IMG/VR virus record: IMGVR_UViG_3300014208_000025
Location: 116,967 to 180,966 of that record
Length of the DNA: 64,000 nucleotides
Reading direction: 5' to 3' (one strand)
From: a virus
Lineage: Duplodnaviria > Heunggongvirae > Uroviricota > Caudoviricetes
Shown: positions 1-64,000 of the stretch, in pieces
How positions within the stretch are numbered: the first letter of the stretch is position 1
How the letters are laid out: the number at the start of each line of letters is the position of its first letter
Program-made: the position numbers and the translations under genes
Notes under the pieces: model-generated
What the model was told of the DNA's origin: nothing
Database searches by the model: none
Seen by the model: the letters and a program-made list of their open reading frames with translations, nothing else

Positions 1-5
1 CTTGA

Positions 6-3000
6 TTAGGCGTTAGGAAAACTTGCACCACTTGGAAGTATATTGAAATCTAACACAATAAATTCCGCCACACGCGTTGGCTTCAAGTAAATCTGGCCGT
101 ATAGAATGTTACGGTCAACGATGTCTGGTGTATTATTGCTTTCATCCATCTTCACGAAGAAGGCGTATAGACCGCTTCTTTGTTGAACAGATTCCAAATA
201 TGGATTGACGATGCTCAAGAACTTGTTACGTGTTGATGCCACGTTCTGTTCAAACACCAAGAACTTCGAAGTTGAAGCGAAGAACTTTTTGATGTTAATC
301 AACAGACGACGAACGTTTACACGGTCAAGGGCCGACGACTGATTTTGGAGGGTCTTCTGACCCCAAACCACAACTCCCGAACCCGGAAACGCTGCAATTG
401 GGTTGACCTTACCTTCATACAAAGTGTCACGTTCTGCATGAGTGGTTCTGTCCGTAACACCCGTTGCAGTTGAGATTCCACCACGATTCAAACCGGCTGG
501 AGCGAACCATTCGGCAGCAACACGGTCGTTGGCTGCGTAAACGGCTGGCATTACAACGGATGGTGGAACAGTGATAATCTTGTTGTTATTCGTATCCAGA
601 ATCTTAATCCAAGGATAGTAAGTCGCTGCGTAGTTGGTGTCGTATTCGGCAGCATAGGCTACTGTTTCGTCAATTTGACCCGCAGTTGGGTTTCCGTCGT
701 CGGAATACATATCCAATACGAAGAAGCAATCTCCACGACTTTCACACATGTCAACAACCAAGTTGGTGACATATGAATGATGTTGGTGAAGAATACCCGG
801 AACCACAATCAAGTTAATATCAAACTCGTCGGCGTTACCGAGAGCCGTGATGGCCTGATTGTAAGCGATTGAACCCGCCGAACTTACGTTCGTGCAGTCC
901 AAACCTTGAGTATTACCTGGTAAAATGTTACCGCCAACGTTGATTGGAATCGCTGGACTTTGACCATCGAAACCATTCTGGAAACCAAAGACAAACTTAC
1001 GCATCTTGATATAGGTTGGTTCATTCACCGCGTCATATACTACTGGAACTATATTGCTACCACTAAGATATGACCCAGTACCTACACTGTTAATACGGTA
1101 ATCGTCATCCAAAGCAAACACGATGTTACGGCCAATGCTTGGATATGCTCCAAATACTGGCAATGGTGAGAAGTATTCTTTGTTATCACTAGCCGCACCA
1201 ATTCCCGTAGCGGTCACTGGATATAGAGCAAGCAATTCAATATCAGCGCCCGTAGGAGCATCATCGAAAGAAATACCGGATGGATACTTACCCGGATTCA
1301 AGCCATAGACCGATGCCTTGGTGTATTTCATCGTTGGTGTCCATTGACCCGCCGCACTATTTATTGGGGTGGTATAGGCTTCAAATCCATATGGAATAGA
1401 GGTAACTGGGTAAGTTCCGTCATTCATTTCAATACGAATGTGTTTGCTGTTGTTGGTGAAGTCACCGAATTCAATCAATTTGCCGAGGTAGTTAAAATAT
1501 CCGTATTTGTCACCAATGCGTCGAGCAACGAAGTTCGAAGATTCAGGGTCAAGATTACAGTTTTGGAACGATTCCAAAATGACAGGACGCTTATCCGTGT
1601 CACTATATTTGCGAAGAGTCAAGGTGAATGAACCCCAATCTCCGCCGGCCACGGTTCCGGCCAACTTAACGTTGGAGATTTCAATCTTGTAATCGGTGTT
1701 GGTGTTAGTTCCGTCAGCCAAGGTGTGAACCCTAAACAGACGATAACGAGTCGCATCTGAACCACTCTGCCAAGGAGCAATCTTTTGGGATATCACCCAA
1801 GGGGTAAGAGCGTTGGTGATGGAGAATCCACTATCGCCATTGGTCAAATCACGAGAATAAGCATCCGTGAAGTTCAATGGCTCGCCGGCCCAATTTGAAC
1901 CGCTTGGTAGCGGAGCAGCACTTACTTGCCAATGGGTTTTATTGGCTACCACTTCTGCGATAGCATTTTCGAACTTCTTGTAAAGATACGCGGCTTCGAT
2001 CTTTTGGCCTGAGACTTGAATGGCTGGGTCGCCAGCTTGTGGTTCACTACCGAAAACATTTGTGATGTATTTGGTACTATCAGAATCCAACGAGAATTGA
2101 TAGACGCCATAAGAAGATGTGCTGTTCGTGTTCTTGAGAGTCAAGGCGTAATCCAAGGTAACATCGGATGAACCATTGATTAGGCTTGCGGTTGTGAAAG
2201 TAGAACCTTCAAACCCTGGAGCTACTAAATCACTGATTCCAGCATACTGAGTATCAGCCAAAACCGCCAACAAGCGGAAGTCGCCTGAACCAGAAGTCCA
2301 AACGTTCGTGCATGGGTCAAAGGATGGAGTTCCGTTTGCGATGAATGTTCCATTATATGTACCAAAGGAACCTGAAAGGATACCTTTGACTTGAATAGAT
2401 GGAGTTCCACAAGAACCCGTAGTTGCGTAAAACGCACCTGATATTAACGTCAGAGTTGTGTCACCGCCAATACCAACTGAAAAAGTTACCGCCAAGGTTG
2501 GATCAAACGAAGCACTGAATTGACCTGCGGCTACCGAGGATGATAGACTTGAACCCAAATAGTAACTTGGGGTAGCTGTATATGCACTTGCACTTATCAC
2601 TGTGCTGCCCGAATGAGTTTCGCTACGAATTTGGGTTGGAGTTGTGAGAGTTGCGTAGCCAAGTGAAATTGTGTCTCCGGAGTAAAGAACGCTACCACTT
2701 TGAGCCGTAATATCAAAGAGAGCATCAGCCGCTAAGGAATTGAACGTGGTAGTGAGTGACGCACTTGTGAACGTAAGATAACTTGAAGTAAACGAAGAAG
2801 TGCTTTCATTACCAATCGTAAAAGAACTTGAATAAGCAATGGTTTCGGTTACACCAACAGCATAACTATTGGAAATAGAGCCAGAGAAATATGCGTATGA
2901 ACTACCACTGTTCAAGGCACCCGCTGACAACGAACGAACCCAACTACCACTGGAAGCCCAAATGGCAATAGGGAATTTCTGTTGATAACCGGTCAATCCA

Positions 3001-3284
3001 CCCACACGACATACGGTTACTAGTCCACGTTCCTTCAAGTATTCCGCAGCCGTATAAGGGCCGTAAAACACTCCATCCGGCACACCGAATTGGTTTTGGA
3101 GTTCGTTAACATCGGTGAAAAGGGTTGGTTTGAATGCCGCACCTTTTGAGAACGGAGCGACAACGACACCGCCGATGTCGCTCACACCAGCAGCTACACC
3201 GCTCAGGTCGTTCTCTCGCGTAAAAACTCCTGGACTTACCACGCGATTATCTGGACTGAAACGTCCTCCTTCTTGAATAGGCAT
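6..3284 (-). CDS. contractile tail sheath protein (T4 gp18-like), 1092 aa with large inserted S/T-rich domain
   Basis: C-terminal region (VWGQKTL ... DRVNVRRLLI ... YGQIYLKPTRVAEFIVLDF) matches the conserved tail-sheath C-terminal domain. ATG at 3284. Stop at 6-8 lies inside the window. Confidence 0.7.
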   Translation of the reverse strand: MPIQEGGRFSPDNRVVSPGVFTRENDLSGVAAGVSDIGGVVVAPFSKGAAFKPTLFTDVNELQNQFGVPDGVFYGPYTAAEYLKERGLVTVCRVGGLTGYQQKFPIAIWASSGSWVRSLSAGALNSGSSYAYFSGSISNSYAVGVTETIAYSSSFTIGNESTSSFTSSYLTFTSASLTTTFNSLAADALFDITAQSGSVLYSGDTISLGYATLTTPTQIRSETHSGSTVISASAYTATPSYYLGSSLSSSVAAGQFSASFDPTLAVTFSVGIGGDTTLTLISGAFYATTGSCGTPSIQVKGILSGSFGTYNGTFIANGTPSFDPCTNVWTSGSGDFRLLAVLADTQYAGISDLVAPGFEGSTFTTASLINGSSDVTLDYALTLKNTNSTSSYGVYQFSLDSDSTKYITNVFGSEPQAGDPAIQVSGQKIEAAYLYKKFENAIAEVVANKTHWQVSAAPLPSGSNWAGEPLNFTDAYSRDLTNGDSGFSITNALTPWVISQKIAPWQSGSDATRYRLFRVHTLADGTNTNTDYKIEISNVKLAGTVAGGDWGSFTLTLRKYSDTDKRPVILESFQNCNLDPESSNFVARRIGDKYGYFNYLGKLIEFGDFTNNSKHIRIEMNDGTYPVTSIPYGFEAYTTPINSAAGQWTPTMKYTKASVYGLNPGKYPSGISFDDAPTGADIELLALYPVTATGIGAASDNKEYFSPLPVFGAYPSIGRNIVFALDDDYRINSVGTGSYLSGSNIVPVVYDAVNEPTYIKMRKFVFGFQNGFDGQSPAIPINVGGNILPGNTQGLDCTNVSSAGSIAYNQAITALGNADEFDINLIVVPGILHQHHSYVTNLVVDMCESRGDCFFVLDMYSDDGNPTAGQIDETVAYAAEYDTNYAATYYPWIKILDTNNNKIITVPPSVVMPAVYAANDRVAAEWFAPAGLNRGGISTATGVTDRTTHAERDTLYEGKVNPIAAFPGSGVVVWGQKTLQNQSSALDRVNVRRLLINIKKFFASTSKFLVFEQNVASTRNKFLSIVNPYLESVQQRSGLYAFFVKMDESNNTPDIVDRNILYGQIYLKPTRVAEFIVLDFNILPSGASFPNA

Positions 3285-3408
3285 TGTATTATTCCTTGTT
3301 TAATGTGACTATTGACCACATAATGTTGTTAAATTCTATGTTCATATTTACCCAAAACCCATCAAATGAACTCAAATATAAATATGATTAACTTTTTGGA
3401 AAGTCAAA

Positions 3409-4311
3409 TTATTTGGAAACAAGTTTCCACCCTTTATATTCTGGTATTTCATTTCTAACCATTCGCATGAAATTTTTGTATTCAATATGATTATTTAAAC
3501 AAAATTTATATGTTCCATTAACATTTTTTGTGACTCCGAACGGAGTTATAACCGAAACAGAAATGGCCCTTTTACTAATATGATTTTTATAATAATTTAA
3601 CAACGACATTTTTTGTTTTTTAATCCGTTCGGCAGTTAATGATTTTTGTGTATTTTGTAAATGTTTCTTCTTATATTCTTTATTTTCCCACCATTTATTT
3701 CCTGCCCGTATTTTTTCTTGAGCATTGCTAGGTTGACCATTAAACCAGAATTTCATTTTATTAACATGTTCTTTGCATTTCTCTTCCGTCCAATATACCT
3801 TCATTTTTTCTTTTTGTTTCTTTTTCTGTTCCTCGGACACTATATGTCCGCAACATCCATCTCCACCATATGTGCAGTTATACCCGTTATGTTTAGTGTT
3901 ATAATAAGCAATAAAACATTCTTCCAGATTTATCAGTTTGGATTTGTCGGCAACGAGAATTAGTTGGTGAACATTAAAATTTTGAATTCCATATTTGTTA
4001 ACAGCGTTAAACAATTTTTTAAGATTTTCATGCTTTCCGTTCTTGAATGCTCTCTTTTCTTCATAAACCCGCCGGTATAAATTATTTGCTCTACCCACAT
4101 ACATTTTATTGTTTATTTTGTTAATCCAAACATAAATTCCAGATGTTGTAGAGTTCCATTTTAACATCATTTTATTGTTTGACATTACCAACGGAAAAGA
4201 TGAAGGAGAAACGTTCAATCCATTCCAATTGTAATTTTTAAGATAATTTATCGATTCAAGTTTATTCATAATACCAGGACTAACTATTCGGTCATATGAA
4301 TAAATATCCAC
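3409..4311 (-). CDS. GIY-YIG homing endonuclease
   Basis: GIYVWINKINNKMYVGRANNLYRRV...E motif (GIY...YVG...R...E). Confidence 0.8.
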   Translation of the reverse strand: MDIYSYDRIVSPGIMNKLESINYLKNYNWNGLNVSPSSFPLVMSNNKMMLKWNSTTSGIYVWINKINNKMYVGRANNLYRRVYEEKRAFKNGKHENLKKLFNAVNKYGIQNFNVHQLILVADKSKLINLEECFIAYYNTKHNGYNCTYGGDGCCGHIVSEEQKKKQKEKMKVYWTEEKCKEHVNKMKFWFNGQPSNAQEKIRAGNKWWENKEYKKKHLQNTQKSLTAERIKKQKMSLLNYYKNHISKRAISVSVITPFGVTKNVNGTYKFCLNNHIEYKNFMRMVRNEIPEYKGWKLVSK

Positions 4312-4345
4312 GGACTTTTGAAAACATCATTCTTTTCAAGAAGTC

Positions 4346-4630
4346 TTAACCAACCTTCTTTTCAGGGATAAATTCTCCTTTAGATAAATCAAGATTTCCT
4401 TCCCCATACTTCTTCAAGATGGCTTCAATAATGTCATTCTCTTGTTTTTGAAGACTCCGCCATTCCTCTTGAAGCTGGCTTTCTCGGTCGGTAATGGCTT
4501 TGATGGCTGCATCCACGGCCAGTTTTTCAATGTAAAGACCGCCAAATTGGAAACGCACATCTTGAAACTTCGTTTGTACCGTGCGAACCGTGTTCAGTTC
4601 TTCTTCTGTAATTTTGATTTTTTCACTCAT
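4346..4630 (-). CDS. hypothetical protein, predicted coiled coil
   Basis: ORF with heptad-like charged/hydrophobic pattern. No recognisable motif. Confidence 0.3.
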   Translation of the reverse strand: MSEKIKITEEELNTVRTVQTKFQDVRFQFGGLYIEKLAVDAAIKAITDRESQLQEEWRSLQKQENDIIEAILKKYGEGNLDLSKGEFIPEKKVG

Positions 4631-4649
4631 ATGTTTGTTTGTAACCTAC

Positions 4650-4823
4650 TTAAAATATTGTTGACCGTCTGCGAGCCGTAACTATCGGTGGTGTTGGAGC
4701 TGCACTTTCATCCACATCAACGATTGGAACACCATTATCCCAAATAGAAAATTCGGAATTACCAATTGTTACAACTGGAACCATATTATCCCAAACTACC
4801 AATTCGTTAGTTTGCGTTGGCAT
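4650..4823 (-). CDS. small hypothetical protein (57 aa) with internal WDNxVPxV repeat
   Basis: Unlisted ORF found by hand translation. ATG 4 nt after the stop of the upstream gene. Repeat VVWDNMVPVVT / SIWDNGVPIVD. Confidence 0.25.
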   Translation of the reverse strand: MPTQTNELVVWDNMVPVVTIGNSEFSIWDNGVPIVDVDESAAPTPPIVTARRRSTIF

Positions 4824-4827
4824 ACTT

Positions 4828-5364
4828 TTAAGTTGTTACTATATGGTCAAATAACGCCGGACAATTTATTGTTTGACAATTATTCCACAATTCAACCCAT
4901 ATCATTCCGGAACCTGTTGGGGCCACCGTTACCGGCCCAACCGTTACCCAACCGCTGCCTGCAGGTGCCGAGCCAGAAACGTCATTGTTAATACCTATGA
5001 TTGAATTGGCTTTTACGACCACACTTGGTCTTTGGGTTGAATCTGTTTGCTTGGCCAACAATGATACCATATGTGATCCTGATGTTACACTCCAACGAAA
5101 TCTCCAAAATCCCGGTATATTTAATTGTAAACTTGGAACTGACGGACTTCCATCTGCTAAACTTTGTGTTACTCCTACTTGTAAATGTCTTCCAAATGTT
5201 CCATCTCCATAAATACTTGATGGTCCACCTAAACATATTCCCTGTGGAGCCGAACCAAAGGTTCTAGGCAAGCTTATATCGGATTTAATTCCAGAAAATG
5301 ATTGCATCATGCCCGACTTGTTTCCATTCGGCATTGACCCACTTAATGCAATATCACTATTCAT
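4828..5364 (-). CDS. hypothetical virion structural protein
   Basis: Sits in the tail/fibre gene block. G/S/T-rich. Confidence 0.3.
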   Translation of the reverse strand: MNSDIALSGSMPNGNKSGMMQSFSGIKSDISLPRTFGSAPQGICLGGPSSIYGDGTFGRHLQVGVTQSLADGSPSVPSLQLNIPGFWRFRWSVTSGSHMVSLLAKQTDSTQRPSVVVKANSIIGINNDVSGSAPAGSGWVTVGPVTVAPTGSGMIWVELWNNCQTINCPALFDHIVTT

Positions 5365-5366
5365 GA

Positions 5367-6368
5367 TTAGTTTGTTTCTACTGTTGCCGATGTTTCTAGT
5401 AAATATACCCCCGCGTTTCCACTTGTTTTTATTATTCTAAAAGTTTTTCCAGAAAAGTCACCAGACCCTACAAAGGTCTGCCCATCAGTAACGTTAGTTA
5501 TCGCATGTAAGAAATGATAGAAACCTCGCATCCTTCCTCTAATAGTGCTAGTAGTAGATTGAGTAACCCATACCGGACTTATGTAAAGTGCAGTATCAAC
5601 AGGATTTGGAAAAGTTGTAGTACCTAATAAAACGGTGGCGCTACCCTTTGATGAATCTCCATGTTTACCCATTGCAATACTTGTTCCAATACCAGTATAA
5701 GATCGTGGAGAAAAATGGCCTGTTGCCACCGCAGAAATAGTACTAAGAACATCGGTTTTATCAACTGTAACCGTCGCCGAATTTTCAGTAATTCTTCCTG
5801 TCAACAAACACCGATAAGAATCCGCACTACCACTTTTCAAAGCATAAAAATCTCCAAACGAAAAAGCTAATTGATTGGCCGCATTATCTCCAGTATAAAC
5901 AAACGCATAAAAACTGCTTGAATCAGCAAATATTGTCCACGGTCTTATTGTTCCATCGGTTGTGTTTGATACTCTAGCAATAAGATATCCGGATTGATTT
6001 GTGCCGCCGGGACTAACCGGCAGGGATAAAGCCTGAGAGGCTGATGGGAAACTATTGCTGCCCGTAGGAAAGCCGCCTAAAATACTTGTGACCGATTCAA
6101 AACCCGCAATCCGAGCTTCTTTAGTACCTCCCGTTCCAGACGCATTGTTTTGAATAAATAATGTCATCATTGACCCCGTTCCTTGAGTAATGCAACCACA
6201 ACTTCCGGTGTCGGGAAATGGTTTTGTCCAACCCGCCCCAGCGGTTGCCCCATAACCAGTAACCAAACATGCATTCAAAACATTCAACATTGAACCGGTT
6301 GCTGAACCTGACATTACAGGAGCGCCTGCATCTATTGATTGAAATAATCGGAGTTGGGAATTTGCCAT
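5367..6368 (-). CDS. hypothetical structural protein, tandem paralog A
   Basis: N-terminus (MANSQLRLFQSIDAGAP) and C-terminus (GKTFRIIK...VETN) are shared with the adjacent gene. Confidence 0.4.
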   Translation of the reverse strand: MANSQLRLFQSIDAGAPVMSGSATGSMLNVLNACLVTGYGATAGAGWTKPFPDTGSCGCITQGTGSMMTLFIQNNASGTGGTKEARIAGFESVTSILGGFPTGSNSFPSASQALSLPVSPGGTNQSGYLIARVSNTTDGTIRPWTIFADSSSFYAFVYTGDNAANQLAFSFGDFYALKSGSADSYRCLLTGRITENSATVTVDKTDVLSTISAVATGHFSPRSYTGIGTSIAMGKHGDSSKGSATVLLGTTTFPNPVDTALYISPVWVTQSTTSTIRGRMRGFYHFLHAITNVTDGQTFVGSGDFSGKTFRIIKTSGNAGVYLLETSATVETN

Positions 6369-6374
6369 AATATA

Positions 6375-7400
6375 TTAATTGGTTTCTACCGTATTACTTA
6401 TTTCTATTGCCCAATAACCGGCATTAGGTCCCGATTTAACAATCATAAAAGTTTTGCCAACAAAATCATTGGCTCCAGCAAAAGTTTGTCCATCTGAGAA
6501 ATTGGCAACAGGATGACAAACATGATAGATTCCTCTTAACCTACCTCGTATATGAGAAGCATATTCTGCTATTCTTATAGGAGACAAATAAAATGAATTG
6601 TCTGGACCATTAGGAGCTATGAGACTTCCGACGGAAGGTTGAGAAGTTGTCATCACCGAGGTTCCTCCCATAGAAGCGTCGCCTAATCTCACCAATTGAA
6701 CACTTGAGCCACCGCCGCCAAATCCACGAGTTAACCAACCATGTTGACAACTCGCAGCAGGTAAATTCGAAGCTAATGACCCCAATACATCCCAATCTGA
6801 TATGCCAGCCGCGGCGCTGTTTTCTGCGTTCCGGCCTGAAATATGGCATCGAAAAATATCCGAACTTCCTCTGAGAGAAAACACATTTCCGAAAGATGCA
6901 CCCACATACTCTCCAACACTATCTCCAGAAGATATGAATAAATACATTGTATAAGCATCCGCAAATATTTGCCAATATCTCTCAATATCGGTTGCAGTAG
7001 CACTTTTTCTTACTACTACATGACCCGTTGTTAAAAGTTGTGCAGGAGTTGGAAATTGTCCATTACCAGCACCAACCGAACCTGTCATATTTCCACCTGC
7101 AATAGAACCGGTAGCATTCGTTAAATTTTCCCAACCAACGAACCATGCTTCTTTCCCAACCGCCGCATTAATTGGTCCCATATCATTCAAAAATAAAGTC
7201 ATTTTTGAACCTGACGCAGGCATATATCCGGTTAAACTTCCTGTGGTAGTAAGTGCTCTTGACCATCCTGCTGAAGTTTTGGTTCCATAACCATTTATTA
7301 ACACTGCATCCAATACAGTTAATAAACTACCTGTTAGCCCGTTTAATTGGGGCGCTCCAAGGTCGTTACTCGTATAAATTGTGAATTGTGAATTTGCCAT
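6375..7400 (-). CDS. hypothetical structural protein, tandem paralog B
   Basis: MANSQFTIYTSNDLGAP ... GKTFMIVK...VETN. Paralog of 5367-6368. Confidence 0.4.
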   Translation of the reverse strand: MANSQFTIYTSNDLGAPQLNGLTGSLLTVLDAVLINGYGTKTSAGWSRALTTTGSLTGYMPASGSKMTLFLNDMGPINAAVGKEAWFVGWENLTNATGSIAGGNMTGSVGAGNGQFPTPAQLLTTGHVVVRKSATATDIERYWQIFADAYTMYLFISSGDSVGEYVGASFGNVFSLRGSSDIFRCHISGRNAENSAAAGISDWDVLGSLASNLPAASCQHGWLTRGFGGGGSSVQLVRLGDASMGGTSVMTTSQPSVGSLIAPNGPDNSFYLSPIRIAEYASHIRGRLRGIYHVCHPVANFSDGQTFAGANDFVGKTFMIVKSGPNAGYWAIEISNTVETN

Positions 7401-7433
7401 ATTTTATTCTTATCCTTGTTTATACATATTTGA

Positions 7434-10064
7434 TTATCGTGCTATTTCAGTTATTATAGTCCAGTTCGACGCATCCCCAACGGTTATTACATTGAAACGA
7501 ATTTTATCTCCTGAATTTATATTACCTATAGACCCCGTAAATGTTTCATAGGAACTTGATGGTAAAATGATATTCCCCAAACTAATTGCGGAAAATGCAG
7601 TTGAAACAACAGATTTCTCAATAATAACCGAGGATGAAATACTTCCCGACGTTTGAACTCTAAAATTCAAACGGCTGACCGACCAAGATAACGGAGTCGT
7701 TCCATTAACATCATAAGGAATAACAAGTTCTGCCGCGTCCGCTCCGGTTGCTGTCGGCGTATAGGCAGTACACAATACAAGTGACCTGCCAATAGGAACA
7801 TAGGATGCACTTAAAGATGCTGACGCCCATGACGATGAAACGGAAGTATCAGATGGTGTTGCCGGAGCCCACGAGGCTGATATGGCTTGACTTGAAGTAA
7901 TTTGATAAGTTCCGACGTTTAGAAAAGAAGCGGTATAAGATGAACTAGCCCAACTCGCCGAAACTGCCGTTAAGGATGTTATCGAATTATTGGACCAACT
8001 AGACGTTCCAAATAAAGATCCCGTAATACTTCCACTCACTATTAAGACATGTGAAATAGTTGTCGAGCCCGAAATATCCAATGCTACTTGAGGATTGAGT
8101 TTACGAATGCCAACATTTCCGACCGTCAATGAACCGCTCGTTCCGAAAATAAAATTTCCATCAGTATTGGTGTTTGGAGTGCCTTTACCGGCGACGAAAT
8201 ATACACTTGAACCGGACCCCGTTCCTTTAGTATTTGTAACATTCGCCCCCAAGAAAAAAACATTCCCTGAATTGCTGGCAGTGACCCCGCTATTTGTGTT
8301 TGAAATACCGGGGGTAAAAGTAATATCACCCGGTCGTCCACTAGTATTTGACACACCGGAACCATTAGCATTGCCACCAACACCACCCACGAAAATAATA
8401 TTCCCAGCGGTTCCTCCAACATTAGGAAGTGACCCGGATCCCAGATTGGGACCCCCCTGACCTGCGGAAAAATAAATATCGCCTCCTGTGCCAGCCGTAT
8501 GTCCTGATAGGTTTCCGGTTGTAGAACTAACCGCTACGGAACCACCTTGGCCGCCATAAAATCCCAGTGCCCCAGCAGTACCTCCCCGGGAACCACTCGC
8601 ATTAACATTCCCTCCGAATCCCGTTGATATTATTATGCCTCCGCTAGTTCCGTTTGAATTTTGACCGGAACTACTAACATTCAAGATACTGCCACCATTT
8701 CCGGTCAAAATATTTATTCCACCACCAGAACCACCGGTAGTTGTTATACCGCCAACACAATTTCCCGCACTGCCACCTGCTGCTGTAACTATCCGAATGG
8801 CGCCGCCGTCGCCGCCTGTGTTTCCAACTCCATGACCCCCGGTGCTCGCAGTAGAATAGGCGTTTCCCCCGAAGCCTGTAGTTAAATACAAAATTCCGCC
8901 CGCACCTGCCGTACCTGCAATGGAACCACTTGGAACATTACGGTCGGAGCCAGCTCCAGTTGTGAGAGTTATACCACCACCAACAAACCCGGCATCCCCC
9001 ACATTGGAGAAAGCAGTTGACGAGGATATTGTTAAATTATTGCCCGCTGAACCAGTTGTCATATTTTGAAGTCTAATAACCCGATCATTACCTATCGCCT
9101 CCGGAAAAATAATATTACCATTCAGGGTCACTCCATTACTAAGCGATTCAGTAGTGTTAATACTTACATTACTATAGGCCGAATAAATACTGCTACCCGA
9201 AGCATACCAAGGATACGATGATGTATCACTGTTACCGGCATAACTAGCACTGGTTACTGTTCCAATAATATTTGAAGCAGTAATATAAGAGGCACTTAAA
9301 GACATTGCAGACCAAGAAGCGGATACCGCTTGACTTGCGGTAATCTGATATGTATCAATCGGTAAAAATGATGCGGTGTAGGAGGAACTAGCCCAAGAGG
9401 AAGAAATGGAATCGAGGCTGGGTGCCCATGAAGCCGATACCGACCAACTTGAGGTAACGGGAACCAATGACGCCGTTTCAAGAGCCGAACCTCCGGGTGC
9501 CCAAGAAGCTGATATTGACCAACTAGCTGAATCCGCATGCGATGAACTGACTGTTTGACTTGAAGTAATCGGATAGGTGTTGATGGGAAGATACGAAGCC
9601 GTGTAAGATGCACTAGCCCATGAAGCAGATAGAGCTACTTTGGATTTTTCTGACCATGAAGCTGAAACCGCCTGACTGGCCGTAATCGGAACTAAAGAAG
9701 CCGTTGCTAACGTTGAAACGTCAGGAGCCCACGAAGCAGAAACGGCCCAACTTGCTGTTATAGGAACAAGTGACGCGGTTTCAAGAGCCGAACCACCGGG
9801 AGCCCAAGAAGCCGAAACGGCCCAGCTTGCGGTGATTGGAACTAAAGAGGCAGTTTCAAGACTTGACCCTCCCCCGCCTCCAGAACCAGATGGTGAAAAA
9901 AGGGTATAGAAAGAAGCCGAGTTAGCGACGGTGATGTTTCCAGTCGCATCAAGATAGGGGATTAAAAGCGTGCCTGATACATGGATTTCACCATAGGCCG
10001 AATTGAGACTGTCTCGCTGAACAAAGACAACATCTCTTTGACTGACTGGATTGGTTATAGCCAT
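7434..10064 (-). CDS. tail fibre protein with tandem SASWA-type repeats and Gly-rich beta-helix-like region
   Basis: Many repeats of ETASLVPITASWAVSASWAP. Long G/S/T stretches. Lies next to other tail genes. Confidence 0.55.
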   Translation of the reverse strand: MAITNPVSQRDVVFVQRDSLNSAYGEIHVSGTLLIPYLDATGNITVANSASFYTLFSPSGSGGGGGSSLETASLVPITASWAVSASWAPGGSALETASLVPITASWAVSASWAPDVSTLATASLVPITASQAVSASWSEKSKVALSASWASASYTASYLPINTYPITSSQTVSSSHADSASWSISASWAPGGSALETASLVPVTSSWSVSASWAPSLDSISSSWASSSYTASFLPIDTYQITASQAVSASWSAMSLSASYITASNIIGTVTSASYAGNSDTSSYPWYASGSSIYSAYSNVSINTTESLSNGVTLNGNIIFPEAIGNDRVIRLQNMTTGSAGNNLTISSSTAFSNVGDAGFVGGGITLTTGAGSDRNVPSGSIAGTAGAGGILYLTTGFGGNAYSTASTGGHGVGNTGGDGGAIRIVTAAGGSAGNCVGGITTTGGSGGGINILTGNGGSILNVSSSGQNSNGTSGGIIISTGFGGNVNASGSRGGTAGALGFYGGQGGSVAVSSTTGNLSGHTAGTGGDIYFSAGQGGPNLGSGSLPNVGGTAGNIIFVGGVGGNANGSGVSNTSGRPGDITFTPGISNTNSGVTASNSGNVFFLGANVTNTKGTGSGSSVYFVAGKGTPNTNTDGNFIFGTSGSLTVGNVGIRKLNPQVALDISGSTTISHVLIVSGSITGSLFGTSSWSNNSITSLTAVSASWASSSYTASFLNVGTYQITSSQAISASWAPATPSDTSVSSSWASASLSASYVPIGRSLVLCTAYTPTATGADAAELVIPYDVNGTTPLSWSVSRLNFRVQTSGSISSSVIIEKSVVSTAFSAISLGNIILPSSSYETFTGSIGNINSGDKIRFNVITVGDASNWTIITEIAR

Positions 10065-10131
10065 TTATACATCTTTCTTCCCAATAAATAGGAATGGGTG
10101 ATGTTATTTGATGAAGACAAACAAATAAGAT

Positions 10132-11418
10132 TTAAGCCAAAATCCAGTTCGTAATCAAACCATTGGAAATATAAACAGAATGCGTTACTGAAGCCGAAAC
10201 ATCTGTAAATGACCTCGTAGCGGTCAATCCGGTTGTATAGGATGTAGTGAGTGAATTGTTTGCCCAACTAGATGTTCCATACAATGACGTTGTTAATGGA
10301 CCGGTCATTGTATCTCCCGAAGATAATACATATGATGAAGCAAGAATCGGAATTTCCAATCTAGACAATGTGTTGTCTTCAACCAAAAAGTGAATATTAG
10401 GGGTTCCTGTTCCATTTATCATCTTAAATTTGACAACAAATCTATCACTCGGATTAATTGATAAACTAGATGTGAGAAGAAAAGTATCGTCATATACAGC
10501 ATTTACATCAGTCGCCAAACTTCTTGTTAATGCTTCCACAATTTCACTTTCAATACTTGCAGTATTACGAAGATATAATTCAGGGATAAAGGTATTCGCC
10601 GAACCCCCACCAACTCTGTATATGTGATAATGAAGCATGAAATTATATGGGGGAATACTTGTCTGATTTATTGGTGAGGAAATAAACCCATAGATATATT
10701 GGCTTGCGGAAACATTGTTCACCACAAAATCTGTAATCGAAGAACTAAGTGGGGCAGTTGCTAATTTAAGAAGTTGATTATATCCATTTACATCCGCTGA
10801 AGCCGACCTAAAATAATACGGAAATGCCATTGGATTAATCGCATCTACATAACCTTTTGTTGCAACATCCTGCAAATTGGTTGGATTTATTGTTTGAATA
10901 TTACTCGCCGAAACATATGAAGCGGTAATACTGTTTACTGAAATATTTTGTTGTTGTGGAGCGTATGAAGAACTTAACGATGCAGAAGCCCATGACGCCG
11001 AAATCTGTTCGGTCTGTGGATACAAATCTGAAACGTAAGACGCCGAAATACTTGAGGACGCCCAGCTGGACGAAATAGAAAATATAGCAGTAGATTGAGT
11101 TGTTTGGGTAATAATGGACATTGATGCGGTTAACGCATTTACAGACCATGACGCAGTTTCAACATATGAAGAACTCAAAGACTGAGAAGCCCATGAGGCC
11201 GATGATAATGACTCCGTGGTAATAGTTAACGATGCAGAAATGGTGTTTAAGGCCCATGATGCCGTAAAACTTGATGTGGAAAGAGAGGTTAGAATTGATG
11301 CAGAATTGAAAAATACCAAGGAATTTGGAGAAGACGACAACACTTTTTCTTCAAATGATGAACTGGAGGCGTTTCGTTGAATAATAAAAACGTCTTTTGG
11401 TTGATAGATTAGACTCAT
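10132..11418 (-). CDS. tail fibre-like protein with SASWA repeats
   Basis: Repeats SSSWASSSISASYV / SASWASASLSSSY related to those in 7434-10064. Confidence 0.5.
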   Translation of the reverse strand: MSLIYQPKDVFIIQRNASSSSFEEKVLSSSPNSLVFFNSASILTSLSTSSFTASWALNTISASLTITTESLSSASWASQSLSSSYVETASWSVNALTASMSIITQTTQSTAIFSISSSWASSSISASYVSDLYPQTEQISASWASASLSSSYAPQQQNISVNSITASYVSASNIQTINPTNLQDVATKGYVDAINPMAFPYYFRSASADVNGYNQLLKLATAPLSSSITDFVVNNVSASQYIYGFISSPINQTSIPPYNFMLHYHIYRVGGGSANTFIPELYLRNTASIESEIVEALTRSLATDVNAVYDDTFLLTSSLSINPSDRFVVKFKMINGTGTPNIHFLVEDNTLSRLEIPILASSYVLSSGDTMTGPLTTSLYGTSSWANNSLTTSYTTGLTATRSFTDVSASVTHSVYISNGLITNWILA

Positions 11419-11421
11419 ATT

Positions 11422-12621
11422 TTAGAAATTATTGAACAAACTCATGGGAATTCTATTCAATGCCCCTCCTAGATAAATATAATCGTTATCGTAAGATGAC
11501 CAACTTATTTGATTGGCTAATGGTTGAACGGCTAACACCAAGACTTTAGAAGCACGTTTCCACACCCCACCGACATAAATGTAATAGTAATCCACGTCAT
11601 ACGATATCCAACCTTCCTCTCCTGAATCGGAGGAATTCAGTGGGGCCGGCAAATGCCACTTGCTTAATGGCACCGTACCCGCAGGAATCAACTCTATGGT
11701 TGGTTGAAATACCACTGGAGGATTTGGAATCACCACATCTTTTTGAAGATTTGGATAATCTTGGCGTCTCCACTTCTCTTTGTTTGGGTCTAGGTCGTTG
11801 AACTTGAAGTCGGTAGATACCACTTCTTCACCCATGACTACTTTCTTTGGAGTAAACCATTTCTTTGTGGTCGGCTTACTACCATCCAAACCATAGTTTG
11901 TATCCGGTAAAAGATATCCATGAACCACCAAATCAAATTCCGTTTTCACCATGCGGTCTTGGTCAACTTGAAGTTCAATCGTGTGGGAAAAAGATTCAAT
12001 GTTGGTACGAAAACGGAAACCGCGAGCATCGCCCCAATAATCATCCGTTTCAAAGTTCATGCGTTCGACCAACGTATTCATCTGCTCCACATATTCCGTC
12101 CAGATGATGAAGTGATAAGTGAATACCATGTGGTCGGGTACCACAACATCATACACTTCATTGACTGGCACATTAAGACCCACTAAAACGTTGAACGGTG
12201 TGTAACGATTCTTTTCAGAAAACATTTTGATGACCGGATACTTCAAGTATCGGTTGAACATCATCATGGCTTGGTCTTTATCCGAATTCGTGCGTTGAAA
12301 GACGATGGCGGGGAGTTGGATTTTTCCGTTGTAATCGCGGAAATAGCCGTCCTTTTGAATGCTTTTCCATTTTTCGGGACTAGCGTAAAATGTTGGAACT
12401 TTGATGCGATTTCCTTCATCCACAACATTTAACTGAAATCGTTCCAACTGCTTCATGATAGCAGTGTCAACGTCAATAAGTTTTACTGTGAAATCTTTTT
12501 GGACATCAGTATCTCGTCGAGTATTTTCCGCACGATTAGCCACTACCTTCTTTTCGCTCAGAACGTTTGATTTCTGAACGACGTTCGGGACGGGGTTTAA
12601 GTTATTACCTTTCCAGGCCAT
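11422..12621 (-). CDS. hypothetical structural (baseplate/tail) protein
   Basis: Position in the tail module. No motif identified. Confidence 0.3.
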   Translation of the reverse strand: MAWKGNNLNPVPNVVQKSNVLSEKKVVANRAENTRRDTDVQKDFTVKLIDVDTAIMKQLERFQLNVVDEGNRIKVPTFYASPEKWKSIQKDGYFRDYNGKIQLPAIVFQRTNSDKDQAMMMFNRYLKYPVIKMFSEKNRYTPFNVLVGLNVPVNEVYDVVVPDHMVFTYHFIIWTEYVEQMNTLVERMNFETDDYWGDARGFRFRTNIESFSHTIELQVDQDRMVKTEFDLVVHGYLLPDTNYGLDGSKPTTKKWFTPKKVVMGEEVVSTDFKFNDLDPNKEKWRRQDYPNLQKDVVIPNPPVVFQPTIELIPAGTVPLSKWHLPAPLNSSDSGEEGWISYDVDYYYIYVGGVWKRASKVLVLAVQPLANQISWSSYDNDYIYLGGALNRIPMSLFNNF

Positions 12622-12625
12622 GTGA

Positions 12626-13099
12626 TTATCCTTGTCTTTCCACGAAACTCAATTTGGAGAGTCTTGAGTAATGTGTGTTCACAATAACGGAGTGTGATTT
12701 GTCTTCAATTCCGCCCAAGAATTGCATTTGAACGGTGTTGTCACATTCAAAATATTGTTCGTTAAAACGAATGATATCGCCGACTTCCGGATACAGATTC
12801 ACAAGTTTCAACATATTTTCACGAAACTTAAACACCACAGTTTGATTTCGGTCAGGACCAAATTGGTCATATGTTGTGTCAATGTCTGCTTTATCAATAA
12901 GGCAAGTTACTTCAACACCCGGATAGTAAAGTTTGCCAGATTCGGGAGACGACTCACCATAGACATTCGACTTCATTTCTGATGGCGCCATCTTGTAAAT
13001 CAATACAGATGTTTGAATGATGTCTCCCATCAATTCTCCGTTAAAACTGTTAACGAGTTTCATATCTCTGACCGAAAAATACCTGCCGAGCAATCCCAT
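12626..13099 (-). CDS. hypothetical protein
   Basis: Tightly packed ORF in the structural block. Confidence 0.3.
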   Translation of the reverse strand: MGLLGRYFSVRDMKLVNSFNGELMGDIIQTSVLIYKMAPSEMKSNVYGESSPESGKLYYPGVEVTCLIDKADIDTTYDQFGPDRNQTVVFKFRENMLKLVNLYPEVGDIIRFNEQYFECDNTVQMQFLGGIEDKSHSVIVNTHYSRLSKLSFVERQG

Positions 13100-13105
13100 A
13101 GGTTA

Positions 13106-13600
13106 TTACTTCTTTCCTTCGTTCAATCCCGACCAACCACGTCTTTTTATGTAATGTTGTAAAGCAATCCCAGCACTCTCAACGATTTGTTGCCATACGT
13201 GAATTGGGGGTGGTTCGTCGTCAGGCATATCAGCAATCATTTTCAGATAATCCAACACCGCATCTTTTTCCTCGCCGAATTTTGGCGATTGGTTCAACCC
13301 AACTTCGGCTACTGTTCCGTCATTCTTGACAAATTGTTCGTTCTCCGTGTCATCCCAATAACCAAACTTGTCAGCGATTTGAACGGCACATTGATAGGCC
13401 ACTTTTTGAGCCGTAGAAACATCCTTGATATAACCCAATCCAACCGATTCCACTTGATGATAGGAAATGGTCTTGGCTCCAGTTTCGTGGGCATTAGAAA
13501 ATACCTTTTTCATTCCTGAAACAACGAGTTCTTCTCCGTTAACGGATTCTTTAAGTAATCTAAACTGGTTGTTTTCTACATTTTCAAATAATTTTTTCAT
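13106..13600 (-). CDS. hypothetical protein
   Basis: ORF only. The sense-strand TATTTATA octamer lies 31-38 nt upstream of its ATG. Confidence 0.3.
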   Translation of the reverse strand: MKKLFENVENNQFRLLKESVNGEELVVSGMKKVFSNAHETGAKTISYHQVESVGLGYIKDVSTAQKVAYQCAVQIADKFGYWDDTENEQFVKNDGTVAEVGLNQSPKFGEEKDAVLDYLKMIADMPDDEPPPIHVWQQIVESAGIALQHYIKRRGWSGLNEGKK

Positions 13601-13621
13601 AAGTTGTTGATTATCAATAAT

Positions 13622-14833
13622 TTACCCGATATAAATAAAAAGAGGCACCCGTTTCAATGTATCTTGGAGATATTCAGCTTCTCTGCTACGATCTTCCATC
13701 TGCTGTTTTTTTCCGACTGCCTCTAGGGTTTCCCTTAACTGCGTGATTAAATCGGTTTTTTCCTGTTGTGCTTCATTTCTTAACTCCGCACCGTCTAAAG
13801 TTACTTCGCCTCCCGGAATTGGAATCGTTTGATACTTTTGACGAATCGCACCCAACAACTCTTTACAGAGCGAAAGAAAGTATTTACGAATCCATTGACG
13901 GCCAACCGCGTTGATGGTCGTGTAGGGAATGTTTTGGTAGGGGATGTTAGCATAATCAGATACATAACTGCCGGTATAATTGCTTCCGGATGGATTGGAA
14001 ACTACTGATGCACTATAACGGTCGTTAGTCAAGAAATAGTCAAAATACACGGGATAACCCCCCGAGGTTGGAATTGGAAATATTTTCAATTTGTTATTAG
14101 TCAACTCAAATGAATAAGCTGATTTACGAACCATATCGTTGAACTCAATGGCTTGACCACGGAGCAAATCTTCAAAGATTGGACACATCAAAAACTGAAC
14201 GGCCGGCGAATATGCTCCAAAACCCATTTCATTCATGACGTTGGAATAACTCATGCCTGTCATTGAAAATGGGTCATAAATACGGGCAAAGGCGGGGGTT
14301 CTTTCATGGAAAATCCTCATGACTTCCAGTTTATTGAAACTTTCGGAAACATCACCCCACAACGCTTGTAAATCGTAGGTCTGTTGACCCGCCTGCAATA
14401 TTACCTGCCCACGTTTCCACGTTACATTTCCACCAACACCTATTTCTGTGCCGTAACTCTTGGCAAGTTGAACGATGACATTCATTGGTGTTCCAACCAC
14501 GGCTTGACCCGACAAATTACCCAATTCTGATACTTTTTGACCCTGAAACACTTGAATGTAGTTTCGAATGTTCCATTGGTTGACTTGAGCACCATACTCG
14601 TTAACGGCTTCCTCAAAACAAGCGTAGAAGTTTCGGTCCACCAATTCAATATCTACTACTGGATATCCAAGTCTATATGCTGCCCACTTGGCCGAGGCTG
14701 GGGCTTCCAATTGAAAAACTGCGTCGGTGTCGTAAAACCCGAACGGGGTGCTGCCGGAAACGGCTGAACCGCTGCCGGGCCATCGAACGCGGTCTTGGTC
14801 GATTAGTGTAGTTGCGTTGGTTTGTTCGCTCAT
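13622..14833 (-). CDS. hypothetical structural protein
   Basis: ORF only. Confidence 0.3.
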   Translation of the reverse strand: MSEQTNATTLIDQDRVRWPGSGSAVSGSTPFGFYDTDAVFQLEAPASAKWAAYRLGYPVVDIELVDRNFYACFEEAVNEYGAQVNQWNIRNYIQVFQGQKVSELGNLSGQAVVGTPMNVIVQLAKSYGTEIGVGGNVTWKRGQVILQAGQQTYDLQALWGDVSESFNKLEVMRIFHERTPAFARIYDPFSMTGMSYSNVMNEMGFGAYSPAVQFLMCPIFEDLLRGQAIEFNDMVRKSAYSFELTNNKLKIFPIPTSGGYPVYFDYFLTNDRYSASVVSNPSGSNYTGSYVSDYANIPYQNIPYTTINAVGRQWIRKYFLSLCKELLGAIRQKYQTIPIPGGEVTLDGAELRNEAQQEKTDLITQLRETLEAVGKKQQMEDRSREAEYLQDTLKRVPLFIYIG

Positions 14834-14903
14834 AGGTCGTATCTCTTCAATAAATATAGAAACAACGGATGATTCTATCTCAAATCTCTCCTATTTATTA
14901 CAT

Positions 14904-15464
14904 ATGATTAGACTCATGGATATCATCAATGAAGATTTGGATATACCGACGCCGGCCCAACATCAACCAGCATCCAATACAATCATCAATTCCGATTTCC
15001 TAAAGTTCGTGATGAATGTGGAAAACGCTGAGTTAAAAGGTCGTGACCCCAAAACTAAAATTTGGCATCCACACTCGTCTCCAGAAGGAGGGTCTGAAAC
15101 GGTTGGATATGGACATAAGTTGAAAAACGGACCAAATGTTCAAAAACATACCAATCTTTCAGACAAAGACGTTGTAAAATTGTTAAGAGATGATTTAGTT
15201 GAAGCAAACAAAAAAGTTCATCAATATGTTGAAAAGGTTTACGGTATCAAAATTTTATTGAACCAAAAACAAGAAGAAATGTTAACCGAATTTGTTTTCA
15301 ATCTTGGTGGATTGGATAAATTTCCAAAATTCACAGAAGCCGTTTTGAAAAATGATATGCCTACAATGAGGAAGGAATACAAAAGATTTTATCGAGGTAA
15401 AGACCAAAAACCTATCGAATTAGAACGACGAAATAAGTTGTTCTATGACCGATTTTTGAAGTGA
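14904..15464 (+). CDS. lysozyme (GH24, T4 e / gp5-lysozyme-like)
   Basis: Glu...Asp...Thr catalytic triad followed by GYGH (NAELKGRDPKT...SETVGYGHKL), as in T4 lysozyme (TIGIGH). ATG at 14904 chosen because the longer listed ORF overlaps the convergent upstream gene. N-terminus MIRLMDIINE fits the leader consensus. Confidence 0.6.
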   Translation: MIRLMDIINEDLDIPTPAQHQPASNTIINSDFLKFVMNVENAELKGRDPKTKIWHPHSSPEGGSETVGYGHKLKNGPNVQKHTNLSDKDVVKLLRDDLVEANKKVHQYVEKVYGIKILLNQKQEEMLTEFVFNLGGLDKFPKFTEAVLKNDMPTMRKEYKRFYRGKDQKPIELERRNKLFYDRFLK

Positions 15465-15487
15465 CATTTTATAGGAAATGTGTTACA

Positions 15488-16930
15488 ATGATGTTTATGA
15501 CTGAAATCAAACAAAGAATCGTAGAAGGAATCAAAGAAAAATCTGCGGAAGACTTTATCCGTCAGACCATTAAAGGTACGGAATGGCAAGGTAAAGTTTT
15601 CGTTGCGGGTGGATATGTCCGAGATGAATTCCTTGGTAAAGACCCCAAAGACCTTGATTTGTTGGTAAACTCCCAAAACGGCGGCATCGAATTCGCCAAT
15701 TGGATTACCAAGAAAATTGGAAAATTCAAAGAAGGATCAAATCCCGTAACTTTTCCAAGGTTTGGCACTGCCAAGTTTAACCTTCTGGGAGTGATCCATA
15801 ATGGAATTGACCTTTCGGACATGGATATTGAGGCCGTAATGCCCCGCAAAGAACAATATACAGCAGGCTCCCGCAAGCCAGATGTATCCCAAGGGGAACT
15901 CAAAGATGACGTGGAACGTCGTGACTTCACTGTAAACAGCCTTTTGAAAGACCTTTCATCGGGTGAAATTCTTGATTTGACAGGCATGGGCAAGGATGAC
16001 ATCAAGGCCGGAATTGTCCGAACTCCGTTGAGTCCCGACAAGATTTTCACCGATGATCCACTCCGTCAGTTGCGAGCCGTTCGTTTCTCAGTCAAATACA
16101 ATTGGAAGTTGCCAATGTTCATGTTGAAGGGGTTGAAACGAAACGCTCCACAACTTAAGAATATTTCCAATGAACGTATCCGTGATGAGCTTGACAAAAT
16201 GTTGATGACGGGTTCCCCCGCCAAAGCTATCAAATTGATGAAAGTAGTCGGATTACTTCCATATGTTATTCCCGAACTCGTTCCAGCAATCAAGATGGTC
16301 CAGAATAAACATCATTCCGAAGATGTTTTTTCTCATACCTTAACAGTATTATCCAAAACTCAACCGGTTTTGATTCAAAGGTTGATGGGTTTGTTTCATG
16401 ATATCGGTAAGACGGTCACAAAATCAGTAACTCCAACAGGGGTACATTTTTATGACCACGAAGACGCGGGTTCAAAAATAGCCGAAAAAGTGATGACTCG
16501 CTTGAAATATCCAACGGAATTGATTGATGCGGTCAAATTGGGTGTGCGTAACCACATGCGTTTGAAATCCGCCAAGGATACCGGCGTGGAATTGTCCGAT
16601 AAGGCACTGCGTAAGTTTAAAATTGAAGTAGGCGACCAATTGGAAAACATTTTGAATGTTATCCATGCAGATAACTGTGCTCATTCAGATGCGTCTGCGA
16701 TGCCTAATCAGATTGCCAACATTCGTAAGCGTCTTGAAACACTGAATATGAATGTGGCCCACGGTAAACCAAAACTTCCCATTACCGGAAACGATTTACA
16801 GGCCATCGGTATCAAGCCCGGCCCAATCTATTCTGAAATTATGAAGTCTGTTACCGAATCGTGGTTTGAAAACCCGGCTATTTCTAAAGAACAGGCATTG
16901 AAAATTGCTAAACAAATTGCCAAAATATGA
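15488..16930 (+). CDS. cca: tRNA nucleotidyltransferase (CCA-adding enzyme), class II head domain plus HD domain
   Basis: GGYVRDEFLGKDPKDLDLLV head motif (G-G-x-V-R-D...D-x-D). HD-type region downstream (HDIGK...HMRLK). The listed ORF starts at a GTG at 15461. The ATG cluster at 15488-15497 is preferred. From 15497 the N-terminus is MTEIKQRIVE (leader-like). Confidence 0.8.
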   Translation: MMFMTEIKQRIVEGIKEKSAEDFIRQTIKGTEWQGKVFVAGGYVRDEFLGKDPKDLDLLVNSQNGGIEFANWITKKIGKFKEGSNPVTFPRFGTAKFNLLGVIHNGIDLSDMDIEAVMPRKEQYTAGSRKPDVSQGELKDDVERRDFTVNSLLKDLSSGEILDLTGMGKDDIKAGIVRTPLSPDKIFTDDPLRQLRAVRFSVKYNWKLPMFMLKGLKRNAPQLKNISNERIRDELDKMLMTGSPAKAIKLMKVVGLLPYVIPELVPAIKMVQNKHHSEDVFSHTLTVLSKTQPVLIQRLMGLFHDIGKTVTKSVTPTGVHFYDHEDAGSKIAEKVMTRLKYPTELIDAVKLGVRNHMRLKSAKDTGVELSDKALRKFKIEVGDQLENILNVIHADNCAHSDASAMPNQIANIRKRLETLNMNVAHGKPKLPITGNDLQAIGIKPGPIYSEIMKSVTESWFENPAISKEQALKIAKQIAKI

Positions 16931-18381
16931 TAAAACTAAAATCATTATTGGTAGAAAAAACTTTGTATCATGGAACGATATCCGATTTTGTTCCAAGTAT
17001 AAAGAAACATGGGCTTTTACCAACTGTCGGCGAATTTGTTAAACATGCGTATGCAGGTTCAGTTGATAATATCGATGCGGAAATTAATGAATACTTGAAG
17101 GATTTGGTGTTTGCGACGGACAAAAAACAATTGGATAAAGCCGTTACCGCAATCACGGCCCAAGTGGGAATCAAACTAAACAAAGATTTCCAAAATGTTA
17201 CGGATGAAGAATTCAAACAATACGGAGCGTTAGCAATCATAAAAGATGGTGATTCCGTAATGAGTCACTACTATCCGAAAGACGATGAAAATTATTATGG
17301 TCAACATCCTTTAACAGTTGAGCCGGGAGATTACTTTTCAGATGAGTATGTTAATGTCGATTACATTTTGACTAAGGACAAATTGATTTCTTTCTTAAGA
17401 CGACTTGGAAGCTGGCCTAGAAAATATGGACCGGATTATAATAAATTTCGTATCGAAGGAAAACTGGCTCCAGAGTCAATACAGGAAATCAAGAAGTATG
17501 ACATAAAGAAACATTACAACATTGATATGCGGCCAAACACCGTCGTTGTTGATTTGGTGAATTCAATTTTGAAGGACATCAAACCGTTGATTTATGAATT
17601 GGGGTTTCGTAATATTAAAATCAACTATGTTACCCACGATACCGAGGCCTTTGCCAGATACAACGGAATTATTGACTCCACCGGCGATCCCATTATTACC
17701 ATGTCCACAAAAATCGTGTATGGTTGGGTAAAGAAATATGGTCACAAGTTAGACCGTGAAATAGAACGAGTAATCGTTCATGAATTGAATCATGCCTATC
17801 TTGAATTGTGTGGATTGGATATCAATAGACAATACAAAGACAGGCAACGAATAGAGCCAATAGTAGAAGACGCTGCTCAAGAATTTGTTGAAGACCGCAA
17901 CGTGCAGAAAGTTAAAGAAACCTTGGATGAGTTCGTTGAAGATTACAGTTTCCATACTGGACACATTGCCGAAACAACGGAATGTCCACGTTGCAATGGT
18001 TGGAAAGTGATTTATGTTCGAGCGGGCATTCCAAATGTTGTTGCCAAATGTCCTGTCTGTGTTGATAAACCCAAGACCATTAAAGTGTATCGTGGGGTAT
18101 CAGAATACAACAAAAAGTATGGCAACTTCTGGACGACTGATAAGGAATGGGCACGCCAGTTTACCCAAGCAGGGTTAGACAAGGAAATCAAACAACGCAC
18201 GATTGATACTTCCGTTATTATGAAACGGGAGAATGTGCCGTTGCCACGAGCCTGTAGTGACAAGGGTTTTGACCAAGCTATAAAGGATGCTGAGTTTGGT
18301 AAATTTGATGCGTTTTGGGTTAATGAAGGTCAAGGCGAACCTCCATCTATTTATGTAATGAACCTTGCGGTGTTAAAATGA
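16927..18381 (+). CDS. multidomain protein: N-terminal PARP/Tpt1-like ADP-ribosyltransferase-fold motifs, HExxH motif, C-terminal CxxC...CxxC zinc ribbon
   Basis: TLYHGTISDFVPSIKKHGLLP closely resembles the KptA/Tpt1 segment FLYHGTASRFLDEILKQGLKP. DLVFATD follows about 37 aa later (compare PARP GIYFAD). Also VIVHELNHAYLEL (HExxH) and CPRCNGW...CPVCVD. Leader MIKLKSLLVE. ATGA overlap with the cca stop. Confidence 0.5.
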   Translation: MIKLKSLLVEKTLYHGTISDFVPSIKKHGLLPTVGEFVKHAYAGSVDNIDAEINEYLKDLVFATDKKQLDKAVTAITAQVGIKLNKDFQNVTDEEFKQYGALAIIKDGDSVMSHYYPKDDENYYGQHPLTVEPGDYFSDEYVNVDYILTKDKLISFLRRLGSWPRKYGPDYNKFRIEGKLAPESIQEIKKYDIKKHYNIDMRPNTVVVDLVNSILKDIKPLIYELGFRNIKINYVTHDTEAFARYNGIIDSTGDPIITMSTKIVYGWVKKYGHKLDREIERVIVHELNHAYLELCGLDINRQYKDRQRIEPIVEDAAQEFVEDRNVQKVKETLDEFVEDYSFHTGHIAETTECPRCNGWKVIYVRAGIPNVVAKCPVCVDKPKTIKVYRGVSEYNKKYGNFWTTDKEWARQFTQAGLDKEIKQRTIDTSVIMKRENVPLPRACSDKGFDQAIKDAEFGKFDAFWVNEGQGEPPSIYVMNLAVLK

Positions 18382-19715
18382 TTAGGTTGCTGAGAATATT
18401 GCTTGAAGGACGAGTTGAGGATTTCAAAAAGAAATACTCCGCGTTACCGCCTGATGTCCAAGCGGAAATCCTAAAAAACGACCCAAGTCCCAACAACAAA
18501 TATTTGGATTGGATGGGCAAGATTGCGTCAATCGAACCAAGTTTGAAGTTAGATACTTTGATTGGTGACGTTGAAGAGTTTGACAAATATCAAGTCATGT
18601 TAGGTGACATCAATCGCTTCAAATCACACAACGATTTGAAACAAGCGTTAATGTCTCGCACCAAAAGCAAGAAACAAACTACCAAGGAAGGTGCTCAAGT
18701 TATCATTGATAATCCCGATTTTTTGGTGGTCGTTCCCAAAACCCAAGACAGTTGTGCTTACTACGGCAACAACACAAAATGGTGCATTGTCAATCAGGAA
18801 TCCTACTGGAACAGTTACTTCTACGAAAACACCATCATCATTCTTTTGGATAGACGCACACATGAAAAGTATGCTATTGTTGGCCGGGCTGACGGCGTTT
18901 TCGTCGTCTATGACCGAAATGACAGTAGAATTGATTACAATTTCTTCATTCGGGATGAAGACGAAGAAGGTGCGTGGCCGGAATACGTTCAAGAAGCAAT
19001 TGAAGAAGCTATGTCAAATGATGACATTGAAGGCCGTAAAGATGAATACATAGGTAAAATGGTGGATACGTTCATTGAAGATAAGGGAGCGGACAAATTG
19101 TGGGAAAACTATTTAGACCGAGTTCATCGGGAATACAAATTGGATGGTGAACCATCAATGGAAGTTTTCAAAAACATCATAAACTCACACGGAATAACCG
19201 ATGAAAAACTTTCCGAATTGTCTGTATCATTATTGTATTACAGCTTACAACAAAACGGAGTCTCTGAGGATGATTTGGGTGAAGTAAATGCCACATCAGA
19301 CATAGACCGTGCGTTAAGAGATATGGGAAAACTGGAAAAAGATGTCGATGGTGGTACGCCTCTTGAATATGCGGTGGGTGATTATGTTCGGTCATTTCGT
19401 GGAGTCGCGGGGCCTCTAGCGGTGATTGAGGATGCGGTTAGTGAACCTATTTTTGACGAGATTTACTATAAGGGAACGATTGATGAAGATTTGTTTGATG
19501 CCATCACCAAATATAACGCAAGATTGAATTCCCCACAACAAATGAGTTTGAAAGGTATGGATAAAGGAAAAGAAACGGTTCATATTAACAACATACAAGA
19601 TGTCATCTATGTTTTCAAGAATACCGGATACGAAGACTGGGCCAATTATTTGTCATCCGTGACCGGTTTAAAAGAAGTGATGAAAACTTATCAACCAAAG
19701 GCTAGACTGTTATGA
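18378..19715 (+). CDS. hypothetical protein with leader-like N-terminus
   Basis: MIRLLRILLE N-terminus. ATGA overlap with the upstream stop. No motif identified in the body. Confidence 0.4.
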   Translation: MIRLLRILLEGRVEDFKKKYSALPPDVQAEILKNDPSPNNKYLDWMGKIASIEPSLKLDTLIGDVEEFDKYQVMLGDINRFKSHNDLKQALMSRTKSKKQTTKEGAQVIIDNPDFLVVVPKTQDSCAYYGNNTKWCIVNQESYWNSYFYENTIIILLDRRTHEKYAIVGRADGVFVVYDRNDSRIDYNFFIRDEDEEGAWPEYVQEAIEEAMSNDDIEGRKDEYIGKMVDTFIEDKGADKLWENYLDRVHREYKLDGEPSMEVFKNIINSHGITDEKLSELSVSLLYYSLQQNGVSEDDLGEVNATSDIDRALRDMGKLEKDVDGGTPLEYAVGDYVRSFRGVAGPLAVIEDAVSEPIFDEIYYKGTIDEDLFDAITKYNARLNSPQQMSLKGMDKGKETVHINNIQDVIYVFKNTGYEDWANYLSSVTGLKEVMKTYQPKARLL

Positions 19716-19816
19716 TTCGTTTAACTCCCATGTTGACCGAAGCCAAGGTCAAGAATCTCTATTGGAATGTGATTCCTCGTCAGATTTGGATAAAGAAACC
19801 TTTAATGAACAGATAA
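19712..19816 (+). CDS. leader-only mini-ORF (34 aa)
   Basis: MIRLTPMLTEAKV... starts in an ATGA overlap with the stop of 18378-19715. Found by hand translation. May be a remnant or a small peptide. Confidence 0.25.
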   Translation: MIRLTPMLTEAKVKNLYWNVIPRQIWIKKPLMNR

Positions 19817-19838
19817 AAAAGTATATTTATGTACCAAT

Positions 19839-20375
19839 ATGATAAATTTAAGTAAAATTCTAAGAGAGGACAGGTCTGAAACTACAGATCGGGGATGTTT
19901 GATGGCAATGGTTCTTGAACCCCAACGTACTGCTATTTTGAACTTTGGTAACAAACTAATTCGTGAAGAGGACTTGTATATCGTAGATGATGAATTCGGT
20001 CGTGAAAAAGAAACCCACGTCACCATTCTCTATGGTTTTGTACCTGATTTGTCTAAAAGCCAAGTCGTTCAAATCATCCGAGACGTGAAACCATTTACCA
20101 TCACTTTAACCGGCGTGGACACATTCAAAAACGAGAAAGAGGGGTTTGATGTAGTGAAGTTTTCCATTGAAAGTCCGATTCTAAGACAACTTAACGCAGA
20201 CGCTCAAAAGTTTCCCAATCAAAATGACTTTCCGAATTATTCGCCTCATATGACGATTGCGTATGTCAAACCAAATACATTCAAAGAAACTCGTAAAGGT
20301 CTAAAAATTGAAATTCCAATTAGTCAAATTTGTTACTCGTCTTCCCAACATCAAAAAATGTATGTCAATCTATGA
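19839..20375 (+). CDS. 2H phosphoesterase (LigT / cyclic phosphodiesterase / Acb1-like fold)
   Basis: Two H-x-T-x motifs with typical spacing: ETHVTILYGF and SPHMTIAYVK. Leader-like MINLSKILRE. Confidence 0.6.
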   Translation: MINLSKILREDRSETTDRGCLMAMVLEPQRTAILNFGNKLIREEDLYIVDDEFGREKETHVTILYGFVPDLSKSQVVQIIRDVKPFTITLTGVDTFKNEKEGFDVVKFSIESPILRQLNADAQKFPNQNDFPNYSPHMTIAYVKPNTFKETRKGLKIEIPISQICYSSSQHQKMYVNL

Positions 20376-20962
20376 TTAAGCTCAAAGAAGTATTAGAAGA
20401 TTTAGGAAATACATTTCAGATGTATCATGGAGGAAAACGTTGGTCACGCCTTCCTACAGAATTGTTAGGAAATTCTCAAGGTCGTTATGAGGCCGGTGTA
20501 GGAATATATTTCACCAATGACTACAATACTGCCCGTCGTTACGCTAAAGGGTCTAGGGTTGTTCATCGTGTTGAAATTGACAAAAACTTCAAAGAAATTG
20601 AAAATGTTAAACTTCCATTAATAGAAGTCGTTGATTTTGTAAAGAATCTTAACGGTCTAAAACGAAGATCGGAAATTATTGATTCATTAAAAAATAATGC
20701 ATCTCGCATGAATACAGATTTTGTATCAGCAAATATTCTTAATAATTTAATTGTGAACTATGAAGCTGGGGCAGGCAAGGTAGGCATTAAAATATCAAAC
20801 TATCTCGTAAGTAAAGGTGTAGATGCCAAATTTGAATCCCAAAGCGGAGACGAGTTTTGGTTAATTGTGTTTAACCCAAACATCATAAAAAAAGTAGATG
20901 TTGTTAACCCTGCTACAGTAAACAGTGATTTCGCATTTACCCTTCCCAATCCATTCCTATGA
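20372..20962 (+). CDS. PARP-like (H-Y-E class) ADP-ribosyltransferase-fold protein
   Basis: QMYHGGKRW followed 28 aa later by GIYFTNDY (compare PARP HGS ... GIYFAD). Leader MIKLKEVLED. ATGA overlap with the stop of the 2H gene. Confidence 0.5.
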   Translation: MIKLKEVLEDLGNTFQMYHGGKRWSRLPTELLGNSQGRYEAGVGIYFTNDYNTARRYAKGSRVVHRVEIDKNFKEIENVKLPLIEVVDFVKNLNGLKRRSEIIDSLKNNASRMNTDFVSANILNNLIVNYEAGAGKVGIKISNYLVSKGVDAKFESQSGDEFWLIVFNPNIIKKVDVVNPATVNSDFAFTLPNPFL

Positions 20963-21036
20963 TTAAACTCAAGAGTCTCATATCAGAATATGTTTATGAT
21001 AACGTGGATTTTGTTATCATAAGATCATATTTATAG
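20959..21036 (+). CDS. leader-only mini-ORF (25 aa)
   Basis: MIKLKSLISEYVYDNVDFVIIRSYL* starts in an ATGA overlap with the stop of 20372-20962. Stop TAG at 21034-21036. Confidence 0.25.
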   Translation: MIKLKSLISEYVYDNVDFVIIRSYL

Positions 21037-21043
21037 ACACAAC

Positions 21044-22006
21044 ATGAAACTCAAGACCATTCTTTTACTCGGTGAATCTTCCGGCTTCGGCATCGCCGGC
21101 GGTCCTTTGGGTGGTTCATTGACTTCTCATGATACTAAACTACGAGCCTATCCTAATAGTATGGATGACGTTGAAGGTTGGAATGGAATTGTTGAGGGTG
21201 ATGGTTGGTTTGTACATAGGGAATCAAATAATTGGGATACTAAACTTTCCGGAGCAAGCGTGTATATCACCGAGGGAGAACCACACAAGTATTGGATGCG
21301 TATCAAAACCCACGGCTTACGCAAGCCAAACGACACGAATGAATCCTACCGCCAACGTATCAATAAACACTCAGACAAGGTTGCCCGAGCATGGATGACT
21401 GCTGCGAAGAAACTCCACAACAATCCCGAAATCAACGAAGTCGGTAACGAGATTCAGATGACGTGGAAAGAAGCTTTCAAGTTAGCATTGGAGAGTGCCA
21501 AGGTCAAACCCTTCATCGCTGAATATGGAGAACGTCAGATAAATCCGACAAAACGTGCCTTAGACCGTGTAAGTCCGCCTATATCAGACCCTATTAATTT
21601 TACCCCAAGATTGGAAGAACAAGCGAATCCTCAAATTGGTTGGTCTGCCGTCGTGTTGGATGAACAATCCAAGAATCGTTTATTGACTGAATTCGGCTCC
21701 AAAATACCTGATGGGTTCGAAAAGATTGCTCATCACATGACGATTACAATGGGCGGATTACCACCCGAGAAGAAGGGTGACGTTGGTAAAACGGTGACTC
21801 TATTGGCCACTCACATAGGAATTTCTGAAAAGGCCATTGCGGTTAAAGTTTCAGGCTATTTCACAACCAATAAAAATCCACACGTTACTTTAGCCATTGA
21901 TAGAAATGGTGGGGCCAATCCAGTTGATTCCAATAAAATCACTAATTGGGAAACGTTGCCGCAACCAATTTCTCTATCGGGGAAAGTAACTGAGTATTCT
22001 CGTTAA
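21044..22006 (+). CDS. two-domain protein with C-terminal 2H phosphoesterase domain
   Basis: AHHMTITMGG and NPHVTLAID (two H-x-T-x motifs) in the C-terminal ~120 aa. Leader-like MKLKTILLLGE. Confidence 0.5.
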   Translation: MKLKTILLLGESSGFGIAGGPLGGSLTSHDTKLRAYPNSMDDVEGWNGIVEGDGWFVHRESNNWDTKLSGASVYITEGEPHKYWMRIKTHGLRKPNDTNESYRQRINKHSDKVARAWMTAAKKLHNNPEINEVGNEIQMTWKEAFKLALESAKVKPFIAEYGERQINPTKRALDRVSPPISDPINFTPRLEEQANPQIGWSAVVLDEQSKNRLLTEFGSKIPDGFEKIAHHMTITMGGLPPEKKGDVGKTVTLLATHIGISEKAIAVKVSGYFTTNKNPHVTLAIDRNGGANPVDSNKITNWETLPQPISLSGKVTEYSR

Positions 22007-22584
22007 AAGTTGAATTCCCCAATTAAAATTGCCTGCCAAAATACCAATCCTCCAAATCCTTGATTACCATTAGAATTGATAACAAAACTTCCTGTATTAA
22101 GAGTTTGGGCTAACCACGTTCTCGAAGCTTGACCCGTTACCGTAACACTGTAATTAGAGGTAGGAAATGCAGTAGAAAAATTGACGGTGTATTTCTTTGG
22201 AATCCCAACAAATACTGAACCACTAACCACACCGGATTTAACTTTCAATCCATTTATGTAAGATGCAGTTGAAGAATTTATTGTTGAATCCGCTGTGTTC
22301 GAATGGGATGCCGATATAGAATTTAGAGAAGTATTCGAAAAGGATGAAGACTCTGAAAATTCCGTGTAGGAAGAAGAAATAGATGATTGAGCTAAATTAA
22401 CATAAGATGACGATTCCGAATTAATCGAATAAGATGATGTTCCTTGTAAATCGCCTACAAACGAACCACTAACTTGTGTAGATAATGAGAAATCAATATT
22501 ACTACCCGAAGCAGCAGTTAAGGATGATGTAATGGTTACATCAATGAAACTTGCTGAATTGACAAAAAAGATTAGGTCATCCAT
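22003..22584 (-). CDS. hypothetical S/T-rich protein, paralog pair member
   Basis: C-terminal VTVTGQASRTWLAQ...FVINSNGNQGFGGLVFWQAI is related to the C-terminus of 22636-23013. Confidence 0.35.
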   Translation of the reverse strand: MDDLIFFVNSASFIDVTITSSLTAASGSNIDFSLSTQVSGSFVGDLQGTSSYSINSESSSYVNLAQSSISSSYTEFSESSSFSNTSLNSISASHSNTADSTINSSTASYINGLKVKSGVVSGSVFVGIPKKYTVNFSTAFPTSNYSVTVTGQASRTWLAQTLNTGSFVINSNGNQGFGGLVFWQAILIGEFNF

Positions 22585-22635
22585 ATTCTATCCTCCTATT
22601 TCATATCATAAATAGTGTGGATAATTTAGAAAATA

Positions 22636-23013
22636 TTACAATTTATCAGTTCTCCAATACACATATCCCTCAAATGAAACATTACTGTTTGATGATACTC
22701 CAAAGCTTGAAGTGGATTTGTTAAATACTGACCATAACCTAATATCTTCTCCTGTTATTGTAATTGTATAAGACGTGTCGGAATAAGGAGAGAGAAGATT
22801 TACCATATATGTCTTTGGTTCTCCAGAAAACCATGAACCGGAAATTCCTCCATATTGAAATCCGATTTGTTCATATACAAAATCGGATATCTGTTGAATT
22901 GTTGATTTGAAACTAGAATAGTTTCCGTTACCTAAATTTTTACAGATTTCTACGAAATCATTTGTGTTTAGACTTCCTGATAAAGAAGTTAATTCTGATA
23001 ATTTTACGAACAT
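22636..23013 (-). CDS. hypothetical protein, paralog pair member
   Basis: ITITGEDIRLWSV...FGVSSNSNVSFEGYVYW shared with 22003-22584. Confidence 0.35.
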   Translation of the reverse strand: MFVKLSELTSLSGSLNTNDFVEICKNLGNGNYSSFKSTIQQISDFVYEQIGFQYGGISGSWFSGEPKTYMVNLLSPYSDTSYTITITGEDIRLWSVFNKSTSSFGVSSNSNVSFEGYVYWRTDKL

Positions 23014-23035
23014 AAATACCTTGAGAGATAAATAT

Positions 23036-23200
23036 TTATTCGAGTATTATCATGTATCCGTTTTCTGTGATACGAATAGCATTTTCCGGTCCATCCGTTA
23101 CTCGATAAAACAATTCTATGATTGGTTCGAACGAATCCAAAACAGGTATGTTAACGATATATGTTTTACCATTTACTTTTTTTAGTATTCTTTGAATCAT
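23036..23200 (-). CDS. small hypothetical protein (54 aa)
   Basis: Unlisted ORF (MIQRILKKVNGKTYIVNIPV...) in an otherwise empty 244-bp gap. Confidence 0.2.
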   Translation of the reverse strand: MIQRILKKVNGKTYIVNIPVLDSFEPIIELFYRVTDGPENAIRITENGYMIILE

Positions 23201-23256
23201 AACGATTATACATAGATAACATCAACCATTAAAATTTAGAAAGTAGTAAATCGTTC

Positions 23257-24090
23257 TTAATCATAATACTCCATAGTGAAGTTTCTGTTGTTTCTAGCCA
23301 CATCTGACATAGCCTCAAACAGATTGCTCTTTTGTGTAGCTTGGATTTTCGTTCTAAGATAACCGGCAAGAGCGGTTAGATGCTTACAAAGACCCGCATC
23401 ATAGTTGTAAGCAGGCTTTGGGCGACGGTTGATACACTTATTAAGACTCTTGGGACCAACTTGACTAGCATCCTGAGCAGTGTCATTCCAAGCCCAACGA
23501 TACATGAAGTCAGGACAACCACAATCCACTTTACATGGCAAGTCGGCTACATTTTCGGTGTTGGATTTCTTGATTTCTTTAAAGAATTGAATTGACCCCT
23601 GAAATGGTTTATCCGTCACCGATGGATTGGATTTGTATCTGAAATTCCACGATTCTTTTCCATCTTCAAGAGACACAGGAATGGAACGAGGTTTGACATC
23701 ATTAGCTCTGGCTTTCCTACCTTTATCGGTAAGTTTCAAAAGGTCATTGTAAGACATTTCTTCGGTTAGTGTATCCTCCATCAAATCAACGCTGCGGTCA
23801 GTATTGTCATCTCTCAATTCATCTGCCTGCATTTCGATAGTAAGGTCTTTGATTCGTTTCATTAACCAAGGTCGGATTTCAACTTCTTCATTGTCAAATC
23901 GCATTACCCCATCATGATTGTAATTGAAAGTGAGTCTTACCCAACCGCGTTTGAATAATTCTCCTACGGGAGAATGGTCAAACCATAACTCTTTAGATAC
24001 TCCCATGTTAGCCAAAATATCTGTAGCAGCAGCCCAATGACCGTATTTGGAATTATTGTAAATTTCATAGAGTTTACCTTTGTCATCCAT
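23257..24090 (-). CDS. hypothetical protein (Cys-containing, CKVDCGCPDF)
   Basis: ORF. The reading frame stays open about 57 codons upstream of the ATG with no start codon. Confidence 0.35.
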   Translation of the reverse strand: MDDKGKLYEIYNNSKYGHWAAATDILANMGVSKELWFDHSPVGELFKRGWVRLTFNYNHDGVMRFDNEEVEIRPWLMKRIKDLTIEMQADELRDDNTDRSVDLMEDTLTEEMSYNDLLKLTDKGRKARANDVKPRSIPVSLEDGKESWNFRYKSNPSVTDKPFQGSIQFFKEIKKSNTENVADLPCKVDCGCPDFMYRWAWNDTAQDASQVGPKSLNKCINRRPKPAYNYDAGLCKHLTALAGYLRTKIQATQKSNLFEAMSDVARNNRNFTMEYYD

Positions 24091-24269
24091 CCACCATGCT
24101 TTCCATACTTCAGAAGTTTCGTTTAGTGGTTGTTTTTTACATACACGTTGATATTCTTGCGGAGTATATTCTTTTTTGACTTGGGGATGAAACTCAACCT
24201 CGTCTGGATTGAATCCCCATTCCTTCCACTGTTTTCGTGTAGGGTCAAATTTTCTACCATTTGGAAACT

Positions 24270-24566
24270 CTATCCATGTATGAGCAAAAATATTTCCGTA
24301 AATCCAATTGACTTGTAAAATTCGATCAAATCTTTCTTTTCTAATTTTTTGCCGGGCATATTAGCTAGTGGTTGAGCATGTAACCAACAATGTTTAGGTA
24401 AAAATCGAGCTAATTTTTTGGCAAACCCTTTACCTCTATATTTTGGATAGACTACAAAAGATTCCACTTTAGGGATTCCCCCAAAAAGATTAGACGGGGC
24501 AACATCAAAATAACCGTAAAATTTTTTAATTTCGGATTCTAAGATAAGATGCTTTAATTTAATCAT
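24270..24566 (-). CDS. mini GNAT-like protein (acetyltransferase motifs A and B only) with MIKLK leader
   Basis: VVYPKYRGKGFAKKLARFL (GNAT motif A Q/RxxGxG/A) and IEFYKSIGF (motif B). Leader MIKLKHLILE. ATGA overlap with the upstream gene. Confidence 0.35.
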   Translation of the reverse strand: MIKLKHLILESEIKKFYGYFDVAPSNLFGGIPKVESFVVYPKYRGKGFAKKLARFLPKHCWLHAQPLANMPGKKLEKKDLIEFYKSIGFTEIFLLIHG

Positions 24567-24856
24567 ACTTTTCCAAGACGTTTTTTAACATCTGACAATT
24601 TGTATCGTCCTCTAGGAAATTTAAACAATTCTTCTGACGTGGGCATCTCATACCCCATTTTATTCATATGTTCTGGATTACTAGAAAAATGATTTTGTCC
24701 ACTAGAAATGTCATCTATTTGAACGTAATTAAACTGTGGAAACGATTCGTCTTTTTGTATTGTGACCATTAATACATCATCATTCAAATATGGTAAACGT
24801 CGTTTAACTTCGGAGTCTTTTATTGTTCCTTCAATGAGATGTTTAAGCTTAATCAT
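24563..24856 (-). CDS. hypothetical protein with MIKLK leader (possible N-terminal half of a split GNAT)
   Basis: MIKLKHLIEG leader. Directly precedes and overlaps the mini-GNAT ORF. Confidence 0.3.
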   Translation of the reverse strand: MIKLKHLIEGTIKDSEVKRRLPYLNDDVLMVTIQKDESFPQFNYVQIDDISSGQNHFSSNPEHMNKMGYEMPTSEELFKFPRGRYKLSDVKKRLGKV

Positions 24857-24875
24857 ACGGATATAAATATGGAAT

Positions 24876-25640
24876 TTATATCCTATTCGTTAACTTTCTT
24901 CTTTCATTGAGAATGGTGGCTTTAGATGTTCCGTATTTTTCTTGTAATTGAGAAATTGTGAATTGTTCTGATAAAATGTCTTTATGAAGTTCCGGTTTCA
25001 AATTTTTCAAATGTGCCTTTCTTTCGGAAATTCGTTTTTTGACTTCCTCTGACATAGGACCTCGTTTTGTTCCTTTCATCTTGTTATCATAAGAGTAATT
25101 CATTTTTCTATTTCTCAATATCATGTTTCGATTTTCAAATTTTTCCGTTCCTTTTCTTTTTCCGTTTCGTTGTATAAACCAATCCAATGTATAACGGCCA
25201 ATAGATTTTTGTTTTTGAAGTTGAATGGATGATTCACTATGTTTTTTTCCAAACATGGGGTTATTTTCCCCAGCACTAATCCCACTCATTTTTTCTATAA
25301 AAGCATCTCTATTTGGATTGTGGGTAATGTTATCGCCTCCACATGCTTTAGGACAAATATTGTAACCAATACCCTGAATGTATGGTTTGAATGTGTCTAA
25401 ATAGTATTGTTCTCTTTCAAGAAGAAGTTCTTTTTTTGACTCGGTTTCTTCTATAATTGACATTGAAAACTTATCGCCGCCATAGAAATTCCAAGAATTC
25501 TGTAATTTAGGATTACAGTGTTGATTTCTAATAAGATTTCCTTTGTGTTCTATTTCCCATCGTTTATCTATATCTTCCGAACTTCCAATATAGAATTTTC
25601 CGGTGACTTCGTTTGTGATTTTGTATATTCCACTTTTCAT
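24876..25640 (-). CDS. GIY-YIG homing endonuclease with NUMOD3-like repeats
   Basis: GIYKITNEVTGKFYIGSS...R...E...N. GENNPMFGKKHSE. Confidence 0.8.
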   Translation of the reverse strand: MKSGIYKITNEVTGKFYIGSSEDIDKRWEIEHKGNLIRNQHCNPKLQNSWNFYGGDKFSMSIIEETESKKELLLEREQYYLDTFKPYIQGIGYNICPKACGGDNITHNPNRDAFIEKMSGISAGENNPMFGKKHSESSIQLQKQKSIGRYTLDWFIQRNGKRKGTEKFENRNMILRNRKMNYSYDNKMKGTKRGPMSEEVKKRISERKAHLKNLKPELHKDILSEQFTISQLQEKYGTSKATILNERRKLTNRI

Positions 25641-25711
25641 ATATCCATAAATATCAGGAGTTATACGAAAAGATTATTATATTTCCAAAAAACAAATATG
25701 TAAATAAACGC

Positions 25712-25741
25712 ATAAAAAAGAGCCTCATTTCTGAGGCTCTT
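25712..25741 (-). terminator. rho-independent terminator downstream of the major capsid gene
   Basis: Perfect 9-bp stem (agagcctca / tgaggctct) with 4-nt loop. On the minus strand it is followed by a 7-nt U-run. Confidence 0.6.
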
Positions 25742-25769
25742 TCTGAGTGTAAGTTAGTCTTACAAAGGA

Positions 25770-27551
25770 TTATACAGTGTCCAAGTCTGCGACGAGGATT
25801 TTCCCGTAAAACTCGGGCCGCACGATCTTCTTCGCGTAACGGGTCATTACACCGCGTCTTGGGGTGAAATTCACTGGATCATACACCAAAGGTGTTTGAA
25901 CGAGTGGGATGTATGGAGCATAGACAGCTCCCGTTTCGAGGAAGTTATTTCCACGGAAGCCCAACAGAATGACGTTATCCGTCATATATGGGTTCTTATA
26001 GACTTGGAAGCGACTTGCGAAGCTACCAACACGGCTTACGCCCATGGCATACTTGGCTTGATCGCCATCTGTGTTCACAACGAATCCCGGAATGGATTCT
26101 AAAATCGTTGATACGTCTGGGGAGACGACCATGAAGTTAGCACCACCACGGAGGGTCAATTGGTGAATCTTGTTGGATACCTTTTGAATCTTGTTACCAA
26201 GAGTCTGATACCATGTTGCCTTGGTGTAATAGCCACCTGTTCCAGCAACCGTTTGGGTCACGACGTTGTAACCACCTGAGCCGTTAGGCACGATTTCGGT
26301 GTTGAGCTTGGCGCTCCAACGTTCCGTTGTTAATGCTGGGGCATTGGTAATCAACATGTCGAGAATTTCGAGGTCAATTTCCATTGAAACATATTCAGAC
26401 AACAGGGCCGTCAATTCGGCTTCTGCATCAATACTATGATAAGCATTCAAGTCTTGAGCGAGTTCTGGAGTCCAGACTGCCTTCAACTTACGAGTCTTAG
26501 CGACGATTGGTTCGCTTTTGAGTTCCAAGTTTACTTCTGGAATACCAATATCTTTGTTAAGACCGGTATCAGGAGCGTTGGTTGACTTACCTGTTGGATT
26601 GAAGAACGAGACACCACTGTTTCCAGTGTTATCTTCGAAGTCACCACGGTTACTATCCGTTGGTTGAACGGAGTAGATAACAGAACCAGTCAAGGAGCCG
26701 GTTGGTTGAACTGGAGCGGAACCAGAAGCTACGAAAGTTACTTCGCCGGCCGTGGTCAATTTGGTGAATGCTGGGTAATATTCACACACACCACCAACAT
26801 TCAATTCACCTGCTGCGCCGCCTGGTGTTACCGGCATAAATGAACGAACTGCGTTCGCGTCAAATACGTTACCATTAACCAACGACATGGCTCGGAAATT
26901 GTTTGTGGTAATGGCAAACAATTGACCGGCGGCCCATGATGCTGAAATGGAATTCAACAATTTGTCAGCGGAACCAGAACGTGCAGCCTGCACATAATAG
27001 TTGGTCAACCAATTAATGTCTTCCTGAGTAGCGGCTACGCTAGTAAAGGAACACGTTACGATTTTGTCGTTGGCAGTATAGCCATACTTACCAACGCCAT
27101 ACAGACCACCGATTGGCTTATCTGTTGAACCTGATTTGACGCCTGTTCCACCGAATAGTGATGAATAGTTACCGGTTGCATCAGCTGGACGACCACCTTG
27201 GGCTGAACCATACTTGAAATCCAAGTAAAATACGAGGCCCGATGGTAGATTCATTGGCTGGACGGAGACGAACTCCTTGGCAGCAAATTCTGCGAATACA
27301 CGCCGAACGAGTGGGAGAGCTACGCCTGCCCATTGTTCGGAGTTTGCGGAAGTACCAGTAGCAGTAGCTTCTTCAATTAGCTGTTTAGCTTGATTTTCGA
27401 GCAACACTGACATGTTGGACTTCTCGATATCACTTTTGATACCTTCGAGCAAGCCGGTCTTATCCCACTTGGTCACTAGACCACGGGTTTCCGTCATCAA
27501 GCGAGCTTGAGGATTCATTGTGTTTGTTAACAACGATTTAATGTTTTCCAT
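25770..27551 (-). CDS. major capsid protein (T4 gp23-like)
   Basis: QPMNLPSGLVFYLDFKY (T4 QPMNSPTGQVF). RKLKAVWTPELAQDLNAYHSIDAEAEL (T4 RQLKAAYSIELAQDLRAVHGMDADAEL). C-terminal YAPYIPL...TRY. N-terminal propeptide-like segment with LLEG / VLLEN. Confidence 0.9.
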   Translation of the reverse strand: MENIKSLLTNTMNPQARLMTETRGLVTKWDKTGLLEGIKSDIEKSNMSVLLENQAKQLIEEATATGTSANSEQWAGVALPLVRRVFAEFAAKEFVSVQPMNLPSGLVFYLDFKYGSAQGGRPADATGNYSSLFGGTGVKSGSTDKPIGGLYGVGKYGYTANDKIVTCSFTSVAATQEDINWLTNYYVQAARSGSADKLLNSISASWAAGQLFAITTNNFRAMSLVNGNVFDANAVRSFMPVTPGGAAGELNVGGVCEYYPAFTKLTTAGEVTFVASGSAPVQPTGSLTGSVIYSVQPTDSNRGDFEDNTGNSGVSFFNPTGKSTNAPDTGLNKDIGIPEVNLELKSEPIVAKTRKLKAVWTPELAQDLNAYHSIDAEAELTALLSEYVSMEIDLEILDMLITNAPALTTERWSAKLNTEIVPNGSGGYNVVTQTVAGTGGYYTKATWYQTLGNKIQKVSNKIHQLTLRGGANFMVVSPDVSTILESIPGFVVNTDGDQAKYAMGVSRVGSFASRFQVYKNPYMTDNVILLGFRGNNFLETGAVYAPYIPLVQTPLVYDPVNFTPRRGVMTRYAKKIVRPEFYGKILVADLDTV

Positions 27552-27588
27552 ATAGTTATTTGAGTTTTTTGTTTGTTTCCCGCATTAC

Positions 27589-29052
27589 TTACTTCTTCGG
27601 TGCGTTTGGGATTCCAGCGAGTTTCTTGAATCTATCCGCCATCGCGTTACTCTCAGTAATAATCTGAGCAGGTTTCGTAGATGCTACTGTCTTAGATGCG
27701 AGTCCTTCGGTAATCTGAGTAACACTTCTCTTAATCAATGGCTTGGTAGCCACTGGCTTTGAGTTGATACTCTTACCAAAATTTAGCGACTCCGCCAACA
27801 AGGCGTAGGCCAATTTCACTTCACGAACGCTCTTGGTCAGGTCAAATGATTCAACGATTTTCATTCTGTATGAATCGTCAAGAACCCCTGCGAACTCCTT
27901 AAACAACTTGTTCGTGTAAAGCAGTTTGGCGTTGAGCAGATTAACCTCATTAATTTGTCCACGGAGGAAACGGATAGCGTCGTAAGATTCCTTGAGGGCA
28001 GTCTTATACTTGGCTACTTCTGAAAGGCCGCCGACAGAGCCGGCGCCAATGTTTCCTTTACCGGAAATATTGTGATTCTTACCCGTAAGTTGTTTCTTAC
28101 TGGCATCTTGTGGTGCGGCTGGATAACCCTTGACTCCGCCTGATTTGTCCTGGCCGTCAACGTTCTTTGGAACGCCGTTTTCAACAGCTTCATCGACTTT
28201 TTCTTCCTTGTCGTCGTCATCCTTCTCACCTTTTTCGCCCTTCTTTGCGAGCCACGGCGGTAGTTTTCCTTCCTTGACGGATTCTTCTTCCTCTTCAGCC
28301 TCTTCATTTAATGAAGCAAGCAATTCTTCGAGGTTGATTTCTTCATCGCCTTCGGTTGGGGGAACTTCACCAACTGGCTCGGTTCCGTCCAATGCTGGGT
28401 CAAGTGGGGCTGGTGCGGCACTCGGAACTGTTCCGGCTGCACATGCTGGGTCACAAACTGGTGCTGGAGCCGGTGCGGCTCCCATTTCATCACCATCAGG
28501 CTCACCGACCGGTGCGGCAGGTGGTAATTGAGCGGCTGGATCGCCTTCAACAGGAGGCAATTCTGCAGCAGGTTGAGGTTCACCCTCTTCTTCGCCCGAT
28601 ACTTCTTGTTCCAGTTCCTTGATGATTTCATCCAAATCTTCAGATGTTAAACCGGCTTCGGCAACAACTTCTTCTTGTTCCTCAGTTTCGGTTACTATAC
28701 TCTGTTTTGCAGCTGGGGCTTTTGAGCCGGCAGCTCCTTCCGAACCTCCGACTGCAATGGTTTTAAAATCTTTCTTTGCAGATGAACCTTTATGTGGTTC
28801 CCCTTTGGAAACGGCTTTTGTCGTTGGTCCTTTGGCTTCTCCACCCTTACCGGATACTTGGTTAGGAGCTTCTACTTCGGATACCATTTCTTCTTGTTCT
28901 TCTTCAGAATCCTCTTTCAACTTCTCGGCAAACATTGCTTCAAAACGAGGAGCGAAGGCTTCTTCAAGCGATGCTTTGGCATTGGCGAGAGCAGTAGCTC
29001 TTACTGCCTTTGCGTCGGCGATGGCTTCTTTTAGCAATTCACTGTTAATCAT
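27589..29052 (-). CDS. prohead scaffold/core protein (gp22-like, acidic, low complexity)
   Basis: Immediately upstream of the gp23-like gene. Highly acidic, A/E/P/G-rich, predicted helical N- and C-termini. Confidence 0.5.
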   Translation of the reverse strand: MINSELLKEAIADAKAVRATALANAKASLEEAFAPRFEAMFAEKLKEDSEEEQEEMVSEVEAPNQVSGKGGEAKGPTTKAVSKGEPHKGSSAKKDFKTIAVGGSEGAAGSKAPAAKQSIVTETEEQEEVVAEAGLTSEDLDEIIKELEQEVSGEEEGEPQPAAELPPVEGDPAAQLPPAAPVGEPDGDEMGAAPAPAPVCDPACAAGTVPSAAPAPLDPALDGTEPVGEVPPTEGDEEINLEELLASLNEEAEEEEESVKEGKLPPWLAKKGEKGEKDDDDKEEKVDEAVENGVPKNVDGQDKSGGVKGYPAAPQDASKKQLTGKNHNISGKGNIGAGSVGGLSEVAKYKTALKESYDAIRFLRGQINEVNLLNAKLLYTNKLFKEFAGVLDDSYRMKIVESFDLTKSVREVKLAYALLAESLNFGKSINSKPVATKPLIKRSVTQITEGLASKTVASTKPAQIITESNAMADRFKKLAGIPNAPKK

Positions 29053-29240
29053 AATATTTTTGTTTCTTTTGTTCTGAACTTATTAGAAGTTCAATGGAAG
29101 TTTGGTTGACCGTGATGGTCACTTTGGCGGCAAAAGATTGCTGCATTTCTACAGATAAATAGAAAAACATTTACCAAAATACGAAAAATCTTTCTGTATG
29201 AAGGAAAACGTTGTGATATTTATGTATGAGATAATATCAT

Positions 29241-29951
29241 ATGCCCGCAAAATCTAAAAAGCAACAACGGTTTTTTGGACTCGTAAGAGCCATTCAAAAA
29301 GGTGATAAATCCGCTAGCACTGCTTCACCCGCAGCTCGTAAAGTAGCGGGTTCTATTAGTGCTAAGGATGCTGGCGACTTCGCCAAATCCGTGGCGGAAC
29401 TCAAAATCAAGAAGGCCGTATTGGAAATCTTGAAAGACGCTCGTGAACCCATGTATCTTGAGGAACAAGAAACCAATCCGGTTGCCAAGACATTCACCAT
29501 CAAGGATGATTTTGAACGTTACGCAAAACGTTATGTAGGGCAACCATTCTCTCCCAAAGAACTCGAAGCCCTTGATACTTTTCAAGAAACCAAACCAACC
29601 AAAATTGACCGCATTGAAATTCGATATGAAACTACCGACGAGTTTCAAAACACAACTTCCACAATTCTGAAAAAAATGAAGGATAGTGGTCAGTTCTGTT
29701 TTACCGCTTTCACCAAACACACTAAAATTGAGTCCGAAGAAGAACCTGAGACGAGTGATGAACCAACCGGCGAACCGGTAATGGGTGGCAACGAACCGGC
29801 TCCGGGAAGCCTTTCGATGAAGGAACAACAAGATCCGGCTCCAATGGATGAACCAAAGGATGATATCATTGTAACCAAATCAACATTGTTTAATGATGAC
29901 ATAAAGGGTGCTGCGGTTCTTGCGGAATTTTTAAAAAAACTCGACCTATGA
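29241..29951 (+). CDS. hypothetical protein, basic N-terminus, acidic C-terminus
   Basis: ORF. Divergent from the scaffold gene. Confidence 0.4.
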   Translation: MPAKSKKQQRFFGLVRAIQKGDKSASTASPAARKVAGSISAKDAGDFAKSVAELKIKKAVLEILKDAREPMYLEEQETNPVAKTFTIKDDFERYAKRYVGQPFSPKELEALDTFQETKPTKIDRIEIRYETTDEFQNTTSTILKKMKDSGQFCFTAFTKHTKIESEEEPETSDEPTGEPVMGGNEPAPGSLSMKEQQDPAPMDEPKDDIIVTKSTLFNDDIKGAAVLAEFLKKLDL

Positions 29952-30250
29952 TAAAATTGAAGGAAATACTTCATCGCCTCCACGCTGAGAACGAACAAGG
30001 TCTAACTGAAGTTGATAGTTGGAAAATCACGGATGCCGACTATTTGACAGACATGGGGTTTACCATTGATGGTATGTATCATTTCGGGTTGAAGAAACCT
30101 GAGATAAAGATTGCTCACAAAAAGGGTCAGGGCTTCATCGTTGAAGACATGACCAAAAACAGAAAACAAGTTTTTCCCAAGTTTACCGAACTGATGGAAT
30201 ACTTTTCAAAGTATCAACAACGTTGGGAACGGGAACCATATTCAGAATGA
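29948..30250 (+). CDS. hypothetical protein with MIKLK leader
   Basis: MIKLKEILHR. ATGA overlap with the upstream stop. Confidence 0.35.
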   Translation: MIKLKEILHRLHAENEQGLTEVDSWKITDADYLTDMGFTIDGMYHFGLKKPEIKIAHKKGQGFIVEDMTKNRKQVFPKFTELMEYFSKYQQRWEREPYSE

Positions 30251-30867
30251 TTAAAGAATACAAAAGAAATTGTCCTACATGTGATAGAGTTTTGTATTAC
30301 ACACGAAATTTTAGCATGGTTGACGCCAACAGAAAAAATAGTAAATGTTCTTTTTGTCGCAATAGTGGCGAAAATAATCCGATGTTTGGAAAGCCCGGTA
30401 CTAAAGGAATGTCTGGCAAAAAACAATCATTGGAATTTCGTAAAAACTTATCTGAAAGATTGATTGGTAAACCCATATTAGAAGAAACGAAGAAAAAGAT
30501 ATCGTTTTCTGTAAAATTAGCAATGAAACGGCCTGATGTTAAACAGAAAATCTATGATTCCTTGTCAAAAACAAAATATCTAAAAGTCAGAACTGACAAA
30601 GGCCAATTGGAATTGTTAAAACGTTGGAATGCCTTGGGGTTTAATTTTGAACCTAATTATCAATTACACACCAACGATTTTTTATATTATGTTGATGGTT
30701 ATGACAAAGAAAAAAATGTTGTGCTAGAATACGACGGTAAATATCATAGATATCCATATCAGCAAAAAAAGGATTTGGTTCGGCAACAACAAATTATTTC
30801 CTTTCTTAATCCCAAAAAGTTTTGGCGATACAATTCCGAAACTAAACAATTCGCCGATGTTTTGTAA
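30223..30867 (+). CDS. homing-endonuclease-like protein: N-terminal zinc ribbon plus NUMOD3 repeat, C-terminal putative PD-DxK-like nuclease domain
   Basis: CPTCDRV...CSFC. GENNPMFGKPGTKGMSGK. C-terminus YVDGYD...VVLEYDGKYH. Paralog of 51801-52487. Confidence 0.45.
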   Translation: MGTGTIFRMIKEYKRNCPTCDRVLYYTRNFSMVDANRKNSKCSFCRNSGENNPMFGKPGTKGMSGKKQSLEFRKNLSERLIGKPILEETKKKISFSVKLAMKRPDVKQKIYDSLSKTKYLKVRTDKGQLELLKRWNALGFNFEPNYQLHTNDFLYYVDGYDKEKNVVLEYDGKYHRYPYQQKKDLVRQQQIISFLNPKKFWRYNSETKQFADVL

Positions 30868-31429
30868 CATTCACTCCTATTTATTAGAGAAAGATAACTA
30901 TATGACACGTCAGAACCTTCAAGTCCACGAATTTAGTCTCAAGAGGATTTTAGAAAACCTCGATAACATTCCATCCAACGGCAAGTTCGGGGATGAACCA
31001 AAAAAGTTATCCCCACAAGACAAGAAGAAACTCATGGATGCGGTTTCCAAATTCAATGAATATGGAAAAGTTCTGCGTTGTGAAACTGCTCTTATGGAAA
31101 CCGCCAAGACACTAGATGAAATAGCTAATTTGGCTGAAATCTATGCCATGACCGAATCCTCCGACTTTTTTCAAGGTCGTGTTGTGGAACGTGATTTCAA
31201 ACAAGTCAAAGGTATCACTAAGGATTTTAAGAAACTCGCTCAAGAATGTCATGGCAAGATTCAACAGTTAAATGCTCTCTACGAAGACTTGGGACATCTA
31301 TTTGGTCGGTATTATGAAATCAAGACCTTGGATGAAATGATTGCGGATCAAAACCAAGAAGTTTCTGTACCGGCTCCACAATCAGGTCAAATCGTATCAG
31401 AAGTTGCTGAAGAAGAGGAAGAAGAATAA
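30857..31429 (+). CDS. hypothetical protein, poly-Glu C-terminus
   Basis: ORF. A strong terminator follows. Confidence 0.35.
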   Translation: MFCNIHSYLLEKDNYMTRQNLQVHEFSLKRILENLDNIPSNGKFGDEPKKLSPQDKKKLMDAVSKFNEYGKVLRCETALMETAKTLDEIANLAEIYAMTESSDFFQGRVVERDFKQVKGITKDFKKLAQECHGKIQQLNALYEDLGHLFGRYYEIKTLDEMIADQNQEVSVPAPQSGQIVSEVAEEEEEE

Positions 31430-31445
31430 TTTGCAGTTCGGAATG

Positions 31446-31481
31446 GGGAAGGTGGCCAAGAAATTGGCCGCCTTCTTTTAT
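31446..31481 (+). terminator. rho-independent terminator (GNRA tetraloop hairpin plus U-run)
   Basis: aaggtggccaa-GAAA-ttggccgcctt then cttttat. 11-bp stem with one G-U pair. Confidence 0.6.
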
Positions 31482-31487
31482 GTCCAC

Positions 31488-31530
31488 GCATAAAGGGCAC
31501 CGACTTTCGCCGATGCCCTTTGGCGGCCTT
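31488..31530 (-). terminator. putative terminator for the convergent SPFH operon
   Basis: 10-bp stem with one mismatch (aagggcaccg / cgatgccctt). On the minus strand it is followed by only a short ttta run. Confidence 0.35.
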
Positions 31531-31540
31531 CCAAACGTGC

Positions 31541-32443
31541 TTACTTGTTCGTGATACTTCCAACATTGATGAACGGAATAGCTCCAGAAGTTACTTGGGG
31601 CAGAATACCATTCCACTTATCCAAAGCAATGCTTTGTAACACCAAGGGATTCTTGACTAATGATTCGGCAATGACCGTGTTAGCGTCAGCTTGAGCTTTT
31701 GCCTTCAACATGATTGACTGAGCTTCACCTTCAGCATTGGCAATCTTGACTCGCTTTTCACCTTCGGCTTTGGCGGCTGCTTGGTCGGCTTCAGCCTTGG
31801 TTTGTTGAACCTTCAACTCGGATGCAGATGTTTGTTGTTTCTGAGCAATGATGGAGTTAATCGCGGCTTCAATCTTTTCATCAACATGCAGTTTGTTGGC
31901 AAAAGTAATGTAGTCAACTTCCCACCAGGTTCCAGTGCGAGCCTTTACTTCGGTCTTGACTTCATCAAGAAATGCACCACGTTTTTCACCGATGATTTCC
32001 ATTGGGTCATACTTTGATGCAATTCTACCGAGGGCATCCCGAACTTCATTACGAAGATAACCATGAATGATGTGGAATGGGTCGGTGCGAAACTTTACAA
32101 ACGTATGTGGAATCTGTTCGTTTACAAAGCGACCTGACATGGAAACGTCAGCTTTGATGGCCGCACCACCTTTACAGTTGAAGGAAATGGCTTCATCGGT
32201 TGGGCTACCTTCCGTGACGGCTTCACACCAAATGACGTTCTGTTGGAATGTGGGATATTCATAGACCCGAGTAGTCAATGGGAAATAGAAGACCCAACCC
32301 GTCTGTTGGGGGTAGTTTTCTACTCCTTTTTCAGACCCCGATTGATTGACTTTGATGCCAACATAGCCGGGTTCAATCCGTGTGCATCCTGTAATGGCGA
32401 GAACCGTTACACAGGCAAATAATGTTGTAATTAGCTTTTTCAT
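31541..32443 (-). CDS. SPFH/band-7 (stomatin/prohibitin/HflKC-like) lipoprotein
   Basis: Signal peptide with lipobox LAITGC. SPFH core plus Ala/Gln/Lys-rich coiled coil (ASELKVQQTKAEADQAAAKAEGEKRVKIANAEGEAQ). Confidence 0.7.
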   Translation of the reverse strand: MKKLITTLFACVTVLAITGCTRIEPGYVGIKVNQSGSEKGVENYPQQTGWVFYFPLTTRVYEYPTFQQNVIWCEAVTEGSPTDEAISFNCKGGAAIKADVSMSGRFVNEQIPHTFVKFRTDPFHIIHGYLRNEVRDALGRIASKYDPMEIIGEKRGAFLDEVKTEVKARTGTWWEVDYITFANKLHVDEKIEAAINSIIAQKQQTSASELKVQQTKAEADQAAAKAEGEKRVKIANAEGEAQSIMLKAKAQADANTVIAESLVKNPLVLQSIALDKWNGILPQVTSGAIPFINVGSITNK

Positions 32444-32458
32444 ACGTGTTTGTTTTGT

Positions 32459-32710
32459 TTATTTTGATGTTGCGATACAGACTCCTCCAAGGTAGCCTAA
32501 AATTAAGAATGTGAGCCAGCCACCGAAAGCGGCCAAAACCCAACACGCCACCACTTTCAATACTGCGACGAAGGAAACGGCAACTGTTCCTTTAATCAAC
32601 AGAATAATGGTGTAAATGCTGTAGGCAAACATGCCAAGGCCCACACCAAGACCGCTAACTACGGCGAAAATCATTAGGAGGGCACCAAAAATTACAAGGA
32701 ATTTGTTCAT
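32459..32710 (-). CDS. small membrane protein (2 predicted TM helices)
   Basis: Highly hydrophobic 83-aa ORF directly upstream of the SPFH gene. Confidence 0.4.
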   Translation of the reverse strand: MNKFLVIFGALLMIFAVVSGLGVGLGMFAYSIYTIILLIKGTVAVSFVAVLKVVACWVLAAFGGWLTFLILGYLGGVCIATSK

Positions 32711-32716
32711 GGAGAA

Positions 32717-32947
32717 TTAGGAGTTGAATTTTTTGATATAGTAAATGATTTCACGAACGACGACGGTGATGAGTCCGCCAACAATTAGTGCAGACAAAAC
32801 AAGGCCGAGTGCGAATGTCAAGGTGTTAGCGGTTGTCATTAAAGCGGCAGACCAACTCCCCAACAAAATAGTCACCAAAACGACCAATATGTAATAGACA
32901 AGTTTCCGGGTGACTATCCAACCCAACGATTTCCAATTTGTGTTCAT
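32717..32947 (-). CDS. small membrane protein (2 predicted TM helices)
   Basis: Hydrophobic 76-aa ORF. First gene of the putative three-gene membrane operon. Confidence 0.4.
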   Translation of the reverse strand: MNTNWKSLGWIVTRKLVYYILVVLVTILLGSWSAALMTTANTLTFALGLVLSALIVGGLITVVVREIIYYIKKFNS

Positions 32948-33039
32948 GATTTATGTGGCAATGTAACGTAGATATAATATCAGACTACCGAACAAATGTC
33001 AACTACAATCAGATGACTTTTTTTTATATCTCATTTGAT

Positions 33040-34212
33040 TTATTGTATCCCTCCATATGCAGCAGTATCAATAAATGTTGAGTCATCATTCTTAGTATGA
33101 TACCCCTCAAATAGTTCATGATAAAGGTTATTAACCTTTCCAAAATCAACTGACTTCCGTAAAGTTGTTGATTTATACGCATTATCCAATTGAATTTGCA
33201 TGTCCTTGGCAAAATCCATAACCGTTTCATAAGACCAAGCTCCATTCTTTACGGCCAAAATTTCTTCTCGATCAGTACGCTTCACGATAACCTTACCCTG
33301 CGTCAAAATTTCATAACCCATTCGCATGAGCCGAACAAGATGGGAAGCGTGCTTCGTGTCATAGCCGGATTTGACTTCAAGTTCTCGACGTGCTGGATTT
33401 CTTTCCGCCTTCCAACGTATCCATGACTTGTAGTTACTCATGGCCTTGTCATACGCTCGTTCCTTGTTGATTAGTTCGATGACTTCATCTTTTAAGGATA
33501 GGTCTTTTCGAATCTTTTCAATCACGCCAGCGGCATACGCATCCGGCCAATTATCCCAAGAAACCTTCTTGCTAGAAAGTTCTGCGATAAGTGTCCAAAT
33601 CGTTTCCTTCAAGTCGGCCCGATTTTGTTCATCCATCGGATACTGATTGAGATTCCACTGTTCCACCTTGGACTTGATGTAACCGAACACTTCCGTTGTG
33701 CCCTTCGTGAGTTCCGGTGGAAGACCAAACTGTTCCCGTGTCGGCGGCGACAATTCGCCCATGACAATCCACTTGCGATGACGTTCAATCTTTGCTAATT
33801 GTGCCCATGCGTACCCTCCGAACGTGAACTTAGCCTTTGAAGAAAGAAATAAATCTCTGTTTTCAAGTAGTTTATTCATTGTTGGTGTCATCATCAAAAA
33901 ATCTGTAGGGTCAACCCATAAAAGTTCCATGATATTTGGATTCACATTAGCCGCAAGAATCATGAATTTTCTAAGAGAATACACCGTAGATTCCACTTTT
34001 GGATTCTTTGGATTTTTAAGATGGTCAAATCTCTTATGGAGTTCAACATCATTTTCAGATTGTTCAAAACGATGAAACAAGTCATATTCTACTGTTGATG
34101 GGGGGGCAACAATTCCCTTTAAGTCAAGGTCGGATAATTCGTTGGCAAGGCCGTAGCATTGACTACCATGTTTCGTCATGAAAATTAGATTGTCGTAAAA
34201 CCACTTGTTCAT
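33040..34212 (-). CDS. Pol-beta-superfamily nucleotidyltransferase (RlaP/pfam10127-like)
   Basis: HGSQCYGLANELSDLDLKG = G-S-x(9)-S-D-x-D nucleotidyltransferase signature near the N-terminus. About 390 aa. Confidence 0.55.
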   Translation of the reverse strand: MNKWFYDNLIFMTKHGSQCYGLANELSDLDLKGIVAPPSTVEYDLFHRFEQSENDVELHKRFDHLKNPKNPKVESTVYSLRKFMILAANVNPNIMELLWVDPTDFLMMTPTMNKLLENRDLFLSSKAKFTFGGYAWAQLAKIERHRKWIVMGELSPPTREQFGLPPELTKGTTEVFGYIKSKVEQWNLNQYPMDEQNRADLKETIWTLIAELSSKKVSWDNWPDAYAAGVIEKIRKDLSLKDEVIELINKERAYDKAMSNYKSWIRWKAERNPARRELEVKSGYDTKHASHLVRLMRMGYEILTQGKVIVKRTDREEILAVKNGAWSYETVMDFAKDMQIQLDNAYKSTTLRKSVDFGKVNNLYHELFEGYHTKNDDSTFIDTAAYGGIQ

Positions 34213-34387
34213 AATGTTGTTTCTAAATTGTTTAATCCCAATCTTTGTATTATGTTTCTCGACCTTTTCATGCGACGTAAACGATGACGTTTAGACAATT
34301 GTATATGATTTGGAAATCTATAAAGAAACCCTTTAGGATGATGAAAATAGACACTTGTTAAATTACAGAGGTCAAACCTTTTCACGA

Positions 34388-34609
34388 CTAATTGTGTGTA
34401 ATATCAATCAGTTGAATTTTTATTTGTTCGGGGTGTCTAAATGTAAAATATTGTTTGTCAAAACGATCAATTCTCTCAATTCCACGAGTGGAAACATGGA
34501 TGGCTTCATCTACGGCGGACGCTATTTCCGTTTTTTGTTTGTGTGAAAAAATATATCCACCTGGCATTTCCAATTCAAATTCGGCAGTCAAGGTAAAATG
34601 ATGTTTCAT
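34388..34609 (-). CDS. small hypothetical protein
   Basis: ORF only. Confidence 0.25.
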   Translation of the reverse strand: MKHHFTLTAEFELEMPGGYIFSHKQKTEIASAVDEAIHVSTRGIERIDRFDKQYFTFRHPEQIKIQLIDITHN

Positions 34610-34613
34610 TATA

Positions 34614-35180
34614 TTATGTGTGTGTTATTGGCTCAAATGGTTTCTCACAAAGCAAGTCAACAAATCGCATGATTTCTTTGTAAGTTTTGGAATCGACATC
34701 GAACGACCACCGTTTCGTAGCAACGGAATCAATCCAGTCACGCAACGAAGTTCCAAATTCTTCTGACCGGGCTTTCCAGTCCGCACACATTTCGGCAACA
34801 TATACAGATGGCATTTTGTCAATGCTTCCCCAATATTCTACATGGTGTGGGTTGGTTTGACAATGATTGGAAATAGCAAACTTCATTTTGAGTTTCTTAT
34901 CTGCAACTTCATCCGACGATTTTCCGGGCACAATACTTTCCCATTCAATACCGCGAAATTTACTAGCATCATGTACAAATCCATTGGCAATCAAACGTTT
35001 TCCTAAATCCGTTTCACCTTGATTGATAAGTTTCTCCCCTAAAATCAAACAATTATCCTCCACGTTACGAATGTGACGTGTAAGCGCCCGAATCTTACTC
35101 ATGGTAAGGTCGGCTTCTTTCTTTATTCTATCAGACTTTTTCATAAAACTAAAATCCCATGCCCATACTACCGCCATCAA
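34614..35180 (-). CDS. putative HD-domain phosphohydrolase
   Basis: H...HD...H...D-like spacing (RHIRNV, FVHDASKF, NHCQTNPHH, CADW). Weak. Confidence 0.3.
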   Translation of the reverse strand: MMAVVWAWDFSFMKKSDRIKKEADLTMSKIRALTRHIRNVEDNCLILGEKLINQGETDLGKRLIANGFVHDASKFRGIEWESIVPGKSSDEVADKKLKMKFAISNHCQTNPHHVEYWGSIDKMPSVYVAEMCADWKARSEEFGTSLRDWIDSVATKRWSFDVDSKTYKEIMRFVDLLCEKPFEPITHT

Positions 35181-35677
35181 TAGCCCCCTCCACCGTCGTC
35201 ATAATCTCGGTATGTAGATTCTGAAAACTCTTTTTTGATGGCTTTCAACTCGTCACGAATTTCCATCCAAAGAACCCCAAGGCGATTCTTTCCCGAACCG
35301 TCGCCACCGTCGGCCCAATAACTGTCATTAACCGTATGTTCAACAATGGTGGCATCCTCCGTTGACAGAAGGAGTTTTTCAATCTGTGGATATTGGGCAA
35401 TCTTGGCCATCAACGCCTTTTTCATAACACCTTCCTTGACTTCTTCCCAATCCTTCCTCAAGGGCAAGTCTCTACGACGGCCCATCTCCGCACAAGACCA
35501 CGGGCCTTTACATAATCTTACAGCTTCTTCATGTTCTGTACCCGCGAATTTTTGAGATTGAAAATAATGTTCAGTCGTCTTCCATTCCTTACCATCCAAG
35601 ACGATTGGATGTTTTGAAAAGTTGGAGAAATCCCCATAGGGGTCAGCAATCTTGTAGAAGTTAATCACGGAGTTCAT
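35177..35677 (-). CDS. YbiA/NADAR-domain (DUF1768) protein
   Basis: Near-colinear with E. coli YbiA: INFYK..YGDFSNFS...W.TTEHYFQSQKF...PLRKDWE.VKE.VM.KAL.AK...VEHT.NDSYWADGGDGSGKNRLG.LWMEIR. Confidence 0.85.
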   Translation of the reverse strand: MNSVINFYKIADPYGDFSNFSKHPIVLDGKEWKTTEHYFQSQKFAGTEHEEAVRLCKGPWSCAEMGRRRDLPLRKDWEEVKEGVMKKALMAKIAQYPQIEKLLLSTEDATIVEHTVNDSYWADGGDGSGKNRLGVLWMEIRDELKAIKKEFSESTYRDYDDGGGGY

Positions 35678-35773
35678 ATTTTCTATTCAGTTTTCTTGAC
35701 CAAGCAGAAGTTTCCAAATACCGATACAATTGTATCAATCGTTGGAAACTCGCTGTTGAGTTTGAGTATTCCA

Positions 35774-36289
35774 TTAATCGACATCTTGTTTTGGAACTGG
35801 GCTACCGGCAAACTTTCCATCGGTTACAACCACACGAGTAAGGTCTTTGGTCTTGATTTTGACTTTCTTGGCTTTGGCGAACTTGGGTTTAAGGGATTCA
35901 AATAACTCGACAACGTTGCTGATGATACCCTTGCTCTTCTTTCGTTTTCCAGAAGTGTTTTGAGTCTTGGCCGCGTCAACCAACTTGGAAAGAACTAACC
36001 CGGCATCCGCACCCTCTTCTTGTTGAACTACCCAAGCGCCGATTTCTTTATCTTTTAGAAACCCCTCTTTATCATTTAAAATGACTACATATTCCATTTT
36101 TACTTTTGGTAAATCGTTCCCACCAATATCAATAGGAAGACCACCTGAATCAATTCCTTCTTCTTTAGAATTTTCAACGGCCACTTCTTCAGCAATTTCT
36201 TCAAGTGCTCGTATGATTTCATTTACTTTAATTGGGTCTATCTTTTTTTCCAACAGCACCGACTCTACTTCGTCTATATTTATTTTCAT
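35774..36289 (-). CDS. hypothetical acidic protein
   Basis: ORF. TATAAATA on its sense strand about 41 nt upstream of the ATG. Confidence 0.35.
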   Translation of the reverse strand: MKINIDEVESVLLEKKIDPIKVNEIIRALEEIAEEVAVENSKEEGIDSGGLPIDIGGNDLPKVKMEYVVILNDKEGFLKDKEIGAWVVQQEEGADAGLVLSKLVDAAKTQNTSGKRKKSKGIISNVVELFESLKPKFAKAKKVKIKTKDLTRVVVTDGKFAGSPVPKQDVD

Positions 36290-36330
36290 ATGTTGTTACC
36301 TTTTTGTTACCGTTTGATTAATTTCAACTC

Positions 36331-36338
36331 TATTTATA
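36331..36338 (-). promoter_or_regulatory. T4 late-promoter-like octamer TATAAATA (minus-strand sense)
   Basis: Plus-strand tatttata reads TATAAATA on the minus strand. 41 nt upstream of the ATG at 36289. Also 5 nt upstream of the plus-strand GIY-YIG gene. Confidence 0.4.
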
Positions 36339-36342
36339 CCAT

Positions 36343-37176
36343 ATGGAAACTGAAATGTCAACAATGAAAGATATTATATGGGAAGAAAACGACTCTATCA
36401 TACCACCGAAGAAATCCGTCAACGAAATAACGAAAAACGAATGCGTTACTACAACCACCACAAACGACTTGAACGGAAGCGGTCACTCAACCGATATTAC
36501 AAGAACAAAGATATCAGGAATCTACAAGATTGTCAATAAAATAAACGGAAAGTATTATGTTGGTAGTTCTAACATTATCAGTGGTAGATGGAATGGGCAT
36601 AGACATTTGTTAAATAAAAATATTCATAAAAACCCACACTTACAACTTTCTTGGAATAAATACGGAGAGAGAAATTTTGACTTCATTATTGTTGAAGAAA
36701 TTCCAAGAGAGAATCTTATTGAAGTTGAACAAAAATATCTTGATGTTGCTAAAACCGAACAACATAAATGTTACAACAAATCTTTTTTAGCAGATAGAAT
36801 TGAAATGACTTCACAAGTTATTGATAAAATTAGAGAATCAAATAGAAAACGAGTATGGTCAAAAGAATCATTACTTAAACTAAGTCAAATCCATAGAGGA
36901 CAAAAACACACAGAAGAAACAAAAAAGTTATTAAGTAAATTACTCAAAGGAAGAAAACTATCAGAAAAAACTAAAATAAAAATAGGCAAATCAAGAATTA
37001 ACTTAAAAATCTTTAAAAGGTATAATGTAAAAAATATAGAAAGCGAAGAAATTTTTAATGGAAACTATTATGATTTAGTAAAAAAATTAAATATGAGTAA
37101 GAGAAGTGTTAGCAATCTTATCAATGGTCATATAAATTTGTGTAAAAATTGGAAAATTATTTCATTACAAAACTAA
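36343..37176 (+). CDS. GIY-YIG homing endonuclease with NUMOD3
   Basis: ISGIYKIVNKINGKYYVGSS...R...E. GQKHTEETKK repeats. Confidence 0.8.
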   Translation: METEMSTMKDIIWEENDSIIPPKKSVNEITKNECVTTTTTNDLNGSGHSTDITRTKISGIYKIVNKINGKYYVGSSNIISGRWNGHRHLLNKNIHKNPHLQLSWNKYGERNFDFIIVEEIPRENLIEVEQKYLDVAKTEQHKCYNKSFLADRIEMTSQVIDKIRESNRKRVWSKESLLKLSQIHRGQKHTEETKKLLSKLLKGRKLSEKTKIKIGKSRINLKIFKRYNVKNIESEEIFNGNYYDLVKKLNMSKRSVSNLINGHINLCKNWKIISLQN

Positions 37177-38156
37177 TTTTCGGGAAAAACTCGTTGCCAC
37201 TGAACGTGTTGGAATGCACCCAAATCTTCACCGCCCGCGTAAGAAATGCTGGATTGAAGAGATTCCTTTATCTCCGTCAACCGTTCATCGTAGGTGAATC
37301 CTTCTTTTAGTTCCAAGGTTTTTCCTTCAATATGTTTGCGTAATCCCTTGGCTTCGTAAGAAGTTGACCCACGGTAAAGTTTCTTGCCATCAATGATTTT
37401 GGCTGGTGAATCAATACATGAAGCAAACCAACGACCCGACATAACCATCGTAGCTCCAAATGTCAATGCTTTGGCTATATCACCGTAATGCTTGGCTCCT
37501 CCATCCGCAATAATGGGAACGGGATAACCGATTTCAACAAGGCGAGTTTCAACCTCCAATACTGATTGTAACGTAGGCAAATGAAATCCTGTCATGAAAC
37601 GAGTGGTGCAGATTGAACCACCACCAATACCCACTTTGATAGCATCCACACCCAAACGTGCGAGATATTCGGCTCCTTCTCCTGTGGCTACGTTACCAAC
37701 AATGAGTTTGGTAGTTGGCCAACGGTGACGGACATATTTGACGGCTTCTTTAACATCTTCGTGATGACCATGAGCCACGTCAATAGTGATAAAATCAATA
37801 CGATGGCCCGACACCAAAGAATCATGAATGTCGGTTGAATATGTCTTGGTTCCAATACTTACACTAATCAAACGCCACTTTTCTTCGTTGGCAATCTTGA
37901 TAAAGGATGATGTTTTAAGTTGTGGATGAAACTCATTTTCCTGACCGAATCGATGGTAGATGTAGAAGTGGCCGCTTTCCATCAACCGTTTCGCATTCCA
38001 CGCATCAATGGTATCTTCCATATTTGCAGGAACAACGGGTAGGTTGAATGTTCGACCACAAAAGACAAGAGAGGTATCGGCTTTCGCTCGACTTTCCAAT
38101 TTAGAAAATTTGGGCCGAAGAGTCACCGTATCATAAGATAATAGAAAATCCTTCAT
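37173..38156 (-). CDS. guaC: GMP reductase (IMPDH/GMPR family, no CBS domains)
   Basis: [19 protein letters not shown] catalytic-Cys loop (IMPDH/GMPR signature GIGPGSICTTR). 327 aa TIM barrel. Confidence 0.8.
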
Positions 38157-38210
38157 AGTTTGAATGGTATCTTACCATAACTGAGAAGGAAGTAAAGTTA
38201 TTATAGAATG

Positions 38211-38579
38211 TTACGGAGTTTTGAAAAACGCCCGCGATTGGAAAATTTTTTTGGAAACCGGACCAATCTCTTTATCCACTTTTTCACGATGTTCGATTTG
38301 ACCTTGAATAAAATCCTCCAACTCTTTTCCGGTATATGGAATTTCATCTTCAAGTTTGGATTGAACCGAAGGTGTTAACACAGCTTGTTTCATCTGTAAA
38401 GAATGATAAGCCTTTTTAACTGCACCACGACCGCTGGGAGTAAGTGTGGCCCATAGAAGAATCCCAGCAGCTACAAGATTTTTCATCGTTCGAAAATCTT
38501 CCGTTAAAATTGTTAGATTACTTTTGTATAAAGATTCGGCCATTGATTCCCGAATTAGTTGTTGAAGCCTAATCTGCAT
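38211..38579 (-). CDS. hypothetical protein
   Basis: ORF only. Confidence 0.3.
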   Translation of the reverse strand: MQIRLQQLIRESMAESLYKSNLTILTEDFRTMKNLVAAGILLWATLTPSGRGAVKKAYHSLQMKQAVLTPSVQSKLEDEIPYTGKELEDFIQGQIEHREKVDKEIGPVSKKIFQSRAFFKTP

Positions 38580-38587
38580 AAATCAGA

Positions 38588-39397
38588 TTAAGAACCTTTG
38601 ACCATAATAGGCGAGACGTAGGCAGTAATATCATATCGGTCGAGGGGTTGTTCTACTGACCCAGCTCCGTGTGCGGTGATTTGACCGGTCAGCACAGCCG
38701 GTTTACCGTTTTTGTTGGTGAACGGAATAGAAATTTGCCATTCCTTGAATTTAGGCATCCCATTCGAACTATCCGACTGTCCTCCATATTTGGTACTTGT
38801 AATGGAAACCTCCAATCCCAATCCCTGCAACTTATTGAAAATCTTGTGTATTGCTTCCCAACTATTATCAGAAAACAATCCTTTTGAAAGTGACGACAAA
38901 ACTTTGTTGACTCGTCCAGCTGCAACCACATTGGATTGTCCGTTAATCAAATGTTGGTCGCCAACGTCAGTTTCTCTTATCGTTGATTCTCGTTCAAGAG
39001 TTACAATTTCATATCCCTGTCGAAGATATTTGGAAACGTTTTCAGGCTTTAGTTGAATTCTACCTCCGGTATCTTTGTTGTCAATCCAGTAAACATCTTG
39101 TCCACTTTGGCGGTCTTTGAAAATAATATCATCATTTTCAGATTCATCTATACCACTAAATTCTTTTACCCCCATTGAATCATAATATGCTTGTGGGTCA
39201 AACTTTCCATTCTTACATCCGGGAACATCACACGAAACTGTGTGAGTGTCATCTACGCCACTGTTGCTTCTTCCACCCAAGTCCTTTAGTTTTGTCGTGT
39301 AATGTCCCTGACCCTTACATTTTTGACAATCACCTTTAGTTGTTAAGGCTTCACGCAAAATGGCTTTAACCAAAATTTTGAGTTGGGTTTCTTTCAT
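38588..39397 (-). CDS. hypothetical protein with leader-like N-terminus and Cys cluster (candidate capsid internal protein)
   Basis: MKETQLKILVKAILRE. CQKCKGQGH. Immediately downstream of the prohead protease gene. Confidence 0.35.
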   Translation of the reverse strand: MKETQLKILVKAILREALTTKGDCQKCKGQGHYTTKLKDLGGRSNSGVDDTHTVSCDVPGCKNGKFDPQAYYDSMGVKEFSGIDESENDDIIFKDRQSGQDVYWIDNKDTGGRIQLKPENVSKYLRQGYEIVTLERESTIRETDVGDQHLINGQSNVVAAGRVNKVLSSLSKGLFSDNSWEAIHKIFNKLQGLGLEVSITSTKYGGQSDSSNGMPKFKEWQISIPFTNKNGKPAVLTGQITAHGAGSVEQPLDRYDITAYVSPIMVKGS

Positions 39398-39402
39398 GGT
39401 TA

Positions 39403-40020
39403 TTACTTCCCAATTTCAGTAAGAATGTCACGAACAATGGATTCGGCATGCTCCCACTTATTCGTAACCGGGTTCTTTATCATACCTTCATTGATGTTGC
39501 CACTTGGAAACATGAAAGCTCCACGAGTAGATGGATTAGAAACGAAGTCGAAAGCAATCAATTCAAAGTCATCTTGAACAATGTCGGCTTGCTCACGCAT
39601 ATCCTTTTGTACCGTGCCCATACCACGACTGGAAATACCAAGCCGGATATTGGCTCGGAACAATTCTTTGAGAATGTTACCGTTAGGAGTAGGCAACACT
39701 TCAATCGAACCAATCAAGTTATCACCTTCCCAATGGACTTCAAGAACGTTATGTGAAACGTTTTGAAGATTGACCACCGAAGATTCTGGGTGGTCAAGTT
39801 CGCCTAATGCACGTCGTTCTTTTACAAAGTTTTCAGTATATTTTGAGGCTTCACGTAGCAAAACGTTTTTAGTATAAACCCGTCCGTTTTGGTTCTTAAC
39901 ACCGGAACGTTGAAGAATACCCTTTACTACCAATCGGCGATTTGGGTCGTCATTAGTATTTTCAAAGAGATTATCTTTTACATAATCAAACGCAATACAA
40001 TCTACCAACAATTGTTTCAT
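39403..40020 (-). CDS. prohead core protease (T4 gp21 / peptidase S77-like)
   Basis: GELDHPESS and LGISSRGMG (candidate catalytic His/Ser, as remembered for gp21). Size 205 aa. Position between internal-protein-like genes and downstream of the portal. Confidence 0.55.
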   Translation of the reverse strand: MKQLLVDCIAFDYVKDNLFENTNDDPNRRLVVKGILQRSGVKNQNGRVYTKNVLLREASKYTENFVKERRALGELDHPESSVVNLQNVSHNVLEVHWEGDNLIGSIEVLPTPNGNILKELFRANIRLGISSRGMGTVQKDMREQADIVQDDFELIAFDFVSNPSTRGAFMFPSGNINEGMIKNPVTNKWEHAESIVRDILTEIGK

Positions 40021-41129
40021 ATATCCAATCCTCCATTCAATTCAAAATTGAATATGTAAGTCCTACCCGCTGGTTGAATATTAACATATCCATGACTAAA
40101 TGGTTCACCGGGGCCACCTGAACGTCGTTCTTCGGTTTTAACAAATAGTTCAAATTCTTTCGGATCAAAATCCTTTCCCAAAATATCAATCGGAATTCGT
40201 AATCGATATTGATTGCTATACATACCATCGTGGTCATGACCCGATGAACGTGCCCGTGTAACAAACGGTCTTACATCAAAACGATTGTTATTTGTAAATT
40301 CAGAAAACAGGCGACCAAGAGCTTGTTGAGCATCATCTTTACTCAACAAAATTTTGCCCACGTTTTCATCACCCTCTCCAGCCGTTTCTTCGGCAACGGG
40401 TGCGGGAGCTACCACCTTCTTCTTTTTCTTCAATGGTAAAGGTGGTTGTTCTGGTTTAGCTGGTTGAGTTGGAGCTGTTGGCTGGCCTTGTGGAGCTTGT
40501 GGTTCAGGCTTGACCGTGGGTTCAGGAGCCGGTGCTTCTGGTGCTGCTGGTTCTTCAGCAGGGGCTTCCGGTTTTGGAGTTGGGGCTGGTGGTTCCGGTG
40601 CTTTCGGCGGTTCATTTGGAGCCTCTTGACCCGCCTCAGGTTCTTCCGCACCCGGTTCAACGGCTTGACCGCCAGTTTCAATCTTGATATTGATACCCGG
40701 CGTTAGGAAAAACTTCTTGTCATTTTCATCACTAACAATGACTACCCAATCCTTATACCAAAATTCAACACTAACCTTCTTAACGTTATCAATGGTATAA
40801 TCCGTCTTTGGTTGTCCATAACCGCGTGATGCGTTAGCCACAACTTTCTTACCCAACATCATCTTGTTCATTTTGTCCAACAACTTTTTCTTCGCTGCAG
40901 ATTCAGCCTTGTTCTTCGTATCTTCAAAGGCACGAAAATCCCGTGTGAAATCGTATTCGGATGGGTCTTCGGGAGTAGGTGCGGTATCTGGTCTTGCCGC
41001 CGAAATTGGCTCTTGAGGAGTTGGCGACGATGTGGGGGCGCCTTGAGCAGGCACAGGAGCCGAAACAGGTGTTCCCGGAGGCTGCGGAGCTTGTTCAGTT
41101 ACGTTTAATAGTTCTTTCAGTTTTATCAT
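40017..41129 (-). CDS. MIKLK-leader protein with long Pro/Ala/Glu-rich linker (candidate prohead core/internal protein)
   Basis: MIKLKELLNVTE. PEPPAPTPKPEAPAEEPAAPEAPAPEP low-complexity region. Confidence 0.4.
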   Translation of the reverse strand: MIKLKELLNVTEQAPQPPGTPVSAPVPAQGAPTSSPTPQEPISAARPDTAPTPEDPSEYDFTRDFRAFEDTKNKAESAAKKKLLDKMNKMMLGKKVVANASRGYGQPKTDYTIDNVKKVSVEFWYKDWVVIVSDENDKKFFLTPGINIKIETGGQAVEPGAEEPEAGQEAPNEPPKAPEPPAPTPKPEAPAEEPAAPEAPAPEPTVKPEPQAPQGQPTAPTQPAKPEQPPLPLKKKKKVVAPAPVAEETAGEGDENVGKILLSKDDAQQALGRLFSEFTNNNRFDVRPFVTRARSSGHDHDGMYSNQYRLRIPIDILGKDFDPKEFELFVKTEERRSGGPGEPFSHGYVNIQPAGRTYIFNFELNGGLDI

Positions 41130-41193
41130 ATCGTTTACATTTTTGAAATTGTATTATTACAAACATTACAATTTTTACTTAAAGCTGAATTTT

Positions 41194-42123
41194 TCATACT
41201 CTCGGAGAATCTCCAACAACTTTGTATCCCATTTTCTTAGTAATATCTGTTGCTCTTTTGCTGCCGTTTTTATTCTTGGTAAAAGCAAATGGCGTCGAGT
41301 AACCAGCAACTCCACCTGTGGATGACATTTCATCCAATTCAGATTTCGATTGCAAACGTGCAGGAACTATTTGAAAATTCCTAACAAACCAACCTCTTCC
41401 ATCTTTATCTCCAATCCACCCTCTTTTTCCATCCCACTGACTAAGTGTAAAAATTTCCTTATTATTACCTGCATATTGCGGTGTTAATTTGACTTTATCT
41501 CCATTTTTAAAATTGAAAGATTCTTCGTCATTTTCGTCATTTTCCTTAATATTTCCTTTCAATTTCTGAATAGCTTGGTCAGAATAACCCTTGCTCTTCA
41601 AAAATGAACGGGCTTCTTCCTTGTTCATTCCACCCATGACATTCGCTCCGGCATCAGCCATCTTGAGGGTTTGTAGAGCGATTCTCAATTGGTGTTTTTC
41701 TGGAACACTCAAATTCCTGACGCCTTCCAAATTGACGGCTTTCATGTTATTGGTGATACCATCTTTGAAATCGGAAGAATCCTCTTTCTTGATGGGATTC
41801 TTGGAAATCTTTGGAATCAATGCTTTGACCACGGCCAAATCCTTGGCATACTTTGGATTACGAGCAAGCAACTTCTCACCTTTATTCAAACATTGTAGCA
41901 CAAAATCACGACCGAAAAATCCTACCGTCTTGTCATCGGGCATCGGGTGGCCACCCTTGGAAAATGTGTTGATTGCCATTCGCATCATCTTCAACTCATC
42001 AGGAGAATACTTGATGCCTAAATCATCCAAATACACTGTGCCCGGAACTTTTTCTTCCGCAATACTCGATTGCCATTCCTTGATGACATTTTTGACCAAG
42101 GTTTTAAGTTGTGACAGTTTCAT
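41194..42123 (-). CDS. leader-bearing hypothetical protein (candidate internal protein)
   Basis: MKLSQLKTLVKNVIKE N-terminus. Confidence 0.35.
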   Translation of the reverse strand: MKLSQLKTLVKNVIKEWQSSIAEEKVPGTVYLDDLGIKYSPDELKMMRMAINTFSKGGHPMPDDKTVGFFGRDFVLQCLNKGEKLLARNPKYAKDLAVVKALIPKISKNPIKKEDSSDFKDGITNNMKAVNLEGVRNLSVPEKHQLRIALQTLKMADAGANVMGGMNKEEARSFLKSKGYSDQAIQKLKGNIKENDENDEESFNFKNGDKVKLTPQYAGNNKEIFTLSQWDGKRGWIGDKDGRGWFVRNFQIVPARLQSKSELDEMSSTGGVAGYSTPFAFTKNKNGSKRATDITKKMGYKVVGDSPRV

Positions 42124-43000
42124 TCGGTGTTCCTTCGATTTGAGCTTTGATTTCTTTCAACAATTCGTATGAAAGCAAAACAACCATAACCTGAGAATCC
42201 TTGACCAACTTGGCTGGTTTCACCTTATCCAACTGTTTCACAACCTCGTTAATCTTGATTTTGACTACGTTGTTGTCAGTAACCTTTTTAGATATTTCGG
42301 CCAGTTGACCTTTGATGTCATCAATACGGGCTCCCAAATATGATCCGAGAGAATTCGTGTTGGAAATGTTGTTGATGTATTCTCGCAAGACCAACTTCTG
42401 ATTTTCATCCAAAGTTTTGTATTTCTTGTTCATTCCATCAATCAACATCTTGTATGACAGAAGACGAATATCCTCATTCTGCTTGGAATAGAACGACATC
42501 AAATCTTCCGGTCCTGCTGCCTTCGGTTTGTCAACGATGTGTTCGACGATACACGTCTTCGCTTGGTAAATTTCCTTAACGTCAAATTTCAAATCCTTGG
42601 AAGAAGCATCCTCGAAGAGTTTGAATATAGAGGCGAGCGTTCGGTAGTTCTTGATACTGGCTTTAAGAAAATCATCAATCGGATACAACTCTTTGATTTC
42701 TTTGATTAAATTGTATTTTTCCCCGGCGAGTTTACTGTTACTAAGCTTCTTGCGTTGTTCGACAATGACAGTAAGAAATCTTTCTGCGTGGACGTTCTCT
42801 CTGACTTTTTCGTTTAGAAGAAAGTTGTAAAGACGCCATTCCTTGCCCAATTCGGTATGTTCCTTAAAATACCTAAACAACAAATTTTTGGCTTCTGAAT
42901 CATCTTTCCCAGCAATAATGTCTGCTGTTATCTGACGAGTCAGTAGCTCAAACAAGATGCCGGTATTTCTAAACTTTGAGTGGCGTAGTGTCCTTAGCAT
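42104..43000 (-). CDS. hypothetical helical protein (possible head morphogenesis protein)
   Basis: Immediately downstream of the portal, the position occupied by prohead core genes in T4. Confidence 0.3.
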   Translation of the reverse strand: MLRTLRHSKFRNTGILFELLTRQITADIIAGKDDSEAKNLLFRYFKEHTELGKEWRLYNFLLNEKVRENVHAERFLTVIVEQRKKLSNSKLAGEKYNLIKEIKELYPIDDFLKASIKNYRTLASIFKLFEDASSKDLKFDVKEIYQAKTCIVEHIVDKPKAAGPEDLMSFYSKQNEDIRLLSYKMLIDGMNKKYKTLDENQKLVLREYINNISNTNSLGSYLGARIDDIKGQLAEISKKVTDNNVVKIKINEVVKQLDKVKPAKLVKDSQVMVVLLSYELLKEIKAQIEGTPNETVTT

Positions 43001-43063
43001 ATATTAAACTCTTCTTACTTAGATATAAATAGGGTTTCGTGTATGGAAAATGTATTATTTCAG

Positions 43064-46000
43064 TTATTCCCCAAGGATGTTGGTTTCGTCTAACATTGAC
43101 TTGCGACCCGTTGATTCAGCCTCTTTAATCAACTCTTTTTTTTCCTTTTTTGTCTTATCCAAGAAACCTTGCAGATTTTTGAGTAAACCACCGCCTCTTT
43201 TTGACTCCAAATGTAACGGGGAGTCGTTTTTCCATGTGTGAGTCAACTCACGGCCGGACCTTGTCTTGGCCTTATTTTCCAAGTCTCCCCGAGGGTCTTC
43301 CCCAAATGGATAGTCGGTAGCCTTTTTGTTACCTTTTTGTGATGGTCTTACATAACCGTCAGCATGTTCACCATGTTTTTCGGTTACATTCGTCTTTTCT
43401 TCCAATGGAGGAAGACCTTCTGGACCACCAGATTCACCTCCCGGCAAGCCTAAATCACCTTCCGGACTTCCGCCGCCACCTAAATCTGTCGGACCACCTC
43501 TGGCTCCGCCCGGATTACCGTCACCAGCATTCGGATTGATTTTCTTAAATGGTTTCGCAGGGTCGTTGCCCTCTTCTTCAATAGACTTAAACCTCCAACC
43601 CTGTTTGGAATCTTCCACCATCTGGTCAAGCAACGCTTCGGAATCATCTTCCGATAGATTGAATACGTTCTTGTAAATCCAATCCTTGGAAAAAATCTTG
43701 CTTTCCATCATGTTCTTGGCCAACTCGGTCTTGTTGCTCCAAACTTCAATCTTTTCCTTTTCAAAGATGGTAGATGGGTTAGTAAGCTCAAGTTTGAAAT
43801 TAACCAAACTCTCGTCACGATAACCTTGCGAATACAAATGGACGATAGCAATCTTTTCAAGTTCTGAAACGAGGACTTTTTGAATTCGTCCGATAGTCTT
43901 GGCAAAACGCACGTCTTCGGAGGCCAAAGTGGCTTTACCGGAAAGTTCTTCTTCATAACCCAAAAACGCCTTTGGAATCTTCAAAGCGGCCATTAGCTTG
44001 TTACGCAGATATTCGATATCGTCAATACCTGTGAATTCCATACCACTCAAAGTATCAATGGAAGTTCCACTGTCACTACCACGAACTGGTAAATAGAAAT
44101 CTTCAACCATGTTTTGCAGGTTGAAACGAAGGTTATAATCGCCCGTGTTCGGGTCAATATACGGTACTTTTTTCATTTTGGAGATTGCCTTCTCCATAAA
44201 TGTGTCAACATCTTGTGGTGGAATGTTACCGACATCCAGCTTGAAAATACGCTTCTCAGGAGCACGCATGATACGATGGATTAACATAGCGTCTTCCATC
44301 AATGATAATTGCTTCCAAACTCGACGAGCACCTTCCATCATAGATTTACCATATGGTAGGAAGTTGGAATCGGAAAGCAGTCTAAAGTGAGCACACTCAA
44401 AAGATTCGAGAGTTTCTACCTGTGATGTATCGGTAGGACGGATTTGGAACTTAACATAGTTCTTGTTAAGCGGATCGGTGTTTTCAAGACGTTCAACATT
44501 GTAAGCGGAAATGGGTTCGATTTGATAGACGCCGTATTCAGGGGAGATATACAATCGCATGTAGAAGTCACCATACTTACAGACGTTGCGAGTCCACGAC
44601 CAAAGGTTGTGTTCAATATTCAACACATCATAAAACAAGTTGGTTAGAATGCCTTTGATATTGTCATCTTCGGCATGGACGACAAGGATTTTACCCAACT
44701 CATTTGCGGACAAACATTCGTCGGCGTAAATATCAAGAGCGGATGCTAGGATCGGGTCCATATCCATCGTATTCGAAATTATACAACTATCAGTCGCAAA
44801 GTTGGCAAACTGTTCAACGGTAACATCATACACATCAATAGGGCCAATGGATTCAATTGATTTAATTTTATGATTCAACGTAGAAACGACATCATTTTTA
44901 AATGTATTCCAATCACAATTAGAGTATTTAAATCTATTTTGTATGGTTGTATAATCGCAACCAACATCTTTTATTAACCCCCACAAAGTTAGATTTCCAT
45001 TTTGCTTGTAATACTCAGTTGCTTTAACTTTTAGAACTTCTATGGTTAAATCATTACGGTATTTTGGATTTTTGTTTCCAGTTTGATCCCTATTAACAAA
45101 TACTTCTTTAAGTGTTTCAGAACGTTTTTTATTAGATTCGTCGGAATGAGTCTTACCGAAAAATGGATTGTTTTCTCCTTTCCTCTCACCATTCCACTTA
45201 TGACATTTTCTATTTTTATAACCATCTGAATTAAACATTTTTTCCAATGTTTTTTGTTTGTTTTCAGGACGCCACATTTCATGGGCAATTTTCCTATGAT
45301 AATCTAAATGATCCGATTTGGTCATGATTTGAAGATTATCCGGTAAATTATATGTTTTATTAAAATTTTTGTGATGGACACATTCATTAGTCAAAATAGG
45401 TTTGTAAAATTGTTCCGCCACAATTTTGTGTTCGGCTTGCCATCCTTTTGAAAAGTTATAAATACAATTATATCCATGATAATTTTTCTGGTAAAACGGC
45501 ATTACTGAATCTCCAACTTTCAAATCTACAATCTTTTTGTATTCACCGTTCCTCATTAAAAATGGATGTTTTATGCTTCCAATAACATATTGACCATTAT
45601 CAAAGGTTACTTTATATCCCATTCTCGTTCCACCCCCCTTTTTACGAGGATGAAATGCTTTTCCTAACTTGATTGATTTTGATACATGGTCATAAGAAAA
45701 CACATAGAATCTTTCTTGAGGCTTATCTTTGTACTTTTCTGCCAGTTCTTTAATAGTGGGCCTTGATCCATCTGGTAATGGAATGATAGTATCTGGTCCT
45801 ACACAATCGTAGTCCCGGAACAAATCAATTCTGGCAGCTTGGTAGGCGAGCGAAAAATCTCTTGTGTAGGCGTTGTAAGAAGTGGAACGAACCCGGTTGA
45901 AACGGTCACGGAGACTGTTTCGGTCGGTAGCATACATCAAGTCGCTTGTGTCCTTGACTTTGAGTTTTTTACCACCGACATTTCTTACTACTACACCGGA

Positions 46001-46099
46001 AGCAAAAAGTTTCTTTAAGCGAGCGAATAGTGAACGTTGTTTAACGTCAATTTCGTCGTGATTTCCGGTTGTTTCTGGTCTAAGTACTTGGTTTGCCAT
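43064..46099 (-). CDS. portal protein (T4 gp20-like) interrupted by an intein
   Basis: HRIMRAPEKRIFKLDVGNIPPQDVD (T4 [20 protein letters not shown]). Gly-rich C-terminus. Intein blocks as given in the intein feature. Confidence 0.75.
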   Translation of the reverse strand: MANQVLRPETTGNHDEIDVKQRSLFARLKKLFASGVVVRNVGGKKLKVKDTSDLMYATDRNSLRDRFNRVRSTSYNAYTRDFSLAYQAARIDLFRDYDCVGPDTIIPLPDGSRPTIKELAEKYKDKPQERFYVFSYDHVSKSIKLGKAFHPRKKGGGTRMGYKVTFDNGQYVIGSIKHPFLMRNGEYKKIVDLKVGDSVMPFYQKNYHGYNCIYNFSKGWQAEHKIVAEQFYKPILTNECVHHKNFNKTYNLPDNLQIMTKSDHLDYHRKIAHEMWRPENKQKTLEKMFNSDGYKNRKCHKWNGERKGENNPFFGKTHSDESNKKRSETLKEVFVNRDQTGNKNPKYRNDLTIEVLKVKATEYYKQNGNLTLWGLIKDVGCDYTTIQNRFKYSNCDWNTFKNDVVSTLNHKIKSIESIGPIDVYDVTVEQFANFATDSCIISNTMDMDPILASALDIYADECLSANELGKILVVHAEDDNIKGILTNLFYDVLNIEHNLWSWTRNVCKYGDFYMRLYISPEYGVYQIEPISAYNVERLENTDPLNKNYVKFQIRPTDTSQVETLESFECAHFRLLSDSNFLPYGKSMMEGARRVWKQLSLMEDAMLIHRIMRAPEKRIFKLDVGNIPPQDVDTFMEKAISKMKKVPYIDPNTGDYNLRFNLQNMVEDFYLPVRGSDSGTSIDTLSGMEFTGIDDIEYLRNKLMAALKIPKAFLGYEEELSGKATLASEDVRFAKTIGRIQKVLVSELEKIAIVHLYSQGYRDESLVNFKLELTNPSTIFEKEKIEVWSNKTELAKNMMESKIFSKDWIYKNVFNLSEDDSEALLDQMVEDSKQGWRFKSIEEEGNDPAKPFKKINPNAGDGNPGGARGGPTDLGGGGSPEGDLGLPGGESGGPEGLPPLEEKTNVTEKHGEHADGYVRPSQKGNKKATDYPFGEDPRGDLENKAKTRSGRELTHTWKNDSPLHLESKRGGGLLKNLQGFLDKTKKEKKELIKEAESTGRKSMLDETNILGE
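44771..45805 (-). mobile_element. intein (345 aa) with HNH endonuclease domain and NUMOD3, inserted in the portal gene
   Basis: N-terminal splice block C-VGPDTII. Block B VTFDNGQYVIGSIKH (T...H). HNH-like CVHHKNFNKTYNLPDNLQIMTKSDHLDYH. GENNPFFGKTHSDE. C-terminal block VYDVTVEQFANFATDSCIISN followed by Thr at +1. Penultimate His is absent. Confidence 0.65.
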
Positions 46100-46261
46100 G
46101 TGGTTTCCTTTTGTTATCGGCTGTGTGTATGTGTTTTATCGGTTAATAGCCTACAAGACTATTAACCAACTATAAATATGATGTGTTTTGTTAAGAAACA
46201 ACTTTCCATCCTTTATGATAAGAGTATTTTCCACAACAATCTGATTAACTAAGATAAATCT

Positions 46262-47914
46262 TCAACGAAGTAGCCAAGTCAGGTCCTCCGTATCTCCCGG
46301 CTTTCCACCTGTCTTCATCCTCCATTGAGCTTGTCCTGTAGTCATGGATTTAGAAGTATAAATGGGAGTGTTATCATTTTGAGACTCCACATGAATCTTA
46401 CTCAACATGCTTTGAGTCAACAAAATTCCTTCTTGACGAAGCCTTAAAGCGGTGTCTCGTATCCATAAACCAAACCCCAAAGCCATTACCAAGTCATCGT
46501 TATAATTCTCTGCCGCCTGAGGTTTTCCGTTATCCCAAATGAAAGTTTTCAATTCGTTGATGAGCCGAATAGAACGGATGTCAATTGACCGGTCGAGGAA
46601 ATAACGGTGAATTTTTGATACAATTAAAGGTCGGGTCGCACTTGACGTTTCACAGCCGGGCAGACACTTTTGTTCGGCTCGGTTGTGTTTGTTGGTCATT
46701 TGTCGTTGCACATCTACAATTTTCAAATCGTTGGAACTGTAAAAGGTGTTTTTGTAACCACGGTCAATAACTTTCTGTAATACCGAATAGCCCAAGCCAC
46801 CCGTTCTTTCAATCACGAGTAACGCATCATTGTATTCAGTAGCCAAAGCGACCAACAAATCTCCGTATTCTGCCGGTGTCAAAAAATCCTGAAATTCAGC
46901 TACTTGAGTTAGACTATCCATTTCCAAGACATGAGCCGCAGAATAATCTTTACCATCGCCACGGGCCGTATCTGCACAGACAATGTAATCCACACCGGCT
47001 TTAGGTGGGTCAAATATCCAAAGAGCTTGTCCACGTCTGATTTCAACGGGGTCACGCACTTTGGTTTCTTCATACTCCTTCAAAATCATCAGGTCAATAA
47101 CGTTGGCACCCGAGGATAGGAAGTCGCAATCACATTCCTGGCTGGCTCCACGGGCACCCAAATTTTTTGTTTGTTCATCACGCCAGCGTTGGTCACGTTC
47201 AGGATGAAGAACCCAAGGCAATTTCAATGTATGGAAGTCGTTTTTCTTCTTCTCAGCTTCTACCCACATTCTATGAAACCAGTTACCGACACCGTTTGGA
47301 GTAGAAAGGATGATGGCCCGGCCGCCCGTTGACAAGGTGTTGTAAGCCGATGTCCAGATGTCTTCGGCTGAATCAATGAAAGCGGCTTCATCAAGCACCA
47401 ACAGACTTAATGCCTTTGAACGACCAGCATCCGTTGATGATGAAGTAGCAAGAATTGAAGAACCGTTTTTCAACCGCAAAGACAAACGGTTATCTTCAGT
47501 CGCAATGACCTTCAACCACGATGGAAGATGATCGTTGGCAAATCTAACTTTGGTAATAATTTCTTTACTGACTTCCTGTTTGATGGAAATGATGAGAATG
47601 CTCTTGTCACTGTGGAAAATCATCATCCATAAAGCATACGCTGATACCAAGGTGGTGATGCCCAACTGACGGGACTTCAATATCAATAAATAACGATAGT
47701 CATGAAATTTGTCCAGCGTGTTTTCTTGGAAAGGAAACAAGTCAAAGGGAATTGTGCCTTTATGGGGATGTTGAATCTTGACATACTTTCGCATGAAGTA
47801 GATAGGGTCGGCCATACACTTCTTCGTTTCGTCACGGATAACATCTCTTAGGTTTGGTTGCGGCATAGATTTAGTATTTTCCCACACCCATTCGGTCATA
47901 CCATTCCGAACCAA
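46262..47914 (-). CDS. terminase large subunit (T4 gp17-like)
   Basis: Walker A-like KSRQLGITTLV (T4 SRQLGKT). Walker B LLVLDEAAFI. C-terminal nuclease-like region. Confidence 0.85.
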   Translation of the reverse strand: MVRNGMTEWVWENTKSMPQPNLRDVIRDETKKCMADPIYFMRKYVKIQHPHKGTIPFDLFPFQENTLDKFHDYRYLLILKSRQLGITTLVSAYALWMMIFHSDKSILIISIKQEVSKEIITKVRFANDHLPSWLKVIATEDNRLSLRLKNGSSILATSSSTDAGRSKALSLLVLDEAAFIDSAEDIWTSAYNTLSTGGRAIILSTPNGVGNWFHRMWVEAEKKKNDFHTLKLPWVLHPERDQRWRDEQTKNLGARGASQECDCDFLSSGANVIDLMILKEYEETKVRDPVEIRRGQALWIFDPPKAGVDYIVCADTARGDGKDYSAAHVLEMDSLTQVAEFQDFLTPAEYGDLLVALATEYNDALLVIERTGGLGYSVLQKVIDRGYKNTFYSSNDLKIVDVQRQMTNKHNRAEQKCLPGCETSSATRPLIVSKIHRYFLDRSIDIRSIRLINELKTFIWDNGKPQAAENYNDDLVMALGFGLWIRDTALRLRQEGILLTQSMLSKIHVESQNDNTPIYTSKSMTTGQAQWRMKTGGKPGDTEDLTWLLR

Positions 47915-48851
47915 GTGACCACAAACCTCTCGCTACTGTTGATGGTTTGAATTTTCGCCAACGATTTTGGTGTTGGCTATGGATATAAATCGAACGGATA
48001 TGTCCGGGTAGAATTCTTCCACGATAACCAAATTTTCCAGCTTCTTTTGACAGACCCATCGGCTTCATTGGAGACGCACCAACCTTTTTTGGAGGATTGG
48101 GATTGTCATAAAATCGTGGTTGTGTAGAATGAGCATCCGCGTCATAATCAGGAATGACCTTGGCCGAGTCGGGTATTTTAAATTCTATGACAACGGGATA
48201 TGCTTCCGGTTTCTTCTTGTAACCATCATAAGTTGATTTGGTAAAATCAACGGTAGAATGTAACGCATAAAATTCGGCATCATCAAAAGTAGCGGCAAAG
48301 AAAGAATCGATTTCATGATAAATTTCCCGATGGGTAAAATTGCCCTCCGTTTCGCCCGCCGAAATACCTCTTTTTAGAATGTCTTTTAGGTTGACAGTAT
48401 TTGTCCCATGAAACCCAATTTTTGGTACATCACCAATGTTTTTTCTAGCCCCATAAGTTATGTCATCGTCACCGGCGTCGGGGGATGCTCTCGTGATTTT
48501 TTTTATGCCTAGTTGACGGATGATTTTGGATAACATGACCGAGGAAACCGGATTACTTTTATCTCCGCCTTGAACATACAACGATTTATCAACTGGGTCA
48601 TACTGACCGGCCATTACATCGGGCGGCATATCAGCTGCGTAGGAAATCAACTCATAAACATCTTCCGCATTGAAACCATAATTCGTATCAAACGCTGGAT
48701 GGTCTTCGAGCCAATGGACTACAGTAGATATGTCACTGTTATCATCCAAGACAAATAGCTTATCCCGCCAAGCAATAAAAAACTTGGCGGCTTTACCCTT
48801 GGACAAGTCGGTGACTCGTAGTTCTTTAAGCAGTGGCTTTAGGTGTATCAT
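47871..48851 (-). CDS. ADP-ribosyltransferase-fold (Tpt1/PARP-like) protein with leader, overlapping the terL start
   Basis: IGFHGTNTVNLKDILKRGI (compare KptA LYHGTASRFLDEILKQGL). SFFAATFDD follows 34 aa later (PARP GIYFAD). Leader MIHLKPLLKE. Confidence 0.45.
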   Translation of the reverse strand: MIHLKPLLKELRVTDLSKGKAAKFFIAWRDKLFVLDDNSDISTVVHWLEDHPAFDTNYGFNAEDVYELISYAADMPPDVMAGQYDPVDKSLYVQGGDKSNPVSSVMLSKIIRQLGIKKITRASPDAGDDDITYGARKNIGDVPKIGFHGTNTVNLKDILKRGISAGETEGNFTHREIYHEIDSFFAATFDDAEFYALHSTVDFTKSTYDGYKKKPEAYPVVIEFKIPDSAKVIPDYDADAHSTQPRFYDNPNPPKKVGASPMKPMGLSKEAGKFGYRGRILPGHIRSIYIHSQHQNRWRKFKPSTVARGLWSLGSEWYDRMGVGKY

Positions 48852-49449
48852 CGGATTCCATTACAGAAATAGCATGTGTTATGTCTGCGATTTCCTTGTC
48901 GGCTTTTACCAAATCTGATTCCGCTTCTTTCAACAACGGTTCAATTTCTGATCCGCCAGACCAAGTAACGATTTGACCATTGGAACATACCATTTCAAGT
49001 TTTGAATCGTCTTTTCTGAGATACGCAATCGACTCAATGACATTTTTTCTGAATTCCTTTAGTAAGGATAGTTTGTTATGAAAAAGTTTCTTTTTTTCAT
49101 AGTCATCGTATTTTCCGGTAACTTTCAAGGTCATTTCTTCAATTTCAAGACATGAAAAACATTTTCGCGTTCTAAGGAATACCTTTTTATCAGTTTTGTC
49201 ACCGAACAAATCAATATTCATTCCACAGACTTTACATCTTGATTTCACCAATTCACGGATAACATCCATTTGTTTGTTGACGGATTCTATTCCTGACTTG
49301 GTTTTCTTCCAAGTTTTTCCTTTACCATCCGTCCACTCGTCGCCTACCTTGCGAGATTTATATGTCGGAGTGTATCCGCTCTGATAGAACGGATTTTCGC
49401 CCGCGACCACCGCCTTGATTTCATCCATTTTCCAACGTCGTTTAGCCAT
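48826..49449 (-). CDS. hypothetical protein with CxxC...CxxC zinc ribbon
   Basis: CKVCGMN...CFSCLE. Lies in the region where a small terminase subunit might be expected, but no recognisable similarity. Confidence 0.3.
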   Translation of the reverse strand: MAKRRWKMDEIKAVVAGENPFYQSGYTPTYKSRKVGDEWTDGKGKTWKKTKSGIESVNKQMDVIRELVKSRCKVCGMNIDLFGDKTDKKVFLRTRKCFSCLEIEEMTLKVTGKYDDYEKKKLFHNKLSLLKEFRKNVIESIAYLRKDDSKLEMVCSNGQIVTWSGGSEIEPLLKEAESDLVKADKEIADITHAISVMESDDTPKATA

Positions 49450-49504
49450 AACTTATCCTTTTACTGTAAATAGTTTACCAAAAGTTCTTATGGTATTTAT
49501 ACTT

Positions 49505-51799
49505 TTACGAATATGACCCACTCCCGAGTTCAGTTACCTTAGTTATTCCGCTGTAATAGACCTTTCTACCAGCCAACGGATATTCAACGGCAATTGCGTG
49601 TCTGGAAGCTGACAAAGTAGTATCCGTCCGAGTCGAAGTATCCAATGTAAGGGTGATTGATTTATCATCGTGGGTTACATCAACGATTGGAGCGTAAGCT
49701 AACTCTCCACTATGTCCAACGTCACCACGAACGGCTACCAATCGGCTAGGAGGAACTATCAATCTAGGCTGCATGTTTGAAATGTAAACACTACCAGATG
49801 CAAGGTTAATGATTCCTGTTTGAACGTTTATGCTCTGAGATACGATTAAACTTCCCGAAACATAAAAATCATTAGTTCCTGGAACAAATCCGCCGCCGGA
49901 GCCGGGAATGTAGGGAATAAGTGAACTTCCGGAAGGGTCAAAACTTTCCAAAATTTTGAGGTCGGAATAAACTAAGTTGTGGTCAATGTCAAATAATTCT
50001 GATTTAATTTCAAAACTCTCGTTTGCCACCGAAATAGACCACGGAATTCGAGTTGTGAAAACATCGGGAGAAAATCCCGAGTCACCATACACACGAAAAG
50101 AAATGTTTTTAAGATACGTTTGACAACGATACGGAACTATTACAAAAGTCCCATACAAGTCATTGGTTGGTGTAAAGAAGAAAATCTGGTCATCTACAAC
50201 CATGTTAGTCCCATACTGATTAGCTGAAATAGTACCAAGCCGGATTCCATGTTTGTCGGTAAATGCCAATTCTTTGCGAGCATCTGAATTAGAACTGGTA
50301 AAATAGAATTCAATTCCAGCGTTAGTCGTCAGATTATCCTTCAAAATTTCTGCATTAACTTGAATAATATACTGAACATTTGCTTTCAATGCTATGAAAT
50401 TTGAATCGTATGATGATCCGGATGTAGCCAAAAATTCTCTTTCATCATATGGGATGTATTGTGCGTTTCGGTTGATAGGAACAGAATCATTTTTTACCAT
50501 GATGTATGATTCTCCATCCAATTGATTGTAAATTGAAGATGTGATGAGAGCCGAATTGATATATTTGTCTGGAGTATGAGCTAAACTCAGGCTAACCGAG
50601 CTAGTAAACCAATACTTGTGAATGTGAGAATCATTATAAAAGAACCCCAATTTTTCGTAGTATTTGTTCTGTGTAAGGTTATCAAGGAGAACCTCATTAA
50701 CAAATAACGGTTCATCGGCTACGATTTGAAAATCGGCGTTTTGAACCAAACTTTTTCGATAAATTTTGTGGCGGGCAAGGAAACCGGAAAAGGTGCGAAT
50801 GTTTCTATACACTACTTCTGCGTATGACTGTCTGACGATGACCGATTGACTACCAACCGTAGTGGTCAAATAGCTTGCCGTTGCAGTACTGTAATTTACA
50901 AACGGATAGGTAAATTCAAATGACGCACTAACAACGTTGGTGATGACGGTGTTGTTTTTTGAATCGGTGTAATAATATGGGTCAGAAACTTGAATGGTTT
51001 TGTTGTTGTAAATGTTGGAAATGATGAAGGATGACGATTGATTGGTGGGTTGAATCTCGTTGGTGGAAAATGGTTGTTGAATTTTTTGGATGACCAAATC
51101 CAGCGTTGAACCTACCATCTGAGAATTACATGAATTTACTGCGTCAGTCGTAGCTGTAATCGTTGGGGTATCAATTATTAGACGATAATCCACATCCACA
51201 TTTCTCAAATTTATACCCGGAAGATTTGTGTCTTTAGGCGGAGTAACAGCTAACCCATGCAAACTGCCAACAAAATGGCTTGAAGTAACTTGAGAAACGC
51301 CAACATTCAAAATAGGTATCAAAATGGATTTGGCTTCAAGTTGAGGTTTCAAATAGAATCTCACCTTTGACACGTTGTTGAGAGTCTTGTCAATGGTAAT
51401 GTTTCGGACCCATTTAACCGACCGCCCATCCGCCAACGTTCCATACATTAACAACTTCCCAATACCATCCGCCGAATCATTGAATATGTGAATGGCTAAA
51501 ATGAACGATGTGGATTCCTTGTAAGCGTAAACCTGAGCCGCAACGTCACTGGTGCGAGCCATTTCAATGTAAAGATTCTGACCTGCTGAATCAAGACATT
51601 CTATTAATATTTCGGAATTAGGGGCAAGGAAAGTAGAACCGTTGATCGCGACGGAGTTTTTACCAGCGGTGAATTTTGGGTTGAATTCGGATACAACGAA
51701 GTATTTGGACAGGTAATCAGTATCTATTACGTCCGCTCCTTTGGTAAGCAGACCATGCGAGACACCTTTTTTGCCGAAACTATTTAACAGGTTTAACAT
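49505..51799 (-). CDS. large hypothetical structural (baseplate/tail) protein
   Basis: 764-aa S/T/N-rich ORF. Confidence 0.35.
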   Translation of the reverse strand: MLNLLNSFGKKGVSHGLLTKGADVIDTDYLSKYFVVSEFNPKFTAGKNSVAINGSTFLAPNSEILIECLDSAGQNLYIEMARTSDVAAQVYAYKESTSFILAIHIFNDSADGIGKLLMYGTLADGRSVKWVRNITIDKTLNNVSKVRFYLKPQLEAKSILIPILNVGVSQVTSSHFVGSLHGLAVTPPKDTNLPGINLRNVDVDYRLIIDTPTITATTDAVNSCNSQMVGSTLDLVIQKIQQPFSTNEIQPTNQSSSFIISNIYNNKTIQVSDPYYYTDSKNNTVITNVVSASFEFTYPFVNYSTATASYLTTTVGSQSVIVRQSYAEVVYRNIRTFSGFLARHKIYRKSLVQNADFQIVADEPLFVNEVLLDNLTQNKYYEKLGFFYNDSHIHKYWFTSSVSLSLAHTPDKYINSALITSSIYNQLDGESYIMVKNDSVPINRNAQYIPYDEREFLATSGSSYDSNFIALKANVQYIIQVNAEILKDNLTTNAGIEFYFTSSNSDARKELAFTDKHGIRLGTISANQYGTNMVVDDQIFFFTPTNDLYGTFVIVPYRCQTYLKNISFRVYGDSGFSPDVFTTRIPWSISVANESFEIKSELFDIDHNLVYSDLKILESFDPSGSSLIPYIPGSGGGFVPGTNDFYVSGSLIVSQSINVQTGIINLASGSVYISNMQPRLIVPPSRLVAVRGDVGHSGELAYAPIVDVTHDDKSITLTLDTSTRTDTTLSASRHAIAVEYPLAGRKVYYSGITKVTELGSGSYS

Positions 51800-51800
51800 T

Positions 51801-52487
51801 TTATTCTAATACATTTTTGTATTTTTTATTTATGGAATCATATCTCCAAAACTTACTAGGATTCAGAATATCAATAATTTTATTTTGCCTAATCAAATCT
51901 TTTTTCTTAAAATGTGGTGTATTGTGATACTTTGAATCGTATTCCAAAACAACATTATGAATTGAATCGTAACCATCAATATAGTACAAATAATCATCTC
52001 CGTAAATTTGATAGTTGGGTTCAAAACTAAATCCCAGACGATTCCATTTTTCCAGAAGTTCTAATTGACCTTTATCACACCGTCTTCCTATAAATTTTGT
52101 CAAAATTAAAGAATTTATCCAATTCTTTCTGTGTATTGGATTTTTCCAAGCGTTTTTAAGACCATTAGACCTTTTTCGTTTCACATCCTCCGATTGCGGC
52201 ACCGATAACTTTTTCTTTGTTTCTTCTGTGTGTTTTTGTCCTATTTTGGAATTTTTAATTTTTTCTTTTGTTTCTTCGGAATGTTTTATTCCTAATCTAA
52301 CACTACTACCCATCTTAAAACAACCAGAATTGGTTTTTGAGGAACACCGTTTACAACTCTTATTGTTTTTAGTTGAAGTTCTCAACGAATCGACATTAGA
52401 ATAAAATGTTACGTTTCCACAAATAGGGCAATTTTTTTTGTGTTGAATATCTATTATCATGCTGTATAAATAGAACTTTCCCATCAA
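51801..52487 (-). CDS. homing-endonuclease-like protein, paralog of 30223-30867
   Basis: CPICGNV...CKRC zinc ribbon. KHSEETKEKIKNSKIGQKHTEETKKKL repeats. C-terminus DKGQLELLEKWNRLGFSFEPNYQ...YIDGYD...VVLEYDSKYH...FWRYD is colinear with the other copy. Confidence 0.45.
   Translation of the reverse strand: MMGKFYLYSMIIDIQHKKNCPICGNVTFYSNVDSLRTSTKNNKSCKRCSSKTNSGCFKMGSSVRLGIKHSEETKEKIKNSKIGQKHTEETKKKLSVPQSEDVKRKRSNGLKNAWKNPIHRKNWINSLILTKFIGRRCDKGQLELLEKWNRLGFSFEPNYQIYGDDYLYYIDGYDSIHNVVLEYDSKYHNTPHFKKKDLIRQNKIIDILNPSKFWRYDSINKKYKNVLE
52466..52473 (+). promoter_or_regulatory. T4 late-promoter-like octamer TATAAATA
   Basis: tgctgTATAAATAgaac, 32 nt upstream of the ATG at 52506. Confidence 0.4.
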
Positions 52488-52505
52488 ATTTGGATAGTTA
52501 TATTC

Positions 52506-53009
52506 ATGATTAAGTTGAAAACTATAGTAAAGGAAATCGCAGAATCTGGATATGCGGATGATTTTTCTAAATCGAATAATGCCTTAAATGCAGAATCTTC
52601 TGGATTATATCCCGCCACTATTTTAGGCAAAAAATTACATGTAAATCCCAAATCAATCGTAGCATTGATGCAACCGTCCGAATGGCATCATACATCTAAA
52701 ATGTATAACGTCACCAATTACTATTCTGAGGAACAAGCGTTAGAAATTATTGACGATTTGAAAAAATGGAAAGAACCTCTCCAAGATGTTTCGGTTTTTG
52801 AGGATGTTTCAGGAAGTTATTTAGTTTGGACTGGAACTAGAAATCATCCTCATGCAACAGAAATTGAATTTAAGAATGCCAAAGCATACAAAAAAGGAAC
52901 TTGGTATATTTTGGAATTACCTGATGGAACTAGAATAAAGAAGGGTGAAAATACAAGAGGATTTCATTTATATGATAAAAACAAAAAATCTTTAACGTTC
53001 AATCGTTAA
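52506..53009 (+). CDS. hypothetical protein with MIKLK leader
   Basis: MIKLKTIVKEIAE. Confidence 0.35.
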   Translation: MIKLKTIVKEIAESGYADDFSKSNNALNAESSGLYPATILGKKLHVNPKSIVALMQPSEWHHTSKMYNVTNYYSEEQALEIIDDLKKWKEPLQDVSVFEDVSGSYLVWTGTRNHPHATEIEFKNAKAYKKGTWYILELPDGTRIKKGENTRGFHLYDKNKKSLTFNR

Positions 53010-53031
53010 AACAAATTGACCTCCAAAAACT

Positions 53032-56000
53032 TCAAATATAATTTACTTTGGAAAACCCATCTTCTTTTATTACTTCAAGTTGATTATCTACACAATCCCG
53101 AAGTGCTTCCAAATGTGAAATTATTAAAACAAAATCAAATTGGGATTTTAGATAAGTAAATAAAATACTCATAGAAGATAAATTCTCAGCATCAAGTACC
53201 GAAAAACCTTCGTCGATTACGAGGAAATTCGGGCGTGGTAAATTGGAAATGTTGATTAGAGCCACACGAATTGCCAGTGACAACGTGAACTTCTCCATAC
53301 CACTCGTTAGACTCATAAGCCACTTCTTGTCATCGTAAACGATGTAGGGAATGATGTTTTTGCCATCCGTTTCGAACTTCGCACTGAACTCGGAAATCTG
53401 TGAAAGAATGGTATTCACTTCCCGCTCGATTTCTGGAACGGTCATGGTGATGACATTGAACGGGATGCCGTCACGACACACGGCTTGGGTGTAAGTTTCG
53501 TAAACCTTATATTCCGCCTCAGTCTTTTTGGCTTCTTCCATCTTCTTGTTGATGGTATCAATCTGTGATTTGAAGGTAGCGATTTTTCCGTTCAAATCCA
53601 TTAACGTCTTGTTTTTGACTTTGAGTAGTGTTTCCACATTGCTCAACTCCAGTTTGATGGCTTGAATGCGTTTGTTGACTTCTTCGTTAGCAATCCACGA
53701 ATCCTTATTCTTGTTATAGGTTGCAATGTCATTTTCAATCTTTATCAACCCCTCTTCATTGGATTTCAACGTCACCTTCAAACGATTGATTTTATCGTTT
53801 AGACGAATGACCGCATCCTTTACCTTGTTTCGTTTTGATAGCAATTGGGTGTAATTGTCATAGGATTTGACGGCCCACTCGTTAGCTGAAATCTTAACGT
53901 TGATTTCGGTAAGTTGACGAATCAAGTCTTCGGCAATGACTTTATCCGCTTTCAATTCCGACTCAGCTTTGTCAGCATTCGTGATGATGTTACCTGCATT
54001 GGAAACACAGAATGTGCAGTTGGGGTCATATTTGTGACCCTTTTTACGAGCCACAACCCCGTTACGATGGATGATTTCGTTCTTCTTCTGATGGATTTTC
54101 GACTGAATTTCCACCCGAGTAGTCAATAGAGCTTGATGTCCTTTGTAAGAAGATGATATGTCTTTTTCTTCCATCTCCTTGATTTCCGTTTCAATGGGCG
54201 TCAGTTGAGATTGTGTTGCGACCAACTCAGTCTCCACAGTAGTAACATCCGTCTGACCCGATTTAATGACCGTTTCAAACTTGATTTTGTTGGCTTGAGA
54301 GACTTCCAACGGAGGAATGTTCCCATCAATTTTAATCAACAGTTTCGTTTCTTTAACTATCTTCTGCTGAACGGTAGTCTGTTGGGTGGTCAATTCTTGA
54401 ACTTTGACGGATTCATCGGTGAACGCATTGTTGGCTTGAGCAACAGCATTGTTTAGGTCAACGAGTAACTTGGTATAGTCATCATTACGATAGGTCTTCA
54501 ATAACGTCGCCAATTCCTTGAAACGTTCATTGGCTTCATTGTAGAGTCGGTCGAATATGGATAGACCCATGAACTGAGCCAAAAGGTCTTTGCGGTCGGT
54601 GTTACCCATATCAATGACAGACCCATTGTTTTTACCGCCCTGAACGCTAAGCGACGTAAGAATGAAGTCTTCGTAGGTGCCAAGATAGTCTCGAATGACT
54701 TCGTTGGTATCTCTACGGTCTTCACCATGTAAATCCACTTCAACATCGTTTTCCAACTTCCAAAACCGAACGTTGACTTTGACGGCCCCTTTGCGGTCAG
54801 CCTTGCCGTTACGTTCGATGAAGTATTTTTTTCCGTCAATTTCGAACTCCAATTTGCATCGGAAGCTAGTTTTTTGGACGTTAAGGATGTTCGCCGCTTT
54901 GAACTCACGTTCACACTTGTCAAAGAGACAGAATGTAAGAGCCGATAGAATGGTGGATTTGCCGGAAGCGTTCGCTGCAAACAAACCGACAACATCCTTC
55001 ATCTTGGTAAAGTCAATGACATTACCTTCACCGTAACTAAACATGTTGTCCCACTCAAAACGGATGGGAATCCAACGAATGTTGCGAGCAAAATCATCCT
55101 TCTTGATTGCTCCGTTGGTCTTATCATTTACCGCAATCACTTGATCAATAAAGGCTTGGTCGGTGATGTTCAAACGATTTTTCAAGTAGTCGGTAATGAG
55201 TTGAACCTGATAGTCTCGGTTGGAAATGTTACCCAAAACGATGCCGTTGGGAGCAATAGACTTGACTTTAGAGGCATCACTCTCAAGTTTACTGAATGAA
55301 GTTTCAATGACTTCGGTTAACCCACGCAGTTCGGTCAACGCCGTTTTTACTTCGGTAGCGACCGTTTCAAAAAGTTGAAACTGGATACGAGCCTTCTTTG
55401 GAACGGTGGCCAAATCGGTCAAAACCTGACCTTTATCCATAACCACAGTGAAAAATCCGTAGTTGTTTGGTATTTCAATGTGTTCGTATGATTTATTATC
55501 CAAATTCCATAACGTATAACCATGACCATTTAAGGATTCCCCATGATTTTGTTGTATTAAACTTCCGCAAAATCTCACAACAGGTTTGTTGTTTTGATAA
55601 TCATATTCTTGTAACGTTTGATTTTTATGTATGTCTCCTAAAAGAGCAATATGATGATTATTAAACAGTGAAGTTGTAACTGATTTGTTAATAATACGAA
55701 ACCCAATATCGGTTATTGCGTTATCAACAGGTCCGTGAAATAAACATATAAAATGTTGATATTTATTACGATATATTTGAGGAATGTCTTCACCCTTGAT
55801 ATATTTCTCGGGCGAGTCGAAGATGCTGTAGTTGTTAATACAGACGTTTCCGAACCCATATAATCCAGATTCTTTCAAGTAATAGAGATTGGAATGATTG
55901 ATAGCGTTGACGATTGGAGTCAAGCTATCCAACCGATTTCGATTGGTGAGATTGGTATCGTGGTTTCCCGGAATCAAAATTGTTGGCCTCAACTCAGCCA

Positions 56001-56238
56001 AGTTGAATAACAAATCTTTTACTAATTGAACACACTCGGGTGAAAGGTCCGTTTTGTTGTGTACTACGTCTCCGAGAATACAAATCAATGTTGCCGGTGG
56101 AGAATTTTTGACCTCTTCAAATAACCGATTAAATATTTCTCGATATTCTTCATGCCGTTTAGTTAATCGGATATGGCAATCTCCAAAATGGAGTATATGT
56201 GTAAAACGTGATGTTTCGGAGATTAGAGTTGTTATCAT
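53032..56238 (-). CDS. fused Mre11/SbcD nuclease plus Rad50/SbcC ATPase (T4 gp47 and gp46 equivalents in one polypeptide)
   Basis: N-terminal calcineurin-like phosphoesterase motifs GDCH, GDVVH, GNHD, HGP, GDIH. Walker A FAANASGKSTILSALTF. Long coiled coil with zinc-hook-like CTFC. Signature SGMEKFTLSLA. Walker B/D-loop FLVIDEGFSVLD and ISH. One uninterrupted 1068-aa ORF. Confidence 0.75.
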   Translation of the reverse strand: MITTLISETSRFTHILHFGDCHIRLTKRHEEYREIFNRLFEEVKNSPPATLICILGDVVHNKTDLSPECVQLVKDLLFNLAELRPTILIPGNHDTNLTNRNRLDSLTPIVNAINHSNLYYLKESGLYGFGNVCINNYSIFDSPEKYIKGEDIPQIYRNKYQHFICLFHGPVDNAITDIGFRIINKSVTTSLFNNHHIALLGDIHKNQTLQEYDYQNNKPVVRFCGSLIQQNHGESLNGHGYTLWNLDNKSYEHIEIPNNYGFFTVVMDKGQVLTDLATVPKKARIQFQLFETVATEVKTALTELRGLTEVIETSFSKLESDASKVKSIAPNGIVLGNISNRDYQVQLITDYLKNRLNITDQAFIDQVIAVNDKTNGAIKKDDFARNIRWIPIRFEWDNMFSYGEGNVIDFTKMKDVVGLFAANASGKSTILSALTFCLFDKCEREFKAANILNVQKTSFRCKLEFEIDGKKYFIERNGKADRKGAVKVNVRFWKLENDVEVDLHGEDRRDTNEVIRDYLGTYEDFILTSLSVQGGKNNGSVIDMGNTDRKDLLAQFMGLSIFDRLYNEANERFKELATLLKTYRNDDYTKLLVDLNNAVAQANNAFTDESVKVQELTTQQTTVQQKIVKETKLLIKIDGNIPPLEVSQANKIKFETVIKSGQTDVTTVETELVATQSQLTPIETEIKEMEEKDISSSYKGHQALLTTRVEIQSKIHQKKNEIIHRNGVVARKKGHKYDPNCTFCVSNAGNIITNADKAESELKADKVIAEDLIRQLTEINVKISANEWAVKSYDNYTQLLSKRNKVKDAVIRLNDKINRLKVTLKSNEEGLIKIENDIATYNKNKDSWIANEEVNKRIQAIKLELSNVETLLKVKNKTLMDLNGKIATFKSQIDTINKKMEEAKKTEAEYKVYETYTQAVCRDGIPFNVITMTVPEIEREVNTILSQISEFSAKFETDGKNIIPYIVYDDKKWLMSLTSGMEKFTLSLAIRVALINISNLPRPNFLVIDEGFSVLDAENLSSMSILFTYLKSQFDFVLIISHLEALRDCVDNQLEVIKEDGFSKVNYI

Positions 56239-56462
56239 ATTTCGTAAGTAAAGAATTCCATGTTACCGAGTTTCCAACTAATTTCAAATGGAACTTGCCA
56301 TCGCCATGCTCCTTGAATCCGATTCTTCATGTGGTTAATTTGAATTTCCATACGTCGTTGTTCAACCTCGTTGGGGTCAATCAAATCAGTAAACCATCCA
56401 TATCTTGGATACTCCCAATTTCCAAGATTCAAAAACGCTAAATAATAAATTCTCTGTCTCAT
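56235..56462 (-). CDS. small hypothetical protein
   Basis: ORF between the primase and Mre11-Rad50 genes. Confidence 0.25.
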   Translation of the reverse strand: MRQRIYYLAFLNLGNWEYPRYGWFTDLIDPNEVEQRRMEIQINHMKNRIQGAWRWQVPFEISWKLGNMEFFTYEI

Positions 56463-57409
56463 AAATTCATCTTCATTTTGATGATGTCAGAAAAGTCAAA
56501 TGGTTTTGACCGTTCGATGATTTCGTTTACTTTTTGAAATCCAAGTTGTGACGGGTCTTTTTCTTTCAACGTGATAAGATGAACGTCAACGTCATAGCCT
56601 TTGAGTTTTTCAATTTCGTCAAAAATTCTGACGGCACTTTTCAAGGCATCATTATCCAAAACAATGTTGACACGCCACACACCATATTTTACGATGGATT
56701 CTCGTAAGCGGTTTGAAATAGTCGTTCCAAACAATGGAATGGCATTACGCCTAACTGATATTCCGTCAAAACTTCCTTCGACCAAAGTAATCGGCTCATT
56801 CCAATTGATGAACAATTCAAACCCCACAATGTCTTTTGACCACGATGGAAGCTTATATTTCATCGGATTGTCGTAATACGCCCGGGCCGCGAAGAAATTA
56901 AGGTTTCCTTCATTGTCATAGGATGGAATGAGGATACGCTTTCTGTATTCGCCTTGTTCACAATAACCAATATTGTAACGGAGGATGTCACATCTTGTCA
57001 CCCCACGACTTCTTAGGTATGACACCGCATTACCGTATTCCATAGATTTAGACGGATTGCGGAGGGAAATGAACTCGTCGGGCAAGGCCAGTATTTGATG
57101 TTTTTCTTCATTCAATATCCTTGGATGGAATTGATATTCACCGACAATTTTGTAAAGTTCGGCAAAATGAATGGAGTTTACCCTTAATTTTTTGAAAAGG
57201 GAACGGATGGATTTTCCAGAAGTATGACAAATCCAACAATTCCATTGTTGAACTTTATTTCCGGACAAACAAATTTCAAGTTTAGGAATTCGTTTACTTT
57301 CATTACAAAAGGGACAGTGATACATTGCTTCAGTACCACCTAAACGTAAACGGGCAGATTGTCCTAAAACTTTATCAATTAGAGAAATTAACTGAATCTG
57401 TTGTAACAT
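56459..57409 (-). CDS. DNA primase (T4 gp61-like, zinc finger plus TOPRIM)
   Basis: CPFCNESKR...CWICHTSG zinc-binding. VEGSFDGISV and VLDNDA TOPRIM motifs (T4 LEGPIDSLF, VLDNEP). Confidence 0.75.
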   Translation of the reverse strand: MLQQIQLISLIDKVLGQSARLRLGGTEAMYHCPFCNESKRIPKLEICLSGNKVQQWNCWICHTSGKSIRSLFKKLRVNSIHFAELYKIVGEYQFHPRILNEEKHQILALPDEFISLRNPSKSMEYGNAVSYLRSRGVTRCDILRYNIGYCEQGEYRKRILIPSYDNEGNLNFFAARAYYDNPMKYKLPSWSKDIVGFELFINWNEPITLVEGSFDGISVRRNAIPLFGTTISNRLRESIVKYGVWRVNIVLDNDALKSAVRIFDEIEKLKGYDVDVHLITLKEKDPSQLGFQKVNEIIERSKPFDFSDIIKMKMNL

Positions 57410-57450
57410 CGCTGGGGATTATACAGGAAACCAACAAAAAGTCAATCCTT

Positions 57451-58482
57451 TTACACGACAGAAATCAAAATACCATTAACGAAGGACATCGTGGTAAAAC
57501 TTTCGCTCACGAAATAAATCTGTTGTGTCAGACCACCAAAAACGTTGCTAGCAGAAACAAAACTAGATGATATTGAATTGTTACTCCAACTAGAGGTTCC
57601 CAACAACAAAGAAGCAGTTATCGTTGAAGCAGATATATTACCACTCACCAATAAACTTGAAGTATTGACTACAAGAATATTAGATGGGACTCCAACTACT
57701 CCATTTCCAATAATAAATAAATTGTTTTCGTTTGAAGATGAAATGTTATACTTACCACTTACATGTTGATAGTCTGCGTTTGCAATAGTACCAAGACCTT
57801 CCGCGTGAGAATAATTTGAGGATGCGGTGGTATTATAACCTTCCGTATGAGAACCCGCACCGGATGCGATTGTATTAAAACCTTCTGCGTGAGAAGAAAT
57901 ACCAGATGCAATAGTGCTATTACCTTCCGCGTGAGAAGAACCAAACCCAGATGCAACGGTGCTAATACCTTCCGCGTGAGAATAATTTGCGGATGCAATA
58001 GTGCCATTACCTTCCGTATGAGAAGCAAGGCCAGAAGCAATAGTGCTAATACCTTCCGCGTGAGAATAATTTGCGGATGCAGTGTTACTATAACCTTCTG
58101 CATGAGAAGCAAATCCCCCTGCTTTTGTAATTTCTCCTTCTGCATGAGAACTAATTGATGTTATATTATTTAATCCATTGTTTAAGGTAGTTATAATTGC
58201 AGTTGAACCACTGATAGTTGTTATTTCCAAATAACTTATGGATGATGAAATAAATAAAGCATTTGACGCCGTTATGAATGATGAAGATATAACCGACGAT
58301 GAAATATATGGTTCGGTTGCATGCGATTCCGTTACATAGGATGCGGTGAATGATGTAACTGTAAGAGATTCTATCAAACTTCCTGTTCCATCAAATAACT
58401 GTCCACCATCTGTAGTGACAAGCATGTGTCTTGTATCAATCGGATGCTTACCTGATAAATCCTGTGTTGCTGAATATGGCAT
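57451..58482 (-). CDS. fibrous protein with tandem SHAEG-x-x-TIASG repeats
   Basis: At least 8 tandem ~18-aa repeats (SHAEGISTIASGLASHTEGNGTIASANY...). The underlying DNA is an imperfect tandem repeat. Confidence 0.45.
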   Translation of the reverse strand: MPYSATQDLSGKHPIDTRHMLVTTDGGQLFDGTGSLIESLTVTSFTASYVTESHATEPYISSSVISSSFITASNALFISSSISYLEITTISGSTAIITTLNNGLNNITSISSHAEGEITKAGGFASHAEGYSNTASANYSHAEGISTIASGLASHTEGNGTIASANYSHAEGISTVASGFGSSHAEGNSTIASGISSHAEGFNTIASGAGSHTEGYNTTASSNYSHAEGLGTIANADYQHVSGKYNISSSNENNLFIIGNGVVGVPSNILVVNTSSLLVSGNISASTITASLLLGTSSWSNNSISSSFVSASNVFGGLTQQIYFVSESFTTMSFVNGILISVV

Positions 58483-58515
58483 GTCTATAAATATAGTGAG
58501 CCAACGGAAATCTCA

Positions 58516-58746
58516 TCAACAATCTAGGTCCAATTGTGATATCATTGGAGTTCTACCATAAATCTGTCTATAACGAGGGGAGTTATGAACGCATCCGTCA
58601 CACAAAATGAACTCTCCGGGATTGAAGAATTTTTCCCAACCCTTCCTTTCGTAAAAACCGGAAGTCAATCTACCATATTCGGTATTCTCCGATCTACCGA
58701 CAATGATTGTTTTACAACGGTCACAAATTAACGTGAGTTCAGTCAT
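58516..58746 (-). CDS. small zinc-ribbon protein
   Basis: CDRC...CDGC. Confidence 0.3.
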   Translation of the reverse strand: MTELTLICDRCKTIIVGRSENTEYGRLTSGFYERKGWEKFFNPGEFILCDGCVHNSPRYRQIYGRTPMISQLDLDC

Positions 58747-59245
58747 ACAAAGACATGATTATAGAATCTCTTATATCTTCTATTCTTTTATCTATATTTC
58801 CTTTTTTATTTAAAACATCAAATCGAGATAAATTTGGTATTATTTTGGGAAGTTCTTGTTTTACTAATTCTTTACCCGATAATCCTTTTATTCTTGCCAT
58901 GCCTAAAACTTTTTTTCGAGCAGTATTAACATTAATCAAATTAATAGGAATCTTTAATTCTTCTGATAGAATATATTCTAAAACAGCATTAAAACGAGAC
59001 AGTTTTATGATTACTTGTTGACTTGAAAACCCTCCAGAAAAACCAGACAGAGCAGCTTCAAGATTTATATGATTAACACTTGAAAAAAGTGGATGTTTAG
59101 AAAAGAAATTAGATATAAACTTTCCCTTTTCCTTGTTCGTTTCAAACTTGGAAATGTCTATAAAACCAGCGTCTTTAATAATAAACACCGACTGTGAAAA
59201 AGCCCATCCACATGTTTGTGTAGAAGCGTCCAAACCTAAAATCAT
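58739..59245 (-). CDS. RuvC-like Holliday junction resolvase
   Basis: MILGLDASTQTCGWAF N-terminus (RuvC ILGIDPG..TGWA pattern with catalytic Asp). 168 aa. Confidence 0.55.
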   Translation of the reverse strand: MILGLDASTQTCGWAFSQSVFIIKDAGFIDISKFETNKEKGKFISNFFSKHPLFSSVNHINLEAALSGFSGGFSSQQVIIKLSRFNAVLEYILSEELKIPINLINVNTARKKVLGMARIKGLSGKELVKQELPKIIPNLSRFDVLNKKGNIDKRIEDIRDSIIMSLYD

Positions 59246-59263
59246 AACGTATTTTGAATATTG

Positions 59264-59491
59264 TTAACCGGCTCCACTATATCGGTGTGGGTCTAAACCC
59301 ATCACCAAACTAGAATTTTTTCTTGGGAATCCGGTGTTTATACCACCCTTGGTAAAACCAACTCCAAACTCGTCACTAAAAAAGTTGGTAAATTCAAGTT
59401 GTTTGGCGTCGTATGCCCCACCAACATGTTGAGTAGCATAACGTTCTTCAAGTCCTTTAGAAAAGGATTCTCGTTGAATGGGGGTAGGCAT
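59264..59491 (-). CDS. small hypothetical protein, tandem paralog
   Basis: MPTPIQRESFSKGLEERYATQHVGGAYDAK...GFTKGGINT is related to the adjacent ORF. Confidence 0.35.
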   Translation of the reverse strand: MPTPIQRESFSKGLEERYATQHVGGAYDAKQLEFTNFFSDEFGVGFTKGGINTGFPRKNSSLVMGLDPHRYSGAG

Positions 59492-59493
59492 AA

Positions 59494-59733
59494 TTACCTA
59501 CGACCGCCGGGAGCATAACGTCGGGCGTCAAACCCCTTCACGTAATAGGAATCCTTCTTTGGAAGGTTGGTATTGGCTCCACCTTTGGTAAATCCATCTG
59601 CGAATTCGTTGCTGAAATCGTCTGACGTTGCTGTTCCAGCAGTTTTCGCATCGTAGGCACCGCCTGCTCGTTGACTTGCGTATCGTTCTTCAATCCCTTT
59701 TGTTAAGGAATCTCGTTGAATTTGTGTTGGCAT
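59494..59733 (-). CDS. small hypothetical protein, tandem paralog
   Basis: MPTQIQRDSLTKGIEERYASQRAGGAYDAK...GFTKGGANT. Confidence 0.35.
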   Translation of the reverse strand: MPTQIQRDSLTKGIEERYASQRAGGAYDAKTAGTATSDDFSNEFADGFTKGGANTNLPKKDSYYVKGFDARRYAPGGRR

Positions 59734-59773
59734 AATTGTTTAGTTCTCCAACTATAAATATAGTAAAATTTGA

Positions 59774-60436
59774 TTAAAGAGACAAATAACTATCACAGAC
59801 CGAACTCGTAACGACCGAATCAAATTCGTTAGTGAAATATCCAATTTCCTGTTGTTTGGAAAAGAGATTTTGTCGTGCCGTCAAGTTTCCATAGCCGTCG
59901 TCTTCAATGGTGTAATCATTATCCAAGGAAGTATCACGAATAACCACGGTTTCTGGAATGATTTTATCTCCAAAAACATGACGGGGAATGTCAAACATTC
60001 TCAGCTTTGTTGCTAGGCGTCTTTTTGTTTTGGAGTTTTCAAAATCCATATTTTCCATGCCGAACAATTTGGTTGGGTCACGATAATTGTTATAAAACGA
60101 AGTTCTAACTTGAGAGTAAACACTTCTCTGATATGTTCCATCTATGTTTACGGGGTCAACATCAGAATAAAATGGGCCGATTAAAGATTCTCCCTCTCGA
60201 TAACCAGCTTGGTCAGCTGGCTGCTGTTCAAGAGCGATTTCACAATGACTACTGGTATAAGGTGTTATATTACCATCACCCCAGTCAATGTATTCAAGAT
60301 CAATCAGTTCACCATCATCCGATCCCGTTGAATCAAATAACAACAAATCAGCATTCTCAGTGTTGTTTAACGCCCAGTCTTTAACCGCTTGAAATGGCGT
60401 TAGACGAACTTGATATCGTTTTAGCTCTTTGAACAT
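59774..60436 (-). CDS. hypothetical protein
   Basis: ORF only. Confidence 0.3.
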   Translation of the reverse strand: MFKELKRYQVRLTPFQAVKDWALNNTENADLLLFDSTGSDDGELIDLEYIDWGDGNITPYTSSHCEIALEQQPADQAGYREGESLIGPFYSDVDPVNIDGTYQRSVYSQVRTSFYNNYRDPTKLFGMENMDFENSKTKRRLATKLRMFDIPRHVFGDKIIPETVVIRDTSLDNDYTIEDDGYGNLTARQNLFSKQQEIGYFTNEFDSVVTSSVCDSYLSL

Positions 60437-60441
60437 ACATG

Positions 60442-63096
60442 TTAGAAATCCATTTTCACCACAATGTTAATTGGAAAATCCGGAGTAATCTTAATAGGAC
60501 TTCCAAGTTTTGCTACGGCTACAAGTTCGGTTCCATTGTATAATCCAACAGTGGTTACATACGGAGCAAGAAAGGAACCCGTTGGATCGGCTTTTGACTG
60601 AACCGAGTAGTTTAAAAAATTGGTATTGATTTGTGGGGCTTGACCACGTATCGTTCTAGCATTCAAAAAATCAATGATGTCACTTAAATACTTCTTCTGA
60701 GAATTTGGAGTCACGTAGGTTTCGTAATTCTGTTGAGTCAACCGATAGATGAAATACTTCCACAAGATGTTCATGTCATTGTTATCAATCTTATTATCTT
60801 CATTGAAATCCAGTTCTACAACCAAAGTGTTGTTGATGTCTGAAAAACTCTTGGAAAATAACGTAGCGGTGTCGGTCCATGATGAAGAATACATGTTGTA
60901 AACGGTAACTTCTTCATCGGTATTGGTGCCAATAATAGAACTGCTCCAATCAGTAATTGGATAGCCTGACGCTTCTGTGCTCTTATATTTCATGTAACGT
61001 AACAACACATCAACATCTTGGAAGTCAAATTGACCGTTGTTGTTAAGGTCATAAAACGATTGTGAAATCGTGACCGCAGTTGGATTGGTACTAACATTGA
61101 ACTCGCCCGGGTCAATTGGACATACGATTTGTTTTTCAAAAATTACCTGTTTAGATTTGAAATTCATGTCGTATTCATATTCATCACCGGTCGCATCATT
61201 TTGGAGAATGCCTTCAAATGCGGAACCTGAAGTCATGATAACCATTTTACCATTACGATAGAAAACATTTCCAACATAGAACTCTTCACGAAAATTCTTC
61301 AAGTTGTAAATGTAAGCTTTACCCGTCAAATCCCCAAGATCATACACACTACCCGTAAAACTGGCGGTATTTGGTGCCAAATCCATAATTCGATTGGAAC
61401 CAGAAATTAACATTGGAGCACCAATCGTGATGAAATTTTCACAAATATCCGTAGCATAACCATAAGCCCGATGTGGATGTAACAAACGTTTCTTGGTTTG
61501 ATATACGTTAGTTATTTCCCAATCTTGACCTGTAGTATCAGGCATTGAGCCTGTCGTCTTATGGAAAAGAACAAACTGACCGTTAATAGCTTCATCGGGG
61601 TCGCCGCAGTAATGTTGTTGATACAATGTACCACGAAGGTAACATATTGATGGTGTCATGTAAAACTTTGGACAACCGGCTACCGCATAATCGCCACAGA
61701 TACTAACCGACCAACCCAAGGTATTATCTTTGAGGATTTTTTCGTTTCCATAGGATTTACGAGCCAAATAATAGCCACGTCCGGCATCAGAACATCGTTC
61801 AAAGAAATAAATGGCGCCTTGATGATACAAAGATGACCCCGTATATTCATAGATGAACCTATCGGTTGGAGCTCCAACTACAATGGTATTGGCAAAAATG
61901 GCAACATCGTGTCCGAAACTGTCGGCGGTATTAATGGAACCAGAAAAATATGGATAAGTTGGGAAAAACGTTAGTGGTTGGATTGAATTGTTATCAGGCG
62001 TCAACACGAAACTTGATGTCCAAAGACCTCCCACCAATTCATAAACATAGGCCCGTGATTGACTGACTTTGGAACTTCCAATCACAAGGCTACCCGTAAA
62101 CGAGCCAGTAGCTTTATTCAAATCTACTGACCAACCAAAGCCATCACCTACTAAAATGTCTCCCGGAGGGGAAATGGTTTGATACAATGACCAACTAGAT
62201 TCGTTGTTTCCAACTTGTTGATACATGAATACCGCACCTTTACTTCCCGATTCATAAATGGAACTGATTGCCAACCAACCATCATTTTTTGATACATCCC
62301 AACCAAACGAATTAGAAACTGAAGTATTTGGGTTATCTAATGTAACAAGAAACGGGTCATCAGATACCACCCCACTTACTCGGAAAACTAAATAACTTGA
62401 ACCGGTCGAATAGTTGGTACCCAAAATTACTTGACCTCCGCCGTTTGATGTTATCGCTAAACTGGTTTTTTGATATGAACTTCCGGATTCCGACGTTTCC
62501 AAAACGACATAACCAAAACTTTGGGATGGTGGAACAGTAGCTACAACCGATAATAATGATGAACTAATTCCATATCCTGTAATTTGTGGTTGTTGCCGAA
62601 CCGCATAGACATCAACATCCAAACGAGTTAAATCAAAAAGATCAACACTTCCAGTTCCTACCGCAACAAAGGATGCGGTATCAATGTTGATGCTACTGGA
62701 AAAATATGGGTTTCCAACCACAAGAATTGTGTTGTGAATATCCAAAGAACGACCATAACCATCTTCGGATGCGGTGTAGTATTGTCCAACATCCAATATC
62801 AAATCCAAATCTGAGGTAACAGGAACCGAACCAGTATATTCGGTGTGGAGAATCAAACTAGCAGTGTCGGTGGTTAAGAAAATGTCTTCTCCTGATGAAA
62901 GAGGACGATACAAAATCCTTTTCAAATCATGCGTATCAGTATTGATGTTGTAACGATATACTTCTACTGAACCAGTTCGTTTAATACTAGCACTAGCCGA
63001 ATTATAACGCAACAAAGCGGGATTGCCGATTGAGGCCCAATTCCCCTCACAGGCTACAGCGTAACCAAAATTTTCATTGTGTATGTTGGCAATCAT
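60442..63096 (-). CDS. large structural protein with FG-GAP-like beta-propeller repeats and two dockerin/EF-hand-like Ca-binding repeats
   Basis: FGWSVDL, LGWSVSICGDYAVAGCP, FGHDVAIFANTIVVGAP, FGWDVSKNDGWLAISS. C-terminal DLNNNGQFDFQDVDVLLRYM and DFNEDNKIDNNDMNILWKYF. Confidence 0.4.
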   Translation of the reverse strand: MIANIHNENFGYAVACEGNWASIGNPALLRYNSASASIKRTGSVEVYRYNINTDTHDLKRILYRPLSSGEDIFLTTDTASLILHTEYTGSVPVTSDLDLILDVGQYYTASEDGYGRSLDIHNTILVVGNPYFSSSINIDTASFVAVGTGSVDLFDLTRLDVDVYAVRQQPQITGYGISSSLLSVVATVPPSQSFGYVVLETSESGSSYQKTSLAITSNGGGQVILGTNYSTGSSYLVFRVSGVVSDDPFLVTLDNPNTSVSNSFGWDVSKNDGWLAISSIYESGSKGAVFMYQQVGNNESSWSLYQTISPPGDILVGDGFGWSVDLNKATGSFTGSLVIGSSKVSQSRAYVYELVGGLWTSSFVLTPDNNSIQPLTFFPTYPYFSGSINTADSFGHDVAIFANTIVVGAPTDRFIYEYTGSSLYHQGAIYFFERCSDAGRGYYLARKSYGNEKILKDNTLGWSVSICGDYAVAGCPKFYMTPSICYLRGTLYQQHYCGDPDEAINGQFVLFHKTTGSMPDTTGQDWEITNVYQTKKRLLHPHRAYGYATDICENFITIGAPMLISGSNRIMDLAPNTASFTGSVYDLGDLTGKAYIYNLKNFREEFYVGNVFYRNGKMVIMTSGSAFEGILQNDATGDEYEYDMNFKSKQVIFEKQIVCPIDPGEFNVSTNPTAVTISQSFYDLNNNGQFDFQDVDVLLRYMKYKSTEASGYPITDWSSSIIGTNTDEEVTVYNMYSSSWTDTATLFSKSFSDINNTLVVELDFNEDNKIDNNDMNILWKYFIYRLTQQNYETYVTPNSQKKYLSDIIDFLNARTIRGQAPQINTNFLNYSVQSKADPTGSFLAPYVTTVGLYNGTELVAVAKLGSPIKITPDFPINIVVKMDF

Positions 63097-63102
63097 AAAT
63101 TG

Positions 63103-64000
63103 TTAACCGCCAGCTAAGGTTCTATCCCAAGAATAGACAAACGACATAGATACTACCTGGGTATTGAATTTTGATTGACTGTTATGAAACAACACGGTTA
63201 TAGCTTGAGCGGTTGATGACCACGGGTCCTCATCGGCCGATTGCATTCCAAGTCCCAAACACCAAATACCACTTGATGTGGTCGTATTCCCAACGTTTAA
63301 TCCAAAACTATTTCCTTTGTAATATCGATAACTACCAGTAACATAATTAGGAGAATAATGCATTGTTGTAGAATTACCAACGACGATTCCGGTTCCACGA
63401 TTTACAGCTTGTCCAAACGGAGCTAACGAGGTTGATATCGAACTAACAAAAATTCCCCGGTTTGTAGCAGATGCGTTTGGATTGATTGGGCTACCTACTG
63501 GACCTGGTTCCAACAAGGCAGTATAAGTTGAAGAAACTCCAGATGCGGCCGAAATGGTAGATGCCAAAAAGTTTTGAATGGATTCTGACGCATGAGTATT
63601 TGAATTAACATCAAAAGGCCAACCAGAAATAGATGCGGTTATTACACGTTGGCTAGTAGGAGTAAATTCCACTGCCAAATCATAAATTAATCGTAACTGA
63701 AAAGAAGAAGAAACAGCTATCGGAATTGGTAAAAGAACACGACTGAAAATTGCAGTGTTTGAAGTTATGGATGGTGCCGTTCCAATCTCAGTATAAAGTT
63801 TATCGGTAGTTTCTGCTGTAAAATCATAAGTTCTACGATAAGTTCTTACATTACCAAAACCTGTAGAACCTGTCGTATCAGTAGAACCACAATTTCCTAC
63901 TCCGGTCAAATATGTAGTGCTTCGTTTTACTTCTTTTTGTAATCCCGATTGAGACGTTTTCCAAATAGTAAACGTTTGATTAGACCCAGATGAAATGGCA
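63103..64000 (-). CDS. hypothetical structural protein, probably 5'-truncated by the window edge
   Basis: The listed start at 63909 is a TTG. The frame stays open to position 64000, so the true start may lie outside the window. Confidence 0.35.
   Translation of the reverse strand, partial: AISSGSNQTFTIWKTSQSGLQKEVKRSTTYLTGVGNCGSTDTTGSTGFGNVRTYRRTYDFTAETTDKLYTEIGTAPSITSNTAIFSRVLLPIPIAVSSSFQLRLIYDLAVEFTPTSQRVITASISGWPFDVNSNTHASESIQNFLASTISAASGVSSTYTALLEPGPVGSPINPNASATNRGIFVSSISTSLAPFGQAVNRGTGIVVGNSTTMHYSPNYVTGSYRYYKGNSFGLNVGNTTTSSGIWCLGLGMQSADEDPWSSTAQAITVLFHNSQSKFNTQVVSMSFVYSWDRTLAGG

Follow-up and report, generated by a model that had tools for sequence, protein, structure and literature searches.

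The locus under study lies on the minus strand of a 64,000-nucleotide stretch of viral DNA (the window) and spans positions 31541-32947. Here, we found three tightly packed co-directional open reading frames, which are separated by intergenic gaps of 6 and 15 nt (Table 1). This is the gene arrangement that had originally been predicted, and the reading as a single operon that encodes a lipobox-bearing SPFH protein together with a small membrane partner was borne out. All three ORFs appear to be genuine genes and not chance ORFs, since the SPFH protein has 258 homologues (E<=1e-10), the 76-aa ORF scores highest against a hidden Markov model of the partner family and the 83-aa ORF has five homologues. 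The window includes genes for a tail sheath, a major head protein and a portal and lies on a 351,839-bp contig, which confirms the assumed phage origin. It is part of a 352-kb environmental myovirus, a jumbo phage, in which no lysogeny genes were seen.

Table 1. Positions of the genes and putative control signals at the SPFH locus
Feature	Position	Strand	Basis or remark
Putative sigma-70-type operon promoter	32974..33002	-	-35 TTGACA, 17-nt spacer, extended -10 TG-n-TATTAT
76-aa predicted two-TM hairpin, apparent conserved SPFH partner	32717..32947	-	Partner HMM, adjoining homologues, fusion
83-aa very hydrophobic protein, between partner and SPFH genes	32459..32710	-	6-protein family
300-aa SPFH/Band-7 lipoprotein gene	31541..32443	-	Pfam Band_7, PHROG 200, AF2 model, Foldseek
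Segment coding for predicted lipoprotein signal peptide and lipobox	32384..32443	-	MKKLITTLFACVTVLAITG then C; PS51257 pattern
Terminator-like GC-rich hairpin	31484-31526	-	15 nt past the SPFH stop codon, then UUUAU
Terminator hairpin of convergent gene 30857-31429 (+)	31445-31478	+	Then UUCUUUUAU

The putative promoter upstream of the operon matches 11 of the 12 sigma-70 consensus positions and also carries the TG extension. In the related locus L007 the -35 and extended -10 elements are identical to those of the window, but the two loci have different spacers, flanks and upstream genes. Promoter activity at this site is probable. The motif ATATTTATR, which is present before the structural genes, was not found at the SPFH operon. 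Terminators had been predicted on both sides of the operon, and this holds for the downstream side only. There, the minus-strand hairpin (76-nt fold, -28.5 kcal/mol, z=-3.1; equalled by 0 of 200 shuffles) adjoins the terminator hairpin of the convergent gene (-30.1 kcal/mol, z=-4.5; likewise 0 of 200), and the two hairpins close the downstream boundary of the operon. The former is absent from a simple terminator scan because its U-tract is short. Upstream, neither the terminator scan nor folding (z=-0.6) revealed a terminator, and the putative promoter is found there instead.

The SPFH protein consists of a signal peptide with lipobox (aa 1-20), an SPFH alpha/beta domain (about aa 21-185), a predicted coiled-coil helix of some 75 residues (aa 189-264; Ala 24%, Lys 13%, Glu 12%, Gln 11%) and a conserved C-terminal motif, KWNGxLPxV..GAxPF. 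Residues 22-220 match Pfam Band_7 (PF01145) with 55.8 bits against a cut-off of 23.6 (E=8e-15), and residues 1-296 match positions 81-361 of the PHROG 200 profile (annotated as 'lipoprotein') with 196 bits (E=2.1e-57). The N-terminus, MKKLITTLFACVTVLAITGC, conforms to PROSITE PS51257 (basic N-terminal region, hydrophobic core, lipobox [LVI][ASTVI][GAS]C), with two lysines within the first seven residues and the lipobox cysteine at position 20. This cysteine is invariant in our alignments A1 and A2 (21 and 30 sequences, respectively), and a lipobox was found in at least 73 of 80 IMG/VR homologues. We infer that the protein is lipidated at Cys20. The Band_7 match, the lipobox pattern and the composition of the helix agree with the original description of a lipobox-bearing SPFH protein with an Ala/Lys/Glu coiled coil.

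An AF2 monomer model built from alignment A2 (mean pLDDT 80) consists of the SPFH domain and the 75-residue helix. When this model was compared with known structures by Foldseek, full-length matches to prohibitin, erlin, HflK/C, stomatin and QmcA were obtained (probability 1.00, E 1e-12 to 4e-9); the alignments to cage-forming proteins cover 270-326 columns and the matches include the QmcA-YbbJ structure 8z5g. At the sequence level, a single-sequence search against the PDB sequences gave no match; a profile search returned QmcA as best match (1.5e-5) and also prohibitin and HflK, all of them weakly. The NCBIfam and PDB sequence-level similarities are limited to HflK, HflC, QmcA and prohibitin, and the protein scores far under the HflK/HflC equivalog cut-offs (TIGR01933, 18.2 bits vs 159.4; TIGR01932, 18.1 bits vs 134.4). 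The coiled coil and the conservation of the C-terminal motif suggest that the protein may build a large homo-oligomeric ring or cage. The combination of a lipoprotein with a membrane protein can also be read as a spanin pair. We rejected this reading, since a C-terminal TM helix is missing from the mature SPFH protein (maximum KD17 1.12), whose size is also well beyond that of an o-spanin, and since the partner lacks a periplasmic coiled coil.

The conserved partner of the SPFH protein appears to be the distal 76-aa ORF and not the 83-aa ORF. Its hydrophobic helices lie at about residues 16-38 and 43-64 and its charged residues are confined to the ends: a basic N-terminus is followed by TM1, a polar loop (ALMTTANT), TM2, which opens with Gly, and a basic C-tail, REIIYYIKKFNS. 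We defined a partner operationally as a protein of 40-140 aa with two TM helices, a loop like P.L[IV]S[AS].[SD][DT] and a basic C-tail, encoded directly upstream of, or fused to, an SPFH gene. This definition describes the 76-aa ORF, save that the 83-aa gene intervenes in the window. Against an HMM built from 43 SPFH-adjacent partners, from which the window sequences were left out, it is the best of 386 window ORFs (E=2.2e-8). A further match to this HMM in the window (37688-37855 on the minus strand, E=9e-4) is an alternative frame within a 327-aa ORF (37173-38156) and was taken as spurious. Homologues of the partner adjoin the SPFH gene in the relatives L124, L125, L012, L009 and L010, and L007 carries one at its SPFH locus together with a relative of the 83-aa protein.

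This association is general. A two-TM ORF lies directly upstream of the SPFH gene in 42 of 59 non-redundant viral loci, compared with 19 of 542 background ORFs, and the partner HMM adds 11 adjacent or fused cases. In 54 of the 59 loci, a member of the hairpin family (PHROG 1130 type) either directly precedes the SPFH gene or forms a fusion with it. When the HMM was run on 2,212 test ORFs, the match lay upstream of the SPFH gene on the same strand in 29/29 loci with a match. In-frame partner-SPFH fusions occur in P0078, P0097, P0105, P0107-P0109, P0111, P0114 and P0115, the P0078 fusion being present on two contigs with synteny to the window. The 76-aa ORF does not match the PHROG 1130 profile directly at E<=0.01, for which it is too divergent, but six of seven other scanned partners, all from phages outside the jumbo-phage clade of the window, do.

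Both small proteins had been predicted to be of about 80 aa with two hydrophobic helices each. This is correct for the 76-aa protein; the 83-aa protein has instead two hydrophobic stretches, each of some 36-40 residues (4-39 and 41-82), which are split by K40 and are each long enough that they could span a helical hairpin. The suggestion that the small proteins are NfeD-like was not upheld, as no NfeD (PF01957) match was obtained at E<=0.1 for either small ORF or for eight partner homologues, and a length of 76-83 aa, nearly all of it filled by TM segments, leaves no space for a soluble OB-fold domain. A match to a Pfam or PHROG holin family was not found for the two small ORFs either.

The 83-aa protein belongs to a family of six, and its five homologues share 53-76% identity. 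The gene is present in the window and in L007, the SPFH proteins of which are at least 77% identical, and is missing from relatives at 51-73% identity. Two members of the family (P0125, P0126) are encoded at loci that have neither an SPFH gene nor a partner gene, and the 83-aa ORF does not match the partner HMM. A role as second core partner was rejected on account of this lacking HMM match, the patchy presence and the loci without SPFH gene; the 83-aa ORF is best described as a lineage-specific insert, a later addition outside the core module. As a further candidate module we considered a gene pair in L092 (81 aa and 292 aa), which matches neither the SPFH HMM nor the partner HMM and was discarded.

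Matches to the SPFH protein were found in 461 sequenced phages. The phage SPFH-hairpin pair is evidently widespread and already catalogued, and the window holds a divergent new member. At the DNA level the phage appears to have no close sequenced relative: when the surrounding 8 kb were compared with 50,697 phage genomes by blastn, only a 123-nt patch in the nucleotidyltransferase gene was returned. The SPFH phage family seems to form a clade of its own, and bacterial genome contigs, mostly metagenome-assembled genomes (Proteobacteria, Acidobacteriota, Binataceae), reach at most 44% identity. A search of PADLOC-DB 2.0 (E<=0.01) gave no match for the three operon proteins or the upstream nucleotidyltransferase. 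The role of the phage SPFH family has been called unclear in papers up to 2026 (PMC7760394, PMC13239085), and in the full-text literature we found no functional study of the pair. Virions prepared from Erwinia jumbo phages and from Vi01-like phages were reported to contain SPFH proteins at low counts (PMC7760394, PMC10892097); such detection is not predicted by the scaffold model proposed below and counts against it, although membrane contamination is likely.

The pair occurs in many strictly virulent phages and has characteristic neighbours. It lies between DNA polymerase and exonuclease genes in ProddE, in the cox to A operon of P88, and next to genes for DNA polymerase (CKB-S1, Staphylococcus and Bacillus phages), exonuclease/recombinase (SSU5), DnaB (P1-like phage) or DNA ligase (L125 and L010). 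Since the sigma-70 promoter is conserved, ATATTTATR is missing and the neighbours elsewhere are early or DNA-metabolism genes, the pair is probably an early gene. Superinfection exclusion, lysis timing and membrane protection had originally been put forward as candidate roles; promoter type and gene context favour an early over a late lysis function.

The original prediction had deduced a diderm host from the lipobox. This deduction does not hold in general, since lipoproteins are made by monoderms too. A diderm host is nevertheless probable because the nearest capsid relatives of the phage infect Microcystis and Flavobacterium, the genes of the window are SD-poor and the two SPFH homologues from monoderm phages that we checked are without canonical lipobox. 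On these indirect grounds, the host may be Cyanobacteria-like or Bacteroidota-like. No tRNA genes were found in the window.

In Enterobacteriaceae, Asp at position +2 of a lipoprotein is the classical Lol-avoidance signal. This residue is present in all enterobacterial homologues (P88, phiP27, SSU5, P1-like phage, Kluyvera, Buttiauxella, Y. pestis). Fused forms have to be inner-membrane proteins; the structure model of a partner-SPFH fusion consists of three helices followed by the SPFH domain. Together, the fusions and the enterobacterial Asp +2 suggest that the pair is located at the inner membrane, on its periplasmic side. The window protein carries Thr at +2, and its probable membrane sorting is deduced from the fusions found in its relatives.

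We tentatively favour, with somewhat less than even confidence, the reading that the locus is an early sigma-70 accessory operon encoding a two-component inner-membrane scaffold, which protects the membrane or excludes other phages. Such a 'moron'-type operon would be transcribed early by the host RNA polymerase from its own sigma-70-type promoter. After export and lipid modification at Cys20, the SPFH protein would be retained at the cytoplasmic membrane on its periplasmic side, where the coiled-coil helix and the C-terminal motif would drive assembly of a closed ring or dome enclosing a membrane patch. To our knowledge, every full-length SPFH protein solved so far assembles into a closed ring or dome. 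The 76-aa partner would form an N-in/C-in helical hairpin in the inner membrane, of which only the short conserved loop reaches the periplasm, and this loop may dock to the membrane-proximal SPFH domain. In this way the partner would fill the place that NfeD takes in bacterial SPFH operons, to which it is unrelated. The most likely benefit for the phage, and this is speculative, is that the inner membrane of the infected cell is protected during replication, either by blocking entry of superinfecting genomes or by resisting premature membrane permeabilisation. If the host should be a member of the Bacteroidota, a TTGACA/TATAAT-type promoter would not be of the expected type, and this would count against our main reading.

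In phage lambda, the HflK/C-FtsH complex is an established target of phage regulation, and the phage cage might mimic HflK/C and trap or shield host FtsH or another quality-control enzyme of the inner membrane. We consider such modulation of a membrane protease unlikely, and the altered turnover of phage or host membrane proteins that it implies equally so. The predicted membrane side and overall architecture are those of HflK/C, and HflK and HflC are among the few sequence-level similarities found. However, about 18 bits are far from the equivalog cut-offs of 159 and 134, HflK/C is a TM-anchored heteromer and the phage system a single lipoprotein plus hairpin, and the module is carried by virulent phages of all lifestyles, for which a CII-type decision is irrelevant. 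A role in lysis timing, with holin- or antiholin-like small membrane proteins and an SPFH scaffold that restricts or postpones triggering of the holin much as in lysis inhibition, is quite improbable in our view. The partner does resemble class II holins in size and topology (two TM helices, N-in/C-in, basic tail), one distant partner gave a weak Phage_holin_2 match (E=0.004, 17.8 bits against a cut-off of 32), and in Kayvirus the SPFH gene mbpS is located in the lysis module between the endolysin and tgl genes (PMC7150955). In the window, however, no endolysin or spanin gene adjoins the operon, the neighbours being the nucleotidyltransferase and hypothetical genes; in the phages examined the pair has early or DNA-metabolism neighbours, Kayvirus (known to us from the paper only) excepted; the promoter is of sigma-70 type and not the late-type motif; and no holin family scored above threshold.

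Bacterial SPFH genes are coupled with a gene for a small membrane protein in qmcA-ybbJ and yqiK-yqiJ, and capture of such an SPFH-NfeD microdomain operon by a phage, which is how the locus had originally been framed, would account for the same coupling here. We regard this as very improbable: it fails already at the level of membership, since neither the small proteins nor the partner homologues match PF01957 and all are too short for an OB-fold; moreover, the partner-first gene order and the lipoprotein anchor differ, and the proteins form their own clade with no more than 44% identity to any bacterial genome sequence found, which are mostly metagenome-assembled. Still another scenario is that of a lysogenic-conversion or virulence lipoprotein that is displayed on the outer membrane or on vesicles. 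The precedent is PM0222, a prophage SPFH lipoprotein of Pasteurella that was found in outer-membrane vesicles and signals via TLR1/2 (PMC9872710); if it is homologous, its location argues for the outer membrane in that case. For the window this scenario is highly improbable, because the phage is an environmental 352-kb myovirus in which lysogeny genes were not seen, numerous strictly virulent phages carry the pair, and Asp +2 and the fusions point to the inner membrane.

Returning to the inner-membrane scaffold, we note that SPFH scaffolds (prohibitin, stomatin, flotillin, HflK/C) receive much attention in membrane biology and that phage versions are present in hundreds of genomes. The comparison sharpens the question, as the unit appears to be a lipoprotein and a two-TM hairpin, often fused, and not an SPFH-NfeD pair. 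Should the pair turn out to work generally as a shield of the membrane or as an exclusion device, SPFH cages would have a new use, and the strategy would be one that is widespread among phages. A bolder generalization, which we think doubtful, is that NfeD-independent periplasm-facing SPFH cages make up a class of early inner-membrane shields in diderm phages, in which lipobox and hairpin co-evolve. Should this be true, the class would span T7-like podoviruses to 540-kb Lak megaphages, its cages would keep out superinfecting genomes or neutralise abortive-infection effectors that attack the membrane, and signal peptidase II might split the fused pairs after membrane insertion. The same pair is present in tractable E. 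coli and Salmonella phages (P88, phiP27, SSU5, P1-like, Vi01-like), and thus these hypotheses are directly testable.

Among known systems, T4 Imm and Sp, T5 Llp and TP-J34 Ltp are small membrane proteins or lipoproteins that are made early and mediate superinfection exclusion at the envelope of the infected cell. They are not SPFH proteins and no sequence or fold relationship was found, so that exclusion by the SPFH pair can be likened to them by functional analogy only. With E. coli HflK/HflC the window protein shares the periplasm-facing SPFH domain, the N-terminal anchor, the long coiled-coil wall helix and the C-terminal cap (full-length fold match, E about 1e-11), but it is predicted to have a lipid anchor and one subunit type where HflK/HflC have a TM helix and form a heteromer, and with 18 bits against 134-159 it is not their equivalog. 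E. coli QmcA-YbbJ and other SPFH-NfeD operons also combine an SPFH scaffold gene with an adjoining small membrane partner. However, QmcA faces the cytoplasm and the window protein is predicted to be periplasmic, gene order and anchor type differ, and NfeD carries an OB-fold domain that the phage partner lacks. In Kayvirus (MbpS/MbpV) and in Bacillus and Staphylococcus phage homologues, a small membrane protein gene lies immediately upstream of the SPFH gene as in the window (PMC7150955), but the SPFH protein is anchored by a TM helix without canonical lipobox and the partner has a single TM, in contrast to the lipobox and two-TM partner of the window. Finally, pairs of PHROG 200 and PHROG 1130 (the latter annotated as 'membrane protein', moron category) are found in P88 (gp11-gp12), SSU5 (gp061-062) and phiP27 (L05). 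Identity to the window is 31-37%, their +2 residue is Asp and not Thr, and their two genes overlap or abut, whereas in the window the extra 83-aa gene lies between. In the same order as in the window, the gene for a two-TM mini-protein precedes that for a lipobox SPFH protein (276-300 aa), which carries the C-terminal motif KWNG..P..PF.

Three co-directional genes between terminators had been predicted for this locus, two of them encoding proteins of about 80 residues with two hydrophobic helices each. We found three tightly packed minus-strand ORFs at 31541-32947, followed by two strong hairpins. Upstream of the operon, however, no terminator was found; this region carries a promoter close to consensus (TTGACA-17-TG-TATTAT). 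One relative (locus L007) shares the -35 and extended -10 elements exactly but differs in the spacer, the flanks and the upstream gene. Two clear-cut TM helices and basic ends characterise the 76-aa protein. The 83-aa protein is hydrophobic almost throughout; Lys40 divides it into two stretches of 36-40 residues, and because of these stretches it may cross the membrane up to four times. Apart from the flanking terminators and this helix count, the original prediction was confirmed as an observation.

Coordinates of the operon and of other features (window positions unless a locus is named)
Feature	Position	Strand	Remarks
76-aa ORF	32947-32717	minus	
83-aa ORF	32710-32459	minus	6-nt gap after 76-aa ORF
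300-aa SPFH ORF	32443-31541	minus	15-nt gap after 83-aa ORF
Strong hairpin	31445-31478	plus	between convergent genes, downstream of operon; z=-4.5
Strong hairpin	31484-31526	minus	between convergent genes, downstream of operon; z=-3.1
NUMOD3-motif ORF	30223-30867	plus	weak homing-endonuclease PHROG match; close to operon
RNA/ADP-ribose-related accessory cluster	33040-35677	minus	adjoins SPFH operon
CCA-adding tRNA nucleotidyltransferase	15461-16930	plus	elsewhere in window
Portal ORF	43064-46099	minus	1011 aa, unusually long
SbcCD-like ORF	53032-56238	minus	1068 aa; SbcD-like aa 12-287, SbcC-like aa 265-1067
ATATTTATR copies	3377-3385, 19823-19831, 21027-21035, 24862-24870, 25646-25654, 29216-29224, 46171-46179, 58486-58494, 59753-59761		
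83-aa protein homologue	L092 2319-2561		amid other small membrane-protein genes; conserved 106-108-aa gene next
83-aa protein homologue	L093 929-1171		amid other small membrane-protein genes; conserved 106-108-aa gene next

The 300-aa protein matches Pfam Band_7/SPFH (8e-15, 55.8 bits; cut-off 23.6) and the phage 'lipoprotein' family PHROG 200 (2e-57), as expected for the predicted SPFH domain. Its N-terminus (MKKLITTLFACVTVLAITG|C) fits the PROSITE lipoprotein rule, so that the proposed lipobox holds at the sequence level, and no second hydrophobic segment was detected in the mature part. The anticipated coiled coil corresponds to one long predicted Ala/Lys/Glu/Gln-rich helix (residues 189-264). 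By tblastn, 461 phage genomes contain a homologue, in every case with less than 60% identity; they include T7-like, N4-like, P2-like, P1/SSU5-like, Stx, phiP27, Vi01-like and crAss-like phages as well as Lak, jumbo, Staphylococcus and Bacillus phages. The lipobox Cys and a C-terminal KWNGxLPxV..GAxPF motif are invariant in alignments of 21 and 30 sequences, and at least 73 of 80 IMG/VR homologues carry a lipobox. An AF2 model (pLDDT 80) matched the fold of full-length cage-forming SPFH proteins (prohibitin, erlin, HflK/C, stomatin, QmcA, flotillin) with E-values of 1e-12 to 4e-9; sequence-level similarity to these proteins is marginal. Assignment as an HflK/HflC equivalog was rejected by the equivalog test.

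A small two-TM protein encoded directly upstream of the SPFH gene, or fused to it, recurs throughout the family, and we refer to it as the partner. In ProddE, P88 and CKB-S1, a two-TM ORF of 65-73 aa overlaps or abuts the SPFH start. In 42 of 59 non-redundant viral loci, a small ORF encoding two or more TM helices ends shortly before the SPFH gene, compared with a background of 19/542 for other ORFs of the same size. An HMM made from such SPFH-adjacent ORFs, with the window sequences excluded, added 11 adjacent or fused cases missed by the hydrophobicity filter. Overall, the partner is adjacent or fused in 54 of the 59 viral loci, with one more at a distance of 379 nt, and the HMM also matched in 16 of 27 bacterial-genome loci. 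All its matches among 2,212 test ORFs lie upstream of an SPFH gene on the same strand. The 76-aa ORF was its best match among the 386 window ORFs (E=2e-8), and the 83-aa ORF was not matched in this search.

In the partner consensus, TM1 follows a basic N-terminus and leads into a loop similar to P-x-L-[IV]-S-[AS]-x-[SD]-[DT], after which come a Gly-initial TM2 and a basic tail. This arrangement implies a predicted N-in/C-in hairpin, of which only the conserved loop would reach the periplasm. Most partners belong to PHROG 1130 ('membrane protein', moron category), and no Pfam family was matched when the partner homologues were scanned. Typical-loop partner ORFs that are unannotated in public records were seen in phiP27 (L121, about 2310-2505; PFLISMKD), the P1-like phage MH422554 (L123, about 2300-2505; PNMISSNS) and Lak-C1 (L128, about 1215-1470; PTLINAAS). 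In relatives with 51-73% SPFH identity, the partner gene lies directly against the SPFH gene. In the homologue P0078 (58% identity), a clear counterpart of the 76-aa ORF forms an in-frame fusion with the SPFH protein; two contigs, each from a different sample and each syntenic with the window, show this fusion, and eight other clusters also carry partner-SPFH fusions.

The 83-aa ORF is confined, among SPFH loci, to a subclade with at least 77% identity, and homologues occur in two loci (L092, L093) that lack the SPFH gene and the partner. Judged by this distribution, the gene is a lineage-specific insert. Since no SPFH gene was found near the L092 and L093 homologues, the family itself reads as a small mobile membrane gene.

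Fused proteins begin with two TM helices (helices 6-39, 43-74 and 79-95 precede the SPFH domain in an AF2 fusion model) and must, therefore, be inner-membrane proteins. All enterobacterial examples (P88, phiP27, SSU5, P1-like phage, Kluyvera, Buttiauxella, Yersinia pestis) start with Cys-Asp, which in Enterobacteriaceae is an established Lol-avoidance signal that retains lipoproteins at the inner membrane. Together with the predicted integral membrane hairpin, these features assign the SPFH domain putatively to the periplasmic side of the inner membrane. The window protein has Thr at +2, and for this protein we infer the same placement from its relatives. Homologues without the lipobox Cys either have no two-TM partner (L034, L077 and L087 in IMG/VR) or, in two phages of monoderm hosts (Staphylococcus phage S-CoN_Ph16, Bacillus phage Jabberwock), a single-TM upstream protein of 91 or 44 aa instead, and the Prevotella Lak megaphage has both lipobox and hairpin. 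Thus, lipobox and hairpin appear to co-vary in this small sample.

Tail sheath, major head and portal proteins are encoded in the window, together with SbcCD-like and tRNA nucleotidyltransferase proteins. The exact SPFH protein is present on a 351,839-bp metagenomic contig and, thus, the source is a jumbo myovirus; the contigs of relatives measure 90-364 kb. No close DNA-level relative was found when 8 kb around the locus were compared by blastn with 50,697 phage genomes. The nearest cultured relatives of the capsid belong to Microcystis phage Mel-JY01 and Flavobacterium phage immuto, at 50% identity in both cases. A Shine-Dalgarno motif, even a weak one, precedes only 9 of the 50 long ORFs across the window; leaders are rich in A, the GC content amounts to 40% and no tRNA gene is present in the window. 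Low Shine-Dalgarno use suggests a host of Bacteroidota or Cyanobacteria type, and in combination with the capsid relatives it indicates that the host is probably a diderm making little use of this motif.

Several other genes of the window stand out. HNH-endonuclease PHROG matches (about aa 194-434) precede the portal domain (aa 443-846), so that the portal gene seems to carry a fused or inserted HNH module, and the two matches of the 1068-aa ORF indicate a fused SbcCD phage nuclease. The accessory cluster encodes a nucleotidyltransferase of RlaP type (PHROG 388) along with DUF5662 and NADAR proteins; on the P0078 contigs, too, the fused SPFH gene has RlaP and NADAR genes upstream. These genes may have repair or counter-defence roles. 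L007 carries a different, 173-aa Cys-rich ORF inserted upstream of its partner gene, and because of this insert and the NUMOD3 ORF, the neighbourhood looks like an insertion hotspot.

No function was assigned to the SPFH-partner pair in the literature searched, and that of the phage SPFH protein has explicitly been called unknown (PMC7760394), also in a 2026 paper (PMC13239085). NfeD-like partners had been predicted, but a plain SPFH-NfeD system, one of the rival explanations, failed in the membership analysis. Control of lysis timing is another rival, and here gene context is informative. In the annotated phages inspected, the pair lies amid early or DNA-metabolism genes, with Kayvirus, whose SPFH gene is located in the lysis module, as sole reported exception (PMC7150955). 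A conserved sigma-70-type promoter is dedicated to the window operon, from which the ATATTTATR motif is absent; this motif occurs nine times in the window (2.05 expected; none of 100 shuffles reached nine). All copies lie between genes and share the strand of the gene that follows, several 4-17 nt before the start codon and others ahead of the tail sheath and portal genes, which makes the motif a candidate late promoter yielding near-leaderless mRNAs. Early expression of the operon is, thus, the probable mode. Modulation of FtsH or another membrane protease and action as a virulence lipoprotein are the remaining rivals of the membrane-protective reading that we prefer.

According to this preferred reading, the operon would yield a scaffold of two components early on. 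Its SPFH protein, anchored by lipid, would assemble into a ring or dome on the periplasmic side of the inner membrane, and the hairpin partner would dock to it or nucleate it; for this cell biology our confidence is moderate. The scaffold would fence off a membrane patch, and the most likely payoff, proposed with low confidence, is protection of the inner membrane of the infected cell, either by exclusion of superinfecting genomes or by resistance to premature permeabilisation.

Existing catalogues (PHROG 200, PHROG 1130, RefSeq annotations) already list phage SPFH lipoproteins and the upstream 'membrane protein'. The window operon therefore adds a divergent member to a module that is known but uncharacterised, and it is unusual in having an extra gene inserted. 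What our analysis contributes is the definition of a pair that is conserved and also fused, the finding that it is not of NfeD type, and its probable inner-membrane location and early expression. Since tractable E. coli and Salmonella phages share the same pair, the question can be tested without this window. The hairpin partner, unrelated to NfeD, would take the place of NfeD, and the topology proposed for the phage SPFH protein is that of HflK/C.

What the first reader, a model, noticed from the sequence alone, without database searches (positions are those of the whole stretch)
53032..56238. Mre11/SbcD nuclease and Rad50/SbcC ATPase fused in a single 1068-aa polypeptide
All five phosphoesterase motifs of the gp47/SbcD family lie in residues 1 to about 330. 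They are followed in the same reading frame by Walker A, a long coiled coil with a CTFC zinc-hook-like element, the ABC signature and Walker B/D-loop of gp46/SbcC. T4 and bacteria encode these as two genes. A natural fusion would fix the stoichiometry at 1:1 and is an unusual architecture.
Basis: seen in the sequence. Interest (0 to 1): 0.5.

Follow-up and report, generated by a model that had tools for sequence, protein, structure and literature searches.

The report
Single-chain Mre11-Rad50 nuclease of jumbo phage
This jumbo-phage gene really does encode the DNA-end-processing nuclease Mre11/SbcD and its ATPase partner Rad50/SbcC as one protein, but this fused form was described in 2011 (Mimivirus R555 and relatives) and is common in phage metagenomes, so it is a new example of a known type.

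Summary
Window 53032-56238 (minus strand) is one uninterrupted 1068-aa ORF. It has an N-terminal Mre11/SbcD-type nuclease (core, capping-like domain, flexible linker, helix-loop-helix), then a 10-residue connector, then a complete Rad50/SbcC ATPase (Walker A, Q-loop, two ~173-aa coiled-coil arms, CxxC hook, signature, Walker B/D-loop, H-loop).

It is not a frameshift artefact. The identical protein is encoded on independently assembled contigs, all 80 IMG/VR relatives inspected have both halves in one frame, and all catalytic residues are invariant down to 36% identity.

It is not novel as an architecture. Yoshida, Claverie and Ogata (2011) described Mre11/Rad50 fusions in Mimivirus R555, a Bacillus phage, plasmids and abundant phage-like metagenomic scaffolds carrying primases. 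The best structural matches among viral proteins are the Mimiviridae R555-type fusions. The N-terminal 400 residues alone find 1,194 distinct 50%-identity clusters at E ≤ 1e-30, almost all about 1050-1100 aa.

The gene is the last in a translationally coupled primase-orf75-fusion operon in a jumbo myovirus. A primase lies directly upstream in 77 of 80 related loci.

The most likely function is an ATP-dependent homodimeric DNA-end/hairpin nuclease for recombination-dependent replication, as for T4 gp46/gp47. Interest is low.

The parts
53032..56238 (-). Complete 1068-aa Mre11/SbcD-Rad50/SbcC fusion ORF (stop codon at 53032-53034)
55534..56238 (-). aa 1-235: Mre11-type metallophosphoesterase (nuclease) core with motifs I-VI (D20/H22, GD56-57..H60, GNHD91-94, H168, GDxH201-204, H232/H239)
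   Evidence: Pfam Metallophos 8e-12; phrog_100 SbcD-like 1e-21; invariant residues; Foldseek hits to T. maritima Mre11 3tho_B and 4o43_B
55288..55521 (-). aa 240-317: beta-rich domain with one helix, in the position of the Mre11 capping domain
   Evidence: AF2 secondary structure and pLDDT of about 87-94. The alignment to full-length T. maritima Mre11 spans 401 columns. Calling it a capping domain is an inference from position.
55219..55287 (-). aa 318-340: flexible linker (pLDDT below 50 at 319-332), 22-27 aa long across the family
55108..55218 (-). aa 341-377: helix-loop-helix (helices 341-355 and 361-377), the likely counterpart of the Mre11 Rad50-binding domain; length fixed at 37 aa in 110 homologs
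   Evidence: The functional assignment is inferred from its position and from the HLH domain of T. maritima Mre11 as described in PMC3175470.
55078..55107 (-). aa 378-387: 10-residue connector that makes the fusion junction; exactly 10 aa in all 110 homologs
   Evidence: This matches the 9-12-residue linker estimated by Yoshida et al. to bridge about 28 Å between the Mre11 C-terminus and the Rad50 N-terminus.
54562..55077 (-). aa 388-559: Rad50/SbcC head, N-terminal half (Walker A 420-428, Q-loop Q533)
54040..54561 (-). aa 560-733: ascending coiled-coil arm (about 174 aa, about 25 nm)
53995..54039 (-). aa 734-748: apex with zinc-hook motif C741-T-F-C744 (both Cys invariant)
53479..53994 (-). 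aa 749-920: descending coiled-coil arm (about 172 aa)
53035..53478 (-). aa 921-1068: Rad50/SbcC head, C-terminal half (signature S979-G-M-E982, Walker B D1009-E1010, D-loop D1016, H-loop H1042)
56235..56462 (-). 75-aa ORF of unknown function. Its stop overlaps the fusion's ATG (ATGA) and its own ATG overlaps the primase stop (ATGA). It is present only in close relatives.
56459..57409 (-). DnaG-like DNA primase (316 aa), first gene of the operon; conserved immediately upstream of the fusion in 77 of 80 related viral loci
   Evidence: also in Mel-JY01 and LR756508

Best explanation
The gene encodes a natural single-chain Mre11-Rad50 (SbcD-SbcC) enzyme of the R555 type, carried by a jumbo myovirus of about 352 kb.

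Shown:
- One polypeptide contains a complete Mre11-type nuclease module: catalytic core, capping-like domain, disordered linker and helix-loop-helix.
- An invariant 10-residue connector joins this module to a complete Rad50-type ABC ATPase.
- The two head halves of the ATPase are separated by an antiparallel coiled coil of about 173 residues per arm, tipped with an invariant CxxC hook.

Inferred mechanism, by analogy with solved Mre11-Rad50/SbcCD complexes:
- Two chains form an (MR)2 homodimer through the nuclease-nuclease interface, ATP-dependent head engagement and a shared Zn2+ at the hooks.
- The helix-loop-helix packs on the base of its own coiled coil as in separate-subunit complexes, so the covalent junction lies at a point that does not move.
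- The disordered 22-27-aa linker still lets the nuclease dimer swing between the ATP-bound resting position and the DNA-cutting position.
- ATP binding and hydrolysis then drive Mn2+-dependent cleavage of DNA ends, blocked ends or hairpins.

Inferred biological role: generating recombinogenic ends for recombination-dependent replication and repair of the phage genome (possibly also host-DNA breakdown), as for T4 gp46/gp47. The gene is co-expressed with the primase in a translationally coupled replication operon. The fusion itself mainly ensures equimolar co-synthesis and co-inheritance of two obligate partners.
For: - ORF and domain content.
- All catalytic and structural motif residues are invariant across 65-110 fused homologs down to 36% identity.
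- AF2 model with mean pLDDT 84.6 shows core, capping-like domain, disordered linker, HLH, connector, head, coiled coil, hook and head.
- Foldseek against PDB: best hits are Rad50 (7zr1_D, 8.7e-21) and E. coli SbcC (7yzp_C, 4.6e-16). The N-terminal ~400 aa align to full-length T. maritima Mre11 (3tho_B, 4.2e-12, 401 columns; also 4o43_B, 3qg5).
- Foldseek against BFVD: best hits are Mimiviridae R555-type fused proteins aligned over 1200-1400 columns (Tupanvirus, 3.4e-76, 25% identity) and the 1310-1318-aa proteins of the Tenacibaculum phages pT24/PTm1.
- Motif V GDxH and motif II GDxxH match the deviations reported for R555.
- The connector is exactly 10 aa, against the predicted 9-12 aa.
- Not an artefact: identical protein in independent assemblies; 80 of 80 loci fused.
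- It is the only copy detected: no second SbcC/SbcD-like ORF in the window, and only one matching place in the complete Mel-JY01 and LR756508 genomes.
- Replication context: primase directly upstream in 77 of 80 loci, with ATGA overlaps in the window.
- Phage identity of the window: sheath, major head protein, portal, TerL.
Against: - No biochemical data exist for this or, as far as the searchable literature shows, any natural fused MR.
- The ABC signature is non-canonical (S-G-[F/M/Y]-E) and H60 is Asn in 14 of 65 homologs, so kinetics or regulation could differ from model enzymes.
- Similarity to T4 gp47 is weak at profile level (E 0.02). All canonical SbcC/SbcD/Rad50 NCBIfam models score far below their cutoffs, so functional transfer from model systems crosses a long evolutionary distance.
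- Only 64 kb of a genome of about 352 kb was examined for paralogs and recombination partners.
Confidence: 0.87

Rival explanations
1. Sequencing or assembly artefact: two adjacent genes (sbcD-like and sbcC-like) joined by a frameshift or a lost stop codon.
For: None was found. One of 80 related loci (L072) has an ORF that ends early at 770 aa, which shows that such errors or pseudogenes do occur in metagenomic contigs.
Against: - The identical 1068-aa product is on contigs from independent assemblies and samples.
- 80 of 80 IMG/VR loci and 131 of 150 cluster representatives are fused and colinear.
- The junction (HLH 37 aa, connector 10 aa) has a fixed length and conserved sequence in 110 homologs.
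- The cultured-phage genome Mel-JY01 has the same single CDS.
Confidence: 0.01
2. A Lamassu-like or other SMC-type conflict system (defence against competing phages, or counter-defence) rather than a replication/recombination enzyme. In this reading the Rad50-like part senses DNA ends and the phosphoesterase acts as a toxic effector.
For: - The PADLOC LmuB model matches aa 398-1043 at E 4.2e-28.
- Foldseek finds Lamassu LmuB chains (9hqu_A, 2.9e-14) among the hits.
- Phages do carry defence systems.
Against: - LmuB descends from SbcC, so cross-hits are expected (bioRxiv 10.1101/2025.04.02.646746).
- The SbcC-like PHROG scores higher (1e-49) and Rad50/SbcC chains are the top structural hits.
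- In Lamassu the SbcD nuclease was split off and replaced by other effectors. Here the full Mre11 nuclease, capping-like domain and HLH are retained with invariant catalytic residues.
- There are no LmuA/LmuC-like neighbours. The neighbours are a primase and phage structural genes.
- The position next to the primase is near-universal in the clade (77 of 80), and the family is essentially absent from 185,579 cellular genomes. That pattern fits a core replication gene and not an accessory defence island.
Confidence: 0.04
3. The N-terminal domain is a generic calcineurin-like phosphoesterase (phosphatase or pyrophosphatase, not a DNA nuclease) that happens to be fused to an SMC-like ATPase, so the protein is not functionally an MR complex.
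For: - Pfam assigns only the broad Metallophos family.
- JGI labels on some homologs include 'MPP superfamily phosphohydrolase' or 'LpxH'.
- The NCBIfam sbcD hit is weak (1.2e-5, below cutoff) and a PdeM model scores similarly.
Against: - phrog_100 SbcD-like at 1e-21.
- The structural alignment to Mre11 covers the core, the capping domain and the C-terminal HLH (3tho_B, 401 columns).
- The PDB sequence hits are specifically to Mre11/SbcD.
- The domain order, the HLH and the connector length are what is expected for a Rad50-binding Mre11.
Confidence: 0.04

Closest known systems
Mre11/Rad50 fusion proteins of the Mimivirus R555 type (Yoshida, Claverie & Ogata 2011, Virol J 8:427; PMC3175470) and their Mimiviridae orthologs (Tupanvirus, Harvfovirus, Yasminevirus, Catovirus, Klosneuvirus)
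   Same: - Same order in one polypeptide: Mre11-like nuclease, then capping/HLH-length region, short connector, Rad50-like ATPase with coiled coil.
- Same motif deviations: GDxxH in motif II and Asp replacing the first His of motif V.
- These are the best structural matches in the viral library, aligned end to end.
- The 2011 paper already reported abundant R555-like genes on phage-like metagenomic scaffolds that also carry primases.
   Different: - Shorter: 1068 aa against 1200-1390 aa, mainly because the coiled coil is shorter.
- Only about 19-25% identity.
- Encoded by a tailed jumbo phage and not a giant eukaryotic virus.
- R555 itself was not compared directly here.
Fused homologs in sequenced phages: Microcystis phage Mel-JY01 WWT39521 ('AAA domain containing protein'), uncultured huge phages LR756508 and LR756501/LR756503, Tenacibaculum phages pT24/PTm1
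   Same: - Mel-JY01: 36% identity over 99% of the length, the same primase - small ORF - fusion gene order, and only one matching place in the genome.
- LR756508: 36% identity, with a primase directly upstream.
   Different: - None is annotated as a fusion or studied experimentally.
- The LR756508 copy is interrupted inside the nuclease domain by a 305-aa TnsA-like endonuclease ORF.
- The Tenacibaculum proteins are about 250 aa longer.
T4 gp47/gp46 (SbcD-like/SbcC-like recombination nuclease)
   Same: - Phage-encoded MR-type enzyme in the same PHROG families (phrog_100 and phrog_77).
- The family profile matches the gp46 head at E 7.6e-10.
- The catalytic motifs of gp47 line up with those of this protein.
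- The presumed role in recombination-dependent replication is taken from T4 (established knowledge; discussed).
   Different: - T4 has two genes separated by two small ORFs.
- gp46 is 560 aa, about 120 aa shorter than the Rad50 part here (aa 388-1068, 681 aa).
- gp47 has GDxxD and GHxH where this protein has GDxxH and GDxH. The gp46 signature is SEGE against SGME here.
- Similarity to gp47 is marginal (E 0.02).
Canonical bacterial SbcCD and archaeal/eukaryotic Mre11-Rad50 (solved: 6s6v/7yzp, 3tho/3qg5, 3av0/5dny, 7zr1)
   Same: Same folds for both halves, a zinc-hook CxxC, the ABC motifs, and an HLH Rad50-binding element after a flexible linker.
   Different: - Those are separate subunits.
- This protein scores far below every curated NCBIfam cutoff for SbcC, SbcD or Rad50, in line with the non-canonical placement of fused forms in the 2011 phylogeny.
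- There is no Nbs1/Xrs2-type partner.
Lamassu LmuB (SMC-like sensor of an anti-phage system)
   Same: CxxC-SMC-type ATPase descended from SbcC. It matches a PADLOC model (E 4.2e-28) and solved LmuB structures.
   Different: Lamassu has no Mre11 nuclease and uses LmuA effectors and LmuC. It is a cellular defence operon, whereas this gene is a core phage gene next to the primase.

Membership tests
Mre11/Rad50 (SbcD/SbcC) fusion proteins, R555 type (PMC3175470) | N-terminal Mre11/SbcD-like metallophosphoesterase with DxH ... GDxx[D/H] ... GNH[D/E] and the downstream His motifs | tested here: met
   D20/H22, GD56-57/H60, GNHD91-94, H168, GDxH201-204, H232/H239
Mre11/Rad50 (SbcD/SbcC) fusion proteins, R555 type (PMC3175470) | C-terminal Rad50/SbcC-like ABC ATPase: Walker A, then coiled coil, then signature, Walker B and D-loop | tested here: met
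Mre11/Rad50 (SbcD/SbcC) fusion proteins, R555 type (PMC3175470) | Both modules in one reading frame, in the order Mre11 then Rad50, reproducibly | tested here: met
   80 of 80 loci; 131 of 150 representatives
Mre11/Rad50 (SbcD/SbcC) fusion proteins, R555 type (PMC3175470) | A capping/HLH-length region, plus a short connector (about 9-12 aa) between the Mre11 C-terminus and the Rad50 N-terminus | tested here: met
   (HLH 341-377; connector exactly 10 aa in 110 sequences); criterion taken
Mre11/Rad50 (SbcD/SbcC) fusion proteins, R555 type (PMC3175470) | Specific relatedness to R555 and its homologs rather than to canonical MR | tested here: met
   The best BFVD matches are Mimiviridae fused proteins, and the motif II and motif V deviations are shared. 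A direct R555 alignment or phylogeny was not done.
Canonical SbcC / SbcD / Rad50 (NCBIfam TIGR00618, TIGR00619, NF003034 and others) | Score at or above the curated whole-protein cutoff | tested here: not met
   62.2 against 478.5 bits (sbcc); 25.2 against 77.65 (sbcd); 53.9 against 700 (Rad50)
Canonical SbcC / SbcD / Rad50 (NCBIfam TIGR00618, TIGR00619, NF003034 and others) | Nuclease and ATPase encoded as two separate genes in an operon | tested here: not met
   a single ORF
Rad50/SbcC CxxC-SMC ATPases (functional class) | CxxC zinc hook at the apex of an antiparallel coiled coil | tested here: met
   C741/C744 are invariant and lie between arms of 174 and 172 aa. Zinc binding itself cannot be tested with these tools.
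Rad50/SbcC CxxC-SMC ATPases (functional class) | DNA-stimulated ATPase activity and ATP-dependent head dimerisation | not testable with these tools
   Only the motifs are present.
Mre11/SbcD nucleases (functional class) | Mre11 fold: phosphoesterase core, capping domain and C-terminal Rad50-binding HLH | tested here: met
   Foldseek 3tho_B at 4.2e-12 over 401 columns, plus 4o43_B and 3qg5_C/D; layout in the AF2 model
Mre11/SbcD nucleases (functional class) | Mn2+-dependent exo/endonuclease activity; homodimerisation | not testable with these tools
   -
Lamassu (LmuABC) | LmuB SMC-like ATPase accompanied by an LmuA effector and LmuC, in a defence operon | tested here: not met
   The LmuB model hit is explained by homology to SbcC. 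The neighbours are a primase, orf75 and structural genes. The family is absent from cellular genomes.
T4 gp46/gp47 family | Detectable homology to gp46 and to gp47 | tested here: inconclusive
   gp46 head at E 7.6e-10. gp47 only at E 0.02, though the motifs align. Both fall in the same PHROGs.

The most novel reading that the evidence does not exclude
The near-obligate primase-to-MR-fusion gene pair (77 of 80 loci, often with overlapping stop and start codons) may mark a dedicated replication-restart module in this large, uncultured jumbo-phage clade. In that reading the single-chain MR, with its unusual S-G-[F/M/Y]-E signature and rigidly fixed HLH-connector geometry, cooperates physically with the primase to turn processed ends into primed forks. 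That coupling is not known for separate-subunit MR enzymes. Independently, the protein would be the first natural single-chain MR available as a compact model for structural and mechanistic work.
Probability: 0.1. Interest if true: 0.45.

Novelty: new member of a known kind. Interest (0 to 1): 0.2.

Why it matters
It matters modestly.

- Annotation: this abundant phage family is currently labelled 'AAA domain containing protein' or 'SbcCD ATPase subunit', so the nuclease half and the fusion are overlooked.
- Extent of the 2011 finding: with modern data the fused form appears in at least about 1,200 50%-identity clusters. It is essentially virus-restricted and tightly linked to a primase.
- Possible use: a naturally single-chain, 1068-aa MR with short coiled coils could be a convenient object for cryo-EM or single-molecule work on the MR conformational cycle.

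It does not reveal a new kind of system or open a long-standing question.

Tried and rejected
- Frameshift or assembly artefact: rejected.
- A second, unfused SbcC/SbcD in the window: HMMs of the three conserved modules found nothing beyond the gene itself, with the best other ORF at E of about 0.3-1.
- Near-identical DNA in cultured or deposited phages: none by megablast with 19 kb.
- Cellular or prophage origin: a scan of 185,579 species genomes gave one 2.6-kb MAG contig only.
- Group I intron as the cause of the split homolog in LR756508: no Rfam hit. The insert encodes a TnsA-like endonuclease.
- Naming relatives from source annotations: no informative names.
- Literature on natural fused MR beyond the 2011 paper, and on Mel-JY01: nothing further in the searchable library.
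- Lamassu/defence reading: considered because of the PADLOC LmuB hit and rejected on context and domain content.
- RuvC-like assignment for ORF 58739-59245: no support from Pfam, PHROGs or PDB sequences.


Full report
**1. The observation**

Window 53032-56238 holds one ATG-to-stop ORF of 1068 aa on the minus strand. The alternative-frame ORFs inside it are short and have no support.

- Pfam finds Metallophos at aa 14-183 (E 8e-12, above the curated cutoff). It also finds sub-threshold but coherent SMC_N/AAA_23 (397-618) and SbcC_Walker_B (978-1026) matches.
- PHROGs assigns aa 12-287 to the SbcD-like family phrog_100 (1e-21) and aa 265-1067 to the SbcC-like family phrog_77 (1e-49).
- PDB sequence searches hit archaeal Rad50 heads, E. 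coli SbcC and, weakly, T. maritima Mre11.

**2. It is not an artefact**

- The exact 1068-aa sequence is in the public protein collection from JGI, ENA and Logan, on contigs of up to 351,839 bp.
- It is encoded on independently assembled contigs: ENA ERZ27249449 (351,720 bp) and Logan SRR6484324 (21,473 bp), with identical neighbours.
- The top 120 homologs (46-81% identity) are all about 1045-1106 aa apart from a few truncated ones.
- In 80 of 80 IMG/VR loci the nuclease and ATPase halves lie in the same open frame.
- Among the best 150 representatives of 50%-identity clusters found with the N-terminal 400 aa alone, 131 span both ends of the query. The rest are truncated fragments or genes interrupted by mobile elements.
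- The complete genome of the cultured Microcystis phage Mel-JY01 has the same single CDS at 36% identity and 99% coverage.

**3. Conservation**

In alignments of 65 and 110 fused homologs, the invariant or at least 90% conserved positions are these:

| Element | Residues |
|---|---|
| Motif I | D20, H22 |
| Motif II | G56-D57 |
| Motif III | G91-N92-H93-D94 |
| Motif IV | H168 |
| Motif V | G201-D202-x-H204 |
| Further His | H232, H239 |
| Walker A | N423/G426-K427-S428 |
| Q-loop | Q533 |
| Hook | C741, C744 |
| Signature | S979-G980-x-E982 |
| Walker B | D1009-E1010 |
| D-loop | D1016 |
| H-loop | H1042 |

H60 of motif II is His in 50 of 65 sequences and Asn in 14 of 65. The third signature position is F, M, Y or L and never Gly. 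Both enzymatic halves are therefore under purifying selection.

**4. Anatomy**

The AF2 model used 110 sequences and has mean pLDDT 84.6.

| Residues | Element |
|---|---|
| 1-235 | alpha/beta phosphoesterase core |
| 240-317 | beta-rich domain with one helix (capping-domain position) |
| 319-332 | disordered stretch (pLDDT below 50) |
| 341-355 and 361-377 | helix-loop-helix (pLDDT about 88-93) |
| 378-387 | connector |
| 388 onwards | first beta-strand of the Rad50 head |
| about 560-733 | ascending coiled-coil helices |
| 734-748 | non-helical apex carrying C741/C744 |
| about 749-920 | descending coiled-coil helices |
| 921-1068 | C-terminal half of the head |

- Across 110 homologs the HLH is always 37 aa and the connector always 10 aa. 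The disordered linker is 22-27 aa and the arms are 174-177 and 170-172 aa.
- Foldseek against the PDB puts Rad50 (7zr1_D, 8.7e-21) and E. coli SbcC (7yzp_C, 4.6e-16) on top.
- The same search aligns the N-terminal part to full-length T. maritima Mre11 (3tho_B, 4.2e-12, 401 columns for a 366-residue chain; also 4o43_B and 3qg5_C/D).
- The layout is that of a normal Mre11 (core, capping, flexible linker, Rad50-binding HLH) joined by ten residues to a normal Rad50.
- Yoshida et al. estimated that 9-12 residues would bridge the ~28 Å between the Mre11 C-terminus and the Rad50 N-terminus in the T. maritima complex. The invariant 10-aa connector fits that estimate.

**5. Context**

- The window belongs to a jumbo myovirus: tail sheath (6-3284), major head protein (25770-27551), portal (43064-46099), large terminase (46262-47914) and tRNA nucleotidyltransferase (15461-16930).
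- The fusion gene is the last of three genes whose stops and starts overlap as ATGA: DnaG-like primase (56459-57409), a 75-aa ORF (56235-56462) and the fusion.
- A primase homolog lies directly upstream on the same strand in 77 of 80 IMG/VR loci. The other three loci lack upstream sequence. The same holds in Mel-JY01 and LR756508.
- No other SbcC- or SbcD-like ORF is in the window.
- tblastn finds only one matching place in the complete Mel-JY01 and LR756508 genomes. The fused gene is therefore probably the phage's only MR.
- The family is virtually absent from cellular genomes: one 2.6-kb MAG contig among 185,579 species representatives.
- It is abundant in viral contigs: at least 578 confirmed in IMG/VR, and 1,194 50%-identity clusters at E ≤ 1e-30 for the nuclease half alone.

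**6. Mechanism**

Shown: the domain content, the motif conservation, the geometry of the junction and the operon context.

Inferred from solved MR/SbcCD complexes and T4 genetics (established knowledge; discussed):
- An (MR)2 homodimer is held together by the nuclease dimer, ATP-engaged heads and a Zn-bridged hook.
- The HLH is anchored on the coiled-coil base, so the covalent link is placed at a static interface.
- The disordered linker preserves the swing of the nuclease between the resting state and the cutting state.
- The enzyme carries out ATP-dependent, Mn2+-dependent processing of ends and hairpins.
- This processing feeds recombination-dependent replication and repair.

The fusion mainly secures equimolar synthesis and joint inheritance or transfer. 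Separate MR subunits already assemble 1:1, so it does not create a new stoichiometry.

**7. Rivals**

- Artefact: rejected (section 2).
- Lamassu-like conflict system: this is prompted by a PADLOC LmuB hit (4.2e-28) and LmuB structures among the Foldseek hits. LmuB descends from SbcC and Lamassu lacks the Mre11 nuclease, whereas this protein keeps it intact, and the gene's context and distribution are those of a core replication gene.
- Generic phosphoesterase instead of a nuclease: this is contradicted by the Mre11-specific fold match, which includes the capping domain and the HLH, and by phrog_100.

**8. Comparison with what is known**

- Mre11/Rad50 fusions were first described by Yoshida, Claverie and Ogata in 2011.
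- That paper covered Mimivirus R555, Bacillus phage 0305phi8-36, Clostridium and Deferribacter plasmids, several eukaryotes, and abundant R555-like genes in GOS/BIOME viral fractions on scaffolds with phage primases.
- The present protein's best matches in the viral structure library are the Mimiviridae R555-type proteins. They align end to end: Tupanvirus at 3.4e-76 and 25% identity, then Harvfovirus, Yasminevirus, Catovirus and others.
- The 1310-1318-aa proteins of the Tenacibaculum phages pT24 and PTm1 follow.
- It shares the deviations reported for R555: GDxxH in motif II, and Asp for the first His of motif V.
- It is not a canonical SbcC, SbcD or Rad50 by NCBIfam cutoffs.
- It is distant from T4 gp46 (E 7.6e-10) and gp47 (E 0.02).
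- No experimental study of a natural fused MR was found in the searchable literature.

**9. Verdict**

The finding is real and correctly read as a natural fusion, but the architecture is already known and widespread in viruses. It is best filed as a new, uncharacterised member of the R555-type Mre11/Rad50 fusion family, in a primase-linked jumbo-phage clade.

- Interest: 0.2.
- Most novel reading still open: a functional primase-MR coupling specific to this clade. Probability about 0.1, interest if true about 0.45.

Noticed in passing
window 43064-46099 (-): The portal protein is unusually long (1011 aa). It has an HNH-endonuclease-like region at aa 194-434, ahead of the portal domain at aa 443-846. 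This could be an intein or an N-terminal HNH fusion.
   Followed up: no
window 51801-52487 (-): A 228-aa protein with a NUMOD3 motif, probably a free-standing homing endonuclease. It lies two genes downstream of the fusion gene. Mel-JY01 has a GIY-YIG gene next to its primase-fusion module.
   Followed up: no
L002 (LR756508) 2941-7166: The homolog in a 484-kb phage is split inside the nuclease domain, between motif V and GSLIQQNHGE. The insert is a 305-aa Cys-rich ORF with a TnsA-like endonuclease domain. Rfam finds no group I intron. Several cluster representatives end at the same site (P0158, P0192, P0193), so this is a recurrent mobile-element insertion point.
   Followed up: partly
homologs P0124, P0195, P0248, P0260: There are insertions of about 330 aa just before the GNHD motif. 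P0124 gives an intein splicing-domain hit (E 1.6e-7, below the Pfam cutoff). A third recurrent break lies just after Walker A (P0138, P0162, P0208 share a foreign C-terminal tail).
   Followed up: partly
window 56235-56462 (-): A 75-aa ORF is translationally coupled between the primase and the fusion gene. It has no family hit and is found only in the closest relatives, although Mel-JY01 has a small ORF of about 57 aa in the same position.
   Followed up: partly
window 57451-58482 (-) and 58739-59245 (-): A 343-aa protein full of 'SHAEG..T.AS' repeats (phrog_25468, function unknown) sits upstream of the primase. Beyond it is a 168-aa ORF whose N-terminus 'ILGLDASTQTCGWAF' looks RuvC-like by eye. 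That ORF has no Pfam, PHROG or PDB sequence hit.
   Followed up: partly
window 15461-16930 (+) and 33040-34212 (-): There is a phage-encoded tRNA nucleotidyltransferase (CCA-adding type, phrog_2244, 2e-56) and a second nucleotidyltransferase (phrog_388, 1.7e-55).
   Followed up: no
window 60442-63096 (-): An 884-aa protein has FG-GAP repeats and a dockerin-type domain. It may be an adhesin or a fibre component.
   Followed up: no
L072 2492-4801: In one of the 80 related loci the fused ORF ends at 770 aa although the tblastn match continues to 5606. This is probably a frameshift or a pseudogene.
   Followed up: no
L005 (JAPLWP010000133.1): The only hit in species-representative cellular genomes is a 2.6-kb contig binned into a Candidatus Magasanikiibacteriota MAG from Lac Pavin. 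It is most likely phage DNA mis-binned into the MAG.
   Followed up: no
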